In this document: piece by piece, positions 1 through 64,000 of the stretch
Numbering within the stretch: the stretch's first letter is position 1
Layout: every line of letters starts with the position of its first letter
IMG/VR virus record: IMGVR_UViG_2710724122_000003
Span: 1 to 64,000 of that record
DNA length: 64,000 nt
Origin: an uncultured virus (IMG/VR IMGVR_UViG_2710724122_000003)
Lineage: Duplodnaviria > Heunggongvirae > Uroviricota > Caudoviricetes
Reading direction: 5' to 3' (one strand)
Notes under the pieces: model-generated
The model's input: the letters and a program-made list of their open reading frames with translations, nothing else
The model's database searches: none
What the model was told of the DNA's origin: nothing
Made by a program: the position numbers and the translations under genes

Positions 1-514
1 ATGTTGACTGAAGGTCTGGAAGGTTTTTATCATGTGGGAACGATTATGGAACACGGCTGGAAGGCAGATTTATCCCCTACTTTGAAAGACTACAAAAAAG
101 TAATCAGTCAAAATAGATGGATAAGCGTCTTGTTTTCGCCATGCGGTCACTTATATGGTATCCGTATGTATAGACCCTGTTCACTCAGCGATCTTCATCG
201 CATACATCCTTTTTCTATGGCTTGTCCTTGTAATATCGTCCCTACACGACAAACTGAATGTACTCCCTAGCACCGTAATGCTAACGATAACCACCCGAAC
301 CTTTTAGGGAATCGTCCCTGGGCAAGTTCTCGCCCACCCTCATCAGAAGAACAGGATTCCAATCAGGGGTGCTGTTTTTGTAGGCGTATACTCTGTACCC
401 CCTGCACGACCAACAGCCAGCCACGCCGTAACACGTTCCCGCTAAATGTATGGCAGCACGGAATTACGGCTTATCAGTTTTTATTTACGTGGTATCAGGC
501 AATTCCACGCGAAC

Positions 515-586
515 AAAAAACAAAAAAGGCATCTCGAGTTCCTAAATGACCTGTACATTCACAAGACTTCTAGGTTTAGAGATGCC
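515..586 (-). terminator. Terminator/attenuator-like hairpin on the minus strand
   Basis: Inverted repeat GGCATCTC (528-535)/GAGATGCC (579-586), followed on the minus strand by U-rich runs (515-527). Confidence 0.55.
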
Positions 587-635
587 CGGTATATATCTTT
601 TAGACTACAAAATAATCAAATCTAGTATTTACTAG

Positions 636-664
636 TTGAATTTTAGCCCAATCACAGATAAAAT
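636..664 (+). promoter_or_regulatory. SigA-type promoter of the small RNA
   Basis: TTGAAT-17 bp-TAAAAT. Confidence 0.65.
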
Positions 665-670
665 GGGTAT

Positions 671-848
671 ATCAAATAAGCCTAGTCGAAAGGCATAATT
701 GTTTAAGGATAGTGTTGGTGCACTACTTAAACCGAAGTCCTGCTTGGTTACAGGTTACGTCTAGTAAGTGTTGGTAGCAATTACTAGAACTGAGTCATTC
801 CCGCTAAAGGTTGGTAGCCGATAGCATATGGGAGTGGCTTTTTTATTT
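671..848 (+). ncRNA. Putative ~180-nt antisense-type RNA with four TTGGT-loop hairpins (copy-control-like)
   Basis: Promoter upstream; hairpins 701-732, 739-754, 761-787 and 793-839 each have TTGGT in the loop; the last is followed by a T-run; no credible ORF. Confidence 0.6.
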
Positions 849-989
849 TCTGTTCATATTCAATTGTTTTATCGATCTTCGTTTATGTAAAATATCAAAT
901 TATGTTTTGTTTTGTAGAATGATGCTTGTTGTGTACTACGTTACAACAAGCTTTATCCTTTGTAAACTGCGAGATTACGCACTTTTTTC

Positions 990-1335
990 AAAATATCCCT
1001 ATTTCCCTATTTCCCTATTTCCACTTATAGATATAGGGATATTTCCCCTTTTCCCTATATCTATATTTCCCTATTTTCGTCATTTTTGCATCTACTAACA
1101 TCTCTACGAAATTACATATTTATTTCTTAACTCCCTCTACTTCATACATCAAAAGAATCTTATGATATCAACGTTTTTATTATTAATTACTAACTCTATG
1201 ATTCTATTGCATATACCGTACATCATTGTTATAATTTCTTTAAAGATATAGAAATATCCCTATTTCTATAGTTAGAAATATCCCTTTTTCCCTATTTCTA
1301 TTTTTCCCTATTTCTATAAAGGGATATAGGGAAAT
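990..1335. repeat. parS/centromere-like repeat clusters upstream of parA
   Basis: Many direct and inverted copies of ATTTCCCT/AAATATCCCT at ~990-1078 and ~1245-1335. Confidence 0.75.
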
Positions 1336-1364
1336 TTTAAAAATAAATAACTGGAGTGTTAAAA

Positions 1365-2186
1365 ATGGCTATTACAATTACGGTAGGTAATTACAAAGGT
1401 GGAGTCGGTAAGACCACGAATGCTGTATTGAACTCTTATGAATTCGCTAAAAAGGGCAAGCGTACATTACTTGTTGACCTTGATCCACAAAGTAACGCAA
1501 CCAAGTCTTTAATGTTAACAAAATCAATCCTTAATCCTGATGAAATTGTTACTGTTGAAAAAACATTAATGAAAGGAATACAAGAGGGAAACCTAGACGG
1601 CTTAGAAGTGGAAATTATGGAGAACTTACATTTACTTCCTTCTTACGTTGATTTTCAGGACTTCGCAAAATTCCTTTATAAAAATTGTTCTTCGGAGGCT
1701 GAAGAAGATCATTACTTTAAAGGATTACTTGAAAAGATAAAGCATAAATACGACTACATATTTATCGACGTACCTCCTATGTCACTAGAAGTTACAAAAA
1801 ATGCAGTTGTAGCTTCTGATTATGTTCTAATTGCTCTGCAAACACAAGAACGTTCTCTTACTGGTGCCGAGAATTATATTAATGAACTTATCAAGTTAAA
1901 AGAGCAATATGATCTTGATATTGAAGTAGTTGGCGTTCTTCCTGTCCTATTAAAAAACAACGGTAAAGTTGACGAATACATCATGGAAAATGCTCGTGAA
2001 ATATTTGGAGAAGAAAACCTATTTAAAAACATCGTCCCTCAAATGGAACGTATTAAACGATTTGATGTGAATGGTATTACTGAAAAAGATAGACATGATA
2101 TGAATGTAATTGAACTATACGAAACGATTAGTGATGAATTATTATCTCGTGTTGATATGTTTGAAAAAATGAAGGTTGGTGTGTAA
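1365..2186 (+). CDS. parA: ParA/Soj family partition ATPase
   Basis: Deviant Walker A KGGVGKTT, DLDPQ, IDVPP; GGAG RBS before ATG 1365. Confidence 0.95.
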   Translation: MAITITVGNYKGGVGKTTNAVLNSYEFAKKGKRTLLVDLDPQSNATKSLMLTKSILNPDEIVTVEKTLMKGIQEGNLDGLEVEIMENLHLLPSYVDFQDFAKFLYKNCSSEAEEDHYFKGLLEKIKHKYDYIFIDVPPMSLEVTKNAVVASDYVLIALQTQERSLTGAENYINELIKLKEQYDLDIEVVGVLPVLLKNNGKVDEYIMENAREIFGEENLFKNIVPQMERIKRFDVNGITEKDRHDMNVIELYETISDELLSRVDMFEKMKVGV

Positions 2187-2187
2187 T

Positions 2188-2568
2188 ATGGCAAGAACTC
2201 CTGGTTTATTAGGTCGAAAGAAAAGTAACTTTGAACCTACTGAGCCTTATGTACCGGAACAAGGACAAGCTACGACGGAAAATAAAGAGGTAGCAGCTAC
2301 TGTTACTCCTTCTCAACCTAAGACAGAAGAAAAAACTACTACTCGAAAAGAGAAAAGAATCGAGAAAATTGAACCGAAAAAGAAATTTAAAAACCAGCAA
2401 GGTAGCATTAAAATTTCTAATCAATCAAAAGAAGAACTTGAAGTATTAATGAAACTTACAAACACAAAATTCAATTATGAAATTATCGACCTGCTTATAG
2501 ATCGTTATGTAGAAAATGAGCTAACACCTGATCAGAAAAGGAAATTCAAGCTCTTAACCGAAATTTAA
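2188..2568 (+). CDS. Small centromere-binding partition adaptor (type Ib-like)
   Basis: Directly after parA; disordered N-terminus, short C-terminal ribbon-helix-helix-like segment. Confidence 0.7.
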   Translation: MARTPGLLGRKKSNFEPTEPYVPEQGQATTENKEVAATVTPSQPKTEEKTTTRKEKRIEKIEPKKKFKNQQGSIKISNQSKEELEVLMKLTNTKFNYEIIDLLIDRYVENELTPDQKRKFKLLTEI

Positions 2569-2570
2569 AA

Positions 2571-2612
2571 ATATAGAAATATCCCTATTTCTAAATAGGG
2601 ATATTTCTATAT
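2571..2612. repeat. Perfect 20-bp inverted repeat built from the centromere motif
   Basis: ATATAGAAATATCCCTATTT-ct-AAATAGGGATATTTCTATAT. Confidence 0.8.
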
Positions 2613-2724
2613 TTCCACTTTTTTTCGATATATCTGTACTTAATCAATCTTCTTTAACTTATTTGAAAACACAGGTAAAACAGCTAATAATAACATTATC
2701 GTTAGCGGAAGGCATTTTAAAATT

Positions 2725-3036
2725 CTATGTGTCGATTTTTCCTTTTACCTTTTGGATAAACCACCATATTAAAGCTACAAGTAGTAGAAGGAGCGGTATT
2801 CCCTGAATAAAGAGAAATCCTCCCCAAAAATCAAATACAGTACTATATGGAGAGTCTGTTGCCATCACACCTATAAATAAAGCCACTGGAATTGTGCATA
2901 AATTTGCCCCTAAATTAACCATTATGAATGTTAGATTTTTATCCTTAGTTTTTGGTGAATCAGAATTAAAGAATGAGAATACTGCAATGCCACTTATAAA
3001 ATACAGTATTACATAAAGCTGATTAAGATATCCCAT
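2725..3036 (-). CDS. Hypothetical membrane protein
   Basis: 103 aa, three hydrophobic segments, GGAGG RBS. Confidence 0.75.
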   Translation of the reverse strand: MGYLNQLYVILYFISGIAVFSFFNSDSPKTKDKNLTFIMVNLGANLCTIPVALFIGVMATDSPYSTVFDFWGGFLFIQGIPLLLLLVALIWWFIQKVKGKIDT

Positions 3037-3120
3037 AATAATCCTCCATTATCCTAATTGTACCATCAGCAAGGACCAATTTGAACAAATAGGATATTTA
3101 TGTAAGTCAGATATAGTGTC

Positions 3121-3280
3121 TCATTATCAGTAACAAGAAAAAAAGTGGCTTCCTATTCTCACAAGGAATCCACTCTTTCTTTTTCTACAACTCTATTTTT
3201 ATACGTTCTTCTTCTTACCCTCACCTGAACTTCCACCACGGCTTTCCTTCCCTTTCGCAGCAACAACCTCATCCCGAAAT
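3121..3280 (-). repeat. Degenerate copy of the 3' end and downstream flank of gene 4270-4860
   Basis: aacttccaccacggcttt...tttcgcagca.caacctcatcccgaaat matches 4277-4330; 3121-3176 resembles 4211-4265. Confidence 0.8.
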
Positions 3281-3367
3281 CCCTACACACCATTAAGGTT
3301 CTATTTTTGGGTAAATATGGATTAATCCCCAAAAATACTATATACTAATAAATGGGAGGGGATGAAA

Positions 3368-3481
3368 ATGCTAGACCAAATCACTTGGGGAACACCAGCT
3401 AGCTTATTATGTTTAGGATTCTTTTTTGCAGGGTTAGGAGTCTTCTTAAGAAGTATTACGTCATATACGAAGAATAAATAA
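3368..3481 (+). CDS. 37-aa single-TM peptide MLDQITWGTPASLLCLGFFFAGLGVFLRSITSYTKNK (not in ORF track)
   Basis: Strong RBS GGGAGGGG; hydrophobic core and basic tail. Confidence 0.6.
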   Translation: MLDQITWGTPASLLCLGFFFAGLGVFLRSITSYTKNK

Positions 3482-3660
3482 AATTTTAAAAAGCACAAAG
3501 TCTTCGTTTAGGGAATACTTTAAAATCTTAGGTTGATCGGGCATGTAGCGGAGCCTATATACATATTAAAATAATTAAGCCCTACAGTATGTAGGGCCTT
3601 TTTCAAATTACTATATTCACCACTAGCTCATTTACACGATTATCGATATAGGAAATAGTA

Positions 3661-4161
3661 TTAAGCATCCGGCAATACAAATTCCATTTGCTGACTCTGT
3701 GTTTTAAATCCAAGTTTTTCGTAGAATCGTATAGCCTTCTTGTTAAATTCTAAAACATTCAATTCTACGCTTGTTGCTTGTATTTCTTTAGCATACTCAA
3801 ATGATTTTTGAACTAATATTTTTCCGATTCCTGCTCCTTGACATATTTCGCTTACACCAATATTGCGGATAAAGAGTACTTTTCGCTCAACTAACTTTGG
3901 ATTTTCGGATAATTCTTTAATATCTAAGATTATGTAAGCAAGAATCTCTTTATTATTATTCTCTACTACAAATATCTCTATGGTTGTATCAATAAGCCAT
4001 GCTTCGTATGCATTGTGATCCAAAGAAGCTGAAGTATCAGAATAAATATCTGGTCTTCCCTCTATATGTAACTGTTGAACTTGCTTGTTTATATTTGATA
4101 TATCCCAAAAATCTTCTGAAGTAGCTATTCTTACAGTGAAAGGCAAAACTTCATTAGACAT
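3661..4161 (-). CDS. GNAT family N-acetyltransferase
   Basis: QGAGIGK acetyl-CoA motif and N..A..FYEKLGF. Confidence 0.9.
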   Translation of the reverse strand: MSNEVLPFTVRIATSEDFWDISNINKQVQQLHIEGRPDIYSDTSASLDHNAYEAWLIDTTIEIFVVENNNKEILAYIILDIKELSENPKLVERKVLFIRNIGVSEICQGAGIGKILVQKSFEYAKEIQATSVELNVLEFNKKAIRFYEKLGFKTQSQQMEFVLPDA

Positions 4162-4269
4162 AAGTACATTCCTCCAAATGTTTTATTTAAAGTGGGTTTA
4201 ACAAAGCACATCATTATCGGTAGCAAGGACAAAGAGGAACCCTACTATCACAAGGGAACCTCCTTGCTC

Positions 4270-4860
4270 TCACCAAAACTTCCACCACGGCTTTTTCTTC
4301 TCTTTCGCAGCAGCAACCTCATCCCGAAATTCCTGCATCATTCTCTTCGTTTCCTGCATCTCACGCAGTGTCTTCATAAGCGTCTCGTCTCGTGCTTCCA
4401 ATCGTTTTTCCACTCGTTTATTATGCGATTCTACACTTGCTTTGATTTCCTCGTTACTTTGCTTGGCCTGCTCACTTAATCGCTTCTCCATCGCTAGCAT
4501 GCTTTGATTCATTTCTTGCGCCATAACGCTGTACTGTTCCTGTAATTGCTCTTTAATGTGGAATGGCACTAGATCCGTTTCCTCAGCCTCTTCTTGAATC
4601 AGATCCGGATTAACTTTTTCTATTTGCTGCACAATCATCTTCGCTGCCTTCTCTAGCGTCATACCGTCATGCTTACTTAGCTCAATTAACTTCTCAATCA
4701 CCATAATGTCACTGTCTGTGTATTGGCGTCTGCCGCGATTATCTTTCTTTACTGCGAATCCTTCGCGTGATAATACTTCCATGTACTTTCTAAGGGTGCT
4801 ATCACTTATTCCTAGTCGTTTATATACTTCACTAGCAGAATAAACAATCTCGTCCGTCAT
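4270..4860 (-). CDS. MerR-like HTH plus coiled-coil protein (DUF3967/RacA-like)
   Basis: N-terminal HTH (LGISDSTLRKY...GRRQY), coiled coil, KKPWWKFW tail. Confidence 0.8.
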   Translation of the reverse strand: MTDEIVYSASEVYKRLGISDSTLRKYMEVLSREGFAVKKDNRGRRQYTDSDIMVIEKLIELSKHDGMTLEKAAKMIVQQIEKVNPDLIQEEAEETDLVPFHIKEQLQEQYSVMAQEMNQSMLAMEKRLSEQAKQSNEEIKASVESHNKRVEKRLEARDETLMKTLREMQETKRMMQEFRDEVAAAKEKKKPWWKFW

Positions 4861-4958
4861 AACGTCACAACACCTCCTAGTGACAGTATTCCATGATGGT
4901 TAAGAAATTCCTGCAAAGAAAAAAGCCAACTTATATAAGTTGGCTTTTACTGTTTATT

Positions 4959-5639
4959 TTATTTAAGTTTATCTTGAATTGGTCTTGAAGAAACAGGAAT
5001 AGCTCTATATAAAAATACCGCAAGTTGTTCACGCGTTACAGATCCATTTGGATCAAAATTATTATCACCTACACCATTAGTTATACCGTTACTGTATAAA
5101 ATTTGCACAGCCTCATTTGCCCAGTGACCTTGCATATCGTTAAATTGGTGATCAAACTTCTTATTTAACCAAAAAGCATTTTTAAATGAAGCTGCAACTT
5201 CCGCTCGAGTTAAAGTACGACTAGGGTAAAATTTCCCATCCGCCACATAAGCAAATACTCCATTATCGTATAATTCTTTAATCTCATTTTGGAACATTGA
5301 ATTACCTATGTCATTAAAAGGATGCGTTTGGTTTAAAGGATCTTTCCAAATTTTAATAGTTCGATATATGGTTGCTGCTAATTGCTCACGTGTCACTTTA
5401 TCTTTAGCGCCGAAATAACCATTACCATACCCTTGCATTATTTTATGGTCAGCCATATACTGAATCTCTTTATACGCCCAATGCGATTGAGGTACATCTA
5501 TAAAAGTACTAGATTGGGCACTTGCAGCTTTTATGCCTAGATTTGTGTTATTATTTGGTGTCTCAGCAAAAGAATTATTTGCAAAAAAAGTTGTACCAAA
5601 TACTGCTGCGCATACACCTGAAATAATTAATTTTTTCAT
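4959..5639 (-). CDS. Secreted S-layer homology (3x SLH) protein
   Basis: Signal peptide; FxDV..HWA and TREQ/TRAE SLH motifs three times. Confidence 0.9.
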   Translation of the reverse strand: MKKLIISGVCAAVFGTTFFANNSFAETPNNNTNLGIKAASAQSSTFIDVPQSHWAYKEIQYMADHKIMQGYGNGYFGAKDKVTREQLAATIYRTIKIWKDPLNQTHPFNDIGNSMFQNEIKELYDNGVFAYVADGKFYPSRTLTRAEVAASFKNAFWLNKKFDHQFNDMQGHWANEAVQILYSNGITNGVGDNNFDPNGSVTREQLAVFLYRAIPVSSRPIQDKLK

Positions 5640-5769
5640 TACTATTCTCTCCCCTTAATGTTAAACGTCAATAATATAATTCCAACAATCATTATATAAC
5701 TATTTTGGGATTAGAAAAAGAAGGAATTTATAAAAATTAATCCCAATATTAATCCCTTAATTAATAGAA

Positions 5770-6258
5770 TTATATAGCCTTTGCAATCTCAACAAGTAAT
5801 CGCATAAACAATGGAATCATTTGAACAACTATATAACCAATCCCTGCCCTTGAAATCAAACTGAATCCCCGTTCCTGGCTACCGACCATAATGAACAGAC
5901 CGCCACATAACGCTACAACGGACGCTATCGGATAGGACACCGCTTTAATCAAGAAGATAACCGGTTCAAACGCATTTACAATGCGATTGTATAATTGGTC
6001 ATCTATATAATTTTTAATGGCTCCATCATTGGATTGCACATCTTTAAATACTTCATTCACATCTGGATTATTTCCATCAGCAAAAACATGAGGAATATCT
6101 ATAAAATTATTGAATATAATTACACTGCCAATCATAATTCCTACTCGCGCCGCCACGGGTGCGTATTTTTTTGCTTTCTTTTTGAACAAGCTCCACTTTT
6201 TCTTTGCCCCATAGTTACCATCCATAAAATCTTTGATGCTCATTGTTTCAGTTGCCAT
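5770..6258 (-). CDS. Membrane protein with pilin/VirB2-like C-terminal TM hairpin
   Basis: Two C-terminal TM helices with G-x pattern (GGLFIMVG...AGIGYIVV); downstream of FtsK and relaxase genes. Confidence 0.6.
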   Translation of the reverse strand: MATETMSIKDFMDGNYGAKKKWSLFKKKAKKYAPVAARVGIMIGSVIIFNNFIDIPHVFADGNNPDVNEVFKDVQSNDGAIKNYIDDQLYNRIVNAFEPVIFLIKAVSYPIASVVALCGGLFIMVGSQERGFSLISRAGIGYIVVQMIPLFMRLLVEIAKAI

Positions 6259-6332
6259 ATGGACCATCTCCCTATTTATTAATACAGATTGTTACAATCA
6301 GTATTAATTTGTTATAATATAGTTGAGGTGAT

Positions 6333-7349
6333 ATGATGCCAAAACTAACTTACGAACACGTAAAAAGTGTTTTTGAGGATAGAGGATATATTCTTTTAGA
6401 ACAAATATACATAAATAACAGTACACCCATGAATTACCTATGTCCCAAACATTCCGATGTAGTGCAACAGATTCGATACAACAATTTAAAAACTGGATAC
6501 GGTTGTAGATTCTGCGGCAAGGAAAGAACAGCGGAAAAATTAAGAGTCCCTCTTGAAAAAATACGGATGGTTTTCAAAAATAATGGATACAAACTATTAG
6601 ATACAGAATATAAGGATTGCGAACAACCACTGAGATATCAATGCCCGAAACATCCTGGTAAGGAAGTCAAGATGAGTTACTCCAACGCCAAACGCGGACA
6701 TGGGTGTCCTTACTGTGCGCATGAAAAGGGTAAAAGATATTTCAAAAAGGAATATAATGAAGTTAAACAAGCATTTGAAGAACAAGGATACATTCTTTTA
6801 GAGCAAACATATCAACATTGTCATCAACCTTTAAAATATCAATGTCCGAAACATCCTGATAAAGAACTAAAGCTGGCATACAGTATGTTGAAAGTGGGAC
6901 AAAGATGCTTTTATTGTTCAGTAGAATCTCGAAGTGGAGTTAATCATTATAATTGGAATGGCCAATCAGAATTAACTCGTTACTTACGAGATAGGATTAG
7001 TTCTTGGAGGTATGAAGTGTTTGAAAAATACAATTACAAATGTTTTATTACTGGGAAATCTGGAAATTTACAGGCACATCATGTTAAACCGTTTCATGAA
7101 ATTAGAGACGAAGTTCTGAAGGAACTGGGTTTAAAAAATTCAAAAAAAGAAAATTACACTCCTGAACAATTACAAATGATTTGCAAACTCTTCGAAAAAA
7201 GAAATGCTAACAACGAAGGTATAGCTATGGAAAAAAAGGTTCACAAGTTGTTCCACAGAATTTATGGAAATAAAACAAACATAACTCAACTTTATGAATT
7301 CAAAGCGCGTTATGAAATAGGCGAGTTTGACAAAGAGCTAAGTTGTTAA
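6333..7349 (+). CDS. HNH-type endonuclease with three repeated Zn-binding (CPKH...CxxC) modules
   Basis: Three ~67-aa repeats; C-terminal CFITG..LQAHHV...HKLFHRIYG. Confidence 0.8.
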   Translation: MMPKLTYEHVKSVFEDRGYILLEQIYINNSTPMNYLCPKHSDVVQQIRYNNLKTGYGCRFCGKERTAEKLRVPLEKIRMVFKNNGYKLLDTEYKDCEQPLRYQCPKHPGKEVKMSYSNAKRGHGCPYCAHEKGKRYFKKEYNEVKQAFEEQGYILLEQTYQHCHQPLKYQCPKHPDKELKLAYSMLKVGQRCFYCSVESRSGVNHYNWNGQSELTRYLRDRISSWRYEVFEKYNYKCFITGKSGNLQAHHVKPFHEIRDEVLKELGLKNSKKENYTPEQLQMICKLFEKRNANNEGIAMEKKVHKLFHRIYGNKTNITQLYEFKARYEIGEFDKELSC

Positions 7350-7364
7350 AAAATAGCTCTTTTT

Positions 7365-7961
7365 TTAATGGAAATCTGTAATAGTGAACACTGATACGTC
7401 TAGCCCTTTGCATAATGACAGCAACCTTTCCCTTCTATACTCCGTCTTCGTGTACCAAATAAACTTAGGTTTCTTCTCAAATACATTGCATTCCATCAGT
7501 TTACGATACTTTTGCATCTTGATACGGTTCGCACTCATCTTTTGCTCATGATCAACCTCTACAATGTGATAACGGCCGTTATCCATAAATAATGCATCTG
7601 CAATTATGGAAACTATACCTTTCACATTCATTTTCACTTCCTGTTTCCACGTTTTCGGGCATTCGTAAGCGATATAGATATCATTCCTCATAATGTAGTG
7701 GCGAAATTGATTAGAACGCTTGAGTACCTTCTTACTTCCGATACGCTCACGCCCCTCCTTGTTGAGATAATAAACCTTCTCTCCATCCCTAAAACTAGAC
7801 ACATATTCTTCAATACCCTTCATTACACGAGATGCATTCCTATCACCACCAAGATCATGAAGTACTTGTATTTGCTTTCTACTAAGAAAGCCGAGTTTCT
7901 TCAAGCTCAAGAGTATACTTTCCGTTCGCGCTTCCTTCATTGCTAACTTTTGCATTTTCAT
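7365..7961 (-). CDS. Replication-relaxation (Replic_Relax) family protein
   Basis: wHTH N-terminus, HYIMRND, ADA...VEVD nuclease-like motif; coupled to FtsK gene. Confidence 0.8.
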   Translation of the reverse strand: MKMQKLAMKEARTESILLSLKKLGFLSRKQIQVLHDLGGDRNASRVMKGIEEYVSSFRDGEKVYYLNKEGRERIGSKKVLKRSNQFRHYIMRNDIYIAYECPKTWKQEVKMNVKGIVSIIADALFMDNGRYHIVEVDHEQKMSANRIKMQKYRKLMECNVFEKKPKFIWYTKTEYRRERLLSLCKGLDVSVFTITDFH

Positions 7962-9177
7962 GCTCCTTTCTCGCTCTGATATTGATGTGTGGTTTTATGA
8001 TGTTATCAATCTGCTTGTTATCGATATAGACAGTCTGTAAGACCTTCTTCTCATTTGTTTGGTATATAGCCCTTCCTTTTATGTTGGGAAGACTCTCTGC
8101 GCCGCCCTCGTCTAGCACAGCACGGCTCCCTGCTTCTGTCTGTAACCTAAAGCAAACACGGGCCCCAATGTTTTGTCGTAACTGCGATGGTAATGCTTCG
8201 TTAGTAGGGTATTGTGTCGCATATACCAAGCGGAATCCCGCTGCTCTGCCACGACGACCTATATCAACAACGATGTCCTTGCACTCCTGATATGGCGTCA
8301 TGTCGGCTGCTTCATCTACAATGACAAAGTATCTAGTTGGATCCCCGGCTTCTTTTATATCTTCATATCCTTTTTCTAGTAAGTATTCGTTTCTAGCATT
8401 CAGTTTATCTTGCAATTCCCTTAGAGTCTCAAGGGCTTCCTCAGGATTCTTCGCAATTGATTCGACTTGATTTAGGAATCTGTATCGGTTGAAAGAGAGA
8501 CCCCCCTTCAAATCGATAAGGAATAGCTTTATATTGTCGGATTGGTTTCGTACCAGAGCTGTAATAATGAGTTTTAATACATTCGATTTCCCCATGTCCG
8601 TCATACCGGCTGATATCATGTGCGATAACTGATCAAAGTCGTGTTTTACTAATCCATCCCTTGTATAACCAATAGGTACTTCCCATCCTTTACATTTCTT
8701 CATCATGTCATCTTCAAACTTAACAAAATCAGGAATCCCTTTCTCGTAAACTCTTATTCTTAGCAAACCGTCGTAAGACAGCTCAATTTCCTTTCTAACG
8801 AGTTTTTTCTTGTTTATGATGTTTTGTATTTGTTTCAAGATATCTTTTTGCAGTCGAAGAGATTTGAAGTCTTGTAGTTTGAAATCATAAACTTTGCTCT
8901 TGTGATTTAGCCCATCTTCTAAATGCTGTATCTTTTGTTCGATATCAGAGAAACTAAGGCCAAGCGGAATTCTATACGCATACTCTATTCCCCACTCATT
9001 TCTCGTCTTACGGAGTAACTGTATAGTCCTGGTTTCTTTACCTTCTTTCACTTTCAAACCGCAATTCGCACAAATCCTTTGAATCTTAGAAGCATCAGTC
9101 GTTGCTCCTTTTTGATGCATTTTTGCTATAAGAATGACACTACCAACTGCAGCTGAACTTACTAACTCAAATATCAA
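7882..9177 (-). CDS. FtsK/SpoIIIE family ATPase
   Basis: Walker A GMTDMGKS, IDLKGG, Walker B VDEA, ATQYP. Confidence 0.92.
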   Translation of the reverse strand: MIFELVSSAAVGSVILIAKMHQKGATTDASKIQRICANCGLKVKEGKETRTIQLLRKTRNEWGIEYAYRIPLGLSFSDIEQKIQHLEDGLNHKSKVYDFKLQDFKSLRLQKDILKQIQNIINKKKLVRKEIELSYDGLLRIRVYEKGIPDFVKFEDDMMKKCKGWEVPIGYTRDGLVKHDFDQLSHMISAGMTDMGKSNVLKLIITALVRNQSDNIKLFLIDLKGGLSFNRYRFLNQVESIAKNPEEALETLRELQDKLNARNEYLLEKGYEDIKEAGDPTRYFVIVDEAADMTPYQECKDIVVDIGRRGRAAGFRLVYATQYPTNEALPSQLRQNIGARVCFRLQTEAGSRAVLDEGGAESLPNIKGRAIYQTNEKKVLQTVYIDNKQIDNIIKPHINIRARKEHENAKVSNEGSANGKYTLELEETRLS

Positions 9178-9459
9178 TGTTCAAACACCACCCTTCTTTA
9201 TGTATTCTGCAAGAATAGTCCCTGGAGATTAGAACATATAAAAACAGCTATGAATCATTGAAACTATTAGTCTTGCAATGTCTGAAGCATTATTCTGTGA
9301 GCAAATTCTATTTGGAATAGGTGAAACGAACTTTTAAAAGGCTACCCATTCGGAACAGAGAATCGTAATTTGTTTGGTATGGTAAATGGTATTTTGCACT
9401 GTTTGGTCTTTATGTCAGTTTTTTTCTCTTGTTTAAAAAAATGACGAAAAGGGCAAGCT

Positions 9460-9699
9460 ATGGTTGAGGTGGTAATATTGTTCGGATTAGGTAAAAAACG
9501 TAGTAAGTTTGGTCGCTGGTTAGACAAGCAAGGAATTACACAAGGGGATTTAGAGAAGGCCGCCAAGTTAAGTAGAGGTACGATTTCGAAAGTATGTAAC
9601 GATAAAGAATACGCACCTAAATTTTCGACTATATCCCAAATAACAAGGGGATTGAAAAAATTAGGAAAAAACATAAATGAAAATGATTTTTGGATGTAG
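9460..9699 (+). CDS. XRE-family HTH regulator
   Basis: ITQGDLEKAAKLSRGTISK HTH; divergent from ftsK-like gene. Confidence 0.85.
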   Translation: MVEVVILFGLGKKRSKFGRWLDKQGITQGDLEKAAKLSRGTISKVCNDKEYAPKFSTISQITRGLKKLGKNINENDFWM

Positions 9700-9803
9700 C
9701 TTCGTTCGTTAGAATGAGGCTTCTTTTATTTTCCTTCACTTGAACTAAAAATTTTTTTAAAAATACATATAAATTGTATGGAATATTAAAAAGGAGGGAT
9801 AAA

Positions 9804-10091
9804 ATGAATCCTTATTATTGTTCTACAGGAATTTACAATTCAATTTCACCTAGAGATTTTATGAGTCATGGTGGTCATGGTAGTGGTTCTAGTGGTTTTT
9901 TACCACCACAGCAATTTTATACAGGAGGTTGGACTTCAGGTGGTGGTATGGTTGTATCGCCATATGGGGGCTGGACTTCAGGTGGTTTCTTACCATATGG
10001 AAGTTGGACTTCAAGTAGCGGATTTCCCTACGGAGGATGGGGTTCAGTTGGATATTATCCACCATATGGCGGATGGTCAATTAATGGCTAA
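9804..10091 (+). CDS. Gly/Tyr/Trp-rich repeat protein (GGWTS-type repeat x5)
   Basis: AAGGAGG RBS; five related YGGW(T/G/S) repeats; downstream hairpin. Confidence 0.75.
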   Translation: MNPYYCSTGIYNSISPRDFMSHGGHGSGSSGFLPPQQFYTGGWTSGGGMVVSPYGGWTSGGFLPYGSWTSSSGFPYGGWGSVGYYPPYGGWSING

Positions 10092-10157
10092 TAACTTAGT
10101 AATAATCAGCTCAATAAATTCGGGCTGATTATTTTTTTGAAAAAACCTCTTCATAAA

Positions 10158-10194
10158 AGAACATACATTCGTATATAATAAGAACTAACGTTCT
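10158..10194 (+). promoter_or_regulatory. Two LexA (Cheo/SOS) boxes flanking the -10 element
   Basis: AGAACatacATTCG and AGAACtaacGTTCT either side of TATAAT; Bacillus consensus CGAAC-N4-GTTCG. Confidence 0.8.
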
Positions 10195-10214
10195 GTTATT
10201 TAGGGGGAATAACG

Positions 10215-11480
10215 GTGTATGACTATTCAATATTGCCGAATCGAATTGTTTTATGTGTAGATCTTCGTAGCTTTTATGCTTCAGTCAGTTGCATCAAACT
10301 GGGATTAGATCCACTTCACACAAAGTTAGCTGTAGTTGGTGATGTGAATAGGAGTGGTTCGATTGTTTTGGCTGCAACTCCACCATTAAAAGCGTTAGGT
10401 GTCAAGAAAATGGCGAGGTTGTACGAAATACCTCGTCGTAAAGACATTCTTGTAGTAAATCCAATTATGAGCACTTACATAAAATGTTCTAATTTCATCA
10501 CAAAACTAGCTCTGCAATATGTTCCTGTTGAGGATTTCCACCAATATTCCATCGATGAGTTTTTCATGGATATAACGGATAGTATTCATCTATTTGCTAA
10601 CGATCCGTATGAATTCGCATTGAAATTCAAACGTGAAATCTATGCGAAGACACGAATCGAATGCACGATAGGAATTGGTCCTAATCCTTTAATGAGCAAA
10701 GTAGCGCTAGATGTTGAAGCGAAGAAAACGAAAGATTGCATAGCATACTGGAAGTACGAAGATGTACCCATAAAATTATGGCCAATACGACCACTTAGTA
10801 AGTTTTGGGGAATTTCAGGGAACACAGAAGCGAAGTTAAACCGGAAAGGAATACATTCAATTGGGGACTTGGCACAGTACCCAATTAAATACTTAAAACA
10901 AAGCTTTGGCGTTATTGGCGAAGAATTACACTTACATAGCAACGGCATTGATTTTAGCCGCATATCAGAAAAATACGTTCCAACAACAACTTCTATTGGT
11001 AAAAGTCAAATACTTATGCGTGATTACACCATAGAGGAATTCCCGATTATTCTACTGGAACATATCGAGGAAGTTTGTTATCGAATGCGAAGACAAAACA
11101 AACTAGCTCAAACTATTCATTTTTCTATTAGTTACAGTAAAAATTACGCTGGTGGTTTCAGGAAAACTCACACTATGAACCGACCAACCAATTTAACAAT
11201 GGATATATATAAGATTTGTACATATTTTTTACACGAGTTTTATACTGGAGAACCCATTAGAACTATCAATGTTTCTTTAACTAACTTAATCAATGAAGGC
11301 GAAGAACAAATCTCACTATTCGATAATGTAATACAACGAGAAAAAGAAATGAAACTAACTAAAGTAATGGATGAAATACGCACTAAATTTGGTAAGAACA
11401 GCATATTACGAGGAATTTCGTATACAAATAGTGCAACAGCAAGATACAGAAACACATTGTTAGGGGGACATAAAGCATGA
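10215..11480 (+). CDS. uvrX: Y-family DNA polymerase (UvrX/UmuC-like)
   Basis: VDLRSFYASV, YSIDEFF, C-terminal QISLF clamp motif and GGHK. Confidence 0.93.
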   Translation: MYDYSILPNRIVLCVDLRSFYASVSCIKLGLDPLHTKLAVVGDVNRSGSIVLAATPPLKALGVKKMARLYEIPRRKDILVVNPIMSTYIKCSNFITKLALQYVPVEDFHQYSIDEFFMDITDSIHLFANDPYEFALKFKREIYAKTRIECTIGIGPNPLMSKVALDVEAKKTKDCIAYWKYEDVPIKLWPIRPLSKFWGISGNTEAKLNRKGIHSIGDLAQYPIKYLKQSFGVIGEELHLHSNGIDFSRISEKYVPTTTSIGKSQILMRDYTIEEFPIILLEHIEEVCYRMRRQNKLAQTIHFSISYSKNYAGGFRKTHTMNRPTNLTMDIYKICTYFLHEFYTGEPIRTINVSLTNLINEGEEQISLFDNVIQREKEMKLTKVMDEIRTKFGKNSILRGISYTNSATARYRNTLLGGHKA

Positions 11481-11818
11481 ACAACGCTAATATGCCAAAA
11501 GGAAGAGGAATGGTGAAATGGACTCCGTTCGTTGCGATGCCGGAGCAATTCGCTGGTATCCGTAAGATTGTTAAAGAAAAGACGAAAGTAGAACGACCTA
11601 TATTAACCCAGGATGAACAAGAACTTATTGAGAACATGTTGTTATGTTCGTTACTTTCTGAAGAAGAAATAATGATTACATATTACGAAGGTGGTTTTTT
11701 ACTTACTAACTATATGACCGTCGTTGATATTGATCCTCTGAATAAATCTATAATTTGTACGGATGCATTTTACAATAATATTACGTTGAAGTTTATTGAT
11801 ATTATTGATGCGAAATAA
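11477..11818 (+). CDS. yolD: YolD-like protein
   Basis: RGMVKWTPF motif; overlaps the polymerase stop codon. Confidence 0.88.
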   Translation: MNNANMPKGRGMVKWTPFVAMPEQFAGIRKIVKEKTKVERPILTQDEQELIENMLLCSLLSEEEIMITYYEGGFLLTNYMTVVDIDPLNKSIICTDAFYNNITLKFIDIIDAK

Positions 11819-11825
11819 GAAAATC

Positions 11826-12016
11826 TGCCCAACAGGACGGCTTTTCTTATTGTTCATTAAACTATTCTTTTGCGAGAAATAAAACCATACATATTTCCAT
11901 TTTCCTGTTAAGTTCGCAAATTATTACTAAAAGAATATCGTAAATTACGACACATCCATTTACTTTATAATTTTAATATATTAATATAATGCAAGTAACA
12001 AGCACATAGGGAAGGA
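11826..12016 (+). repeat. Conserved intergenic element, copy 1 (terminator, internal inverted repeat, promoter, RBS)
   Basis: caacaggacggc...actattcttttgcgagaaataaaa...caaattattactaaaagaata; recurs at ~12607 and ~13388. Confidence 0.85.
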
Positions 12017-12535
12017 ATGGAAAAGATGTTAAAAAAACTAAAAAAAATTATGGTCGTTGCTATCGCTGTTATTACGTTATCTACAGGGTTCGCAACAGTC
12101 GCACCAAAAGAAGCTTCAGCACATTGGGCTGACAATGCAATAACATGGGTTTTCGGAAAAGGCTATGCGCAAAGTGATTATAGATACAAAACCGCAATTC
12201 GACAAGATGTTTGGGTGATGCTTGCTCGTTATAATGGGTACTGGGTTAAAAGTCCTGAAGAAGCACGTCAGGTTATGATAAGAAGAGGTATTTCTGACGG
12301 AACTCGTCCATATGCAGAGATCACTCGTAATGAAATGGTAGGCATGCTCTATCAAGACCATTTTCGTAGACCTGCATGGGATCCTATAGCTGGATTCAAT
12401 AATGCAAATGTATGGGGAGAATCTAACGGTATTTTTGATGGAACTCGTGGAAACGAGATAGCAACAAGAGGTGAAGTTTTCGTTATGCTGTACAATTACG
12501 CTAAGAAATATCATTATGATAAACTCCTTGTATAA
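12017..12535 (+). CDS. Secreted protein with short SLH-like repeats, paralogue 1
   Basis: Signal peptide, HWA, DGTR...TRxE motifs. Confidence 0.8.
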   Translation: MEKMLKKLKKIMVVAIAVITLSTGFATVAPKEASAHWADNAITWVFGKGYAQSDYRYKTAIRQDVWVMLARYNGYWVKSPEEARQVMIRRGISDGTRPYAEITRNEMVGMLYQDHFRRPAWDPIAGFNNANVWGESNGIFDGTRGNEIATRGEVFVMLYNYAKKYHYDKLLV

Positions 12536-12606
12536 CAAAGCCATCAAACAAAGTGATATAGGTAAAAAAAGAATGATGCGTTTAAATTTGATTAAACGAT
12601 AACAAA

Positions 12607-12794
12607 AGCCGTCCAACAGGACGGCTTTTGTTCATAAGACTATTCTTTTGCGAGAAATAAAATTATATATAATTCCATTTTCTTGTTAAATTCACAAATT
12701 ATTACTAAAAGAATACCATGAATATCATTATATCTATTTACTTAAAAAATATTATGTATTAATATGGCAAATGTAATAAACACATAGGGGAGGA
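12607..12794 (+). repeat. Conserved intergenic element, copy 2
   Basis: Near-identical to copy 1. Confidence 0.85.
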
Positions 12795-13313
12795 ATGGAA
12801 AACATGTTAAAAAAACTTAAAAAGTTTATGATTGTTGCTGCTGCAGCTATTATGTTATCTGTAGGTTTTGCAACCACTGCACCTAATGAAGCTCATGCTG
12901 CTCATTGGGCTGATAAACAGATGAATTGGGCGATGAACAGAGGCTATATCACTGCTGACCTAAGAGATAATCTAGCTACTAGACAGGACGCATGGTTAAT
13001 TCTAACGCGTGCAATAAAGGGACAAGGTGGATATGACTATAACTATGCACGCCAATTTTTAGGGAATCTTGATGTTACAGATGGTACAAGAGGCACTAAC
13101 TGGGTTACTCGTGATGAAATGGCTGGAATGTTGTATCAATACAGACTAAAAAGTCCAGCATGGAATCCTGAAACTGGATTCTACAACTCAAATGATTGGG
13201 CTAAATCAGCTGGTATCTTTGATGGTACTCGCGGAAATGCTTTTGCCACAAGAGCTGAAGTTGTTAGTATGATATATAATGCATGGATAAATGGCAAACT
13301 AAAAAGAGTTTGA
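12795..13313 (+). CDS. Secreted protein with short SLH-like repeats, paralogue 2
   Basis: Signal peptide, HWA, TRQD/TRDE/TRAE motifs. Confidence 0.8.
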   Translation: MENMLKKLKKFMIVAAAAIMLSVGFATTAPNEAHAAHWADKQMNWAMNRGYITADLRDNLATRQDAWLILTRAIKGQGGYDYNYARQFLGNLDVTDGTRGTNWVTRDEMAGMLYQYRLKSPAWNPETGFYNSNDWAKSAGIFDGTRGNAFATRAEVVSMIYNAWINGKLKRV

Positions 13314-13387
13314 TAATAATATTTTTATCAAAAAGAGAACTATTCTAAATGAGCTAATGAACTAATAAAAAGAGTATAAATAAAAAG

Positions 13388-13583
13388 GGCCGCCCAACAG
13401 GACGGCTCTTTTTTTTGTTCATAAAACTATTCTTTTGCGAGAAATAAAATCATATATAATTCCACTTTCTTGTTAAGTTCACAAATTATTACTAAAAGAA
13501 TACCGCAAATTCAAATATAAGCATTTACTTTTAAAACCAAAAATTGTAACATTTTGTATGGACGAAACAACATAGGGAAAGGA
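13388..13583 (+). repeat. Conserved intergenic element, copy 3
   Basis: Near-identical to copies 1 and 2. Confidence 0.85.
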
Positions 13584-14087
13584 ATGGAAAAGATGTTAAA
13601 AAAACTTAAAAAATTTATGATCGTTGCTGCTGCAGCTGTTATGCTATCTGCAGGTTTCGCAACCGCTGCACCAAAGGAAGCTCATGCTGCTCATTGGGCA
13701 GATAAACAAATGAACTGGGCTTTCAGTCATGGATACATTAGTGCAGACTTACGAGATAATTATGCAACTCGACAAGATGCTTGGCTAATTATGGCTCGCT
13801 GGGCTCACCAAGGTCTTTTCTGGGGTGGCTATGAGGATGCCCGAAAATTCGTGGTGAACGACCATATCTCGGACGGGACACGTGGAACTAATTGGGTTAC
13901 TCGCAATGAAATGGCCGCAATGATTTATAATCACACTTCTCCCGATCAAAGTGGTTGGACACCAAATGGTGGATTTGAGGAAGCAATCAAATGGGGACGC
14001 TTTTTTGGTATCTATGACGGTTCCCGCGGAAATGATCCTGCTACACGGGCTGAGGTAGTAACTATGTTATACAACGCACGTCGTTAA
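13584..14087 (+). CDS. Secreted protein with short SLH-like repeats, paralogue 3
   Basis: Start set at MEKMLKK by paralogy and RBS; TRQD/TRNE/TRAE motifs. Confidence 0.8.
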   Translation: MEKMLKKLKKFMIVAAAAVMLSAGFATAAPKEAHAAHWADKQMNWAFSHGYISADLRDNYATRQDAWLIMARWAHQGLFWGGYEDARKFVVNDHISDGTRGTNWVTRNEMAAMIYNHTSPDQSGWTPNGGFEEAIKWGRFFGIYDGSRGNDPATRAEVVTMLYNARR

Positions 14088-14093
14088 TAAACA

Positions 14094-14127
14094 AATAGGC
14101 GCTACTCCTTAGGAGTAGCGCCTATTT
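14094..14127. terminator. Bidirectional terminator between SLH-like array and endolysin
   Basis: AATAGGCGCTACTCCT-t-AGGAGTAGCGCCTATT perfect inverted repeat. Confidence 0.8.
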
Positions 14128-14177
14128 CAATTCACATCACATACATATAAGCTTCATTTTCTGTTACATAGTATGTT

Positions 14178-14951
14178 TTACTTAACTGTATATACCCAGC
14201 CTTTACGGTCAAGGTAATCAGTAAATGCTTTTAATTGAACATCGCTAGTTGGATCAGTTACAGGATAAATGTACCCATCACTTTTAAGGTTTAAATTGCC
14301 TGTCATGTGAACTGAATTTAAAGCGCCAACTACATCAGCCAAATTTTCTCTGCCGATTCCTCCTACCTCTACAACATTCCGTTTTTGATTAGGCGGTGGA
14401 GTTGGTGCGGTTGGTTGGCTACCTCCAACAGTTTGTCCAGTCAATGCGTATACGATAGAATTCGCAATCTTATCTACATCCCATTTAGCCATATCGGACT
14501 CGTTATCGATGAATCCAAGTTCGATTAGGATTGCTGGTGCATTAGTTGTAGCTAATACATGTAATCTTTGTTCACCATAACGTCTTTCTTTAGCACCACG
14601 ATTAGTCCAACCGATATCCTTTGAAAGTTGTGCTGATACTTTTGCAGCTAAAGCTTGTTGGTCAAAATAACAAACTTCAACTCCATTAGCACTTCCGTTA
14701 TAGGCATTTAAATGGAGTGAAATTACAAGGTCCACACTATGAGAATTACAGTTGCGAACAATGTTATTGAGGTTTTGCGCCTGAGTTCTACCAACCTCGT
14801 CCGTATCATCATAAACTGTATGTCCTAAAGCTCTTAACTTAATTGCCACTGCATCCTTAACCTGGCGATCCATGATGTGTTCCTTACGACCTCCATAATT
14901 AGCACCTTGTACAATACTATTGTGACCACCATGTAAACTATATTTACCCAT
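14178..14951 (-). CDS. Endolysin, N-acetylmuramoyl-L-alanine amidase (Amidase_3) with C-terminal cell-wall binding domain
   Basis: HGGH, SLHLNA, ILIELGFIDN; Pro-rich linker. Confidence 0.93.
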   Translation of the reverse strand: MGKYSLHGGHNSIVQGANYGGRKEHIMDRQVKDAVAIKLRALGHTVYDDTDEVGRTQAQNLNNIVRNCNSHSVDLVISLHLNAYNGSANGVEVCYFDQQALAAKVSAQLSKDIGWTNRGAKERRYGEQRLHVLATTNAPAILIELGFIDNESDMAKWDVDKIANSIVYALTGQTVGGSQPTAPTPPPNQKRNVVEVGGIGRENLADVVGALNSVHMTGNLNLKSDGYIYPVTDPTSDVQLKAFTDYLDRKGWVYTVK

Positions 14952-15376
14952 TACTGAACATCTCCTTTTTTCTCTTCTTGTTTTTGTTTACCACCTAAAA
15001 CTTCAACTGCATTCGTTAATGCTGAAGGTAGTGGAATTCCCATACGTCCTGCATTTTCTAAAAGTGAAAGCAACTCATTTCCGATAAAGAAAAAGATTGT
15101 CGCTTCTCGAATGGCGCTATTGCTTCCAAGCGCTGTATCTAACTGGGTTGCCACTCCAACCAAAAGAAAAAGCACCACCTTTTTGGCGATGCCTTTAAAA
15201 CCAACTTTACTTTTTAACTCTCCGTTATATCCTGCTGCGAATACTCCTGTGATATAGTCGATAGCTGCCATGATAACTAGAACCTTCAATGTTGTATCCC
15301 AACCTCCCAAAAAGTATCCGCAAAATCCGCCGAAGGCAGCTATAAATGTTTTCATTAATACATCAATACGATCCAT
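14951..15376 (-). CDS. Phage holin (Phage_holin_4_1 type)
   Basis: DYITG, GIAKK, ELLSLLEN motifs; adjacent to endolysin. Confidence 0.92.
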   Translation of the reverse strand: MDRIDVLMKTFIAAFGGFCGYFLGGWDTTLKVLVIMAAIDYITGVFAAGYNGELKSKVGFKGIAKKVVLFLLVGVATQLDTALGSNSAIREATIFFFIGNELLSLLENAGRMGIPLPSALTNAVEVLGGKQKQEEKKGDVQ

Positions 15377-15439
15377 CTTTTCACTCCTTTTTAAAAAAAT
15401 AAAAAAGCGACATATTTGATTGTCCCTTTTGGTTTATTC

Positions 15440-15823
15440 TTATTCACTTGGTGCTACCTTTTGTGCAGCTAGTTGTTCTTCAAGTAGTTTAATTTTCGCT
15501 TCCATTTCTGCCTTTTCGCGTTCTAATTCTTCTTTTGTAGGTGCGAAATATATTTTCTTTACTTTCTCTTCTAGTTCTAGATCGATCGCCTGTAATTCTG
15601 CAACTCTTCCATTCCAGACAACCTTATAGTTTTGTATAGTGTCTGATATATAACGATCTACTTTGAAAAAATGCATATAATTTTGTCCTGGTATGATGCG
15701 TTGTCCATGTTCTAGTTGTGTTATATTTCCTGCTTCATCTGAATCACAGAAAATACATGTTTTATATCGCTCGTACAGTTCATATTTTTCTTTAAATTCC
15801 ATTTCCATCACTTCTCCACCCAT
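15440..15823 (-). CDS. Hypothetical phage protein after tail gene
   Basis: ORF in tail operon; coiled-coil C-terminus. Confidence 0.7.
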   Translation of the reverse strand: MGGEVMEMEFKEKYELYERYKTCIFCDSDEAGNITQLEHGQRIIPGQNYMHFFKVDRYISDTIQNYKVVWNGRVAELQAIDLELEEKVKKIYFAPTKEELEREKAEMEAKIKLLEEQLAAQKVAPSE

Positions 15824-18800
15824 TTACTCAGAACCCTTGCGTATGCGGTATGATTCGGACTGTTCGATGCTAACATTAGAAGAATGTATCTCATGCCCCC
15901 TGTTGGCACCCCTAAATCAATAGTCGCATTTACATAGTACTCATCTGAGAGTTTTTTACTATGCATCGTGTACCACAAATCGCTTCCATCACTATTTATA
16001 ATCTTTACTTGTGCGTTTGTTCCAGGATCTACTGCCAAGCTCATAGCGAATATTAGGTACCTTCCAGTATGCCTGAATGTGTAAAAATTACATCTCGTCC
16101 ACACTGTGCTACGTGTTGCATACCAAGTGGCATTCACTTCCATACCTGGACCCATAAATGGCGGTTCGTGTGTACTAACAGCCATATCAAAGTTCGCCAC
16201 ACCATCTATTATTAAAGAGTATCCATCAGATCGTTGAACCTGTAGTGCGCCTCTTTTAATATTGACACCACGTTTATCAATTACAACATTATCACCTTCG
16301 ATTTTGATGATATTCGCATCGATTCCTTTTGCTGTTAACCACTGTACAATTGTATCTGCATTGATTTTCAACTTTGCGACATCGATTTGTATTAACTCAG
16401 CTGATTGATTGATTTGTGAGATGATTTCACCTTTTTTTACTGTACTAAGGATATTCTTTTCAGTAATCTGAACGCGACCTTCCATGTCTTTCACATAAGC
16501 ATTTGTAGCAAATTTATCATTCGCTTGATTTTGTGTATAGACTTCTGTCTTTTTTGCTGCTAAATCGATACCTTGTTCATTGATAGTAAAACGATTATCA
16601 ATTTGAGTCGCTTTCTGATTGAATTGTTGTTTAGCTACCTTATCAGCAATATCTTCAATCATTTTATCAACATTAGTTTGATCTTTCGGATGTAGCCAAA
16701 ACTCTGTCGCTACTTTACCACGCTGTAGCATCGGAAGGGCAGCTCGTACACGTCCATTTCTTTGAACATAATAACGCCATCTAACCCACTCTTCGTTAGC
16801 TGCAACCTTTGAAACCATCGTCATTCTTGCCCAATCACCTTGTTTAGCCCATTGGATTTCTACGCGCTGCGTTCTCATTCTAGTTCCTTTTGTAGCATTC
16901 CAGAACTCAATTTCCATCCACGCTTTTTGATCTAGTGAAGCTATATTGTCAGTAGCAAACCAACCTGTCGAAATAAGATCCTCACCAGTTGTAACTGTTA
17001 TAAATTCAGAAGCGGTGCCAGACCAGTGATCACTAGTCTTTCCAGAATAATCACTCCAAAAAGTTGCATAACCTTTATATTTTGAGCTTAGCTGAACAGC
17101 AGTACCTTGATTAATTGACCAGTACTTGTTACCTAATTCAAGACCTGCGTTTCTGATCTCGTTGATAGACCCAATACCGCCAACATACTCCTCAACATCT
17201 TTCTTTTTCATTGTTAGACTCAGTGCTTCAGAATGTTGTTCTAATTTTGTAGTAGCTTGAGTTAATGTTTTCCCTTGTTGTACTTGGGTCTCTTGTAATT
17301 TCGAAACACTTTGAGTGATTCCGTTCGCTGTCTTCTCTACTCCCGTAACACGTTTATCAAATCCGCTTTGATTATTTTCAACTTTTGTTACTGTTTCTTT
17401 GATTCCATTCACACTTTTTTCAATCTCGGTAGTTTTATTAGTTAGGATATTTGCTTGCGTTTCTACACTTGTTAACTTCTCGCTAATTTTCCCAGCTTGC
17501 TCTTTAATTTCAGTTGTTGTTTTCTTCAGATCATTTGCAGTTTGCTGCACATCAGATATTGTCTTTTTTGTGCCTTCCACATTCGATTCAACTGTATTTA
17601 ATTTACTGTTGATATCACTATCTTTTTTAGTTAACGATTCAATAGATAATTTAAATCCGTTAGAATCCTGCTCAAACTTCGTTATCTTCTTATCAATCTC
17701 ACCCTGTTTATTTTGCACATCAGAAATCTTACGACTAACACCTTGTAAGCTTTCCTTCACTTCATTGACTTGTCCCGTGGCTTGATTTTGCGCTTCCTGC
17801 ACCTTTTGGTTTAGCTCTTGTTTTGTGGATTCAATATTTTTATCGACTTGCTCAAGTGTTTCTTTCTTAACGGATTCCACATCAGGAACAACAGGATCCC
17901 ATTTACCATCCTTCCACAATTTCAGAATACCAGGCTTACCTTTGCTAATATCTTGCCACAACGTTTTTCTATCCTTTAAGTTTTCTGTTGGTGGATTTAA
18001 ACCTTCGATAATATCAACGGTATTGTTCTTCAAGTTTTCAGCCACTTGTTCAGCAATTTTCTTTGCTGCTTCCGATTCTTTTCGAATGACTTCTGTTTCT
18101 TTTACGTTTTCTTGAAGTTTCTTATCTAACAAATCTAGTAATTCTTTAGATGCTTTATTTGATAAGCTACCCATGATTTGTGCGTATAACCTATCGATCA
18201 GGCTTCGTGTATCTTTAATTTCACGATAATTACCAAAGATATATTTATCCTTCGATGGATCAGTGTCACATTCATCAGCTGCTATTAATCTAGCTTCTAA
18301 GAAAAGTGGTGGACTAAATTCTGTATCTTTTATTCGTACCGTATCTCCTTTACGAACCGCTTCATGAGATAAACCAAACACTTTTTCAAGTGCTACAGCA
18401 TCCACTTCATATAGAGTAGAACTATCAATTCGTTTCTTTAATTCTGCTTCGGTTAATTGTTTGAGTCGTTGCTTCGTCATATCTTGATCTTCTGTTTGCG
18501 GTGAATAAATATCAAATAAATGCTTACCATCTTTCGACCAGCGTTGTAACGCATCGTTGTTACTTACGTACAACTTTCCACCGTTGATATCTTCAAAAGT
18601 CAGAAACTCTTCTTTCCCAGTATCAGGATTTTCTTTAGATGGCCCAACACCTACAAGAGCAGTTACTATATTTTGACTGTTCTCAATACGACGAATGCCT
18701 TGTATATCTTTTCCTAGCACGAATTCTTTCCCATTGTCACGACCAACTTTTTTTATTAAATCTACATACCGACCGACAATAAAAGAACCCCGTATTTCTA

Positions 18801-19305
18801 TTCTGAAACGAATCTCAAGTCCAAAAGTAGATGCGATTTGTTTTAAGAAATCAAGCGGATTTGTGAAATCCTTAATAGGAATGGTACGTACACCACTGTA
18901 CTCCGTAATCCCACGTTTCCATTCTGTACCTTGTAAAGCAAAGTCCATAGATTCGTTGACTGTAGTAGCTTGTAACGTTTGTGGTTTAATTACCGCTGCT
19001 TTCTTTAGCTTTGTATGTTCCCCGAGTGCGTGAATTTTTTTAAAACGATCTGCTGTATCTTGCTCTGCTTTTGTAATAACATACGAAACAAAAGTGCCAT
19101 CTCTGGTTTGTTTTACTATAATATTTTGCTGTACAAGAGACGCCGATATTTTTGTTCCGTCCATTGTATTGAACTCTAATTGGTCTATATTATTTTTGAG
19201 CTCCCACTGGCGGATATCGTTCCAATAGTTTTTTTCTTGTATAACACCAATGATTTGCTCTGTTTTAAAGTCCACAATGTGTAGTAGATTATTTGTTTTA
19301 TTCAT
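15808..19305 (-). CDS. Tail-associated protein (Tal/endopeptidase-like N-terminus, coiled coil, receptor-binding C-terminus)
   Basis: 1165 aa after Dit; typical Bacillus siphophage architecture. Confidence 0.88.
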   Translation of the reverse strand: MNKTNNLLHIVDFKTEQIIGVIQEKNYWNDIRQWELKNNIDQLEFNTMDGTKISASLVQQNIIVKQTRDGTFVSYVITKAEQDTADRFKKIHALGEHTKLKKAAVIKPQTLQATTVNESMDFALQGTEWKRGITEYSGVRTIPIKDFTNPLDFLKQIASTFGLEIRFRIEIRGSFIVGRYVDLIKKVGRDNGKEFVLGKDIQGIRRIENSQNIVTALVGVGPSKENPDTGKEEFLTFEDINGGKLYVSNNDALQRWSKDGKHLFDIYSPQTEDQDMTKQRLKQLTEAELKKRIDSSTLYEVDAVALEKVFGLSHEAVRKGDTVRIKDTEFSPPLFLEARLIAADECDTDPSKDKYIFGNYREIKDTRSLIDRLYAQIMGSLSNKASKELLDLLDKKLQENVKETEVIRKESEAAKKIAEQVAENLKNNTVDIIEGLNPPTENLKDRKTLWQDISKGKPGILKLWKDGKWDPVVPDVESVKKETLEQVDKNIESTKQELNQKVQEAQNQATGQVNEVKESLQGVSRKISDVQNKQGEIDKKITKFEQDSNGFKLSIESLTKKDSDINSKLNTVESNVEGTKKTISDVQQTANDLKKTTTEIKEQAGKISEKLTSVETQANILTNKTTEIEKSVNGIKETVTKVENNQSGFDKRVTGVEKTANGITQSVSKLQETQVQQGKTLTQATTKLEQHSEALSLTMKKKDVEEYVGGIGSINEIRNAGLELGNKYWSINQGTAVQLSSKYKGYATFWSDYSGKTSDHWSGTASEFITVTTGEDLISTGWFATDNIASLDQKAWMEIEFWNATKGTRMRTQRVEIQWAKQGDWARMTMVSKVAANEEWVRWRYYVQRNGRVRAALPMLQRGKVATEFWLHPKDQTNVDKMIEDIADKVAKQQFNQKATQIDNRFTINEQGIDLAAKKTEVYTQNQANDKFATNAYVKDMEGRVQITEKNILSTVKKGEIISQINQSAELIQIDVAKLKINADTIVQWLTAKGIDANIIKIEGDNVVIDKRGVNIKRGALQVQRSDGYSLIIDGVANFDMAVSTHEPPFMGPGMEVNATWYATRSTVWTRCNFYTFRHTGRYLIFAMSLAVDPGTNAQVKIINSDGSDLWYTMHSKKLSDEYYVNATIDLGVPTGGMRYILLMLASNSPNHTAYARVLSKWVEK

Positions 19306-20780
19306 CGATAACGCTCCCTATACGTGACCTCTACTTGACCTATGTTATTTGGAAAAACAGTTAAATCGTTTTTCCCTTTTTCAATACGTATATAGTCACT
19401 CAGAAAGTCTTTTATATTAATTGCATCCGCGCCGTTAATACGAATACTGGCATCCGATGAATCAATTTCTACAACGTCTCCTTTTTGAACAATGTAGGGG
19501 ATTTGACGTTCTGTATTGCTATTTACTCTTTGCACTTTAATATCGTGCACAGCTGCAGTCAGCGGAAACGCATCGTTAAATGCACATATATGCACAATAA
19601 TCTGCGCAACCTTTTTCATAAAGCTATTGCCCGTATCGTACCATTGGGCAAATTTTTCCGTATGATAATTTCCTTTTTCATCGATTAAAGCAATATCACC
19701 TTGCCAATAGTTCCCTACCCGCGCAATGTGTAGACGACCATAAAAATCATTCCATGTTGTACGATAATAACCCGTTTCCGCTATAATCCTATGATTGTAG
19801 TCACCGTTTCCTACTATGACTTCACCGAAATTTTCGCTAGAATTTCTATACGCATCAAACATACCTACTTTTCCGACTACAACGCTACTTTCGTCTAATA
19901 AATAAAGTTCTACACGTCCCATAGTTGCAGGATTTAAGTTCCGACATTCGACTATTGCATCAAGCGTGAAATCTTGTAATGGACCTCCAGTGATACTTTT
20001 TTTCCCTGCGGGTCCGTGCCAATATTGACCTTGACCGTAATCTGATGGCATAAAACGTGCGCCGTCTGCGATCATTTTCCCTGCTACGATTCCGTAGTCT
20101 GAAACAAAGTCTTTTCCTACTTCCGTCCAGCCCACTAAAGAATTCGCTTTATCATGCATAACCAATTCATACCGGCTTATTGGTGTTTCATCTACCTTAA
20201 CTGGATATCCAATACGGAAATGCTGATTTCCATTTTCATTTACAATATCGATAAATGTAGAAGGGTTCTCTACTTGTATCTTAAATTTGGGATCAGCAAA
20301 CTTTGATCCTACATTAGTCACTACGGCTTTAAGTAAATTATTACTTTCTATTTTCGCTTTTACAGATTGTTGTGCACCTAATTTAAATGCTGACGTACAA
20401 ATAAAAGTTATCTTGCATTGGTAAAGTCTATCTGTTTCCAATAGTTCCTCCACAGACTCTTTCATACCGTAATACGTCATTTCGGGCTCATCTGCAAATA
20501 CAATCGGTACCTCTTCTTCTGTATCTAATATAGAATTCAATTCGTTTAGGCGTTTTCTTAAATCAAAAGAAGAGGCCCCTTTAAGTGTAACTTCTACTTC
20601 AAGGGGCACTTCTGGGTTTCTCTTTTTCACATAGCGGGATCCAGGCCGATTCTGGGTAGTAATCCTGCTTATTTCATCACTCATCACACCGCGACCTTTT
20701 GGTATTCCTACCAAAAGATAACCGTCATTATCTTTATTTGTAAACTGATTTTCTAAATCGATACCATTAAAAATAAGCAG
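19302..20780 (-). CDS. Distal tail protein (Dit); probable CTG start at 20780
   Basis: Follows tape measure gene; RBS GGAGGGAG precedes in-frame CTG, giving (M)LIFNGIDLE. Confidence 0.85.
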   Translation of the reverse strand: MLIFNGIDLENQFTNKDNDGYLLVGIPKGRGVMSDEISRITTQNRPGSRYVKKRNPEVPLEVEVTLKGASSFDLRKRLNELNSILDTEEEVPIVFADEPEMTYYGMKESVEELLETDRLYQCKITFICTSAFKLGAQQSVKAKIESNNLLKAVVTNVGSKFADPKFKIQVENPSTFIDIVNENGNQHFRIGYPVKVDETPISRYELVMHDKANSLVGWTEVGKDFVSDYGIVAGKMIADGARFMPSDYGQGQYWHGPAGKKSITGGPLQDFTLDAIVECRNLNPATMGRVELYLLDESSVVVGKVGMFDAYRNSSENFGEVIVGNGDYNHRIIAETGYYRTTWNDFYGRLHIARVGNYWQGDIALIDEKGNYHTEKFAQWYDTGNSFMKKVAQIIVHICAFNDAFPLTAAVHDIKVQRVNSNTERQIPYIVQKGDVVEIDSSDASIRINGADAINIKDFLSDYIRIEKGKNDLTVFPNNIGQVEVTYRERYR

Positions 20781-20795
20781 TTTACTCCCTCCTTC

Positions 20796-23700
20796 CTAGA
20801 ACGCTTGTTTACGTTCTTTAACAGCCTCTTGCTGACTTGTAATATCATCAACAAATCTTGAGAATTCTTGTTTGCCAAGTTGTACATTAATATAAGCCGG
20901 TTGTTTATTTATTGTTTGTATATCGGATTCACTTGTATTGCTTCCATTTTGATTTTTACTTACAGCATCTTGTCCAAAATTAGAAATTGCGGATATTCTT
21001 GAGGCATTTGCAGGTGTTTTGTACCCAGCAGAAACCATTGGAATTGTTGTCCCTGATACAGCCCCCATAGAAACATCACCAAGTGATATTCCTTCTGATA
21101 ACGAATCAAACGCATCCTTCACTGTTACTGCCATATTTTTTGCGGCTCTTAAAACCGGATTCTCCATTTGGTTAATCCCCCATATTAAACCTTCACCGAC
21201 GTAATTACCTGTATCTCGCATTTCCCTAGAAGGGGACTTAACTTGTAATACTCTATTTACAGTACTAACAATGCTACTTCCTAAACTCTTCGCAGCATCT
21301 ATTGCATCGCCAATCATCGAACCAATTCCACCTATTAATCCTTGAACAATATTTACCCCAGTTTCAAAGAGATCAACATCTCCTAAAGACTCTAATAATT
21401 GGCTTCCAATTTCTACACCTGAGCTGAATACTTCGCCAATTAAACTCAAAATACCGTCAATTAGAGCACCTATTAATTCAACGCCAGCTGCTAACAATTG
21501 TGGTAAATGTTCTATAATTGCTTTTAACAATTCCGCCATTAACCTTATTGCAGCAGCAACCAATTGAGGAAGCACTTTAATTATCCCGTCTATTAATTTA
21601 GTTAATATTTGCACACCTGCATCAATAATTTGTGGTAGATTTTGAATAACAACCTCAGTAAACTTCGTAATTATTTTAATAACTGCATCTACAATCTGAG
21701 GGAGCATTTGAATAATCCCGTCTACCAGTTTTATTAAAATTTGCATTCCTGATTCAATAATTTGCGGTAGATTTTGAATAACAACCTCAGTGAATTTCGT
21801 AATGATCTGCATCACAGCATCAATTAATTGAGGTAGAACTTGAATAATCCCCTCAATTAATGAATTAAGGACTTTAATCCCTGCATCTATAATTAACGGC
21901 AAATTTTGAACAATGGTATTTAATAATGCTGTCAGGATCTGAATAGCTGCTTCAATTAATTGAGGTAGCATTTGAATGATTCCATTAACTAAAGATAGTA
22001 AAATTTGAATCCCTGCATCTATTAACATAGGAATCATAGGAATTATTGTTTGAATGAACATTGTAATAACTTGTATTGCTGTCTGCACAATCATAGGTAA
22101 CATTTGTGTAATACCTTGAACAAGCGCGTTTATAATTTGAACTGCCGCTTCTATAATGACAGGTAAAGCCGTTACAATAGCCGTTACGAGTGTTTGTATC
22201 AAAGAGATACCAATTGTTATAATCTGCGGTAACAGCGTTGTGATCCCTGTTGTAAACGTTGTTACAATTAGTAAAACAGACTCTATAATTTGTGGCAGTG
22301 CTTGTGTGATACCTTGTACTATTCCAGTGATTATTTTAATTCCTTGTTCTAGAAAAACAGGTAATTGAGTCGTTACGAAATTCGTTAATCCAGAAACCAA
22401 GTTGTTTAGGATTTCACCGAACTTAGTAACCATTTGAGCGCCACCAACACCAGCTGCTTCTGTCATTCTTGCAAACATAGTGCCAATTCCAATGACTAGC
22501 CCAGGTACACCGCCAATAATTACGGCAAGTAATGAAGGAAAAATTGTTTTGAACAATTCAGTCAGTCCAGAAAAATCACCATGGAAAGCCTGTACAATAG
22601 CTTCTTTCATTATTCTAAATGCTTCTTCAATTTTACCTAAAAATTTATTGATTCCTTGTATAACCTCATCGTTCATTCCGATAGAACTAAGCATTTTTTC
22701 GCCATTTATTTGACTTCCGAATACCAACTGGAATAAGCCTTTGATCGCTGTTACAGTATTATCAACGGCTTTTCTAAACGGCTCTATGTTTTTATATGCA
22801 TACGTAAACCCTACTGCCAATCCAGCAATTGCAGCAGCTACAGCCCAAGCTACAGGGCTGACGACCATTAACCCTAAAGCCAATGGTTTCACCATTTGCC
22901 AAACTAAGAATAAGGCTGCTCTATATCCTTTTAGAAGTCCAATACCGACTGCTAAGGGAGCAAGGATCAATGTTAATGCTGGAACTAACATCATAGTTCC
23001 CTGAATGAATTTAGCTAGAACCGGGTGTGCTTCATTAAATTTAATTATCAATTCTGCTATCGCGGTTACGAATTTATAAATAGGTATCATAACCGCTGCG
23101 AAAGCTTCTTTCATCGGATTAAAGGCTTTAGATAGCTTTTCTAACATTTTTGTATATGCTTCAGCATATTTTGGATTCATTTCCATGTTAGCCTTGTGTA
23201 ATGCGCCATACAATAAGACAGAAGAAATCGCAGCAGCGAGCGCAACCATTTGCATTCGCATTAATCCCGTATTTATTACTCGTATTTGATCGTTTAATTC
23301 TTTCATTGACGCATTCGGACCAACAAATTCTAATGCTAATTGTGCCGCACTACCCCTATTCGCCATTCTTTCGATAGCCTCTCCTACAGCTAACGCCCCA
23401 TGTGACAAGCTGTATAATGGATTTCCCATTGTTCTTAGATTGTCTCTGAGCCTAGTTGCTGTAGGAGTCATATTGTTCATGGTTGCAATTGTTTCTAAAA
23501 TAGCAGCTTTCGCTTCAACATTATTGTTTATTAATGCATCATTGGCAGCTTTTTGCGCTTTACCAATCTCATTAACTTGTGCAATTAAATCTTGAGCTGA
23601 ACCAGTATAAGTATCCATGCTCATAGCAGTTTGCAAATATTGAAGTTCTGCTCGCTTTAATTGTTCTATATGTGGTTTCATAGCTTCTCTTTGTTGTCTG

Positions 23701-23894
23701 TTTATTTCACGTATTTCCCTACTTAATTCACTATTAGCATCACCCATATTTTCAATATTTCTTCGATACTCACGAGATGTACTGTTTGTTGTTCTAACAA
23801 AATCATTTAACTGATTTTGCATAGCAGCCATTTCTCTTCGTATCTGATCTGTTTCAGCTCTAAATTGAACTACTAATTCTTCTTGTGTCGCCAA
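20796..23894 (-). CDS. Tail tape measure protein
   Basis: 1032 aa, amphipathic LPQII..G..II repeats, SPSR motif. Confidence 0.93.
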   Translation of the reverse strand: MATQEELVVQFRAETDQIRREMAAMQNQLNDFVRTTNSTSREYRRNIENMGDANSELSREIREINRQQREAMKPHIEQLKRAELQYLQTAMSMDTYTGSAQDLIAQVNEIGKAQKAANDALINNNVEAKAAILETIATMNNMTPTATRLRDNLRTMGNPLYSLSHGALAVGEAIERMANRGSAAQLALEFVGPNASMKELNDQIRVINTGLMRMQMVALAAAISSVLLYGALHKANMEMNPKYAEAYTKMLEKLSKAFNPMKEAFAAVMIPIYKFVTAIAELIIKFNEAHPVLAKFIQGTMMLVPALTLILAPLAVGIGLLKGYRAALFLVWQMVKPLALGLMVVSPVAWAVAAAIAGLAVGFTYAYKNIEPFRKAVDNTVTAIKGLFQLVFGSQINGEKMLSSIGMNDEVIQGINKFLGKIEEAFRIMKEAIVQAFHGDFSGLTELFKTIFPSLLAVIIGGVPGLVIGIGTMFARMTEAAGVGGAQMVTKFGEILNNLVSGLTNFVTTQLPVFLEQGIKIITGIVQGITQALPQIIESVLLIVTTFTTGITTLLPQIITIGISLIQTLVTAIVTALPVIIEAAVQIINALVQGITQMLPMIVQTAIQVITMFIQTIIPMIPMLIDAGIQILLSLVNGIIQMLPQLIEAAIQILTALLNTIVQNLPLIIDAGIKVLNSLIEGIIQVLPQLIDAVMQIITKFTEVVIQNLPQIIESGMQILIKLVDGIIQMLPQIVDAVIKIITKFTEVVIQNLPQIIDAGVQILTKLIDGIIKVLPQLVAAAIRLMAELLKAIIEHLPQLLAAGVELIGALIDGILSLIGEVFSSGVEIGSQLLESLGDVDLFETGVNIVQGLIGGIGSMIGDAIDAAKSLGSSIVSTVNRVLQVKSPSREMRDTGNYVGEGLIWGINQMENPVLRAAKNMAVTVKDAFDSLSEGISLGDVSMGAVSGTTIPMVSAGYKTPANASRISAISNFGQDAVSKNQNGSNTSESDIQTINKQPAYINVQLGKQEFSRFVDDITSQQEAVKERKQAF

Positions 23895-23913
23895 AATCTC
23901 ACCTACCTTTCAA

Positions 23914-24174
23914 TCAACCAAAGTTAAGATTTTGTAAGAATTGCATGTTTTCTTCTGCTTTCTTCGCAAGATCCTCTATAGATTTTTTCTTTTGTTCATC
24001 AGTAACCATTTTCGTTCTGTCGAATAAATCCTTAGGTTTCATCGTTTTCTTCGGATTGCTGTGATAAACAGACCGCATCATGAGAGCGAATATGCTGTAA
24101 GTTTGCAATTCATCTAGATATTGTTCATTTCTCCCCGTCATCATGTTTTGAAACTCACGAGGAGAAAGGTTCAT
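23914..24174 (-). CDS. Tail assembly chaperone extension (gpT-like), probably reached by -1 frameshift
   Basis: Frame stays open upstream to slippery T TTT TTC at 24369-24363. Confidence 0.8.
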   Translation of the reverse strand: MNLSPREFQNMMTGRNEQYLDELQTYSIFALMMRSVYHSNPKKTMKPKDLFDRTKMVTDEQKKKSIEDLAKKAEENMQFLQNLNFG

Positions 24175-24227
24175 TACTTCACTTGGTAATAAACCTAAGT
24201 ATCTAAATCCATCTTGCTGTACCTTGT

Positions 24228-24659
24228 CTAGTTCTTCTCTAGTAAAGTCGGTTGTTCTTCGTCCGTCCCGTACATCTCGTCCGCCATCTCTTTCAGTTCC
24301 GGATTCTTCGCTACCAATTGTTTCTTCATTCGTGTTTTTAGTTTCTTCGTTGTCGCTTTGTAGAAAAAATTATCTGCTACTACTTCGTTAAGAACTTCAT
24401 CAATGAACTCTTGTGAGATTTTCTCTGCTTCGAATTGTTTTTCAATTTCAGTAACAACTTGCTCTCTAGTGATTCCTTCACCTGTATGCATTAATCCAAA
24501 GTAAATAGCGTCTTCAAACATATCTAAATCACCTTGTAAACAAGCTCCAATAACTTCTTGTGCGCCACCTTTATATTTCTTGTTTAGCTCAGCAATTGTT
24601 TTGTAAGTAAGTTTTAATTCGTGTTCTTTCCCTTTAATTTCAAAACGCATATATATCAA
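24228..24659 (-). CDS. Tail assembly chaperone (gpG-like)
   Basis: Between tail tube and tape measure genes. Confidence 0.85.
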   Translation of the reverse strand: MIYMRFEIKGKEHELKLTYKTIAELNKKYKGGAQEVIGACLQGDLDMFEDAIYFGLMHTGEGITREQVVTEIEKQFEAEKISQEFIDEVLNEVVADNFFYKATTKKLKTRMKKQLVAKNPELKEMADEMYGTDEEQPTLLEKN

Positions 24660-24716
24660 TCTCCTTTTGATTGGATGTTATTTTCAAATTTAAAAAGAAG
24701 CGGTAAAAACCGCTCT

Positions 24717-25196
24717 TTATTCTCCTGCACCTTTAGGAATCTCAGTTAATGTTTCTGTACGTGTTGTACCAGAAAGCTTTGTCTCTACTGAATAAGAAAC
24801 AAATTCTCCAGTAGATGATGATCTTTCAAAAGAAGTCAGCATATATGTTCCAATTTCAGCTTCTTTTGTACGCTTATTAATTTCATAAATCTCGATGTAC
24901 TCTTTGTTTCGAATAGTAGCTTTTGCAGCCGGGTAGAACACGTCTCCCTCTGATAACGTACAACCAAATGAACGAGTCTCAGATACTTTACCATAGTCAT
25001 TAATCGTTCTATCTTTCGACTCTGCTTCAATCTCATCTGCTTCAATACTATGGGATTCTTCGTTTTGATCAAACGGACGAACTAATTTTTTTGCTGTTGG
25101 ATTTGCTGGATCCTTTATCATCGCAGCGATAATATATTCGTCACCACGATACATTTTATTTTTCACAGTAGGTGTTGTTTCAGTTGTGCCAGCCAT
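24717..25196 (-). CDS. Major tail (tube) protein
   Basis: Position; ~160-aa beta-rich protein; terminator hairpin follows. Confidence 0.8.
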   Translation of the reverse strand: MAGTTETTPTVKNKMYRGDEYIIAAMIKDPANPTAKKLVRPFDQNEESHSIEADEIEAESKDRTINDYGKVSETRSFGCTLSEGDVFYPAAKATIRNKEYIEIYEINKRTKEAEIGTYMLTSFERSSSTGEFVSYSVETKLSGTTRTETLTEIPKGAGE

Positions 25197-25209
25197 ACAT
25201 TCACACTCC

Positions 25210-25611
25210 TTAATTCAAGTAAGTTTGTTGGTATTCAAAAATCATTGTTAATTGAGCTGAACCAACCTCAACTGGGGCGGTAGTAACTCTTCTAAAATAG
25301 ACGGTATCAGTCGATTCACTTCCATCCTCATTACGAAGCCTCAATGTGTAACCGCTGCGTCTAATTAAGTTTGCAATCTCATCAGATAGACTCATAGCTT
25401 CCTCTGTCGTTGCATTAAAAAACCTCACTGTCATTGTGTACAGTAAGGTGAATGTATCCTTTGTATTTTTCAAATCATTCGTTAATAAGTGCGGGAAGTA
25501 CACTGAAGGCACTCTTATTTCTTCTGGTACCTGCTCATGATAAGCAAATGTACCTTGAGGCAGATTATCAAAGATGAAGGCTTTCATAGAACCATGTATT
25601 TGTGCATACAT
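25210..25611 (-). CDS. Tail completion/terminator protein
   Basis: Position in head-tail module. Confidence 0.7.
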   Translation of the reverse strand: MYAQIHGSMKAFIFDNLPQGTFAYHEQVPEEIRVPSVYFPHLLTNDLKNTKDTFTLLYTMTVRFFNATTEEAMSLSDEIANLIRRSGYTLRLRNEDGSESTDTVYFRRVTTAPVEVGSAQLTMIFEYQQTYLN

Positions 25612-25614
25612 AAC

Positions 25615-26100
25615 CTAACCTCCATGTAACCATTGCCTAAATTTACGGTCAAATGCAGTTTGGAACATACGCTCATAGATAGCGATAGCATTATCCCAGT
25701 AAGGACGACCTTCTATAAATTTAGCAGTTAACATCATCCCAGTCGGTGCATGTGGATCATATTCGAAATTATGACCTTCCCATCTTCCAGGGACAAATCG
25801 TCTAACTTGTTGGTGGCCGTCATTTACAACCTTAGCATAAGAAACCGAAGTACCCACATCAAGTGTCAATCCACCATTAGAAGAGCGCCATACGTTTTCT
25901 CCATCTCCTTTTGTAAATGAATTCAAAAGAAGCCTAGTGTCTACAACTGCTAGTGAAATGATTTGATTTTGAACCTCTTCTAAAAACTGAAATCCACTAG
26001 CTTCAAGCCATAAAGCAACGTTCTGATCTAACCCGTTCGCCATACGATTCAACTTAGCACTGAATTCTCGGAATCCTCTAGTCGTTATTTGGCTAACCAT
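25615..26100 (-). CDS. HK97 gp10-like tail component
   Basis: VDTR.L..S, YAKVVNDGH motifs. Confidence 0.8.
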   Translation of the reverse strand: MVSQITTRGFREFSAKLNRMANGLDQNVALWLEASGFQFLEEVQNQIISLAVVDTRLLLNSFTKGDGENVWRSSNGGLTLDVGTSVSYAKVVNDGHQQVRRFVPGRWEGHNFEYDPHAPTGMMLTAKFIEGRPYWDNAIAIYERMFQTAFDRKFRQWLHGG

Positions 26101-26477
26101 GGCTCACTCTTCCTTTCTGCAGTGGCCTTTATATGCGAAACCTCGCTAGTAAGTGGATGCACTACCGGAAAAGGATTGCGTATATAGTAAACGACATCAG
26201 TATTCTTCTTGATTACCTTGTCATTATGTTTTATATCTGTACCAGGCATAAATAGCACTCGTGTGTGCTGTTCATTTAGTTGATTTGGTGCAGATTGTAT
26301 TGCAGTAGGTCTAGCACTTACTACATTCTCTGCAAAGTAACAAATTTGTTCTGCTATATCAGGATTTTCATTGTAATAATATACAGTTTCTCCTGGCTGA
26401 CCAAACTTACCTGGCTGTTCTTTCTTCTGCAAATGGTAAACATCACATGCGTGAACCATCATTCCTTTTAGAGACAT
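26085..26477 (-). CDS. Head closure protein (YqbH/XkdH-like)
   Basis: H.CDVYHL motif; position. Confidence 0.75.
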   Translation of the reverse strand: MSLKGMMVHACDVYHLQKKEQPGKFGQPGETVYYYNENPDIAEQICYFAENVVSARPTAIQSAPNQLNEQHTRVLFMPGTDIKHNDKVIKKNTDVVYYIRNPFPVVHPLTSEVSHIKATAERKSEPWLAK

Positions 26478-26878
26478 TAAATAGACCTCATTTTAAATAT
26501 GACTTTCTTTTTACTTGTGTTAGGTATAAATCCCTTTAATAAATTAAGCACATCCGGTTTGGTGATACTTGAACTATCCTTCGTATACGAATAATCCCCT
26601 CCACCAACACTTTCAGACTTAATGCCCTCCATAGCTTTCGTATCAGCATTTTTATAAGCGTAATGCTGTGCCAACTTCTTACAAGCTAGTTTTACCTCTT
26701 TAGGAATTACCGGGAATCTCGTTATATCAGCGAAATTAGCTATGTTAGGAATATTATTAATCTCTGTTTCCGCCTCAAGTATATCCTGCTCCAATAGAGG
26801 AACAGGACGCTTTTTCACTTCAGGCAGCACAGTATAATCTATTAATTCTTGAGCAGTAATAAGCGACATACCTATCAC
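26477..26878 (-). CDS. Head-tail adaptor (YqbG-like)
   Basis: KSES.G.DYSYT motif; position. Confidence 0.75.
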   Translation of the reverse strand: MIGMSLITAQELIDYTVLPEVKKRPVPLLEQDILEAETEINNIPNIANFADITRFPVIPKEVKLACKKLAQHYAYKNADTKAMEGIKSESVGGGDYSYTKDSSSITKPDVLNLLKGFIPNTSKKKVIFKMRSI

Positions 26879-27042
26879 TCCTCTCCTTTAGATTTACTAC
26901 CTTCTTTTCGGACTGCAAATTGTTCGTTACCACTTAGATAATCGTACGTTTTCTTTGTAACCTTCTCTTCTTGCCCCAATAAAAATAGACGTTCATGGAC
27001 ATCATATGTTTTCCCGACTATTAATTTAGCATAGTAATTCAA
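26875..27042 (-). CDS. 55-aa YqbF-like protein (not in ORF track)
   Basis: TTG start with GGAG RBS; MNYYAKLIVGKTYDV...; directly after capsid gene. Confidence 0.65.
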   Translation of the reverse strand: MNYYAKLIVGKTYDVHERLFLLGQEEKVTKKTYDYLSGNEQFAVRKEGSKSKGEE

Positions 27043-27048
27043 AAGTCA

Positions 27049-27978
27049 TCACTCCTTAACTTTGATAACTTTTGCCACTGCATCTTCCTCTTCGAACTTC
27101 ACATCAACTTTCGCAGTTAAAACAATAATGAATTTACGAGCGCGAATATCCTTATCCACTTCAATTCGAATATTACGGCTCATACCTGTCACAATATTTT
27201 TAGGAAGAGTTAATAAAATATCAGATACAGTATTGGCTCCATCATTATATGGCTGTAACATAGCAATCCCCTCTACTGGAATACCATAAGCAGAAGCTAA
27301 ACCACCTTGAAGTGAAACATCCCCTAAGTTAGTTTGTCGCATTGCTACTTGATCTTTCCATTCAATTTCTAAACCATGTGATGTATAAAACTTCCAATCT
27401 TTAGGGTTACGCAGGTATTTAGCAGGAACAGCTTTATAAGCTTTCTTAAATACATCTTTAGTAAATGCATCTGCAGCACCATCTACAACATGCGAAGTTG
27501 CTTGTTTACGCAGACCATCTAATAAAGCTAAATAAGGATCTGTAGATGCTATATCACCATTCAAAATTAATTCTTCAATATCTAATGCAGCACGATCTGC
27601 AATCATCTGCATGATTGTGTTTTGAAGATTCCCACCCTCAATATTGTTTTCCAATGTATCATAAGTAATATGCACTTCAGCAATTACTTCTTTGGCATTT
27701 AACGTAATTGTACTAGTTGATGGAGCAGAGCGATCAGAGTCTTTTAAAGGTACACCTTCAACGCCAGGACGAAGAATACGGGAACCAAAGCCAATCTTTT
27801 CAATTTTAAGTGTGTCTGAAGCCATTTGAATAAAGCGCGAATCCTTTAAAATAGTAGGGGAGTTTTGCACCATACGTAAAAATGTATCAGCTTGTTCAGG
27901 ATTCATTAAACCACCACTAGCCAATGTGGCAAGAGTAACGTCTGCTTTTTCAATAATTGTTTTGTTATTAAGTGTCAT
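27049..27978 (-). CDS. Major capsid protein (XkdG/YqbE-like)
   Basis: [14 protein letters not shown]; after protease gene. Confidence 0.9.
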
Positions 27979-27999
27979 ATACCTTTTCCTCCTTCAGGC

Positions 28000-29034
28000 T
28001 TACAGTAAGCCATTCCATACAGATTTTTTGACTTCAGTTTTTTCAACAACATCAGTATCTTGTTGATTGCTAACGCCTTGAGATTTTTTCAACGTTTCAA
28101 TCTCTTCACGTAGGGAAGCAGTAGCAGCTTCAACAGCTTTTTCTACTCTAATATCTTCTTCTGTTTTTTCCTCGTCGAGATTAAGATGTTTTTTAACAGA
28201 AGCTAATTCCTCTTTAATTGGATTTACTGCTTTCTCTACTGCGGATGCTAATGTCTTTTCTAACTGTTCTTGATTAAACTCCATATTATCTTCCTCACTT
28301 CCTGCATTTTCTGTTGACGGTGCGACGCGTGTTCTTAGATTTGTTAAAGAATCAATAGCTGCATCAATATCAGCCATGTTCACATTACTGATTTTCATAC
28401 CAGCTTTTTCTACTGCGGAAAGGAATGTTGCTTCATCATCAGCATCTTTCACAACTTCAATCTGTTTTTGCCCACTAAAAAAGCCCTTCACCAATTGGAA
28501 GAAGGACTTCATTTGTTTCTCTTCAGTTTTAGTTACTTCTTCCTCAATTACTTCTGTCTCGGCAACTCCTGCAAGGGAATAGCCTGTCATTTTTCCATCT
28601 TTAATATCTTTCCATATCTCATCAGTTGCTTCTGTCACCAGTACCCATGTACCTTTTGTGATTATTTCACCGTTTATTTCCATATCGACAGGAGCTACAT
28701 AACTTTCTACTACTTTTCCTGCTCCTGCATTAAAATCATGTTGAGTGTCGATATTACGATACTTAGCAATAAAATTATGAGCGGATTTTTCTATTTCTTC
28801 CGCAGTCATGAAATCCCCGTGTGCGTCATGAGTGTTTGGATCATCCGCGCTGCCAGGAGAGTATACAATTCCATATACAAGTTTTTGCTCTTCGTCTTCA
28901 CCTTTAATAATTTTGACTTCTTTTTCAAATGTTGGTTCCTGTTCACTTTTCGTTAAGAAGAATTTCTTTTTGTTTGCAGCTTTATCCACAATAGAAACAA
29001 AACTTACATCCACGTTTTTTAGTTTTCTTGGCAT
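28000..29034 (-). CDS. Prohead protease/scaffold (XkdF-like)
   Basis: VSIVDKAAN, DAHGD, TGYSLAG. Confidence 0.88.
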   Translation of the reverse strand: MPRKLKNVDVSFVSIVDKAANKKKFFLTKSEQEPTFEKEVKIIKGEDEEQKLVYGIVYSPGSADDPNTHDAHGDFMTAEEIEKSAHNFIAKYRNIDTQHDFNAGAGKVVESYVAPVDMEINGEIITKGTWVLVTEATDEIWKDIKDGKMTGYSLAGVAETEVIEEEVTKTEEKQMKSFFQLVKGFFSGQKQIEVVKDADDEATFLSAVEKAGMKISNVNMADIDAAIDSLTNLRTRVAPSTENAGSEEDNMEFNQEQLEKTLASAVEKAVNPIKEELASVKKHLNLDEEKTEEDIRVEKAVEAATASLREEIETLKKSQGVSNQQDTDVVEKTEVKKSVWNGLL

Positions 29035-29080
29035 TTACTCACCCCCTTTCAAATATGAACCAGCTTAATTTTAAAAGTCT

Positions 29081-30037
29081 TCATTTCTTGTTCAACTCCT
29101 TCAAAGTTTCTTCCCTAATCTTCTGTTTCTCTTCTTCAGATAGGCCTAATATATTGTTATCTACGGCAGGGGACATAATACATTTACAGTTAATTCTTTC
29201 ACGCCCACTTAACGAACTATCACGAGGAAACATACACCGTTCTCCAGAACCAGGGAGCTCAAATTCTTCCTCTACCAGAACCGTTGTACCGTCATACGCC
29301 ACATGATTATCACGAGGCTGATTGTTCCTTGTACCGCTATGACGCCACTTCTTACCTATTACAGCAGGGGATTGGCGATATGCTTCAAATTGAGAAGCAG
29401 AACATGCTGCGAGGACCTCTGTCTGCGCTGTTGTCTTTGCTCTTTTACGGTCGAATTCCGGTAGCTTCGCAAGCTCTCTTGCTATTTCACGAATACCTTT
29501 CCCTTTCTCTAATCCCTCGTTTAAAATACGCTCTACCGCTTTTTGCGAGTTAATCTGCATTAACTTACCTAATTCATCAGACCAACTATTAATCCACTTT
29601 GTAGTGCGTTTTGAGAAGACATTAAACTGAATATCAGGATCAATTGCATCCATGAAAGCTTTCGTCATATCCTTCATCGTGTAATTAAGGAACTTCCTCG
29701 CTACTTTACTCAAACTTTTAGCGAATGTATCAGCTCCAAATAGACTGCCAGTAACAAAGTTAATAACATCCTTTATCGTGATACCCTTTTCGATAGCATC
29801 CTTTTTCGTATAGTTCTTAATTCCATCAACAATGTACTTCTTCTGCTTCCGAAGTAGCTTGGCAACTTCCTTTTCGAAGTCCTCAACGTATCCCGGTAAC
29901 ATGTCCAATACTTCCAGATCATCAGGCAATGAGTCTGTAAAATCACCAGTATCAGCTTTCTCTATCCACTCATTTAATGAATCTAGCAGTTTATCAATCT
30001 TCTGCATCTTGCATCGACTCCAATAAGTCTCGTACAT
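29081..30037 (-). CDS. Minor head protein (SPP1 gp7/Mu F-like)
   Basis: AQTEV, PR..H, INCKC. Confidence 0.85.
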   Translation of the reverse strand: MYETYWSRCKMQKIDKLLDSLNEWIEKADTGDFTDSLPDDLEVLDMLPGYVEDFEKEVAKLLRKQKKYIVDGIKNYTKKDAIEKGITIKDVINFVTGSLFGADTFAKSLSKVARKFLNYTMKDMTKAFMDAIDPDIQFNVFSKRTTKWINSWSDELGKLMQINSQKAVERILNEGLEKGKGIREIARELAKLPEFDRKRAKTTAQTEVLAACSASQFEAYRQSPAVIGKKWRHSGTRNNQPRDNHVAYDGTTVLVEEEFELPGSGERCMFPRDSSLSGRERINCKCIMSPAVDNNILGLSEEEKQKIREETLKELNKK

Positions 30038-31550
30038 CTTTCATTACATTTACGAGTTCTTCCTTAGCATTACCACCAGCTGATTTTTGTAGCTTCTCAC
30101 TTAACCCTTCCTCCCAACCACTTACCTTACGATGTCTTTCTAAAACTAAAGCAACTGGTTGATCCGCTTCAGGAATATCATAATCTGAGAGCTCTTTATT
30201 TAGCATATTACTAGCAATATTGCGTATATCCTGGAATGTTAAACCACCCTTATCAGCAAGTACCTCAATGGTTTTAACCATATCCTCCGTGTTACTGATC
30301 TCTGATTTTCGTAGGTTTACGTATACGTGTTTTAATCCATATGGAAGTAGCAGTACATTGTTAATAATAAATTCTAAAGCGCTTCGTTCCGGTTCAAATA
30401 CCTGCTCCTCTGTAATCTCTCGTACAGATTCAGCAGTTGCTCTGTTAAAGTCGCGAATATAACCTACATATACGTCTGGTAAACGGAATGCTGATTGTAC
30501 TTTTTGACGTGATTTCTCATCGTATTCAAGGAATAGAGCATCATTTTGCAGGATATCTGCTAGTGATTTAAGCTCGATATCCACTGACGTTGAAGTATCA
30601 CCTACAATACCCTCTTCAGCACTTTCCACTTGCAGTAGCAGATATTTATGTTGATTATCTTCACCTTCAACATTCGAAACATAATCAGTTAGAGCTGCTT
30701 CACTTTCTTCTGATAAAATCCCATTTTTCAGTAAGATAGCCATCGGAATATGACGCCCTTGTTTGAAATAGCGTAAATTTAATTCCTCTGCCTTCCTAGC
30801 TCCTACCATATGAACAACATGCGATACCCAACGTGGGATACCATAAGGGCCATTCCCTATCTTCAGTTGTATTACTTCAGTGGCGTTTTTTTCGCCAAAT
30901 GTAGAAGTACCAAATTGGCCAGTTTCTTTATTCAAGAATCGTGGATCCCCGAATTCTTTAAAGTACGTGTCAGTATTTCCTACTCGCTGCACATAGCGAC
31001 GAAATAGTTTTTTTCTTTTAACTTCATTTCCGTTAATGGTATAAGTAACCTCTTGAGGTTTATCATCCTTACGTGTGACCCTCATGTACTGCGACAACAT
31101 ATTTACTAATTCAGCAGGTTTCCCATCTAAATTACGAATCACTTCAATATATCCATTGCCTGTGGTTTCTCTATCGTCGATACTTGTCTCAAGAACTTCT
31201 TTAAACGGTTTGTCGAAACTAAATAAAGGAATTACCTCATCATTCACAAAGGACCATTCCATTTTCATCTCTGTCGTTTCTTTAATATCCCCTTGCTTAT
31301 ACTTCATCTCATGACCAAATCCAGCAATATTACGCTTATACGCATCAATACACTGCCCTAGAATCGTACTATTTTCCCTAATCTGCTGCAAATCTTCAAT
31401 TCTATAAGGCGGTTCGATAATATCATTAACTGCGTTCTTCTCATTCTCGTACTCTTGTTGGCGAGATAATACTTGAGTACTTGTCCCTGCTGCCTTAATT
31501 ACCTTTGCACTAACTTTCCTTTTCTTTGTCATTAAGTTGCTCCACCTCAT
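29994..31550 (-). CDS. Portal protein (PBSX XkdE-like)
   Basis: IIEPPY, YGIPRW, DFNRAT. Confidence 0.9.
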   Translation of the reverse strand: MRWSNLMTKKRKVSAKVIKAAGTSTQVLSRQQEYENEKNAVNDIIEPPYRIEDLQQIRENSTILGQCIDAYKRNIAGFGHEMKYKQGDIKETTEMKMEWSFVNDEVIPLFSFDKPFKEVLETSIDDRETTGNGYIEVIRNLDGKPAELVNMLSQYMRVTRKDDKPQEVTYTINGNEVKRKKLFRRYVQRVGNTDTYFKEFGDPRFLNKETGQFGTSTFGEKNATEVIQLKIGNGPYGIPRWVSHVVHMVGARKAEELNLRYFKQGRHIPMAILLKNGILSEESEAALTDYVSNVEGEDNQHKYLLLQVESAEEGIVGDTSTSVDIELKSLADILQNDALFLEYDEKSRQKVQSAFRLPDVYVGYIRDFNRATAESVREITEEQVFEPERSALEFIINNVLLLPYGLKHVYVNLRKSEISNTEDMVKTIEVLADKGGLTFQDIRNIASNMLNKELSDYDIPEADQPVALVLERHRKVSGWEEGLSEKLQKSAGGNAKEELVNVMKDVRDLLESMQDAED

Positions 31551-32851
31551 TTCTTTTTCTTCTTTTTACGTAATCCGAATATAATCGTGTTAATGAAGTA
31601 TCTCGTTTCGTCCATGTGATGATCATTCTCTTTAAGTGGTTTATCCTCACCGCGTTGGATCGCTTTTTCATCCCATATATAAGAGGCAAACTCCTTAAAC
31701 GTCTCAACGCAGCAATCGTTAAAGTATGCTCTGCCTGTATTAAGCGCTATACCAACGTTTCCAATTCCCTCTTTCACATTGTTACGAGCCTTATATACTT
31801 TCCTCTTATTACGCATCAATACAGCGATAAACGAAGCAGCCGAGGGATCAACTACTGTTCCTTTAATTGGCAAATCACCAACGAATTCCTCATAGTCTTC
31901 GTAGTATTCCTGATCTGTTTTCTGCTTCTCTGCATCACGGCCACTATAATGGTACTCCTTGATTTTGTACCACACTTCTTTGTCGCCTTCTTCAATACAT
32001 TTCCCCCATAATCCGTACGCCATAGCGTTCTGCGTACCGTAGTCGCAAGAAACATAATACTCAACGTAATTACGATCTACTAGATCAACTTTGTGCACTT
32101 CTTCCTTAAACATATCAAATACAAGACCTGAAGCAGCTGCCCACAATCCTAAAATATATCGTTTGAAGAAGACACCGCTATATAACTTGTAATAACGTTG
32201 TTTTGTCTTCTTAGAAAGGGATAAGTTATCATCCATAGTAAAGCGAACATGCAGTAAATTCTTTTCCTTGCGCTTGTCGAGCCATTCCAACTTAAACCAG
32301 TGATATGGACCTGCCGGATTGCAGTTGAACCATATTTTTGAGCCCTCTACTGAACAACGACCTGTCGCCTGATCTACGAAACTCCGAACCATCAGCGCTA
32401 CCTCATCAAAGAAGCATCCAGCAAGGGTAATTCCTTGAATTAAGTCCTGAGAACTTTCATCCTTACCACCAAAGATGTAAAAGAAATTAGTAACTCCATC
32501 CTTAGTAATTGAGAGCATATTTTCACTTCTATGATCTTTAACCTTATAACCACGAGACTTGAGCATTTTTTTAAGCGGCGTTATAACGTTACGACGATGC
32601 GAACCAATCGTTTTACCACACATACCGAAGTTCTCACCTTCGAATGATTCCATTGCCCACATAACATAGGAAAGAGCCATTGACACTGTTTTTCCGGCAC
32701 GAATAGAACCATCGCAAATAATCCCGTCATAATCTTTAACGGGACTGTTAGGCTTCCACCAGGTTAATACTTTCAACTGCTTCTTGGAGAATGGTTTAAA
32801 TTTAAAGGGGGCAGGTTTCTTTTTACGCTTCGGAATCGTCGTCATGGTCAT
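31547..32851 (-). CDS. terL: Terminase large subunit (PBSX family)
   Basis: GSIRAGKT, FFDEVA, DYGT, DHHMDE. Confidence 0.95.
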   Translation of the reverse strand: MTMTTIPKRKKKPAPFKFKPFSKKQLKVLTWWKPNSPVKDYDGIICDGSIRAGKTVSMALSYVMWAMESFEGENFGMCGKTIGSHRRNVITPLKKMLKSRGYKVKDHRSENMLSITKDGVTNFFYIFGGKDESSQDLIQGITLAGCFFDEVALMVRSFVDQATGRCSVEGSKIWFNCNPAGPYHWFKLEWLDKRKEKNLLHVRFTMDDNLSLSKKTKQRYYKLYSGVFFKRYILGLWAAASGLVFDMFKEEVHKVDLVDRNYVEYYVSCDYGTQNAMAYGLWGKCIEEGDKEVWYKIKEYHYSGRDAEKQKTDQEYYEDYEEFVGDLPIKGTVVDPSAASFIAVLMRNKRKVYKARNNVKEGIGNVGIALNTGRAYFNDCCVETFKEFASYIWDEKAIQRGEDKPLKENDHHMDETRYFINTIIFGLRKKKKKK

Positions 32852-33620
32852 CCCACACTTCCTCTACCTTTCCTTTTAGCGCCTCTTTGAAACCATCGTC
32901 TTCATACTCTTCGCCATCTTCTCCCTTAATACGAGCAGTGTCAGCTTTCGTTTTTTCAATGTTAACTTTCATCTGCTCTAACTTCAATCGTCTCTCATCA
33001 TCAGCATTTGCTAACTTATCGAACCTCTCAATCATAGAGGATAACGCTGTCATAGCGCGTGAATAAGCTGTAAGTAAATTAGCTTGTTTATCCCATGCAA
33101 ACTGCACTGTGTACGCGTCTCCATTCAGTGATTCGCTAATCATCTCTTTTGACATATCGTTTTGACTGCGAACATGCATAATACGTTGTGAATTAAGGAT
33201 ATTGAAGTATTGCAGTTGAATAGAGTGGAATAGCATATCTAATTCAGTATGATTTTGTATTTCATCTAGCAATTCCATTGCATTCGGATCGTCACTCGGG
33301 ATTATCTTCCTAAACAATCCATGCGTCATAGCGTTATGGTTCCCTTTTGGCGGGCCATGCCCTACTGCATTCTTGTTCCCATACTTAGGATTCTTGTTTC
33401 CCGGATTACCCACTGCATTCTTATTCCCAATGGGTGCACCTGTTTTCTTGGTTTGGGTGCATCCTTTTTCGTCTTTTAGGTGCACCCCTTTTCGATTCCA
33501 GCCATGCCTTTTTCTCCAGGACTTAATTGTATTAATACTGACCTCATATTTCTCAGCCAATTCCTTATACTTCATACCTTGCATGTAATCTTCTTGAGCT
33601 AACTCGTGTTTTTGTTTCAC
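32823..33620 (-). CDS. terS: Terminase small subunit
   Basis: N-terminal HTH (TIKSWRKRHGW), GAPxGNKNA repeats. Confidence 0.9.
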   Translation of the reverse strand: MKQKHELAQEDYMQGMKYKELAEKYEVSINTIKSWRKRHGWNRKGVHLKDEKGCTQTKKTGAPIGNKNAVGNPGNKNPKYGNKNAVGHGPPKGNHNAMTHGLFRKIIPSDDPNAMELLDEIQNHTELDMLFHSIQLQYFNILNSQRIMHVRSQNDMSKEMISESLNGDAYTVQFAWDKQANLLTAYSRAMTALSSMIERFDKLANADDERRLKLEQMKVNIEKTKADTARIKGEDGEEYEDDGFKEALKGKVEEVWDDHDDDSEA

Positions 33621-33750
33621 TCCATATCACCCACCACCTTCTATATAATAGGAAGAAACTCGTCATAACTCTTCCTTATAGTAATTACTCTTTAAAATCC
33701 TTTTATTTAAATGTATAATTATATAAAAAGTTCTAAAAATTTGAATCGAG

Positions 33751-33963
33751 GTGAAAATCATGAGAAGTTTTAGTTCATTATTGATCTCTACTATCTGTTC
33801 AGCAATCCTCTTAGTTTGTAGTTCCCTTTCTTTTTATAATGAATTCTCAACAGGACATACATACTACTGGATTTACGGTATCATAGCCTTGGTTTTCCTT
33901 CTATTCTTTATCTTAAACGTGCGAGATATCATCAAGAAAAACTATAGAACATCAGGACAATAG
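33751..33963 (+). CDS. Small membrane protein (moron)
   Basis: Own TG-TATAAT promoter, RBS, two TM segments. Confidence 0.7.
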   Translation: MKIMRSFSSLLISTICSAILLVCSSLSFYNEFSTGHTYYWIYGIIALVFLLFFILNVRDIIKKNYRTSGQ

Positions 33964-33966
33964 GAG

Positions 33967-34197
33967 TTGATACATATGTGGAAAAAAATTAAGAATTATA
34001 GATTGAGCTTAAAAGATTTAAAGTTCATGTTATGGTTGTTCGGTATTACTTGTTTTATATACGGCTACAATTTCATTACAGGATTAGCTTTTGACCACAA
34101 ATTCCAAGTCTATTATTTAGGTGGCGCTATAGCGACATTCGCCGCATTTATGGATACTAAAAATAAGATTAAAAATAAGAATTATAAGACAGCGTAA
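33967..34197 (+). CDS. Small membrane protein (moron)
   Basis: RBS, two TM segments, terminator after. Confidence 0.7.
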   Translation: MIHMWKKIKNYRLSLKDLKFMLWLFGITCFIYGYNFITGLAFDHKFQVYYLGGAIATFAAFMDTKNKIKNKNYKTA

Positions 34198-34263
34198 TGT
34201 AAAAGGGATCTTTCGGGATTCCTTTTTTCTATGCAAAATAAAAAAGCAGCGGATTCGCTACTT

Positions 34264-34578
34264 TCATTTCTTCCAATCTTTAAAGTCTTTATATTTCTTT
34301 TTATAAACTTTTTCGCTTACATTATCATGCCACTTATTGTCTTTCTCATCTCTACCATCTTTGAAGTTGAACTCGCTTATATCACCGTTTACATTTAGCC
34401 ATTCTGGATTATTAAGAACATATCGATAAATAAACATCCTAGCTTTTTTTAATGAATCGAATTTTTCTTTAAATGGAATAAATTCATCATTTTTATATCT
34501 TATTACTTCATATACTCCATTTTCTTTATCTCCTCTTGTTTCGAAATACGGTTTAGTAAAACGATCCAACTTCTTCAT
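34264..34578 (-). CDS. Hypothetical protein
   Basis: 104-aa ORF with RBS. Confidence 0.7.
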   Translation of the reverse strand: MKKLDRFTKPYFETRGDKENGVYEVIRYKNDEFIPFKEKFDSLKKARMFIYRYVLNNPEWLNVNGDISEFNFKDGRDEKDNKWHDNVSEKVYKKKYKDFKDWKK

Positions 34579-34651
34579 CTCTACATCCCCTTTCTAATTA
34601 GATTCATTATACAAAATAAAAGAGGCTAATTTAGAAAGGTTTCATACTTTT

Positions 34652-35236
34652 TTATAACAAACCTTGTTCTTTCGCTCTCTCATAAAGAACTGTACGACTT
34701 ACACCAGTAACTTCACATATCTTTTTTACTGTAAACTTATTCGTCTCTCGATTCGCAAGCAAATCTAAAGCATGTTCCATGTTAGGATTATCATCGTCAT
34801 ATTTCTTAGGGCGCCCTTTATAAACACCACGTTCTTTGGCTAGTTCAATCCCCTCTCTTTGTCGCATTCGAATCAGGTCACGCTCTAACTGATTAACACC
34901 AGCCATGACAGTAAGTAGGAAAGTGCTATATGGATTTTCACTTGTTGTATCTAACCAAGTATCTTTTATCGATTTAATCGATGCACCTTTTCCTTTAATT
35001 GTTTCTATAAGCTTGAATAAATCTTGAGTACTCCTACTAATTCGAGTTAAATCTGTAACGACGACTATATCACTTTCACACAAATTATCCAACATCCGTA
35101 GTAATTCTGATCTATCGGTTGTCGCCCCACTCGTTTTCTCCTCAAATATATAATCACATCCATAATCATTTAACTGTTTGAGTTGTCTTGCTAAGTTTTG
35201 TTCCTGTGTAGATACGCGAGCATACCCAAGAATCAT
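34652..35236 (-). CDS. Small serine recombinase (resolvase)
   Basis: GYARVST catalytic Ser, DLTRISRS, GRPK, C-terminal HTH. Confidence 0.95.
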   Translation of the reverse strand: MILGYARVSTQEQNLARQLKQLNDYGCDYIFEEKTSGATTDRSELLRMLDNLCESDIVVVTDLTRISRSTQDLFKLIETIKGKGASIKSIKDTWLDTTSENPYSTFLLTVMAGVNQLERDLIRMRQREGIELAKERGVYKGRPKKYDDDNPNMEHALDLLANRETNKFTVKKICEVTGVSRTVLYERAKEQGLL

Positions 35237-35249
35237 CTCATATCTCTCC

Positions 35250-35410
35250 TTCGTCCGTATAAGTGTCCGGAAATTAACTATAAGTCAATAATATCATTGT
35301 TTTTCCGTACATGTAAACAGGACATTAAACAACTTATAAAATAAGGATTTTAATTATGTCTAAAATGTGAACAAAATAAATCCTGAAAGAGTAGACCTAA
35401 TCAGGACGTT
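35250..35410. promoter_or_regulatory. Probable res site upstream of the resolvase
   Basis: Spaced GTCC/GGAC-bounded imperfect inverted repeats directly upstream of the gene. Confidence 0.45.
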
Positions 35411-35763
35411 TAACTATCTATATTTTCGCTTAGAAATTTTAACATTCCTTATACAACATTTAAATTTCATGATATAATTTCAATCGTGAATGAGAATTAC
35501 CTCTCACAACCTGTATATTGTCTTGTTATTCGTTTTCTACCTAGTAGGTTATAGCGAACGACAAGGCTTTTATTTTATACTTACTTTTCGTTCGTTGTGT
35601 TCGTTTGTTTTGTTAGACTTCAACATCGCAACGATACTAGATAAGCAAAAGAAAAACCAACCAATAAACCAAGTAGATAACCAAGGATTTTCATAAATCA
35701 CTTCCATTTTTACCCGCAACCTTTCTCATTTCGTTATACTGTAATAAAAGGAGATGAATTAAT

Positions 35764-36522
35764 ATGGAAATAAATATTATTCCAAAATTTCTAGATGAAG
35801 CTGTAACACCATTAGCACAAAGAGCAGGGAATACTCTATCCTCAATTTGGACTATTGCATTTGGAGGAATAGATATCTACGCAGAAAAAGCTCAGCTAAA
35901 ACGAGTTCATGCACTGAATCAATTTAAGCAAGAATTAGAACAGGCTGTATCATCTATACCAGAGGAAAATATAGTTGAACCACCATTACATATTGTAGGA
36001 CCAAGCTTAGAGGCATCTAAATATTATTTCGAAAATGATGAACTAAGAACAATGTTTGCTAAACTTATAGCCGCATCGATTAACAAGGAAACAATCTCTA
36101 ATGCTCATCCATCATTTGTCGAAATTATTAAACAGCTTTCTCCATTAGATGCAATTAATTTAAAACTATTTAAAGACAATAACAGACACCCTATAGTCAA
36201 TTATGTCTTTGTTACTGATTCTGGCGGAACAATGCCTCATAAACTAAATACTTTTTTTGGAAGTGATGCTAATACAGATACAGATTTAAACGCAGCATCT
36301 ATTTCAAATTTAGATCGCTTAGGCTTAGTTTCAATTTCTTATGAGCATCATTTAACTGATGATGCTCGTTATACACCACATGAAAATACACTAGAATACA
36401 GAGCCCTGAAAGAACATTTCAAACTTCGCACTCAAAATGCACCTGTTTGCGATATTGATATTCAAAAAGGAATAGTTGACGTTACACCGTTCGGAGAAAA
36501 CTTCATCAAATTATGCATTTAG
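35764..36522 (+). CDS. DUF4393/Abi-alpha family protein
   Basis: IVGPSLEASKY, MFAKLIAAS, HPSFVEIIKQLSPLDA, NLDRLGL, TPFGENF. Confidence 0.85.
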   Translation: MEINIIPKFLDEAVTPLAQRAGNTLSSIWTIAFGGIDIYAEKAQLKRVHALNQFKQELEQAVSSIPEENIVEPPLHIVGPSLEASKYYFENDELRTMFAKLIAASINKETISNAHPSFVEIIKQLSPLDAINLKLFKDNNRHPIVNYVFVTDSGGTMPHKLNTFFGSDANTDTDLNAASISNLDRLGLVSISYEHHLTDDARYTPHENTLEYRALKEHFKLRTQNAPVCDIDIQKGIVDVTPFGENFIKLCI

Positions 36523-36674
36523 AAGAAAGTCATCGGTTCACAAATAAAGTGATCTGATGACTTTTTTCTTCCCCCTCACCTTCTTATCTTTCCTTAACAA
36601 CAATCAATCTGTTCAAATTAACGTTTAATGTGTAATTTCTATATAACAAAGAAAAAAGCACCGTAATAGGTGCT

Positions 36675-37244
36675 TTACCATTTACCATTAGCAAGATCTA
36701 ACATTCTTTGATGATATTCTGGATCTTCTTCCTTAGCATCGAATGTTATACTTCTGTCTACATATGATGATAGCCAATCATAGTCGTATCTATGATCAGT
36801 CCAGGTAACAATAAATATCTTTTTGAGTTTTCTTCTTTCAAGTATGTCGTTTAGAAACTCATCCTTCACCTTACTATTTTTTTCGCAAAATGAATCCATT
36901 GGGTATACGATGGCGAAATCTAATTCAAAAGGAGTTCGCCCCCAGGTAGATCTAGTAAACAAAGAATCAAAATATAGAATCTTTCCTTTAGACTTGTAAG
37001 CTTGTCCAGAAGAAATTTTCTTATTTATTGGTACATCATATCCTGCATGTTCTAAAAAAGTTGTGATATTCTGCATTGAATTAGTTCTAAAAACACCACT
37101 TGTTAAGCTTTCATTTTGATTTAACATCTCTAAAACTAATGAATGCTTTTCATATTGATGCGTACCCTTAATTAACATGACTTTTTCTGAATCAGATTTA
37201 ATAAAATCATTAATCTCTTTTATTGCATTTTCTCTATTATTCAT
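36675..37244 (-). CDS. Hypothetical protein with degenerate P-loop-like N-terminus
   Basis: MLIKGTHQYEKH in a Walker-A-like position; own promoter and RBS. Confidence 0.7.
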   Translation of the reverse strand: MNNRENAIKEINDFIKSDSEKVMLIKGTHQYEKHSLVLEMLNQNESLTSGVFRTNSMQNITTFLEHAGYDVPINKKISSGQAYKSKGKILYFDSLFTRSTWGRTPFELDFAIVYPMDSFCEKNSKVKDEFLNDILERRKLKKIFIVTWTDHRYDYDWLSSYVDRSITFDAKEEDPEYHQRMLDLANGKW

Positions 37245-37290
37245 TAATCTCTTCCCCTTTTTTCGTTTTCTCCATCTTTTTTATTATAAC

Positions 37291-38085
37291 AAAAAAAGAA
37301 ACCGTCACTAATGTAACGGCTCTTTCACAGCTTAGAATAATATTAAAGGGGATGGGAGAAACATTCACGAAAGGGGAATTTCAATATGAATCAATTTAAG
37401 AGTAATTTTCATACTCTTCTCCAAGCCACCGCATCATGTAATTTTTTAGCTCTTATTAGCTACGCGCTTTACGTTCGTTGACTGGGAGAAGACTAAGAAT
37501 CTTCTCGTTTTAAGTCCGTGGACTCGAGAGTTATGAGGTAACTCTCTTATAAAGGTTTTTTAATTTACATCAAGACAGTACTACGTTTTTCCACTGCCTT
37601 ACTCTAGATAACAAGATTAGTAGGGAGATGTACGCGGACAGGGGAATTATCCGTCTTATTATCTAGAGTAAAGGAGTGACAAGTTCCTTTACACCCTGTT
37701 TTATCCCAATAGTAAAAATCGTGAGTAATTACTATAGGTGATAATTCAAGCTACGTATACAACAAGAATAGCAAGTATTGCTCACTCAATCATGAGCAAC
37801 CACCCCCATTCCATTTTCAAGAAACGGTATTAACAAAGAATAAGAAAGTTTATGTTCACTATCAACCCAGAGGACATGGCGGTCTCTGAGCTGAACACTA
37901 AACATAATAGAAACAGCATGACGAATGCGAGTTGTCTCACACCCGCCACACTGGAATATGTCATTGTTAATTACTTAAGGGAATCTTACCACCCTCACGG
38001 CGAGATTCTTACCGCCCATGCCTGCCCTTCCGCAGTATACGTTAAGGTGTACTAATCCTCTTCGTTATGCGGTTTTCAAAGGGCT
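37291..38085 (-). ncRNA. Putative structured non-coding late-region RNA(s)
   Basis: ~800 nt with no credible ORF, many hairpins (e.g. 37597-37674, 37853-37903) and a minus-strand terminator at 37291-37323. Confidence 0.45.
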
Positions 38086-38291
38086 TGTACATTAAGAATA
38101 CCGTTGATTTCATTATCAAAATTCCCCCTATTTATTCCCCTTTTTTGTCGGGATTTTGTCGACGTTTTGAAAAACATAAACATTCCAATTTATTATATTT
38201 TTTCTTTTTTTGATAATATATGTATCTTATTCAAGTATCAATATCATATAATTAAATTATTATAATTTTATATAAGTAAGGATGGTTAGAA

Positions 38292-38624
38292 ATGACGGTA
38301 CAACAAGAAAAAGTAACAAGGCGCGTTGTTTGTAGGAAATGTAAATCAGATCAAATAGTTGGTAATAAACGTGGTTATAATTTCAAAAGGATGTTTTTAA
38401 TTCTGTTTCTTATGTTAGCTACACTTATAACTATTGGATTAGCTGCTATTTCTGTTCATGATATAATTCCTATAAATTCCCCTCTTCGTGATATAGCCGC
38501 ACTTATTGTTGGATTTATTATGTTCCTAGGAGCACCGATAACTTTATTCAGTGGATTTATTGGTAGAAAAAATATCGTCAATGGTTGCATGAACTGCGGA
38601 CATACATGGATGCCTAAAAAATAA
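38292..38624 (+). CDS. Membrane protein with split CxxC...CxxC Zn ribbon (moron)
   Basis: CRKC and CMNC flank two TM helices. Confidence 0.75.
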   Translation: MTVQQEKVTRRVVCRKCKSDQIVGNKRGYNFKRMFLILFLMLATLITIGLAAISVHDIIPINSPLRDIAALIVGFIMFLGAPITLFSGFIGRKNIVNGCMNCGHTWMPKK

Positions 38625-38683
38625 AACATAAAAAGCCAAATGGATAGTTAATTAAAAACTGTCAATTTGGCTTTTTTGTATTA

Positions 38684-39070
38684 TTAAATCATCCCTAAAG
38701 ATGTAGCGATCAATCGAATCGCATTTTTCTTCTTATAATAGAAATGATCTTTCTTCATCGATAATTCAGTATAAATAAAGCTGTCTTTCGGTTTATCCGC
38801 TTTTAAGTACTTTCTCTTGATGATCTCTGCCTCGTCATAGTCTAAAACGTACTGTAGAGCCTTATCGATCTGCTTGAACTTGATATTGCTAATATGTCTC
38901 GTGTCTCTAATCTCCGGAAACAAACTGATTCCTTCGTGTTTTAACTCCACTTCATTTTCAAAACGCGTTTTCAATGCGCGGTATTCCTTTAGTATTTTCG
39001 CTACCTCTTTCTGAACCTGTTTCTCTGTCTCTCTATCGATAGCTGGTAATAAGGTTAATTGTCTCTCCAT
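38684..39070 (-). CDS. arpU: ArpU family late transcriptional activator
   Basis: LDYDEAEIIKRKYL...YYKKKNAIRLIATSLG; position before late genes. Confidence 0.88.
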   Translation of the reverse strand: MERQLTLLPAIDRETEKQVQKEVAKILKEYRALKTRFENEVELKHEGISLFPEIRDTRHISNIKFKQIDKALQYVLDYDEAEIIKRKYLKADKPKDSFIYTELSMKKDHFYYKKKNAIRLIATSLGMI

Positions 39071-39208
39071 GAAGGAATCCCCCTATTGCTGAATTTTGTT
39101 TTTTACATTCACATCAGGTACGTGAAATTTTACTATCTCTTTGTTGAATAAGGGAAACGTGCATAGCGAGTAGCCCCCACCATCCACTCTGCATGGTTCC
39201 GTTATCCA

Positions 39209-39838
39209 TTAAGCCTTTAATAATTTACGTTTCTTGTTGGCCATCTTCTCTTTTGCTGCTTCAATGTTATTTGCTACTTTCTTATGGTCCTGATCAAATT
39301 GAATCATTCCATCAAACATAACTGGTGCTACTGCTTCATCAATGTATTGCAAGTAATCCACTGGCGCTCGTTCTGTCTGCTCTACTAAGTATCCATAAAT
39401 ATCAAAGTCTGCTCTTGGTATAGACTTCTTGCCCTTTGGTTGATGAGACATCCTTACATAAGATTGAATGATTGATAGTGGTACTGCGAATACTGACTTA
39501 TCCTTACTAAACTCTATAAGGAAGAAGCATATTGCTCCCATCTTTTCTGCTTTCTCCAGATAATCCAATTGATGCTGCGCAATGTTCTTTAAATCAAAAC
39601 GTGTGTCCTTCTCTGTAGATTTAGCTTCAAACGCTATAGCTCGTCCCTTATACACGCCGTCATAGTCTACTGTACTTTTAGCTTCATAGAATCCATTTAG
39701 TACACGGCCACCTTTACTTTTTAACACTTTCACAGGAGTCGGGCGCTTATTTATAAGCGCCACCTCCCCTCTTTGATACATTTCGTTCGCTAGATTGATA
39801 AGCATTTCAAATGCCATTCCACGGTTTCCTAGTCCCAT
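39209..39838 (-). CDS. recU: RecU-family Holliday junction resolvase
   Basis: NRGMAFE, KSTVDYDG, FEAKST, HQLDYL. Confidence 0.9.
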   Translation of the reverse strand: MGLGNRGMAFEMLINLANEMYQRGEVALINKRPTPVKVLKSKGGRVLNGFYEAKSTVDYDGVYKGRAIAFEAKSTEKDTRFDLKNIAQHQLDYLEKAEKMGAICFFLIEFSKDKSVFAVPLSIIQSYVRMSHQPKGKKSIPRADFDIYGYLVEQTERAPVDYLQYIDEAVAPVMFDGMIQFDQDHKKVANNIEAAKEKMANKKRKLLKA

Positions 39839-39956
39839 TGTTATTCCTCGCTTTCTATTAAAAAGATTAATTTTGTTTAAATCTTCCTTAAATCGTATCA
39901 CTATTGATTAACCTCAAATATTTTTCCTGTATAATACAATTAAGTAATTAATAGGA

Positions 39957-40139
39957 GTGTTATTCATGCCAGATATATTAAGACTCGTTATCTTTATTGT
40001 TGTTGCAATTGGTGCAATCATTAACTTATACCTAGAGTTTAAAAAGCCTAAAAAAAGTATATTCTCAATAATTTTTCTATCGATACTCCTTATTGGAGCC
40101 TCAGGATTAATTAAAGATATTTTATCTCGACTTTTATAG
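39957..40139 (+). CDS. Small two-TM membrane protein (cassette)
   Basis: Own promoter (TTGATT...TATAAT) and RBS; opposite to phage operon. Confidence 0.7.
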   Translation: MLFMPDILRLVIFIVVAIGAIINLYLEFKKPKKSIFSIIFLSILLIGASGLIKDILSRLL

Positions 40140-40384
40140 ATGAATAAAACTCAATATTTCGTCAATAATATAAACAACATGATAGTTTCTCCATTCCCCC
40201 TTGGAGATGAGCAGTTAGCTTTTGCTAACTGCTCTTTTGTGATTCATCATCACATTATGATGAAGTGGTCATATATTATCTCGAATCAAAAAACCCTAAT
40301 TTACTTTTCAGTATCTCACTTTTTCCTTAAAGGGCACTTTATAAAGTGCTCTTTTTGGTTTTAAACTAATACAAAATGAAATTT

Positions 40385-41140
40385 TTATAATAAACCTTCA
40401 ATCTTTGCTATCGCTTCAAATATTGGATAGATTTGCTGAGGCACAACCGCATTTCCTAAGAATCTCAATCTATCTTCGTCCAATCTTGTGGCAGTCCCAT
40501 CATCCATTCCACAAATTGCGGGTTGATTTTCTTCCCAATATATTCTGGAAAGTGTTCCCCGATTGATCCTGGTAGTGTTTTTCCGTGCTTCCCGTTTGCT
40601 TCTGAAGGGCACAACTCGCGGATCGGCTTGTAATTTTGACTTGTCGTTGGAGTGGCCAATAATAAATGTCCGGTATCTTTGATGTGGTGCGCCGACACTG
40701 ACAGCCGGAAATACGAACGTCCTTGTCGAGTAGTTTTCTTCTTCCAAGTCGGAGAGCACGGTGTCCAAGCCCATTGTGACGTGTCCAGCAACATTTTCTC
40801 CAACAAACCAAGTGGGTCTGAGCTCTCTAATGAGTCGGTAGACTTCTGGCCATAGCCATCTCTCGTCTTCTGCGCCTCTTCGCTTACCAACAAGACTTTC
40901 TCCCTGACAGGGATATCCTGCAGAAATAACTCCAATTGCATCAACGTCAACGCCTCCATCTATTAATGATTGTTTCGTAAGTTTATATAAATCCGGGAAA
41001 ATAGGAATGTGAGGATAGTTCTTTCTAAGCACCTTCTGATTGAACTCTTCTATTTCGCAAAAGGCTACTGTTTCAATCCCAGCCCAATCCGCTGCCATAC
41101 TTACTCCTGCAATTCCCGAGCATAGATCCAACATATTCAT
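40385..41140 (-). CDS. DNA (cytosine-5) methyltransferase, large chain
   Basis: LCSGIAG, GYPCQ, ENV, HQRYR, motif X LGNAVVP; no motif IX in frame. Confidence 0.92.
   Translation of the reverse strand: MNMLDLCSGIAGVSMAADWAGIETVAFCEIEEFNQKVLRKNYPHIPIFPDLYKLTKQSLIDGGVDVDAIGVISAGYPCQGESLVGKRRGAEDERWLWPEVYRLIRELRPTWFVGENVAGHVTMGLDTVLSDLEEENYSTRTFVFPAVSVGAPHQRYRTFIIGHSNDKSKLQADPRVVPFRSKREARKNTTRINRGTLSRIYWEENQPAICGMDDGTATRLDEDRLRFLGNAVVPQQIYPIFEAIAKIEGLL
40465..40959 (-). CDS. Overprinted second chain of the C5-MTase (TRD plus motif IX)
   Basis: GGAGG near start; LLATPT and INPQFVEWMMGLPQDWT motif IX-like sequence in an alternative frame. Confidence 0.75.
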   Translation of the reverse strand: MEALTLMQLELFLQDIPVREKVLLVSEEAQKTRDGYGQKSTDSLESSDPLGLLEKMLLDTSQWAWTPCSPTWKKKTTRQGRSYFRLSVSAHHIKDTGHLLLATPTTSQNYKPIRELCPSEANGKHGKTLPGSIGEHFPEYIGKKINPQFVEWMMGLPQDWTKID

Positions 41141-41249
41141 ATCCTATTCCCCTTTGTTTTAAAATAGCGTATTTGTTCAAATTTCACTTCAATCTAATTC
41201 ATTTATGGTATAATCTGTATAATTTATTTTTTCAAGAAAGGCTAAAATA

Positions 41250-41531
41250 ATGAGAAAATACTTCGGTTTCATTTCAATGTTTTTAACTTCAATCTTATTT
41301 TTCAGTTCATTTTCTAGGTATGTACACGTTGATCTTTTAACTTGTATTTTTATACTATCTATCTCAATTGTTTTAGCTATTCTTGCTCCAAAAGGAGATA
41401 CAGCGAAAAAAATTACTTTTGCTATGTTAATACTGTTAGGTATTTTAATTGCTTGCGTACTAATTATTGCTACTATTATTGGCGCGGGAATGGCTGAAAC
41501 ACATTTGAATAATCACAATTCCCTCAAATAA
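41250..41531 (+). CDS. Three-TM membrane protein (cassette)
   Basis: Own TG-TATAAT promoter; hydrophobic. Confidence 0.7.
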   Translation: MRKYFGFISMFLTSILFFSSFSRYVHVDLLTCIFILSISIVLAILAPKGDTAKKITFAMLILLGILIACVLIIATIIGAGMAETHLNNHNSLK

Positions 41532-42230
41532 TATTTTTTCATTACCATTACACTCAGCACGTATAGAAAACTATATATTTGAATGTTAAAATATTATTGT
41601 GATTCTCATATAGAGTCACATACGACTTTTTCTCTGTTTATGGGGCTCTTACGTGGTAGGGGCCATTTTTTTAGTTAATTCTATATATTAATTTGAATAT
41701 ATAGTTGTATAAATTATTAGTTAAGTGTTAAAATTCCATATATACTCCTTAGGGAGTTCTCATGTAATTAAGCAAGAGTTTAAAAATTCTCGAATCTTAG
41801 CCCCTTGGAGCGCCCTCCAAGGGGCTGCAACAATTAAAATATCGTTTTTGTTCACTTTTTTGATACATTTACGAAACATTCATGTGTTATCTTCAGTAGG
41901 TTCTATTCTTTTTATAATACCGTGTGAAGTATACCAAACCGAGAATCCCTAGTCCCCTAAGCCTAGGGATTCTTCATTTAAATACGGATTTTATGCACTT
42001 TTATTCTTTTCACAAACTATTATATTCAATATACGTAATATATTAATTTATGTTACAATATCTTTATGAAACATCACGTGTTTCAAATACAACATTTTTT
42101 GATGGCCCCTTATCTTTCCGTAAGGGGTCTTTTTTTATAACTATTTTGTTTGATTTCCTTACGTTATATCCTTAAATTAGGATATAATGAAGTGTACAGT
42201 TACAACATTTTATTATTAGGAGGTATAATT

Positions 42231-42338
42231 ATGTCATTTGCAGCATGGAGTATACTCTTACCAACTTTAATCGGTGCAATGTCTGGTGCGATTTTCGGTA
42301 TAATTTCTTCTCGAAATAAGAGCAAAAATCCAAATTAA
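42231..42338 (+). CDS. 35-aa single-TM peptide (cassette)
   Basis: AGGAGG RBS, TATAAT upstream, terminator after. Confidence 0.65.
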   Translation: MSFAAWSILLPTLIGAMSGAIFGIISSRNKSKNPN

Positions 42339-42410
42339 AAGCTTAATAATAAGATTTAATAACTACTCTATTGGCAGCTGATTCAGCCTTGAATTTTCAG
42401 CTGCCATTTT

Positions 42411-42473
42411 CTATTCAAATAACGCTTTGGATTTCACGTCTTTTACTCGCTTAATCTTCACTCTTAATTTCAT
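42411..42473 (-). pseudogene. 5' remnant of a gene resembling a phage dUTPase N-terminus (MKLRVKIKRVKDV)
   Basis: Good RBS, then stop after 20 codons at a cassette-junction motif; dUTPase resemblance from memory. Confidence 0.5.
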
Positions 42474-42486
42474 TCTTTCCCGCTCC

Positions 42487-42654
42487 TTATAAGTAACTTT
42501 TCAATTTCTCTTTCTGTTTCTTCAACACTTCCAAGGAAAGCTTCGTCTTCCGCTTCTCGTTATCCAATCCCACTAAGTGATATTCCATCTTACGAATTTC
42601 ACTCTCTACTACTTGGAGTTCACTTTGCACCTGCACCAAAGTATCTTTTTTCAT
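42487..42654 (-). CDS. 55-aa coiled-coil protein (not in ORF track)
   Basis: GGGAGG RBS; MKKDTLVQVQSELQ... Confidence 0.65.
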   Translation of the reverse strand: MKKDTLVQVQSELQVVESEIRKMEYHLVGLDNEKRKTKLSLEVLKKQKEKLKSYL

Positions 42655-42718
42655 TACTTCCCTCCCTTTGCTTTGCTAATTAACTTAGTGATTTCATATA
42701 CACCGTTCACCATCTCCA

Positions 42719-42853
42719 TCATTCCGAATACACTCCTTTTATTAGCTTCCACAACTCTTGCTCAGTCATCTCGTAAAGTTGTCGCCCTGTCCTTTCTTCT
42801 TTATAAATTCCCTTTTGTAGTAATACATCGATGTAGATTTGTTTCCTGTCCAT
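42719..42853 (-). CDS. FbpA-like small basic protein
   Basis: LLQKGIYK...RQLYEMT motif. Confidence 0.7.
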   Translation of the reverse strand: MDRKQIYIDVLLQKGIYKEERTGRQLYEMTEQELWKLIKGVYSE

Positions 42854-42949
42854 GCTGCCTCCTAGCTTCTTTTCTTCGCAGCTCTCCTTATAGGTATAGT
42901 CGCTGCCCTTTGTGGATTCCATCTATTTATCGTCATGGCGCTATGCCTC

Positions 42950-43213
42950 CTAATCCAAATTCATGATTTCCTCTAAGGTTCTATCCGAAATATAAGTAGT
43001 AATGATTTGTATCTTTCCGTATTTCTTTTTAGCCATTTCTATAGCTGTGCCCTCGGACTTCGCCTCAAACCAACGAAGCTTCCACTTCTCGTCTTTGTCG
43101 TAAAATTCTACTGAGTACGTCATAACGCTATTACTCTTTAAAAATCTTTCCGCTGTACTTGTTGCGCTATAATCAAAACTTCCTACTACATCCTCCAGTG
43201 TTAGTTGTTTCAT
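42950..43213 (-). CDS. Hypothetical phage protein
   Basis: In early operon, coupled to upstream gene. Confidence 0.7.
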   Translation of the reverse strand: MKQLTLEDVVGSFDYSATSTAERFLKSNSVMTYSVEFYDKDEKWKLRWFEAKSEGTAIEMAKKKYGKIQIITTYISDRTLEEIMNLD

Positions 43214-43497
43214 GCCCCTAACCCCATTGGACGAGATTTAATTTTGTTCTTATCTGCCTGGTCCATGATTAATGCAGCGATTTCTAATTGATGCCTTCCT
43301 AGCTCTTTTGCTATTTCAAGAATATCTTTATCCTCATCCCACATTTTTCGTAATCGAATCACTTCACTTTCATCAAACAATAAGTCCAACTCTTCTAAGG
43401 CGATATATAAGTTACGACGCGATTTCTTCATGTACTTTCCCTGCTGCAACGCCATTGTGTAATTTTCCTTTTCCAAATCCGTTCCAAGTCGTGGCAT
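43210..43497 (-). CDS. HTH-containing phage protein
   Basis: ILEIAKELGRHQLEIAAL. Confidence 0.75.
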   Translation of the reverse strand: MPRLGTDLEKENYTMALQQGKYMKKSRRNLYIALEELDLLFDESEVIRLRKMWDEDKDILEIAKELGRHQLEIAALIMDQADKNKIKSRPMGLGA

Positions 43498-43681
43498 CCC
43501 AATTCCCCTCCAGTTGTAATTGATGAATTTCCCTTAGTTCCGCCATAACGGCATGACGTCTTCTATCCACTTCTTCAGGACTACGATTCCCTGCTTCGCA
43601 AATACATGGTGCAAATTGATAGCAGCCATTCCCCATATCGTTCTGAGTTACTCCCGTTCCGTTACATGCACACATTGTCAT
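43412..43681 (-). CDS. Zn-finger-like phage protein
   Basis: CACNGTG...PCIC. Confidence 0.7.
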   Translation of the reverse strand: MTMCACNGTGVTQNDMGNGCYQFAPCICEAGNRSPEEVDRRRHAVMAELREIHQLQLEGNWDATTWNGFGKGKLHNGVAAGKVHEEIAS

Positions 43682-43696
43682 TCCCCCTTTATATTT

Positions 43697-44326
43697 TTAA
43701 ACAGCCGCTGCTTCTTTTTGATTAGATTCCTTATTTAGCCCTTGCCCCATTTTCAATAACAAATCACGGAAGTGAGTAAAATCTCCTCTATTGTCATAGC
43801 CAGCAGAATAAGTGTAGATTCTTGATTTCCCTAGATTATGAGCTTGATATTTTAGATAGTGCTTAGCTTCTTCCAAAATGAAGAAGAACGCTACATTTTC
43901 CCATTCTTTTTCTACCCAAGCTATATCGTAATTTTCTATTCCATAATGTTTAAAGTAATCATCAAAATTCATAATGAATCTTTCTTCTCCATCTGTTCCA
44001 ATAACTCGTTCGTATTGCAAATCATCGAACGTTTTTATTTCAATCGGACATTCTTCCTCTATCCATTCGTACCGTTGTTTAACTGCTTCCGTTTCATTCT
44101 CATGCCAATCTTCATGTTCTTCATCAACACAAAACTTTAAGATATCTGGATCAAAGTAACCTGAAATTTCTTCGCTATATGGGATGAAACGGTCTCTTTT
44201 TTTCTGAGCAACATGCAAAGCATCACATGTGTATTGATTGTCTTCTGCATCTTCGTATTGTTTTTCGCTAAATAATTTTAAGAACTCAACCTGCTTTTCT
44301 GTTAATTCAACTGTTACCTTTGTCAT
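43697..44326 (-). CDS. Hypothetical phage protein
   Basis: RBS before MTKVTVEL; acidic ORF of about 210 aa. Confidence 0.75.
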   Translation of the reverse strand: MTKVTVELTEKQVEFLKLFSEKQYEDAEDNQYTCDALHVAQKKRDRFIPYSEEISGYFDPDILKFCVDEEHEDWHENETEAVKQRYEWIEEECPIEIKTFDDLQYERVIGTDGEERFIMNFDDYFKHYGIENYDIAWVEKEWENVAFFFILEEAKHYLKYQAHNLGKSRIYTYSAGYDNRGDFTHFRDLLLKMGQGLNKESNQKEAAAV

Positions 44327-44339
44327 TTTCATTTCCCCC

Positions 44340-45149
44340 TTAGAATGGCAATGCTTTTCTCCTGTAATCCTTTGTATCTTTGAAAACAATCGCTCTAAAG
44401 TTATTGAAGATACGTGATACAATTCGTTCATCGTATGCACCTTCTAGACGCCCTCCTGTAAGGTTTGTTGTATAAATAGTAGATTTACCTTGCCTGCCAT
44501 CGAAAACATCGAACAACACTCTATTAATGAAGTTTGTTGCTTTTGTATTCGCATCCAATGCGCCTAACTCCGCTCCTAAATCATCTACTATTAATACTTC
44601 TGCTCTTACTAAACTTCTAATGATTGCATCTTCAGTTAAGGAGGAATCTTTACTGAATGTACTTTTAATCTTCCGTAGTAATTCACCAACTGTAACGAAG
44701 ACAACTGACTTCCCTGCTCCCGCAAGCTGATCCGCAATAGCGTAAGCAAGATGTGTTTTCCCTGCTCCGCAATTCCCGGCCATAATCGTGTTAAACACTT
44801 TCTCATTGAGATAGTCCGTTGCGATGACCTTTGCGAGTTCAAGGTTCTTCGCTCCTTCCTCGCTAGTAGGTTGGTAGTTTTCAAAGTTAGCTTTCTTAAT
44901 GTTGCTATCGGCGATCATACTTTGTTGATGGAACATGAACTTCTTCTCATTCGCCTTATCCGCATCATATTTCGCTTGTTCCTGTTGCTGAAGCTTCTTA
45001 CTTTCGTTTTCAAGGAAGCATCGAGGGCAAACAACTTGTCCACCGAACTTCATCTTATTCATGCCGTGCGTATCACACACATCAGAATCCATAGTCATAT
45101 TCACCTTTTTGGCTATATCGGTTGGTATTGCTGCCGCTGCTCTCTGCAT
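44340..45149 (-). CDS. DnaC/IstB-like helicase loader ATPase
   Basis: GNCGAGKT, DDLGAE, TTNL, RIVSR. Confidence 0.92.
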   Translation of the reverse strand: MQRAAAAIPTDIAKKVNMTMDSDVCDTHGMNKMKFGGQVVCPRCFLENESKKLQQQEQAKYDADKANEKKFMFHQQSMIADSNIKKANFENYQPTSEEGAKNLELAKVIATDYLNEKVFNTIMAGNCGAGKTHLAYAIADQLAGAGKSVVFVTVGELLRKIKSTFSKDSSLTEDAIIRSLVRAEVLIVDDLGAELGALDANTKATNFINRVLFDVFDGRQGKSTIYTTNLTGGRLEGAYDERIVSRIFNNFRAIVFKDTKDYRRKALPF

Positions 45150-45942
45150 TGTTTTTCGCTCCTTTTTTAGATTTCATTTGAATAGTTAGTTGATCAAACT
45201 TTTCACGTAGCTTTTTAGGAGATAAGATATTCCCTTGCCAGAATGGATCTGCTTGGCACCAATCAATAACATCTTTAATCTCTTGTGGCTCTCTGTTATC
45301 TCGTTCTCGCATTAATCTAAATTCATTTGCCCAATTATCGAATTTAGGTTCTTTTTGTTTAGGATTATTACCCTTAATAAGTTCGAACAAATATTTCGCT
45401 GCATTGGTGTCGCAAGTTTCAAACTTGTGACGAGAAGTCTTTTTTTCTTTTTCTTTTTCTTTTTCTTTTTCTTTTTCTTTTTGTCCCCGTATCGTTGACG
45501 TATCGTGGGACGTATCGTCAAGACCCGCATAAACACTGAATTTTTGTACTAACGAGGTGTTTTCTGTTCGTTCTAGCACCAGTCGTACTAACGACAAATC
45601 TTTAATACTTTTAAGCTCTTTCTTTATGCAATCCTCAATCGGCTTGCCACCTTTATTAAGGTTGTATTTTCCCCAGTTAAGTATGCAAAGTTCTCTAGTT
45701 TCTTCGTTATAAACCACCAAATCATGATGATTAATAAAGCGATCCAATAAGGCTTTTGCACTTTCAATTGAGTAACCCAATTCAAAGGCCATTTGTTTTC
45801 TAGTTATCTGATAAACTCCAATTTGGTTTGTATGCTCATTAGTCATTAGATAGAGGTAAAAGTATTTATCCTCTGGCGTCATCTCTTCTGAAACTCTTGC
45901 ATCTGACCAGAATGAAGTTTGTACGTGTCTGTATTTCGCCAT
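45082..45942 (-). CDS. Phage replication initiator (replisome organiser)
   Basis: FWSD...EDKYFYLYLMTN N-terminus; FWQGNILSPKKLREKFDQL C-terminus. Confidence 0.9.
   Translation of the reverse strand: MAKYRHVQTSFWSDARVSEEMTPEDKYFYLYLMTNEHTNQIGVYQITRKQMAFELGYSIESAKALLDRFINHHDLVVYNEETRELCILNWGKYNLNKGGKPIEDCIKKELKSIKDLSLVRLVLERTENTSLVQKFSVYAGLDDTSHDTSTIRGQKEKEKEKEKEKEKKTSRHKFETCDTNAAKYLFELIKGNNPKQKEPKFDNWANEFRLMRERDNREPQEIKDVIDWCQADPFWQGNILSPKKLREKFDQLTIQMKSKKGAKNNAESSGSNTNRYSQKGEYDYGF
45440..45524. repeat. Probable lytic origin inside the initiator gene
   Basis: Tandem TTTTTC tract plus three (GA)CGTATCGT iterons. Confidence 0.55.
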
Positions 45943-46185
45943 TTAGTTCACCTTCTTCATCCAACATTCATAACTCACATTGTCTTCCATGCCAGTAAAA
46001 CGAACCTTATCTCTCCCCCTGAATTTACCTTCGTGATGGAAAGTTCTTTCTGCTCTATATACCCGCTTAATTGGTGTTACATAGTCATAACCTCGTTTTT
46101 CTAAATCACGAACTGCTATTAACATCTCTTTCATCGATCCACGCCTTACAGGTATCTTAAACATCACGCATTCGCCCTTTCGCAT
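45943..46185 (-). CDS. Hypothetical phage protein
   Basis: In early operon. Confidence 0.65.
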   Translation of the reverse strand: MRKGECVMFKIPVRRGSMKEMLIAVRDLEKRGYDYVTPIKRVYRAERTFHHEGKFRGRDKVRFTGMEDNVSYECWMKKVN

Positions 46186-46340
46186 ACCGCTATGTCGCCT
46201 TGAACCTTAATTACTTTGTATCCTGGATAGCGATCGGGAGTAATGTACTCAATCGCCTTTACTCTTGCTTCTTTTTCATTCCGTGCGCCCTTCCACACCC
46301 ACTTCGGAAGGACGACTTTAGATTGATTTTTATCTAACAT
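46164..46340 (-). CDS. 58-aa phage protein (not in ORF track)
   Basis: GGAG RBS; MLDKNQSKVVLPKWVW...RYPGY. Confidence 0.65.
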   Translation of the reverse strand: MLDKNQSKVVLPKWVWKGARNEKEARVKAIEYITPDRYPGYKVIKVQGDIAVCERANA

Positions 46341-46354
46341 AGGCTTTCAACTCC

Positions 46355-46987
46355 TTAGTTTGTTTGCTCTACCTCTTCAGCCGTTTCTTTTTTTTCATTC
46401 ACGGATGTTTCTTTTTCAGCTTGTTTTACCCACTTCGTTAATTTTTTAAGTGCTTCTTCAGCTTGTTTTAACGTTAGTTCGGCAACTTCTTTGATACTTA
46501 GGTGCCCTTTAATTGTGTCTTCGTCTACCTTCCGAAGAGTAGCTAGTTTTTTTATGTTTAATTTGATTGCACCGACTTGTTGAGCAGTAATCATTTCTTC
46601 TTGTACTTCTGGTAAGTCTTCGCCCGCATAGATGTATAATCCCAATCCGTGAAGCGCTATTGCCTTTACTAAGCAACGTTGAATACTTGTGTTAATATCA
46701 AAACTATTTGGCTCTGCAATTGGCTTATTTTGATTGTTTAGTATCGGATGAATCTGACTTAGTGGTAGTCCCTGTACAGTTACTTCCACTTCTACAAAGT
46801 AACCGCAATCTGTTTTAAGGTATGGTACTCCATTGAATCGCTTTACTTCCCATGTTGCTGTTGGATCCACCTCACGAAGCTTTTTAACAGCCCATGCCCA
46901 TGATAAGTAGCTAAAGCGACCTTTCTTTTCAACATGTTCCGTGCAATCTATTTGTGCTAATTTAGAAAAGTAGTTTTCGTTTGTCAT
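46355..46987 (-). CDS. Sak/DUF1071 single-strand annealing protein
   Basis: YLSWAWA, QRCLVKAIALHGLGLYIYAGEDLP. Confidence 0.9.
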   Translation of the reverse strand: MTNENYFSKLAQIDCTEHVEKKGRFSYLSWAWAVKKLREVDPTATWEVKRFNGVPYLKTDCGYFVEVEVTVQGLPLSQIHPILNNQNKPIAEPNSFDINTSIQRCLVKAIALHGLGLYIYAGEDLPEVQEEMITAQQVGAIKLNIKKLATLRKVDEDTIKGHLSIKEVAELTLKQAEEALKKLTKWVKQAEKETSVNEKKETAEEVEQTN

Positions 46988-47004
46988 ATGAATCTCCCTC
47001 TCTC

Positions 47005-47190
47005 TTAAAATGGCAATAATTCCGTTTGTTTGCTCGCTTCATATACTTCCTGTAACGCTTGTAATCCACATTCATAAGCAACAACCATCGATGCAGCATT
47101 TGGTTCGTTACTTTTCTTATATCGTTCAACCAAACTCATCATAATTTGAATTTCAGCTTCAATTTTGTTTTGTAGGCCCATCTTATTCAC
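47005..47190 (-). CDS. Hypothetical phage protein
   Basis: In early operon. Confidence 0.65.
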   Translation of the reverse strand: MNKMGLQNKIEAEIQIMMSLVERYKKSNEPNAASMVVAYECGLQALQEVYEASKQTELLPF

Positions 47191-47737
47191 CTGCTACTTT
47201 CTCTGTAGAATGAGACTTTACATATTGCCAAACATATCCACCGCTTTGTCTTAATTCTCCGAGGCATGCTCTACGAATATGTTGACTCCATACCCCAGTT
47301 TCACGTTCAGCTTCTCCGGCAGATTCAAATTTTGCTAATACTACACCTGTTACTTTATCTATCTGTAATACCGCTTTTGGTTTAGCGCTTCTCATTTTCT
47401 TTTTGATACTTATCAATCCGTTATCATAGGCGTGTTTTACATTCTCTGCATTTGTAGCCCATTCTAAGTTTGTGTAGATGTTGTTCCCTTTATTTCCGTC
47501 TTTATGATTAACCAAAGGCTTATTTTCTGTATTTTTAACAAATGCTAAAGCTACCAATCTGTGTATAGGTACTGTCTTCTCCTTTCCTTCCATTACTAAC
47601 TTGATTTTTTTATATCCGTTCCATTCAAAAGGCTTCAGGATTCTATGTTTCTTAAATTTAATTGACTTTACATTTCCTTTATTTGAAATCTCATAATGAC
47701 CTTCGTAACCGTTAATTGGCTTCCACTGTTCTTTCAT
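47183..47737 (-). CDS. NUMOD4-HNH-NUMOD1 homing endonuclease
   Basis: WKPINGYEGHYEISNKG, HRLVA, VNHKDGNKGNN, NLEW. Confidence 0.92.
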   Translation of the reverse strand: MKEQWKPINGYEGHYEISNKGNVKSIKFKKHRILKPFEWNGYKKIKLVMEGKEKTVPIHRLVALAFVKNTENKPLVNHKDGNKGNNIYTNLEWATNAENVKHAYDNGLISIKKKMRSAKPKAVLQIDKVTGVVLAKFESAGEAERETGVWSQHIRRACLGELRQSGGYVWQYVKSHSTEKVAGE

Positions 47738-47937
47738 TCTCCAGCCACCATCCTTCTTGCATGTCTTTCTAAAAATCCCGAAGCACATTCCTCACAAATG
47801 ATTGATCCTTCGAAGTTGTAATAAGTCATCCCGAAATATAGCTCACCATCACAGTCTTCACATTCTTCAATGAAGTCTCTTGCTGATGAATCATGATGAT
47901 TCCCGTAAGTAATCGGATTTTCAATCATTTTTTGCAT
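47734..47937 (-). CDS. Small Zn-finger phage protein
   Basis: CEDC...CEEC. Confidence 0.7.
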   Translation of the reverse strand: MQKMIENPITYGNHHDSSARDFIEECEDCDGELYFGMTYYNFEGSIICEECASGFLERHARRMVAGE

Positions 47938-48450
47938 TCCTCCTTATTTACTGAGAGAAAACTTATGGTATAATAGATATAGCTAATTTTAGGGAATGTT
48001 TTCTCTACAGCGCTCGATGCCGTCGAGCGTTTTTTCATATTTAATAGATAACTACCTAACAATCTGTTAAAATTTAGTTACCGATATGTGTATCAACTCG
48101 CCTGTGCTTCTGTACGGGCTTTTTTGATGCTTTCGCGCATCGGAATATCCAGGAACCGGTTTATTAGGTGGGGCATTCTATTTGATTCCTGAATATTACG
48201 ACAAGCGAAGGCTTGTCCTATTAACTTTGTAAAGACGTCATTACAAACATAATCCCTTATAGCTTCTATGGATTATTAACTTTTTTCATAATTTTTATCT
48301 TTGTTTTTTATATTCATAATATCGTAACATCTTTATATAATGTTTTATTGAATTTCATGTTAAACTTATAACATTCCAAGAAGTCCTTTACTTTTAGAAT
48401 CGACAATTCTTTAATACCCTTAGTCTTGCCCTACATCCCCTGTAGGGCTT

Positions 48451-48591
48451 TTATCGTTCAGCTAGAGTAATATACTTCTTGTATGTTTCCTCAACCTTAT
48501 CTGCGCTGTTATGTACACCTCTAGCCCTTAAATCCTTTATGATCCACAAGAGTTTCTTTTGTTCATATTCATCACGCTGCTGTTTATCCAT
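48451..48591 (-). CDS. 46-aa phage protein (not in ORF track)
   Basis: MDKQQRDEYEQKKLLWIIKDLRARG...; TAATG coupling with upstream gene. Confidence 0.6.
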   Translation of the reverse strand: MDKQQRDEYEQKKLLWIIKDLRARGVHNSADKVEETYKKYITLAER

Positions 48592-48707
48592 TACTGTTCA
48601 TCCTTCATAAACCTTTTGTCTATTCGATCCATTAGTTGAATGAATCCCACAAGCCCGATAACTGCCACCAGAATCATTAAATGTGAGAATATGCTTTCTT
48701 CCATCAT
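48591..48707 (-). CDS. 38-aa single-TM protein (not in ORF track)
   Basis: MMEESIFSHLMILVAVIGLVGFIQLMDR...; RBS AAGGCGG. Confidence 0.55.
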   Translation of the reverse strand: MMEESIFSHLMILVAVIGLVGFIQLMDRIDKRFMKDEQ

Positions 48708-48756
48708 TTAAACCGCCGCCTTTATTATTTAATGGTCAAGTTAACCTGAATTAAAA

Positions 48757-48769
48757 TGACCTAAGGTCA
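48757..48769. promoter_or_regulatory. Repressor operator, distal copy
   Basis: TGACC-taa-GGTCA, identical to the core at 49031-49043. Confidence 0.7.
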
Positions 48770-48794
48770 AGTGAGTGTTATTTTAAAAATGACC

Positions 48795-48998
48795 TCATCC
48801 TACTAAGTCATCCATTGTTGTTGATAAAGCATTGGCTATTTTTTTTAATGTTTCAATCTTAGTTGATTTAACACCTAATTCTATCTTCGAAACCATGCTC
48901 TCACTGATTTGTGATAGTTCAGCGAGTTGTTTTTGTGTAAGTTTTTTACTCATACGAAGTTCTTTTATGTAACTTCCTTTTATTTTCATCGGCTTCAC
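48795..48998 (-). CDS. Cro-like XRE regulator
   Basis: HTH; divergent from repressor. Confidence 0.9.
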   Translation of the reverse strand: MKPMKIKGSYIKELRMSKKLTQKQLAELSQISESMVSKIELGVKSTKIETLKKIANALSTTMDDLVG

Positions 48999-49029
48999 CT
49001 CTCGATTACATTTTCATTGTACACCTAAC

Positions 49030-49095
49030 TTGACCTAAGGTCAATTATTTATTTAAAAATTTATTTTTCACAACAAGAAATAGACTAGTGGTCAA
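49030..49095. promoter_or_regulatory. Operators in the cro/cI divergent promoter region
   Basis: TTGACCTAAGGTCAA (49030-49044) and imperfect TAGACTAGTGGTCAA (49081-49095). Confidence 0.75.
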
Positions 49096-49181
49096 GTCTT
49101 ATGTAAAATATATACTATAGTCACTGTAAAACAAAACCATTAAAATTTCATATAAAACAGTTATTAAAGGGGAATAAAATC

Positions 49182-49538
49182 ATGTTACCTATACTATCCA
49201 TTAGGATAAAAGAACTAAGGAAAGAGAGAAAATGGTCTCAGAAAGAATTAGGAGAAAAAGTAGATGTTAGTGAATCTTTCATTTCGAAAGTCGAATCTGG
49301 AAAGAAGCAACCTTCAAGAGAAGTAACTGCAAAAATCGCAGAAGTATTTAATGTAACTACAGATTTCTTGTTAGGGCGAAGTGCAGAAGAAAAACTAAAC
49401 GAAATGTTAGACGTAAAATTCAGGGCGATGAAGGAACGATTAGCTAACCTCCCTGAATCCCAACGTGAAATGATTATGAAACAAGCAGAGAATTTAATGG
49501 AAGAGTTCGAAAAACTAAATAACCAGCCAGAAAAATAG
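49182..49538 (+). CDS. CI-like XRE repressor
   Basis: HTH_3 (SQKELGEKVDVSESFISKVESG), TDFLLGR. Confidence 0.9.
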   Translation: MLPILSIRIKELRKERKWSQKELGEKVDVSESFISKVESGKKQPSREVTAKIAEVFNVTTDFLLGRSAEEKLNEMLDVKFRAMKERLANLPESQREMIMKQAENLMEEFEKLNNQPEK

Positions 49539-49568
49539 CCAACCCCATTACGAGGCGTGGCTATTTTT

Positions 49569-49679
49569 TTATTCTGTATTAAACAACATTTCAATATATG
49601 AATCAATTGTTTGTTCATCGTTATTAGATAATTCAGCAGCTTGCAATAAAAATTCCTTTAAAACCTCATCTCTTGTCAT
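49569..49679 (-). CDS. aimX: aimX-like small ORF MTRDEVLKEFLLQAAELSNNDEQTIDSYIEMLFNTE (not in ORF track)
   Basis: GGAGG RBS; downstream of aimP hairpin; convergent on the repressor. Confidence 0.6.
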   Translation of the reverse strand: MTRDEVLKEFLLQAAELSNNDEQTIDSYIEMLFNTE

Positions 49680-49778
49680 CCCCGACATCCTCCAATAGCT
49701 TTATAGTGGTTTGTGAATATTTCACAATTTTTTCTTGAATATTAAATCCGATATTTAGGAAATATCCCTAGAAACAGC

Positions 49779-49812
49779 GAATGCGATTGCCTCTATTGAG
49801 ACAATCGCATTC
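49779..49812 (-). terminator. Hairpin after aimP
   Basis: GAATGCGATTG...CAATCGCATTC inverted repeat. Confidence 0.65.
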
Positions 49813-49847
49813 ATAATATTTATATCGTAACCTTTGGGAACAGGATA

Positions 49848-50006
49848 TTAGCCCATTCCGCCTCCAGGATCAACCATCATTCTATACGTATTTTCCTGAA
49901 CAACCTTTGCTGTTTGCGCTGGCTGTTCTTTCTGCTCTTTAGCAGGAGTTATGTATAGTACTCCGACTAAGGCAACTGTTGCTACTATAGCTAACACTTT
50001 TTTCAT
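49848..50006 (-). CDS. aimP: Arbitrium propeptide AimP MKKVLAIVATVALVGVLYITPAKEQKEQPAQTAKVVQENTYRMMVDPGGGMG (not in ORF track)
   Basis: ATGA overlap with aimR stop; signal peptide; C-terminal MMxDPGGG motif. Confidence 0.88.
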   Translation of the reverse strand: MKKVLAIVATVALVGVLYITPAKEQKEQPAQTAKVVQENTYRMMVDPGGGMG

Positions 50007-51232
50007 TTAGCATCACCCTTATACATTATACCAATTTTATTAAATTCTACCAACATCCTTCTAGGTAATTTGCTATAAAACCTATTACCTGCACACTCGA
50101 AATCTACTAACGATTCTTTTAATAAATCAATGTCTTTCAACGCATATCCTAATATACATTTTTTCATAGGACTCAACTTCTCATCTTTTCTTTCAGTTTC
50201 CTTTAAAAGTTTCACCGCCACATCAGAATGACCGATTAACACTTGATAAAAAGCTTCTTCACATACGTTATATATTTCAATTTCCTCCAGTCCTTTATTA
50301 TAGACAAGCTTAATAAAAGCAAAAGTATTCATAACATTTTCTTTTCTTTTAATCGCTCTCTCAAAATGGCATGCACCTAACATTTCTAACGATTTATTGA
50401 TGTACCAAGAAGCTCTTTCATAACTTTCGAAAGTATAAGATTCTGCGAGGTATACCAAAGCTGACACCCTTAAAAGAGAAAAACAATTTTTTTCATCTTT
50501 TAAATTCATAATTTCATGACACAATTCTCTTGATCTATCAACATTATCTTGCATTAAATAGGCGTAAGATAAGCCTTCTTTAATTCTTCCCGCATATGCT
50601 GTTCTAATAAAAGCATCTTGAATTTCTTCGACTTTAGGCAGTAATACTTCAGCGTATTCGAATAATGAATTGAATTTCTCTAAATCATACATCGTATAAA
50701 AAGTTAGTATTCCGTATAAAACCTTCATTTCTTGTGTCTTAATTACCTTACTTTTCTTACGATCTTCTAATTTCTCTAATAAATTTTTACCACTAACGAC
50801 ACCTTTACTTCGCATCCATACCAATTCGTATACATAAGCCCATTCTCTATTCATCGCCAACGAGGACGTTTTTTCTATATCTACAATTAATTTTAATAAT
50901 TCTAAGTCACCTGTTGAATTTGCATATTCCATTGCAATTCTCAAATTTTGTTTGCTCTTTGTAACCGAGCAAAACTTATGTATCATCTCTTTTTTCTTTA
51001 AAACATTGTCATCGTACAAGATATTAAGCAACTTAATCATATTCCAAAAATTAAATTGACTTTTACCTGATAAGTTTTTCGAGAGTGCCCCTCCTGAAAT
51101 ACCTAATTCTTTTGCGATGTCTTCTTGATTCCTTCTTTGAAAATCAATTTCATCGATAATGCTACTTAAGAATTTCATTAATGCTTTTCTTTTTAACTCT
51201 TCTTTTTTTTGTATAAGTGTCTGATCCATCAA
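50003..51232 (-). CDS. aimR: AimR family arbitrium peptide receptor
   Basis: N-terminal HTH, TPR-like helical body (NREWAYVY, GNRFYSKLP), followed by propeptide gene. Confidence 0.9.
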   Translation of the reverse strand: MMDQTLIQKKEELKRKALMKFLSSIIDEIDFQRRNQEDIAKELGISGGALSKNLSGKSQFNFWNMIKLLNILYDDNVLKKKEMIHKFCSVTKSKQNLRIAMEYANSTGDLELLKLIVDIEKTSSLAMNREWAYVYELVWMRSKGVVSGKNLLEKLEDRKKSKVIKTQEMKVLYGILTFYTMYDLEKFNSLFEYAEVLLPKVEEIQDAFIRTAYAGRIKEGLSYAYLMQDNVDRSRELCHEIMNLKDEKNCFSLLRVSALVYLAESYTFESYERASWYINKSLEMLGACHFERAIKRKENVMNTFAFIKLVYNKGLEEIEIYNVCEEAFYQVLIGHSDVAVKLLKETERKDEKLSPMKKCILGYALKDIDLLKESLVDFECAGNRFYSKLPRRMLVEFNKIGIMYKGDAK

Positions 51233-51339
51233 ATTTGCTCCTTTTGGAACAAAGACGCTTCGCTATTTTCCTCAAATTATAAACAGGAAATTCATACCAC
51301 AGTAATGCTTTAGTAATATCGGCATGTTATAATGTAATT

Positions 51340-51452
51340 GTTACTCATGAAGTGACCGAAAAGAGACTTATGGCAGATGTTCCCCTGGTGAGTCGGGCGA
51401 ACGGTGTAAGAGTGGTGCGAACACTACTTACACACGCTGTGAGTCTTTTTTT
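51340..51452 (+). ncRNA. Putative sRNA antisense to the aimR leader
   Basis: TGnTATAAT at 51325-51333; inner hairpin GTGTAAG..CTTACAC; outer AAGAGACTTA/TGAGTCTTTT stem with T-run. Confidence 0.5.
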
Positions 51453-51687
51453 CGTTCCGTTTATTTTATTATTTTCATAATATCATATTTTTGCCAAAAT
51501 TCAGTCGTGTGGTTATCAGAAAAATGTTGAGAAAGTTTGAATATATCTTTATATCAATACTTTCTCACGCTTTACTGAAAAAATATGCAATCGGGCATCT
51601 TTCTGTATGAATTGCCTAATGCATATTTTACCGTATTAAACACGGGAACTTATGAAGACCTTGATGAACGGCAGCGAGGTCCTTTTA

Positions 51688-52195
51688 CTAAGCAAGTTTC
51701 ATTGTACTTGAACAAGTTACAAAACAAAAAAGATAGTAAATGATCTCTTTGTTTTCAAACTTTAAATTAACTAACAGGGGCATTCGTTCCACAAAAGTTT
51801 GCAATTTCCTATAATGTTTGGAATGCTTATATAGCAAAAAAAGCTCAATTTCTCTATTTAAATACCGATAAATTGAACTTTTCAATTGTATAACCACCTG
51901 ATTTTTGTGAACTTCCATTTCTCTAGTCCTACTTCATAAGAAGTAAACGTAAAAATAGAACATCTTCTTCAAATTGCTTATAGAATCGTGCTAGGGCACT
52001 TATGAGGAAGTGTAATTATATAACCCTCTGAATTTCCCACATAATTCTCACAGAAATAATTGTGATAGTTTGCTACCCAACCATATTTGTCTAGAAGTTT
52101 GGAATCATCTTTATATTCTTCTAATTTCTCCTCTACAACTTGTTTATGTTGAGCTAAACGTGAACGCAAATGGTTTGCTCCGGACTGGAGCAGTA
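51688..52195 (-). pseudogene. Fragments of at least two decayed genes
   Basis: Short start-less or truncated ORFs (KYGWVANYHN C-terminal fragment; MEVHKN fragment). Confidence 0.45.
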
Positions 52196-52217
52196 CAGAT
52201 AAATAGTTAACAAACTA

Positions 52218-52346
52218 ATGTCCATCACTATCTTTTTCAACGGAAGCAAATAAAGGTGTGTATGCTTTGTTATTAGGCTCTGGAGTATCCTATTCAGCTA
52301 ATATTCCTACTAACCGGGGAATACTTACAGAAAGTTATATCCTTTA
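52218..52346 (+). pseudogene. N-terminal remnant of a SIR2-domain gene
   Basis: Frame reads SLSFSTEANKGVYALLLGSGVSYSANIPT (GxGxS..IP motif), ending at the gajB stop. Confidence 0.7.
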
Positions 52347-54140
52347 AACACTTTCCATTTTAACGGCATAGGCCTTATCTACAAATTGAACATGTTGTTG
52401 TAAATGCATGTAGTTGTTTTCTTGAATGGAAGGAGCCCATACACATAATAACTTTCTAGCTCTAGAAAACGCTACATAACCTACACGTGCTTCTTCTATT
52501 TCTCCATTTTTTCCAAGCCACTCCTTAAGCTGAGATTCGTATTCAGCCATTACCAATACACATTCCGCTTCTTGACCTTTTGCATCATGAATGTTTAAAA
52601 CAGAGCCTTCACTTTCAGAAAAGTGCCCTTGTAGCTCTACTTGCTCTACGAGATGTGATAACATGGTATTCTTTGATGCTTTAACTTGATTCTTCCATTT
52701 GTAATTAAGCATATTTAGTTTTTTCCCTATAGATTTACCATACAGTTTTTTTGATTCTTCCATCAGAAATTTTTTCAGTACTACAAACAGCTCTTCCACC
52801 GATGTTTCTGTTAATACCAGGTTATCTAAAAACTGAAGCGTAAAGATCTGCAATTTCTTCCACATAAACATACTATATCCAATTTCAACTAATGCAATAT
52901 AATTGGGGTGTTCATTAAAAAATAAATAGCTGAAGGCTTCACTCATTCTTTCAACAGCTCTGTCAAATTCATTTCTCCGCTTATATGAGATAGCCAATAT
53001 GAGATTTTGCAAAATTTGAAAGCGACGATAATGCTCTTTTGCTAATTTCTTAAAAAAAGGGCTTACTTCCACTTCTTGTTTTTTTAAAAGATTATTTATA
53101 TTTTTCACATAATCATTCCGTCTAGCTAGAATCATAAATGGCTTCTTTTGTTCCTCACATTCTATATCTGTACAAATACTTTGAAACAATTGAATAGCCT
53201 CTGAAGCCTCTTTAATATCTTTTATAAATATCACCTTTTGCTTTCTTGTAGCATTGTTACCAGCTCCAGTCTGCTCAATTTCTGTTTTATAATTAGCAAA
53301 CTGGACAATGTGTTGCGTACTCCGAAAATTGTTGGTTAACATATAGTTTCTTTGACTCTCATTGTTCCACTTTGCTTGAAATATTTCTGGCTTTGCTCCT
53401 GTAAAGCTATAAATTGATTGATTTGTATCCCCGACGCAAAAGAACGAAGAATGTTCTAGCAAAGAAAATAACTTCTCTTGATAATAAGTAACATCTTGAT
53501 ACTCATCTACAAGAATATATTTAAAGCGGGAACTAAATGCATTTCGAATATGACCATACTTTTTTAAAATAAGATAAGAAAGATAAATCACATCTTGTTG
53601 ATCTATGTACCCTTTATTTTTAATAAAGCTCTTCCAGGTCAATGCATCTGAAGAAGAAATCTTATTTCTATAGCAATAAGGATTTCCCTTTTCATCACGG
53701 CCCAGGCTCTCGAACGCTTTAAATATACTCTCATTAATATGATAATGGGGGCGTCCTAACATATTTGCAATATAATCTTTATATCCCCTAGCAAAGCCCA
53801 CAGAAGCAAGTTTATATGGTATCCCTTCCTTATGCTTAAAGTGTGAATAGGGTTTAATCACATGCTCCAATAAAAATGAATGAATTGTTCCTATAAACAG
53901 CTCATTAGGTAGCTGCACTCCTTCATTTTGTAGTCGCATCATGATTTCTTCTTTAGCCGCATTGGTATAAGTAATACAAGCAATCCCGGACAAAGCATTT
54001 ATGCGATTTTCAATTATATATTTTAACCGCTCTATCAATAACGTCGTTTTACCACTTCCAGGTCCAGCTTGTACAGTAATTGAATCAGTATGAGGAGCAC
54101 ATGCTATACTTTTCCGGAAATCATCATTATCAACCATCAA
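52344..54140 (-). CDS. gajB: Gabija GajB, UvrD-like helicase
   Basis: AGPGSGKT, DEYQD, GDTNQSIY, NFRS, HDAKGQE, YVAFSRA. Confidence 0.88.
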   Translation of the reverse strand: MMVDNDDFRKSIACAPHTDSITVQAGPGSGKTTLLIERLKYIIENRINALSGIACITYTNAAKEEIMMRLQNEGVQLPNELFIGTIHSFLLEHVIKPYSHFKHKEGIPYKLASVGFARGYKDYIANMLGRPHYHINESIFKAFESLGRDEKGNPYCYRNKISSSDALTWKSFIKNKGYIDQQDVIYLSYLILKKYGHIRNAFSSRFKYILVDEYQDVTYYQEKLFSLLEHSSFFCVGDTNQSIYSFTGAKPEIFQAKWNNESQRNYMLTNNFRSTQHIVQFANYKTEIEQTGAGNNATRKQKVIFIKDIKEASEAIQLFQSICTDIECEEQKKPFMILARRNDYVKNINNLLKKQEVEVSPFFKKLAKEHYRRFQILQNLILAISYKRRNEFDRAVERMSEAFSYLFFNEHPNYIALVEIGYSMFMWKKLQIFTLQFLDNLVLTETSVEELFVVLKKFLMEESKKLYGKSIGKKLNMLNYKWKNQVKASKNTMLSHLVEQVELQGHFSESEGSVLNIHDAKGQEAECVLVMAEYESQLKEWLGKNGEIEEARVGYVAFSRARKLLCVWAPSIQENNYMHLQQHVQFVDKAYAVKMESV

Positions 54141-56010
54141 ATCTTACCTCCTCTTCATTCGTAAGAAAACTAAATACCTGCTTGATATATGCTGGAATAT
54201 GAAGAACTTTCCCTTTATTCAATTCATCTAATATGAACTGAGAGAATTGCCCCTTCTCCTTTGAAATAACTTCATAGGCTTCTTTTGCAAATTCGTGCCC
54301 GTCCAAAGTAACAATTCTTTCCCTTTCTGCTTTTGTTCCAATATCGTATGTTTGAATTAATTCACGAAAGAAAGATACATTATTCTCCATCATCAAATCA
54401 TATTCAAATGTTTTAAGATTACTAGATATATAAATATTAGAGGATGTGCTAAAATCATTAATTAAACCAGCTGTTCTTGAACAGACTGGAAACTGACCAA
54501 ATTTCGTAGGATAAACTGCCTCTTTTACAACCTTATCGTCACTTCCAATCACTTCATCCCCATGCATGTCTATTACAGGAACAGATTCTGGATCACTATC
54601 AGTCAAAACAGCACACTTCATATCTAATCCCTTTGATCCAAATAACTGTAAAAACGGTCTAAATGCTACACCATCTACTGAAATAATAGATATCCCTTCA
54701 CTTTCTAATGTTGTATCTTCTCCCGCGTATCCCTTTTGTAGCATAGAGAAAAATTTCGGTATTAATAGACGTTCTGCAATTCCTTCTACTAATAAGACCC
54801 TTCTACCAAAGAAAATATCAGATTTGGTAGCATCTAACCATCTTTCTAAATACCGTTTATAATCTCTTTCCTCTTTTTTATTGGTATCAAAAATTGTTCC
54901 AATACGTTTAGATAATGTCTTATTGTTCCCCTTATAAAACACTACTAAACTATCCAGTTCTGCATGAGAACTAACGTGTGAAGAATGGGTTGTCATAATA
55001 ACCTGGCCCACGACTTTCTGATTAAAGAAATAATTAGCTAAGAACTTTTGTAAATGACTATGCAGATGAGCTTCCGGTTCCTCAACAATTAAAAGTGGAA
55101 ACACATAGTCATGATTTTGATTTCGCTTTTCCTTAATGGCTGTATATTGAGTAAGTAAAAGGCTAATATACAGCAAATTATTATAACCAAGGCCATTCAT
55201 ATCAACAGAATGTACTCTGTCTTCATTTGAACCGATTAGAACCTTTAAATCTTTCAATAAAGCGTCATAGTCACTTTCTCCCATTTGGATTTTTACTTGC
55301 TGTCTCATAGTTCCTGTAATTTTTCTAAGGTGTTCATTGATATCACTCTGTACCTTCTGAATTTCTCTACCTTGCATAATTTGCTCATTAAGCTCATCAA
55401 TTTTCCCTGAAATCTTATGAAGCTCCTCTTCCCCAAGATCGAAATTTTTTAGGATTCTCTGCAATTGACCAGAGGACTTTTTTAATTCAGCATTTGCATC
55501 TCTAAGAGCCCCTACATACTCGACTCCAAACTTGGATAGCATATTAAAATCAAAGGTGTCTAATGTTTCACGCTCCCCACCATAAATTATCCACTCATAC
55601 TCATGAAGGGGTAGCTGAATTTTGCTAATAGGGGTAGCATCAAGAGGAGCTGAAACCGAAATATTTGCCTTTGGTTTGTACTTGTAGGTAAGTTTTGCCT
55701 CTCCTGGATTCCTTGTTAGCCATCTACTTGTAATAGCAAGATCGTTTTCTGTTTCGATTCCTTTTAAAGTTGCCTCAATTGTAATCTCTGGCCAGTTCCC
55801 TTGAATATTGAGTCCACTCCAAAAATCCTCTTGTTGTAATGTTCTTTTTCGTAATGAGTAATTACTATTAAAGATAAGACTCAATGCCTCTAAAAAATTG
55901 GATTTCCCCGCATTATTTTCTCCAATGATTATAGATAAGCCTTCATTCAAGCTTACATTAAACTCTGAAAAGCTTCTGTAATTCAAAATTTTCACATCAG
56001 ATATATACAT
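54130..56010 (-). CDS. gajA: Gabija GajA, OLD-family ABC-ATPase/TOPRIM nuclease
   Basis: GENNAGKS, EEPEAHLH, TTHS, VEGIAE, DSD. Confidence 0.88.
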   Translation of the reverse strand: MYISDVKILNYRSFSEFNVSLNEGLSIIIGENNAGKSNFLEALSLIFNSNYSLRKRTLQQEDFWSGLNIQGNWPEITIEATLKGIETENDLAITSRWLTRNPGEAKLTYKYKPKANISVSAPLDATPISKIQLPLHEYEWIIYGGERETLDTFDFNMLSKFGVEYVGALRDANAELKKSSGQLQRILKNFDLGEEELHKISGKIDELNEQIMQGREIQKVQSDINEHLRKITGTMRQQVKIQMGESDYDALLKDLKVLIGSNEDRVHSVDMNGLGYNNLLYISLLLTQYTAIKEKRNQNHDYVFPLLIVEEPEAHLHSHLQKFLANYFFNQKVVGQVIMTTHSSHVSSHAELDSLVVFYKGNNKTLSKRIGTIFDTNKKEERDYKRYLERWLDATKSDIFFGRRVLLVEGIAERLLIPKFFSMLQKGYAGEDTTLESEGISIISVDGVAFRPFLQLFGSKGLDMKCAVLTDSDPESVPVIDMHGDEVIGSDDKVVKEAVYPTKFGQFPVCSRTAGLINDFSTSSNIYISSNLKTFEYDLMMENNVSFFRELIQTYDIGTKAERERIVTLDGHEFAKEAYEVISKEKGQFSQFILDELNKGKVLHIPAYIKQVFSFLTNEEEVRFDG

Positions 56011-56360
56011 AAAATACCTCCATATTTATGATGATGTTCCAAATAATTCTATTATAGAAGGTATGGTATAGTATATAAACAAATAAACTAACACAAGATT
56101 TAAGAATTATACCTAATATGCTAAGAATGTAAATTATCCCTGTCCAATACAATAAATTGTATTCAAGTTAATATTTTATTAATAAAATTTATTATTTAAA
56201 TGGTCATCAACAAAGACATACTGTGTCCCTATTTCATTGTAAGTGGAGATTATCCCCTTCTTCTAGAAGCTTATAATTTTATCAAATATGACGAATAAGC
56301 CAGTTGGCTCTCTTTTTTTGTTACTTGATTGCAAAAATGATAACATAGACTTAGAAAGGA

Positions 56361-57629
56361 GTGATGATTATGAATCATAGTTTCAAAAAAAAATGTAAAG
56401 TTTGTGAAACTCCATATTTAATAAAATATCAAGTTGGTTATGTACCAGAAAACCATTTTTCTTTCGAGTGCCCAACTTGTGGAGTAATGATTGAAGGAAC
56501 GATTAATGTAGATAATAAAAGTGTTAGAATAGGTTGGAATTTCGATAATTTAATAGATTTCACTGGAAATATTTCAGAATCTAAAGAAGGTTACTGTATG
56601 CAACTAACCGGTGAATTCTATGATGAGAAACTCTCTTCTCTTAAGGATTATTTTCCTTTTACCCCAAGCCCTTTTATGAGAAACCTTGGTCCTCATATAG
56701 AAAAAATGAATGGGTTAGCGGTTTACTTGGCTGAAGATATTCAACAAGATGTCAACAATCATAAAAATCTTGTCAATTTAGTACTTAGTAACAAGAATAA
56801 TGTTAAATATGTTTATTCAGAACTAAAGAGATTAACTAGGAATTTAAATATACCTGAAGAAAAATTTGCTACTGATTACAATATAAACAGATATTCTATA
56901 TTGTTCTCGGCAATTGTAAATAGTATTAGCCCTTTATTAAAGCTAAATGAGAAAAAGTTCCAGGTAGATGATATTAAAAATAATCTTTATAAAATGTATG
57001 AGGATAATATTGAATTTCAAAAAGTTAAAGACTTATTTCAAGATAAATTACCTAGCCTGATTAATTCTTTAATTAACGCTTTTTATTCTTCAATAAGTAT
57101 TATTCCTAATATTGTTCCTATAATTACTTCCGAAACGTTCAACCATAAGAAGATTGAAAAAATAAAGGAGGATTATGGTCTAAGCACAGCTAACTATAAG
57201 ACTCTACTGCAAAATTATGCTGAAAACTATGAAATACTTGGGAAAATAATTCCTTTAATAGTTGTTATTGATAATATCATTAACAGAAAAGACATTAATA
57301 AATTTTCAGACAATACTAATTCACTAGAAAATTTTTTAAATAAACCAATTGGATTTCAAATCCAATACTTAAAAAAAATATCTTCAGGTGTTTCCAGATA
57401 CAATGACCTATCTATTCTAAATAATAAAATACGAAATGCTATAAATCATGCCTCAGTGGAATATGAGTCTATTAGTCAAAAATTAATTTTTAAAGATAAA
57501 AAAATCACAACAGAAAAATATTTAATTGAATTTGCTGAGGAAAACTACGTGATGTTATACCTTCAATTATATTGCCTATTCATCGTTTGTTCACTGGCTA
57601 AGAAGTTTTCAAAAGTAGATGCTACTTAA
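56361..57629 (+). CDS. Zn-ribbon plus HEPN-like protein, putative defence nuclease
   Basis: CKVC...CPTC N-terminus; C-terminal RNAINH (R-X4-H). Confidence 0.7.
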   Translation: MMIMNHSFKKKCKVCETPYLIKYQVGYVPENHFSFECPTCGVMIEGTINVDNKSVRIGWNFDNLIDFTGNISESKEGYCMQLTGEFYDEKLSSLKDYFPFTPSPFMRNLGPHIEKMNGLAVYLAEDIQQDVNNHKNLVNLVLSNKNNVKYVYSELKRLTRNLNIPEEKFATDYNINRYSILFSAIVNSISPLLKLNEKKFQVDDIKNNLYKMYEDNIEFQKVKDLFQDKLPSLINSLINAFYSSISIIPNIVPIITSETFNHKKIEKIKEDYGLSTANYKTLLQNYAENYEILGKIIPLIVVIDNIINRKDINKFSDNTNSLENFLNKPIGFQIQYLKKISSGVSRYNDLSILNNKIRNAINHASVEYESISQKLIFKDKKITTEKYLIEFAEENYVMLYLQLYCLFIVCSLAKKFSKVDAT

Positions 57630-57769
57630 TAAAAAAAGAGATACGTATCTCTTTTTTTATTTTTATTCAACAAAATATGACCAAATCGTTGTAACCAGAA
57701 TCATTACATGAGTTCAGGAAATCTTACATTTCGAAGGGATAAACAATAAAATTCACTTTATTTAGAATA

Positions 57770-58010
57770 TCTAACAGACAAATTAAAGAATCACTAGATA
57801 AGTTACAAACGAAGGCTGAGTCTTTGGAGACTGTAAAAGAGATTCAGGATAAGATCATCTCAACGAAAGATAGTCAAATATGATTTTTAAATGATTAAAT
57901 AGCTAATATATAAACGTCAACTTAATTTGCTAAAAAGAACACAAGAAACAATAAAAAATCAATAGACCTAAATATCTTAATGTTAGATGACGCAGAAGCA
58001 ACTTAATTTA
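57770..58010 (+). pseudogene. Decayed coding remnant
   Basis: Coding-like frame broken by several stop codons. Confidence 0.35.
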
Positions 58011-58528
58011 ACAACTATTTTTTCTTGTAGCAGAACTAGAATCAAATAGGTTAGAAAAGCACCTTAGGATATTTTTTCACTTTCTTTTGAACGCCATACT
58101 AAATATTAACTATATTTGCAAGTCGAATTCTATATTGATTACTAAAAAATAATCTCATATTAATTTTAATTTAATTAAAAATCCAGAAAACAAATCATAT
58201 TCTGGACCTAATTAGAAATGAATCCCATCTAAAGCAACTTTCAAGTTTGTAAATATATATTTTCAAAAAAATTTATATATTTTAATCGTGCGGTTATTTA
58301 TATCTATTTAAAATATACTTAAATTTCTTCCGATTTTATTATAATATATATATATAAATTATTAACTGCTAGGTAATAAAAGACATTTTTTTGATAATGA
58401 ATAAAATTTTATCCGAATAGGAAAATATGTTATTCAAAGGGTTACCAACATAATTATTTCACTGAAATTGTCTCTAACTATTACATTTTATCATGCGGTT
58501 ACATAAAAATAAGGGGAGATTTTTAGGG

Positions 58529-59719
58529 ATGCCTTCGGATAAAGAATTCAAAGCTGTCGTGGATCAATTACGTTTATTAAGAGATCGGAATTTGACTATT
58601 CAAGATTTAAAAAATGCAAAACAACAACTTCATGAAAAAAATTATTTTAATTTAATAAATGGTTTTGAAACCCTTTTATTAGATAACCCTAAAGGTACAT
58701 CTAAATACTATACTAATGTTTTCTTTGACGACTTTTTAAATCTTTATAAACTTGATAATCAACTTTCAAGTTTAATATTCCAAAAAATTTCGGAACTTGA
58801 AAACAAATTAAAGACTTCTATATCTTATCATTTTAGTAAAAATCATTGCTCTACTTTATGTGATAATAATAAATACATTGAACTTACTAGTTATTCTCTT
58901 CCTAAAAGAACAGATGGACCTAAAGAATATACTAAACATTTTAATAAACATAAACTTTTTAAAAAAAACGCTTATTTTGAAGGCATTTTTAGTGGCGATT
59001 TTTCTGGACAAGTGACTTATGATTCCGCCCGTGGTGGGAAAACTATACTCGAAGGAACATTTACAGGCAGATTTGGATCTACATCAATAAATACAGTCCA
59101 AGGTAAGTGCACTTTTTTTAATTCGAATCAAGCATCATTAGTAACACTTATTCGTTCACTTGCCCCTTCATCAGGAACATCTATTACTACAACAATAACC
59201 ATTAGGGATGAAAGAATATATGGTTTAAATTATATCGATGAATGCAAAACTAGATTTCCATTTATAAATGAATATAATAACCCTCCATTTTGGGTTGTTA
59301 TTAAAACCCTAATGTTTAATGATTTAATTCTTTTACTTTATGGACTAAAGAAACGTACTTTTGATGCTATTTTAAGGGATTTTAACCTAAAACCCATAGA
59401 CAAAAAGAAATTTCTAAATTCTTTGCAAATCATTAGAGAATTACGTAATACGTGTGCACATTTCGAATTGGTTAATCGTTTCAGAACATCAAGTTCTTTA
59501 AAAATTAATCAGCATTTAATTTCCGAATTAGGTCTTACACCTATGAGAGCAAATAAATTCGTCCTTAAGTTATATGATGTTTTAAAAATCTTAAAACAAT
59601 ACATTGATTTAACGGAAATTAAATTATTATTATGGAAATATCGTTATGAAGAAAAGCGTGATATTGCAATTTCTTTATTAGATAGAATGGGAAACTCTAA
59701 TATTTTTTACTGGATATAA
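58529..59719 (+). CDS. Abi_2 (AbiD/AbiF) family HEPN protein with internal insertion
   Basis: NYFNLINGF, LYKLD..L..IF..I..LE..LK, PPFWVVI, RNTCAH. Confidence 0.85.
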   Translation: MPSDKEFKAVVDQLRLLRDRNLTIQDLKNAKQQLHEKNYFNLINGFETLLLDNPKGTSKYYTNVFFDDFLNLYKLDNQLSSLIFQKISELENKLKTSISYHFSKNHCSTLCDNNKYIELTSYSLPKRTDGPKEYTKHFNKHKLFKKNAYFEGIFSGDFSGQVTYDSARGGKTILEGTFTGRFGSTSINTVQGKCTFFNSNQASLVTLIRSLAPSSGTSITTTITIRDERIYGLNYIDECKTRFPFINEYNNPPFWVVIKTLMFNDLILLLYGLKKRTFDAILRDFNLKPIDKKKFLNSLQIIRELRNTCAHFELVNRFRTSSSLKINQHLISELGLTPMRANKFVLKLYDVLKILKQYIDLTEIKLLLWKYRYEEKRDIAISLLDRMGNSNIFYWI

Positions 59720-59770
59720 ATTAAACATTAAGTTATTGACCTTTTTTCGTATATATGTTATATTTATTTC

Positions 59771-59861
59771 ATAAAATAACGTATAGCCAAGACGGCGTGT
59801 CAAGCTATCGCAGCTTGCTAAAAGTCCAAAAAAACACTATTCATTAGAATAGTGTTTTTTT
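59771..59861 (+). ncRNA. Putative antitoxin RNA downstream of the AbiF-like gene
   Basis: TTGACC-17-TATATT promoter (59736-59764, with TG), CAAGCT..AGCTTG hairpin, terminator 59828-59861. Confidence 0.6.
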
Positions 59862-59986
59862 GTTACATTTTATTAAACATTAAGTTCACAGCTTTTTCAA
59901 ATTCATCATTTTCAAAAATAAATTAATTCATTTTCTTAATAATAAATTATACAACTTTATTTCAAACTAACATTTTTATTAAAATT

Positions 59987-60637
59987 CTATTCCAGTTCAA
60001 TAAATTCATTAAATTCTTTTTCTAATGTTTTTAATACTTCATATGTAATTTGTCTCATTGTAAACAAATGAGGATTAGTAATTGGCTCAGGATTCCCATC
60101 ATTTCTTTGAAACGTCTCTCCTGTAGAAATCCCTCTAGTCAAATGGAAATAAGAATCACGAAGTTTGCTACCAACATGAGCACCTCCGTCTCGATTTGCA
60201 AGCTCTGTAACAATACTTTTTCTTGTAAATGTGTTACCATATCCATTTGTTAATATCACTTGTTCCTCCCACCATTCCTTAAATGGAATGTATTTCTCTT
60301 CATTCTCATTCAAGTACGGTATCAGTGTAACCCCATCAATGCTAACCTCTTCATAATACATTGGTTTACTCAGTGGCATAATACAAATAGACCCATCCTC
60401 TTGAACCATGTCATGTTTAAATGACGAGTCACAAAAATGTATATCTTTTCGGTCTAGATGTTTTAACAATGATGTTGATTGATTTGTATCATGTAAAAGA
60501 ACCCTAACAGTTGTTGCCATTCTTTTGGCCTCATGATATTTTTGCTTTTTATCAAATACATCAACAGAAGTAATTAAAAAATCATATGCTTCAATTAGAT
60601 TCTCCATAAAATCTTCCTTTTTCAACTTCATAAACAT
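59987..60637 (-). CDS. Hypothetical protein with HEPN-like NRDGGAH motif
   Basis: RVLLHDT..STSLL, WWE, ANRDGGAHV. Confidence 0.7.
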   Translation of the reverse strand: MFMKLKKEDFMENLIEAYDFLITSVDVFDKKQKYHEAKRMATTVRVLLHDTNQSTSLLKHLDRKDIHFCDSSFKHDMVQEDGSICIMPLSKPMYYEEVSIDGVTLIPYLNENEEKYIPFKEWWEEQVILTNGYGNTFTRKSIVTELANRDGGAHVGSKLRDSYFHLTRGISTGETFQRNDGNPEPITNPHLFTMRQITYEVLKTLEKEFNEFIELE

Positions 60638-61296
60638 ATCCCCCCTTTATGTAAAAATAGCTCTTACTATATCATACACGATACCCAATCCAATTTTCAT
60701 TTAATGATTTTAAAAAGCTTAATAAAATCCATTTCCTAAGTACCCTTTTGAAACACAATCACTTCAATTAAACTCATAACAAATCTTTTCATTTGTCTTT
60801 TTTTCAAATCTTCTCTACCTTTCCCCATAATTGAACTGATTAACTGCAAGAGCTGCGGTTCAAGAAATTCAGTTGAAGGAAATGTAATTACAGTAGATCA
60901 CAATTACTTTGTTATGGAAAATAAACAATCAAATGAAACAATAAATGTAAAATATGACTTTAAATCTACTGTAAAAGTTGGAGAGTAAATAAAAGTAGCT
61001 AGTAACAGTCCAATGTTACAAAATGCATTCCAAAATTTCGCGATACCAAGCTTTATTGAACATTTAGATTTAGTTCTGGGAAATTATAAAGATTTTGTGT
61101 CTGGGCATGTAGGTACGTTATATCAAAAATCTTTGGGGATAGTTCTGTTGACTTAAATTGTCGAGTGGCCCTCAAAAGTAGTAATCGTTGCCATGCCCCT
61201 TCTTGAGTTAGTAAGTTATATGAATTTTCTTATTGATTTACTTGTTAAAATACGACATGATAATAAATGAAATTAATAAATTAAATCGATTGGGAG

Positions 61297-61707
61297 ATGG
61301 TATTTATTATGGTTAAATATGGATATGGCGGTTCTGAAGAAGCTTTATATCTACAAGCTTATGATTTAGCTGAGTCAGGTCATCCTACATTATTATTTAG
61401 TTTTGAGTCGGCTACGATTAAGTTAGTGAAAATACTTATGTCGCACAAACTGAAGATTGAAATAGACGATCTTGATCTAACTGATGATGCTTTAGTTGAC
61501 AGGTTTACACAACGTACAGAAGCGTTACAAGCTCCATTCAGATATGTAGATGAAGTAAGCTTGTCACTGCAGGAAATCAGTGACATAATTTCAAAAAACA
61601 AAGCATCCCATAAAATTACTCATGTTGTCTTTGATCGTGTGAACCCGCAAGACAGCAATGCAATAAATCAACTTGGTTTGAAGCTTAATGTAATTATTAA
61701 ATACTAA
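61297..61707 (+). CDS. Hypothetical protein resembling a degenerate DnaB/RecA-fold fragment
   Basis: TLLFSFE and HVVFD strands; no Walker A. Confidence 0.6.
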   Translation: MVFIMVKYGYGGSEEALYLQAYDLAESGHPTLLFSFESATIKLVKILMSHKLKIEIDDLDLTDDALVDRFTQRTEALQAPFRYVDEVSLSLQEISDIISKNKASHKITHVVFDRVNPQDSNAINQLGLKLNVIIKY

Positions 61708-61876
61708 TTAATATCGATGATCCAGACAGACGATTGAAAGTTGCGATTGCAGTACTGGAATTAAACAACAAATAAAAACAGTTCCAATTAGAGAAAGACA
61801 CCTTAGGGTGTCTTTTTTTAGTGGACAAACCAATATAAATTGTATTATAAAAATAATAGGATAAAAAGAAAGGTAA

Positions 61877-62086
61877 GTGAACATCATAATTAATTTTGAA
61901 CCATTTAACCCAACTATAAATGACATAGCGATCAAACTTGCTATGGTATTGTTTATACCGTTATTCTTAGCATTGATTGTCAAAGTGATACTTATGAAAT
62001 TTATGAAAGAATCGATTGCTGGCAGACTAGCATATCTATCTTGTTTGTTTTTTATGTACTATGTATTTAAATTTGTTACAGAGTAG
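61877..62086 (+). CDS. Small membrane protein
   Basis: RBS; two TM segments. Confidence 0.7.
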   Translation: MNIIINFEPFNPTINDIAIKLAMVLFIPLFLALIVKVILMKFMKESIAGRLAYLSCLFFMYYVFKFVTE

Positions 62087-62171
62087 AAATGCACCATATA
62101 GTGTCTTTTCTTTATTAAACATACGTTATATCATTTCAAATAAATAGATTTATATTAGAAAGGAATATATT

Positions 62172-62405
62172 ATGGATTTTCAAGTAAATATACCAAGCCC
62201 CTTCCAAGCAATTCCTGAGAGTGCAGTGATTATTTTCTGGATTTTTATCTTGTTAGGTGCAGCACTATTAATTTTCTCAAATTGGATACAAGGTGTAATT
62301 CCTTATCAAACTAGACAATACATTAAAATTGGTTTTATGATACTGACACTTGTATTTATCATACTAGCAATTATAAAACCTGAATATATTACAGCTTTAT
62401 TTTAA
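62172..62405 (+). CDS. Small membrane protein
   Basis: AAAGGA RBS; two TM segments. Confidence 0.7.
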   Translation: MDFQVNIPSPFQAIPESAVIIFWIFILLGAALLIFSNWIQGVIPYQTRQYIKIGFMILTLVFIILAIIKPEYITALF

Positions 62406-62632
62406 AAGTAGTTATGAGGATATTCTTTCCTTAATCAAATTACGGCTTTAAGGTTATATAAAAAGAGTAGTAAAATTAAAATACTACTCTTTAAAAATCC
62501 ATATAATAGGGGGGATTACAGATGAAAGGGAATAATTTAAATTGGACTGATATGTTTCAATAATCGTTCCATATGTTAATAAAGTTTCTTTCATCCTTAG
62601 ATTAGATAGCCTCTCGAAATATTAAGTCACAT

Positions 62633-63802
62633 TTACTTAATAACTTCATTAAGCCATTCGGGTTTGATTTGTTCACCTTGAACCAACCGTAACTCCCTAA
62701 ACAAAAAAACTAAATCCGCCCCTGAAAATAGCTTTACAGGATATCCATCCTGATATACTTCCTCCTGAGCCTGTTTTGTATAATATGAAGTTGTAACAAA
62801 GATACCATATTGTCCACGAGATAACCGTGCCACTAAGCGTGATAGGTGCCTTGGCTCAACCCTAGTTTTCCTGTCAAATCTTTTTGCTTCCCCCAGAAAA
62901 TTTATATCATAGGCCAAGGGATATGGTAAGCTAAAATGCCCTATAAAATCGAATCCCCCATCTTTAGTCGGCCTTGTTTGCGTAATAGAGTGAGTTACAT
63001 CTTTTAACTGTCGAAATAAAGCTACCGTTACTGCTTCAAATTGTATTGGAGATAGCGAAACTAACTGTTCCAATATTTTAGCATCTGGACTTCCTTCTTT
63101 GGGTAATTGACTATCTAGAGTTCTTATTTTATTTTTCCATACATGCAATTTGTTTATTTTGCCATTTTTGTATTCTCTCCATGAAGAAGGTGCATCCTCA
63201 TCTATAACTTTGATCTCCTCAAAATCATTTGCTCTTGCTCGATTATGTAACCAAGTAATATCTACTTCTTCAATATCAAGTATTGATAGGTGACATCTAT
63301 AATTTTTTATTGGTAAACCACTTTTATTATCTACAAACCAAGTAAGTTCAAGTTTATCTAATATACAAAGTCCATTAAACCTAACAATTCCCGTCCTTGT
63401 TTTTGAAAAATGTAGTATTGGGGGGACATGCTTAAAATTACCATCTAATATTAAATGATTGATAACTTCAAGCGTTTTATTTCCTTCAAAGTCATCATAT
63501 CTCTTTTCATAATTGAATTTTGCATCACCCCAATATAAAATTTCTCCCTCAGATAAATCTACAATATCATGCCAGGGATTACTTTCCCCCGAGTTTGTAT
63601 CACTTGTCACCAATATTAGATATGCAGGTGCATCACTAAATCGGGATACATATTTTAAAGGGCGAATCCCTGGCGAATTTCTCATACCACTGTTCTTTAT
63701 GTTTATCCAACGTGAAAACTGGTCTTCTTCATTACGGGTTGAAGCTTTATCTATGTATTCATGTCCTAACCTATATAAGTTTCCCAACATAATTGCCCCC
63801 AT
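62633..63802 (-). CDS. AspBHI/Mrr-like (type IV) restriction endonuclease
   Basis: NPWHD..D...G.I.YWGDAK SRA-like N-domain; DGGFDF...GEAKR, SRLVARL Mrr catalytic domain. Confidence 0.88.
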   Translation of the reverse strand: MGAIMLGNLYRLGHEYIDKASTRNEEDQFSRWINIKNSGMRNSPGIRPLKYVSRFSDAPAYLILVTSDTNSGESNPWHDIVDLSEGEILYWGDAKFNYEKRYDDFEGNKTLEVINHLILDGNFKHVPPILHFSKTRTGIVRFNGLCILDKLELTWFVDNKSGLPIKNYRCHLSILDIEEVDITWLHNRARANDFEEIKVIDEDAPSSWREYKNGKINKLHVWKNKIRTLDSQLPKEGSPDAKILEQLVSLSPIQFEAVTVALFRQLKDVTHSITQTRPTKDGGFDFIGHFSLPYPLAYDINFLGEAKRFDRKTRVEPRHLSRLVARLSRGQYGIFVTTSYYTKQAQEEVYQDGYPVKLFSGADLVFLFRELRLVQGEQIKPEWLNEVIK

Positions 63803-64000
63803 TGACGAGTTATTCTTTTTATAAGACTATCTTTATTAAAAAAACAAGATTAAAAACTCCTTATATTTTAACAGGAAAATCACACCATAATAATATTGTT
63901 TTTTTTAAATATAAAAAGTAAAGCATCTTTTAAATACTAACCTCATAAAAACTGTATACCGCGTACCTACAATCCCCCACCGCAGCGATACGAATTTAAG

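Follow-up and report, generated by a model that had tools for sequence, protein, structure and literature searches.

A gene-free module encoding a structured minus-strand RNA as a candidate replicon of a Bacillus cereus-group phage-plasmid

What starts the replication of a phage-plasmid in its plasmid state, if the DNA beside its partition genes encodes no protein? The window analysed here (the whole stretch of 64,000 nucleotides, positions 1 to 64,000 of IMG/VR record IMGVR_UViG_2710724122_000003) begins with such DNA. An earlier note, made from the sequence alone, had described about 950 bp without a credible gene beside the partition genes and had read them as a replicon controlled by an antisense RNA. 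That interpretation is partly supported: the features themselves are present, some of them at corrected coordinates. Judging from sequence comparisons, the gene-free module probably serves this Bacillus cereus-group phage-plasmid as its replicon in the plasmid state and would do so without itself encoding an initiator protein. The module and its right-hand surroundings are as follows, with negative positions lying left of the window.

About -180 to 970, no strand: ORF-free module, delimited by a conservation profile over 38 relatives and by nhmmer boundaries.
924-951, plus strand: 10-bp hairpin followed by TTTATCCTTT, at the module's right edge, kept only in close relatives.
1365-2568, plus strand: partition cassette, made up of parA (1365-2186) and a small adaptor gene (2188-2568).

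Window positions 1-970 are the right-hand ~85 per cent of a conserved ORF-free module of ~1.15 kb, whose left end (~180 b) is cut off, since position 1 is also the first position of the record. pBCN and a B. toyonensis plasmid have sequence in common that starts 181 b to the left of position 1. Conservation extends leftward to about -180 in close relatives, and in divergent relatives to about -115, in agreement with the suggestion that GC-richer, hairpin-prone sequence runs off the window (G+C content is 40.3 per cent in 1-1000 vs 31.7 per cent in 1001-2000). On the right, homology ends at about 966-978, and different partition cassettes follow. The cassette in the window encodes a ParA with matches to Pfam AAA_31/CbiA and to ParA-like proteins of PHROG, as well as an adaptor with a weak DUF5388 match, and CCCTATTTCC-type repeat arrays flank both genes (about 990-1340 and 2570-2615).

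The sole sizeable ORF of the module (1-270, plus strand, 89 aa) is intact in 2 of the 38 relatives, no ORF inside the module is conserved across them, and one relative (L028) has no ORF of at least 45 aa within the module. Because conservation is absent among relatives, a protein-coding reading of 1-270 and of the other module ORFs was dropped, and the absence of a credible gene is borne out. Rfam 15 returned no match at the gathering score over the 64 kb and nothing relevant at E <= 10 in 1-1400. An origin based on DnaA boxes was rejected as well: no box within one mismatch occurs in the module, 1-1000 holds two sites with two mismatches (70-78, plus strand; 116-124, minus strand), and such sites are at chance level across the window (256 observed vs 262 expected).

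In a blastn search with window 1-1000, 114 plasmid records were matched, of which 111 are from Bacillus and 79 cover at least 80 per cent of the query; among the matches listed, 29 of 30 have no annotation under the match. Exact-pattern scans of species-representative genomes and of IMG/VR identified 8 and 32 loci, respectively. Carriers range from 7-kb cryptic plasmids to 230-kb plasmids, and four plasmids of 7.3-8.5 kb (L010, L055, L056, and L057) have the module over nearly its full length. Eight plasmids of 6.9-8.5 kb have either the module or its control half, and among their 106 ORFs of at least 60 aa none matched a Pfam Rep family (E <= 1e-4). These small plasmids and the window's 72-kb record have only the module and a resolvase in common.

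The module might instead be an origin and control region that needs a protein initiator encoded elsewhere, with the long RNA described below acting only as a primer or regulator. The record does contain candidates, namely a phage pair of DnaD-like and DnaC-like genes (44343-45942) and a Replic_Relax protein (7368-7961; named 'replication initiation protein' in PHROGs). A further candidate is a conserved protein of ~170 aa on the small plasmids: in all eight, a protein of unknown family (110-203 aa) is encoded just right of the module and could be an unrecognised Rep. In the divergent 15-kb Bt407 plasmid BTB_15p, NCBI names the module's neighbour 'replication initiator RepA', and this protein is weakly similar to RepA_N; MOB-suite types the relatives as rep_cluster_1698; both observations count against a Rep-less reading. 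However, no candidate protein travels with the module, although a specific initiator normally co-evolves with its origin. The phage pair and the Replic_Relax protein are absent from the eight small plasmids, a tblastn search of the 72-kb record with the small-plasmid protein gave no match, and right-hand neighbours differ from carrier to carrier (parA types, the ~170-aa gene, a RepA-like gene). Left-hand neighbours are unrelated: 46 related loci yielded 33 neighbour clusters and no conserved left-hand gene, so that the rep gene just left of position 1, for which the earlier note had recommended looking, is not found. We regard an initiator encoded elsewhere as unlikely.

What the module does encode is a large minus-strand RNA with a conserved secondary structure, as had been proposed in the form of a long non-coding RNA on the strand opposite the small RNA (sRNA). 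Its core contains the following elements.

About 5-423, minus strand: structured core of the long RNA, closed by predicted long-range helices 419-423/5-9 and 290-301/55-65.
185-289, minus strand: pseudoknot domain, the best supported part, with four nested helices and a 5-bp pseudoknot.
71-123, minus strand: long hairpin with the base TTATCC / GGATAA, which is invariant in all 18 sequences.
4-33, plus strand: conserved TTGACT-18-TATCAT with 10 of 12 promoter matches, its TTGAC invariant in 12 family sequences.

RNAalifold predicted 118 consensus pairs from 18 sequences, and in 38 of these pairs both partners have changed in a compensatory way. In the core, 96.9 per cent of cells are paired, compared to 38-46 per cent when the partners are slid, and none of 500 shuffles reaches 96.9 per cent. 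The consensus energy is -96.9 kcal/mol for the minus strand vs -49.1 kcal/mol for the plus strand, and the structure is assigned to the minus strand because of the covariation and the invariant G.U pairs. Specifically, within the pseudoknot domain 99.5 per cent of cells are paired (slid controls, 32-47 per cent; 0 of 500 shuffles), 20 of 37 pairs are changed on both sides, and the pseudoknot TATCG/CGATA is exchanged for AGCCA/TGGCT in five sequences; covariance model R1 matches the window at 185-289 on the minus strand with 123.9 bits. The long hairpin at 71-123 (helix 15) has 19 pairs, 10 of which never vary. The arms of this hairpin resemble DnaA-box-like sites with two mismatches, which occur at chance frequency. 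The conserved sequence at 4-33 may be either a plus-strand promoter or a part of the minus-strand RNA, in which its AGUCA pairs with UGGCU at 419-423 (helix 4, with no double covariation). A long plus-strand RNA starting from TTGACT-18-TATCAT was rejected, since the fold asymmetry and the invariant G.U pairs favour the minus strand.

An RNA of this kind could also be a giant regulated leader that enters the cargo genes on the left, with the sRNA and a terminator gating their expression. The nearest left-hand ORF lies on the minus strand in 33 of the 46 loci, and a search of the near-identical relative L041 for a minus-strand terminator between the module and a 262-aa ORF found none. Yet such co-orientation is equally expected downstream of a unidirectional origin, the left genes fall into 33 unrelated clusters, and conservation stops sharply 0-690 b before them. 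The module is also kept on 7-kb cryptic plasmids, and we know of no leader type with a ~420-nt core that includes a pseudoknot and long-range helices. We consider a leader function very unlikely.

Opposite the long RNA, the plus strand carries the sRNA and its promoter.

636-664, plus strand: sigma-A-type sRNA promoter, TTGAAT-17-TAAAAT, with hexamers kept in divergent members.
670-851, plus strand: sRNA of ~180 nt with a 5' hairpin, three UUGGU-loop hairpins, a terminator stem, and a T-run.
622-635, no strand: palindrome CTAGTATTTACTAG, abutting the -35 element of the sRNA promoter.

Both the SigA promoter and the ~180-nt RNA with TTGGT loops and a terminator were anticipated correctly. A promoter-like match is located in the expected place in all 45 distinct family sequences. 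TTGGT motifs start at 715, 744, 771, and 811, and two of the four read TTGGTAG; the terminator stem (794-840; about 794-851 with the T-run) bears the fourth loop, UUGGUAG. The window average predicts 0.19 such motifs per 183 nt, and the cluster in the sRNA is the densest in the 64 kb. The sRNA (670-852) folds into stacked hairpins (-55.7 kcal/mol; z = -3.2), and 7 of the 16 terminator pairs are changed on both sides among 18 family members. Comparison of 33 near relatives shows stems that do not vary and loops that are hypervariable. Over the divergent members, the RNAalifold consensus recovers the terminator alone, because the number of hairpins differs. The palindrome is kept as CTAGTAnTTACTAG in four of the five sequences of alignment A1, and NJ-W has GAGTAATTACCAG.

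A type I toxin-antitoxin system was rejected, as the RNA opposite the sRNA contains only ORFs of 4-7 codons and nothing toxin-like. The same observation bears on the suggestion that the long RNA serves stability, exclusion, or anti-defence and that replication of the plasmid relies on something else. Phages and plasmids are known to contain large structured RNAs whose function has not been established, and this RNA might be one more of them. However, the small plasmids would then be left without any recognisable replicon, the RNA matches no Rfam family, and both the site beside the partition genes and the antisense-RNA layout are typical of replicons. Such a role for the RNA strikes us as very improbable.

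If the module is a replicon metered by the sRNA, the long RNA would begin to the right of the sRNA gene and run leftward through the elements listed below.

863-891, minus strand: candidate promoter of the leftward RNA, TTTACA-17-AACAAT, with 9 of 12 consensus matches, in AT-rich DNA.
513-586, minus strand: terminator- or attenuator-like element, consisting of a hairpin (528-586) and then UUUUUUGUUUUUUGUU (513-527).
487-510, minus strand: small conserved hairpin CGTGG...CCACG (helix 3), directly after the U-tract.

In place of the extended -10 element that had been suggested at ~893-902 on the minus strand, our scan gives TTTACA-17-AACAAT at 891-863. Region 1-1400 has about as many promoter-like sites as expected by chance (4 vs 5.0 expected); under a loose threshold and with differing hexamers, 44 of 45 sequences have some such site at most 110 nt to the right of the sRNA terminator. 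This points weakly to 863-891 as the promoter of the leftward RNA. If it is used, the first ~180 nt of that RNA would be fully complementary to the sRNA.

The terminator-like hairpin given as 515-586 is indeed there, with the stem now placed at 528-586 and the U-tract at 513-527. On its own it has an energy of -26.7 kcal/mol, 5 of 9 pairs of helix 1 have changes on both sides, and in the divergent BTB_15p and NJ-W plasmids the hairpin arms are swapped compensatorily while the apical loop is kept. Of the features on which the proposed attenuation would depend, a conserved hairpin and U-tract do separate the sRNA target from the core, and an antiterminator fold is not recovered by thermodynamic folding. 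Specifically, no alternative antiterminator or mutually exclusive pre-emptor fold was found in minimum-energy folds with the sRNA target masked or unmasked, because the terminator-like hairpin forms in both. We infer that the sRNA may nevertheless drive attenuation.

RNA libraries provide a hint that the module is expressed. In one study, each of four libraries yielded one contig of 772-848 nt, spanning window positions -179..-163 to 611..673, with a depth of 60-147 vs 15.6-37.7 for the parA contigs of the same four runs, and in a second study the contig that holds the module has a depth of 616 vs 107 for the parA contig; these are assembled, strandless contigs, which give neither the ends nor the levels of an RNA. 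The contigs of one study end near 611-673 and not at about 860, and a minus-strand promoter near 675-710, which would suit such ends, was found neither by eye nor by scans. In two other studies, contigs run through about 674-1258.

Several known replicons resemble the module in part. The sRNA had been likened to ColE1 RNA I; this likeness does not extend to sequence, given that neither RNA I nor any other Rfam family is matched at E <= 10 in 1-1400. As in ColE1-type plasmids, there is no plasmid initiator within the replicon, loops are of the UUGG type, and the proposed layout has a long RNA running toward the presumed start and a multi-hairpin sRNA complementary to its 5' part. The structured minus-strand RNA is borne out by covariation; its start right of the sRNA gene, on which the complementarity depends, is a prediction from consensus promoter matches. 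Loop variation is a basis of incompatibility in ColE1-type plasmids. Unlike them, the module belongs to a Gram-positive host, its target region is set apart from the RNA body by a terminator-like hairpin, and that body is a covarying multi-helix fold with a pseudoknot. The proposed layout resembles that of pT181 and the Inc18 plasmids (pIP501/pAMbeta1) in its convergent promoters, in an sRNA that would be complementary to the leader, and in an intrinsic terminator past the target. In contrast to these, no rep gene follows the terminator here (the next ~700 nt are non-coding RNA, and the genes beyond them are unrelated), and the thermodynamic test revealed no mutually exclusive pre-emptor fold.

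In layout, the module resembles oripLS20, which PMC8557374 (citing Meijer et al. 1995) describes as a rep-less replicon of 1.1 kb, defined by experiment and situated beside alp7AR. In six pLS20-family sequences, the core of oripLS20 yields 192 consensus pairs (36 changed on both sides); this core is preceded by a long hairpin and TTTTTTGTTTG and points away from the partition operon. Both elements are similar in size (~1.1 kb vs ~1.15 kb for the module), ORF-free and rep-less, directly beside a partition operon and pointing away from it, and restricted to Bacillus; both cores fold as large RNAs, and the arrangements are mirror images. They differ in that pLS20 has a perfect DnaA box, whereas none within one mismatch is present here, and in that partition depends on Alp7A/R there and on ParA here. 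Homology to oripLS20 was rejected, as a nhmmer profile, blastn with a word size of 7, and covariance model R1 all gave no match on pBatNRS213 1-1500. The module is, by these sequence searches, not a relative of ColE1 or of oripLS20, and its architecture mirrors that of the latter. pLS20 replicons are reportedly Pol I-independent.

Another origin of this kind is ori1030 of pHT1030, which is said, from work by Lereclus and Arantes in 1992, to be a minimal replicon of ~1 kb without a replication protein. This replicon comes from a 15-kb plasmid of serovar thuringiensis and serves as origin in the pHT304/315/370 and pBS0E vectors. PMC5678133 and PMC10101014 give ori1030 as a vector origin. Window 503-860 is 67 per cent identical to BTB_15p 1388-1716 (nhmmer E = 4e-42), and a conserved ORF-free module of 1.0 kb, with a control half homologous to that window segment, is present on the 15-kb plasmids of Bt407 and IS5056. 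The BTB_15p module folds better on the minus strand (-129 vs -100 kcal/mol; 5 sequences). Its folded-RNA half, in contrast, is unrelated in sequence to the core in the window, and only the control half is common to both. Judging from its size and serovar, BTB_15p may be pHT1030; the described properties of that plasmid, together with the similarity to BTB_15p, suggest a link between the module and ori1030. No vector record was among the plasmid matches when the ori1030 sequence was sought.

For the module as a replicon, we propose the following mechanism. The leftward transcript would begin right of the sRNA gene, so that its 5' ~180 nt would be the exact complement of the sRNA. It would cross a leaky terminator at 586-513 and then fold into the core (423-5). 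Near the left end of the module (about 0 to -180), the RNA would open or prime the DNA so that host enzymes could replicate it, and replication would run leftward, in the same direction as 33 of 46 neighbouring genes. The sRNA loops would pair with the nascent RNA, and the sRNA would cut the yield of functional long RNA through termination, misfolding, or RNase III cleavage. This reduction in yield would fix the copy number, and the fast-changing loops would set incompatibility types; we infer, from sequence features, that the sRNA may govern both.

A broader proposal, which we find possible but would stop short of calling likely, is that a ~0.7-kb RNA with a ribozyme-grade fold replaces the Rep protein and makes replication start at the module's left end by opening or priming. 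A kissing-loop antisense sRNA would meter this RNA, and its fast-evolving loops would correspond to incompatibility groups. Each half of the module, control and 'initiator RNA', would be an exchangeable cassette, with at least two unrelated cores behind one control region, and the Rep-less origins of pLS20 and pHT1030 would operate alike.

We found no description of the module RNA in the literature searched, and Rfam does not include it. Bacillus theta replicons that lack a Rep protein (pLS20 and pHT1030/ori1030) have been on record since the early 1990s, and shuttle vectors in wide use depend on them. According to PMC8557374, the initiation of pLS20 replication is very poorly understood. A covarying RNA with an antisense regulator, and a structured core in oripLS20 as well, offer a testable object for the question of pLS20-type initiation. 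The relevant part of a survey of these plasmid prophages (PMC8026635) gives only protein replication genes. If the proposal is true, it would account for the persistence of many B. cereus-group phage-plasmids as plasmids and for related modules sharing one cell, and it would guide the design of compatible vectors with tunable copy number.

We infer that a conserved region of ~1.15 kb at the left end of the window (the module; negative coordinates lie left of position 1) is a plasmid replicon, in line with an earlier note that had proposed a Rep-less, antisense-RNA-controlled replicon here. The features of the record to which the argument refers are:

About −180 to 970: the module, free of conserved ORFs
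About 5–423, minus strand: core of a long structured RNA (long RNA)
670–851, plus strand: small RNA of ~180 nt (sRNA)
1365–2568: ParA cassette
50006–51232: AimR-like regulator (E = 3.8e-42)
Same record: DnaD-like/DnaC-like replication pair (names from PHROGs)

The IMG/VR record is 72,065 b long (the window is its bases 1–64000), is classed as a provirus, and is a siphovirus-type phage-plasmid with terminase, portal, capsid, tail, and lysis genes. The AimR-like regulator suggests an arbitrium-type lysis-lysogeny switch. The parA and adaptor genes are flanked by CCCTATTTCC / ATATCCCTAT-type repeat arrays in both orientations (990–1340 and 2570–2615), which are probably centromere sites. At 7368–9177, an FtsK/SpoIIIE-like ATPase gene overlaps a Replic_Relax gene, a pair that may serve DNA transfer or alternative replication. 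Adjacent genes at 52347–56010 encode an OLD-like AAA_15/TOPRIM protein and a UvrD-type helicase, presumably a Gabija-type defence pair. Other defence-type genes encode Abi_alpha (35764–36519), Abi_2 (58493–59716), an AspBHI/Mrr-like restriction endonuclease (62636–63802), and a C5 cytosine methylase (40388–41140). G+C falls to 24–27 per cent in 56001–60000, versus ~35 per cent over the remaining record, and this stretch is probably recently acquired cargo.

In blastn searches, window positions 1–1000 matched 114 plasmid records (111 from Bacillus; query coverage of at least 80 per cent in 79) and one phage record; no annotated feature lies beneath 29 of the 30 matches listed. An exact 23-nt hairpin-loop pattern occurs at 8 loci among species-representative genomes and at 32 loci of IMG/VR. 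Across 38 aligned relatives, conservation is 0.8–1.0 between about −175 and about 970 and ~0.4–0.6 beyond; positions 4–966 are common to many relatives, and rightward the sequences split into other partition cassettes. The record opens with the start codon (ATG) of a spurious ORF, and the module is therefore truncated on the left in the window; conserved sequence runs ~180 b further left in a near-identical contig (99.8 per cent identity) and in two complete plasmids. As previously noticed, the region is GC-richer (40.3 per cent in 1–1000 vs 31.7 per cent in the following kilobase) and holds no credible gene: no ORF is conserved among the 38 relatives, an 89-aa ORF is intact in two of them, and the module of one relative lacks any ORF of at least 45 aa. 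A rep gene immediately to the left of position 1 would have spoken against the proposal, but there is none: at 46 loci, the nearest left-hand ORFs form 33 unrelated clusters, and those in pBCN and a B. toyonensis plasmid are mutually unrelated.

The minus strand encodes the long RNA. For 36–600, the consensus fold has an energy of −96.9 kcal/mol on that strand, compared with −49.1 for the plus strand; the result is the opposite in the sRNA region, where the plus strand folds better. RNAalifold predicts 118 consensus pairs from 18 sequences, with both sides changed in 38, and many invariant G.U pairs, where the opposite strand would have A.C. Paired cells amount to 96.9 per cent over these pairs and 38–46 per cent with partners slid by 1–3 columns, and none of 500 shuffles reached the observed pairing values. 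Domain 185–289 is 99.5 per cent paired (both sides changed in 20 of 37 pairs) and includes a pseudoknot of 5 bp; in five sequences TATCG/CGATA is exchanged there for AGCCA/TGGCT, a swap that may be a single event. Long-range helices are predicted to close the core, which extends between about 423 and about 5. Rfam searches returned no family matches.

The terminator-like hairpin claimed for this strand is present (528–586, followed by a U-tract at 513–527). An extended −10 suggested at 893–902 found no specific support; a promoter scan gives TTTACA-17-AACAAT at 891–863, and promoter-like sites are no more frequent in the surrounding AT-rich DNA than chance predicts (4 against an expected 5.0). 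TTGACT-18-TATCAT (4–33, plus strand), conserved throughout the family, either belongs to the long RNA or is a second promoter directed into the gene for it. In one study, each of four separately assembled RNA-library runs yielded a contig of 772–848 nt, spanning −179..−163 to 611..673 at depth 60–147 (parA contigs of the same runs, 15.6–37.7); in another, depths were 616 for the module and 107 for parA. These assembled library contigs, which carry neither strand nor transcript ends, agree with an abundant RNA that is similar in length to the region conserved on the minus strand. Their right end near the sRNA start might, speculatively, reflect cleavage of an sRNA-target duplex.

The sRNA gene has the promoter (636–664, TTGAAT-17-TAAAAT), the terminator (stem and T-run, about 794–851), and the four TTGGT motifs attributed to it; the motifs lie within 183 nt (0.19 expected), the densest cluster of the window. 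The promoter is in the expected position in all 45 distinct sequences, and both sides changed in 7 of the terminator's 16 pairs among 18 family members. In 33 near relatives, stems are almost invariant, loops vary (among them UUGGUG, GUGGUA, and AUGGUA), and entire hairpins exist as two alleles. By analogy with antisense-controlled plasmids, such fixed stems and variable loops would be expected of loop-loop recognition under diversifying pressure. One 61.7-kb IMG/VR contig and one genome each hold two members of the module family; their sRNA loops differ slightly between co-resident copies, consistent with loop-defined compatibility.

Small plasmids of 7.3–8.5 kb carry the module nearly full length. 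BTB_15p (15 kb, from Bt407) and the 7.7-kb NJ-W plasmid have only the control half in common with it (503–870, the sRNA gene and terminator-like hairpin). Even in these most divergent members the promoter hexamers, 5′ hairpin, and terminator of the sRNA are kept, with compensatory changes that include CCC/GGG to CTC/GAG. The ~600 nt that follow the control half in them are a different sequence, lying within a 1.0-kb stretch 82.5 per cent identical between the two. Sequences of this type also fold better on the minus strand (−129 vs −100 kcal/mol; five sequences), and a covariance model of domain 185–289 did not match them.

The replicon reading is favored because the module is the sole element common to plasmids of 7 to 230 kb, adjoins partition genes, the usual replicon position, and mirrors oripLS20, a proven Rep-less replicon, and because none of 106 ORFs of at least 60 aa in eight small plasmids matched a Rep family. 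Besides the module, similarity of the small plasmids to the record is limited to a resolvase. Alternatively, replication could depend on an initiator encoded outside the module: in all eight small plasmids a protein of 110–203 aa without a family match adjoins it, just to the right (L010:3977–4576, with homologs in L011 and L060–L065), and could be an unrecognized Rep or stability protein; nothing in the 72,065-b record matches it. The BTB_15p neighbor gene is named RepA by NCBI, a MOB-suite replicon type is assigned to relatives, and the record itself has phage-type initiator genes and the Replic_Relax gene.

For the module as a Rep-less replicon, we favor a model in which a leftward transcript would start right of the sRNA gene, pass a leaky terminator, and fold into the core; using host enzymes, this transcript would set up the start of replication close to the left edge of the module, and the sRNA would pair with the 5′ part of the transcript and reduce its functional output. 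Attenuation by the sRNA is the weakest part of this model, because the terminator hairpin is part of the minimum-energy fold whether the sRNA target is masked or not, showing no fold switch.

By the sequence tests applied, the module does not belong to the ColE1, pT181/Inc18, or oripLS20 families, and kinship of the sRNA with ColE1 RNA I is not supported. The evidence for a link to ori1030 (pHT1030) is similarity to BTB_15p together with what Lereclus and Arantes (1992) reportedly describe. oripLS20, from pLS20, lies next to alp7AR and is an established Rep-less replicon of 1.1 kb (PMC8557374). Like the module, it adjoins a partition operon, and its core (L069:530–1240 and five relatives) is a structured RNA pointing away from that operon, with 192 consensus pairs and compensatory changes on both sides in 36; it follows a long terminator-like hairpin and TTTTTTGTTTG, much as the module's core lies behind a hairpin and U-tract. 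Our literature search found no paper describing the large covarying pseudoknot RNA, the antisense sRNA, or the cassette-like core exchange; as a kind of element, the Rep-less Bacillus replicon is already known.
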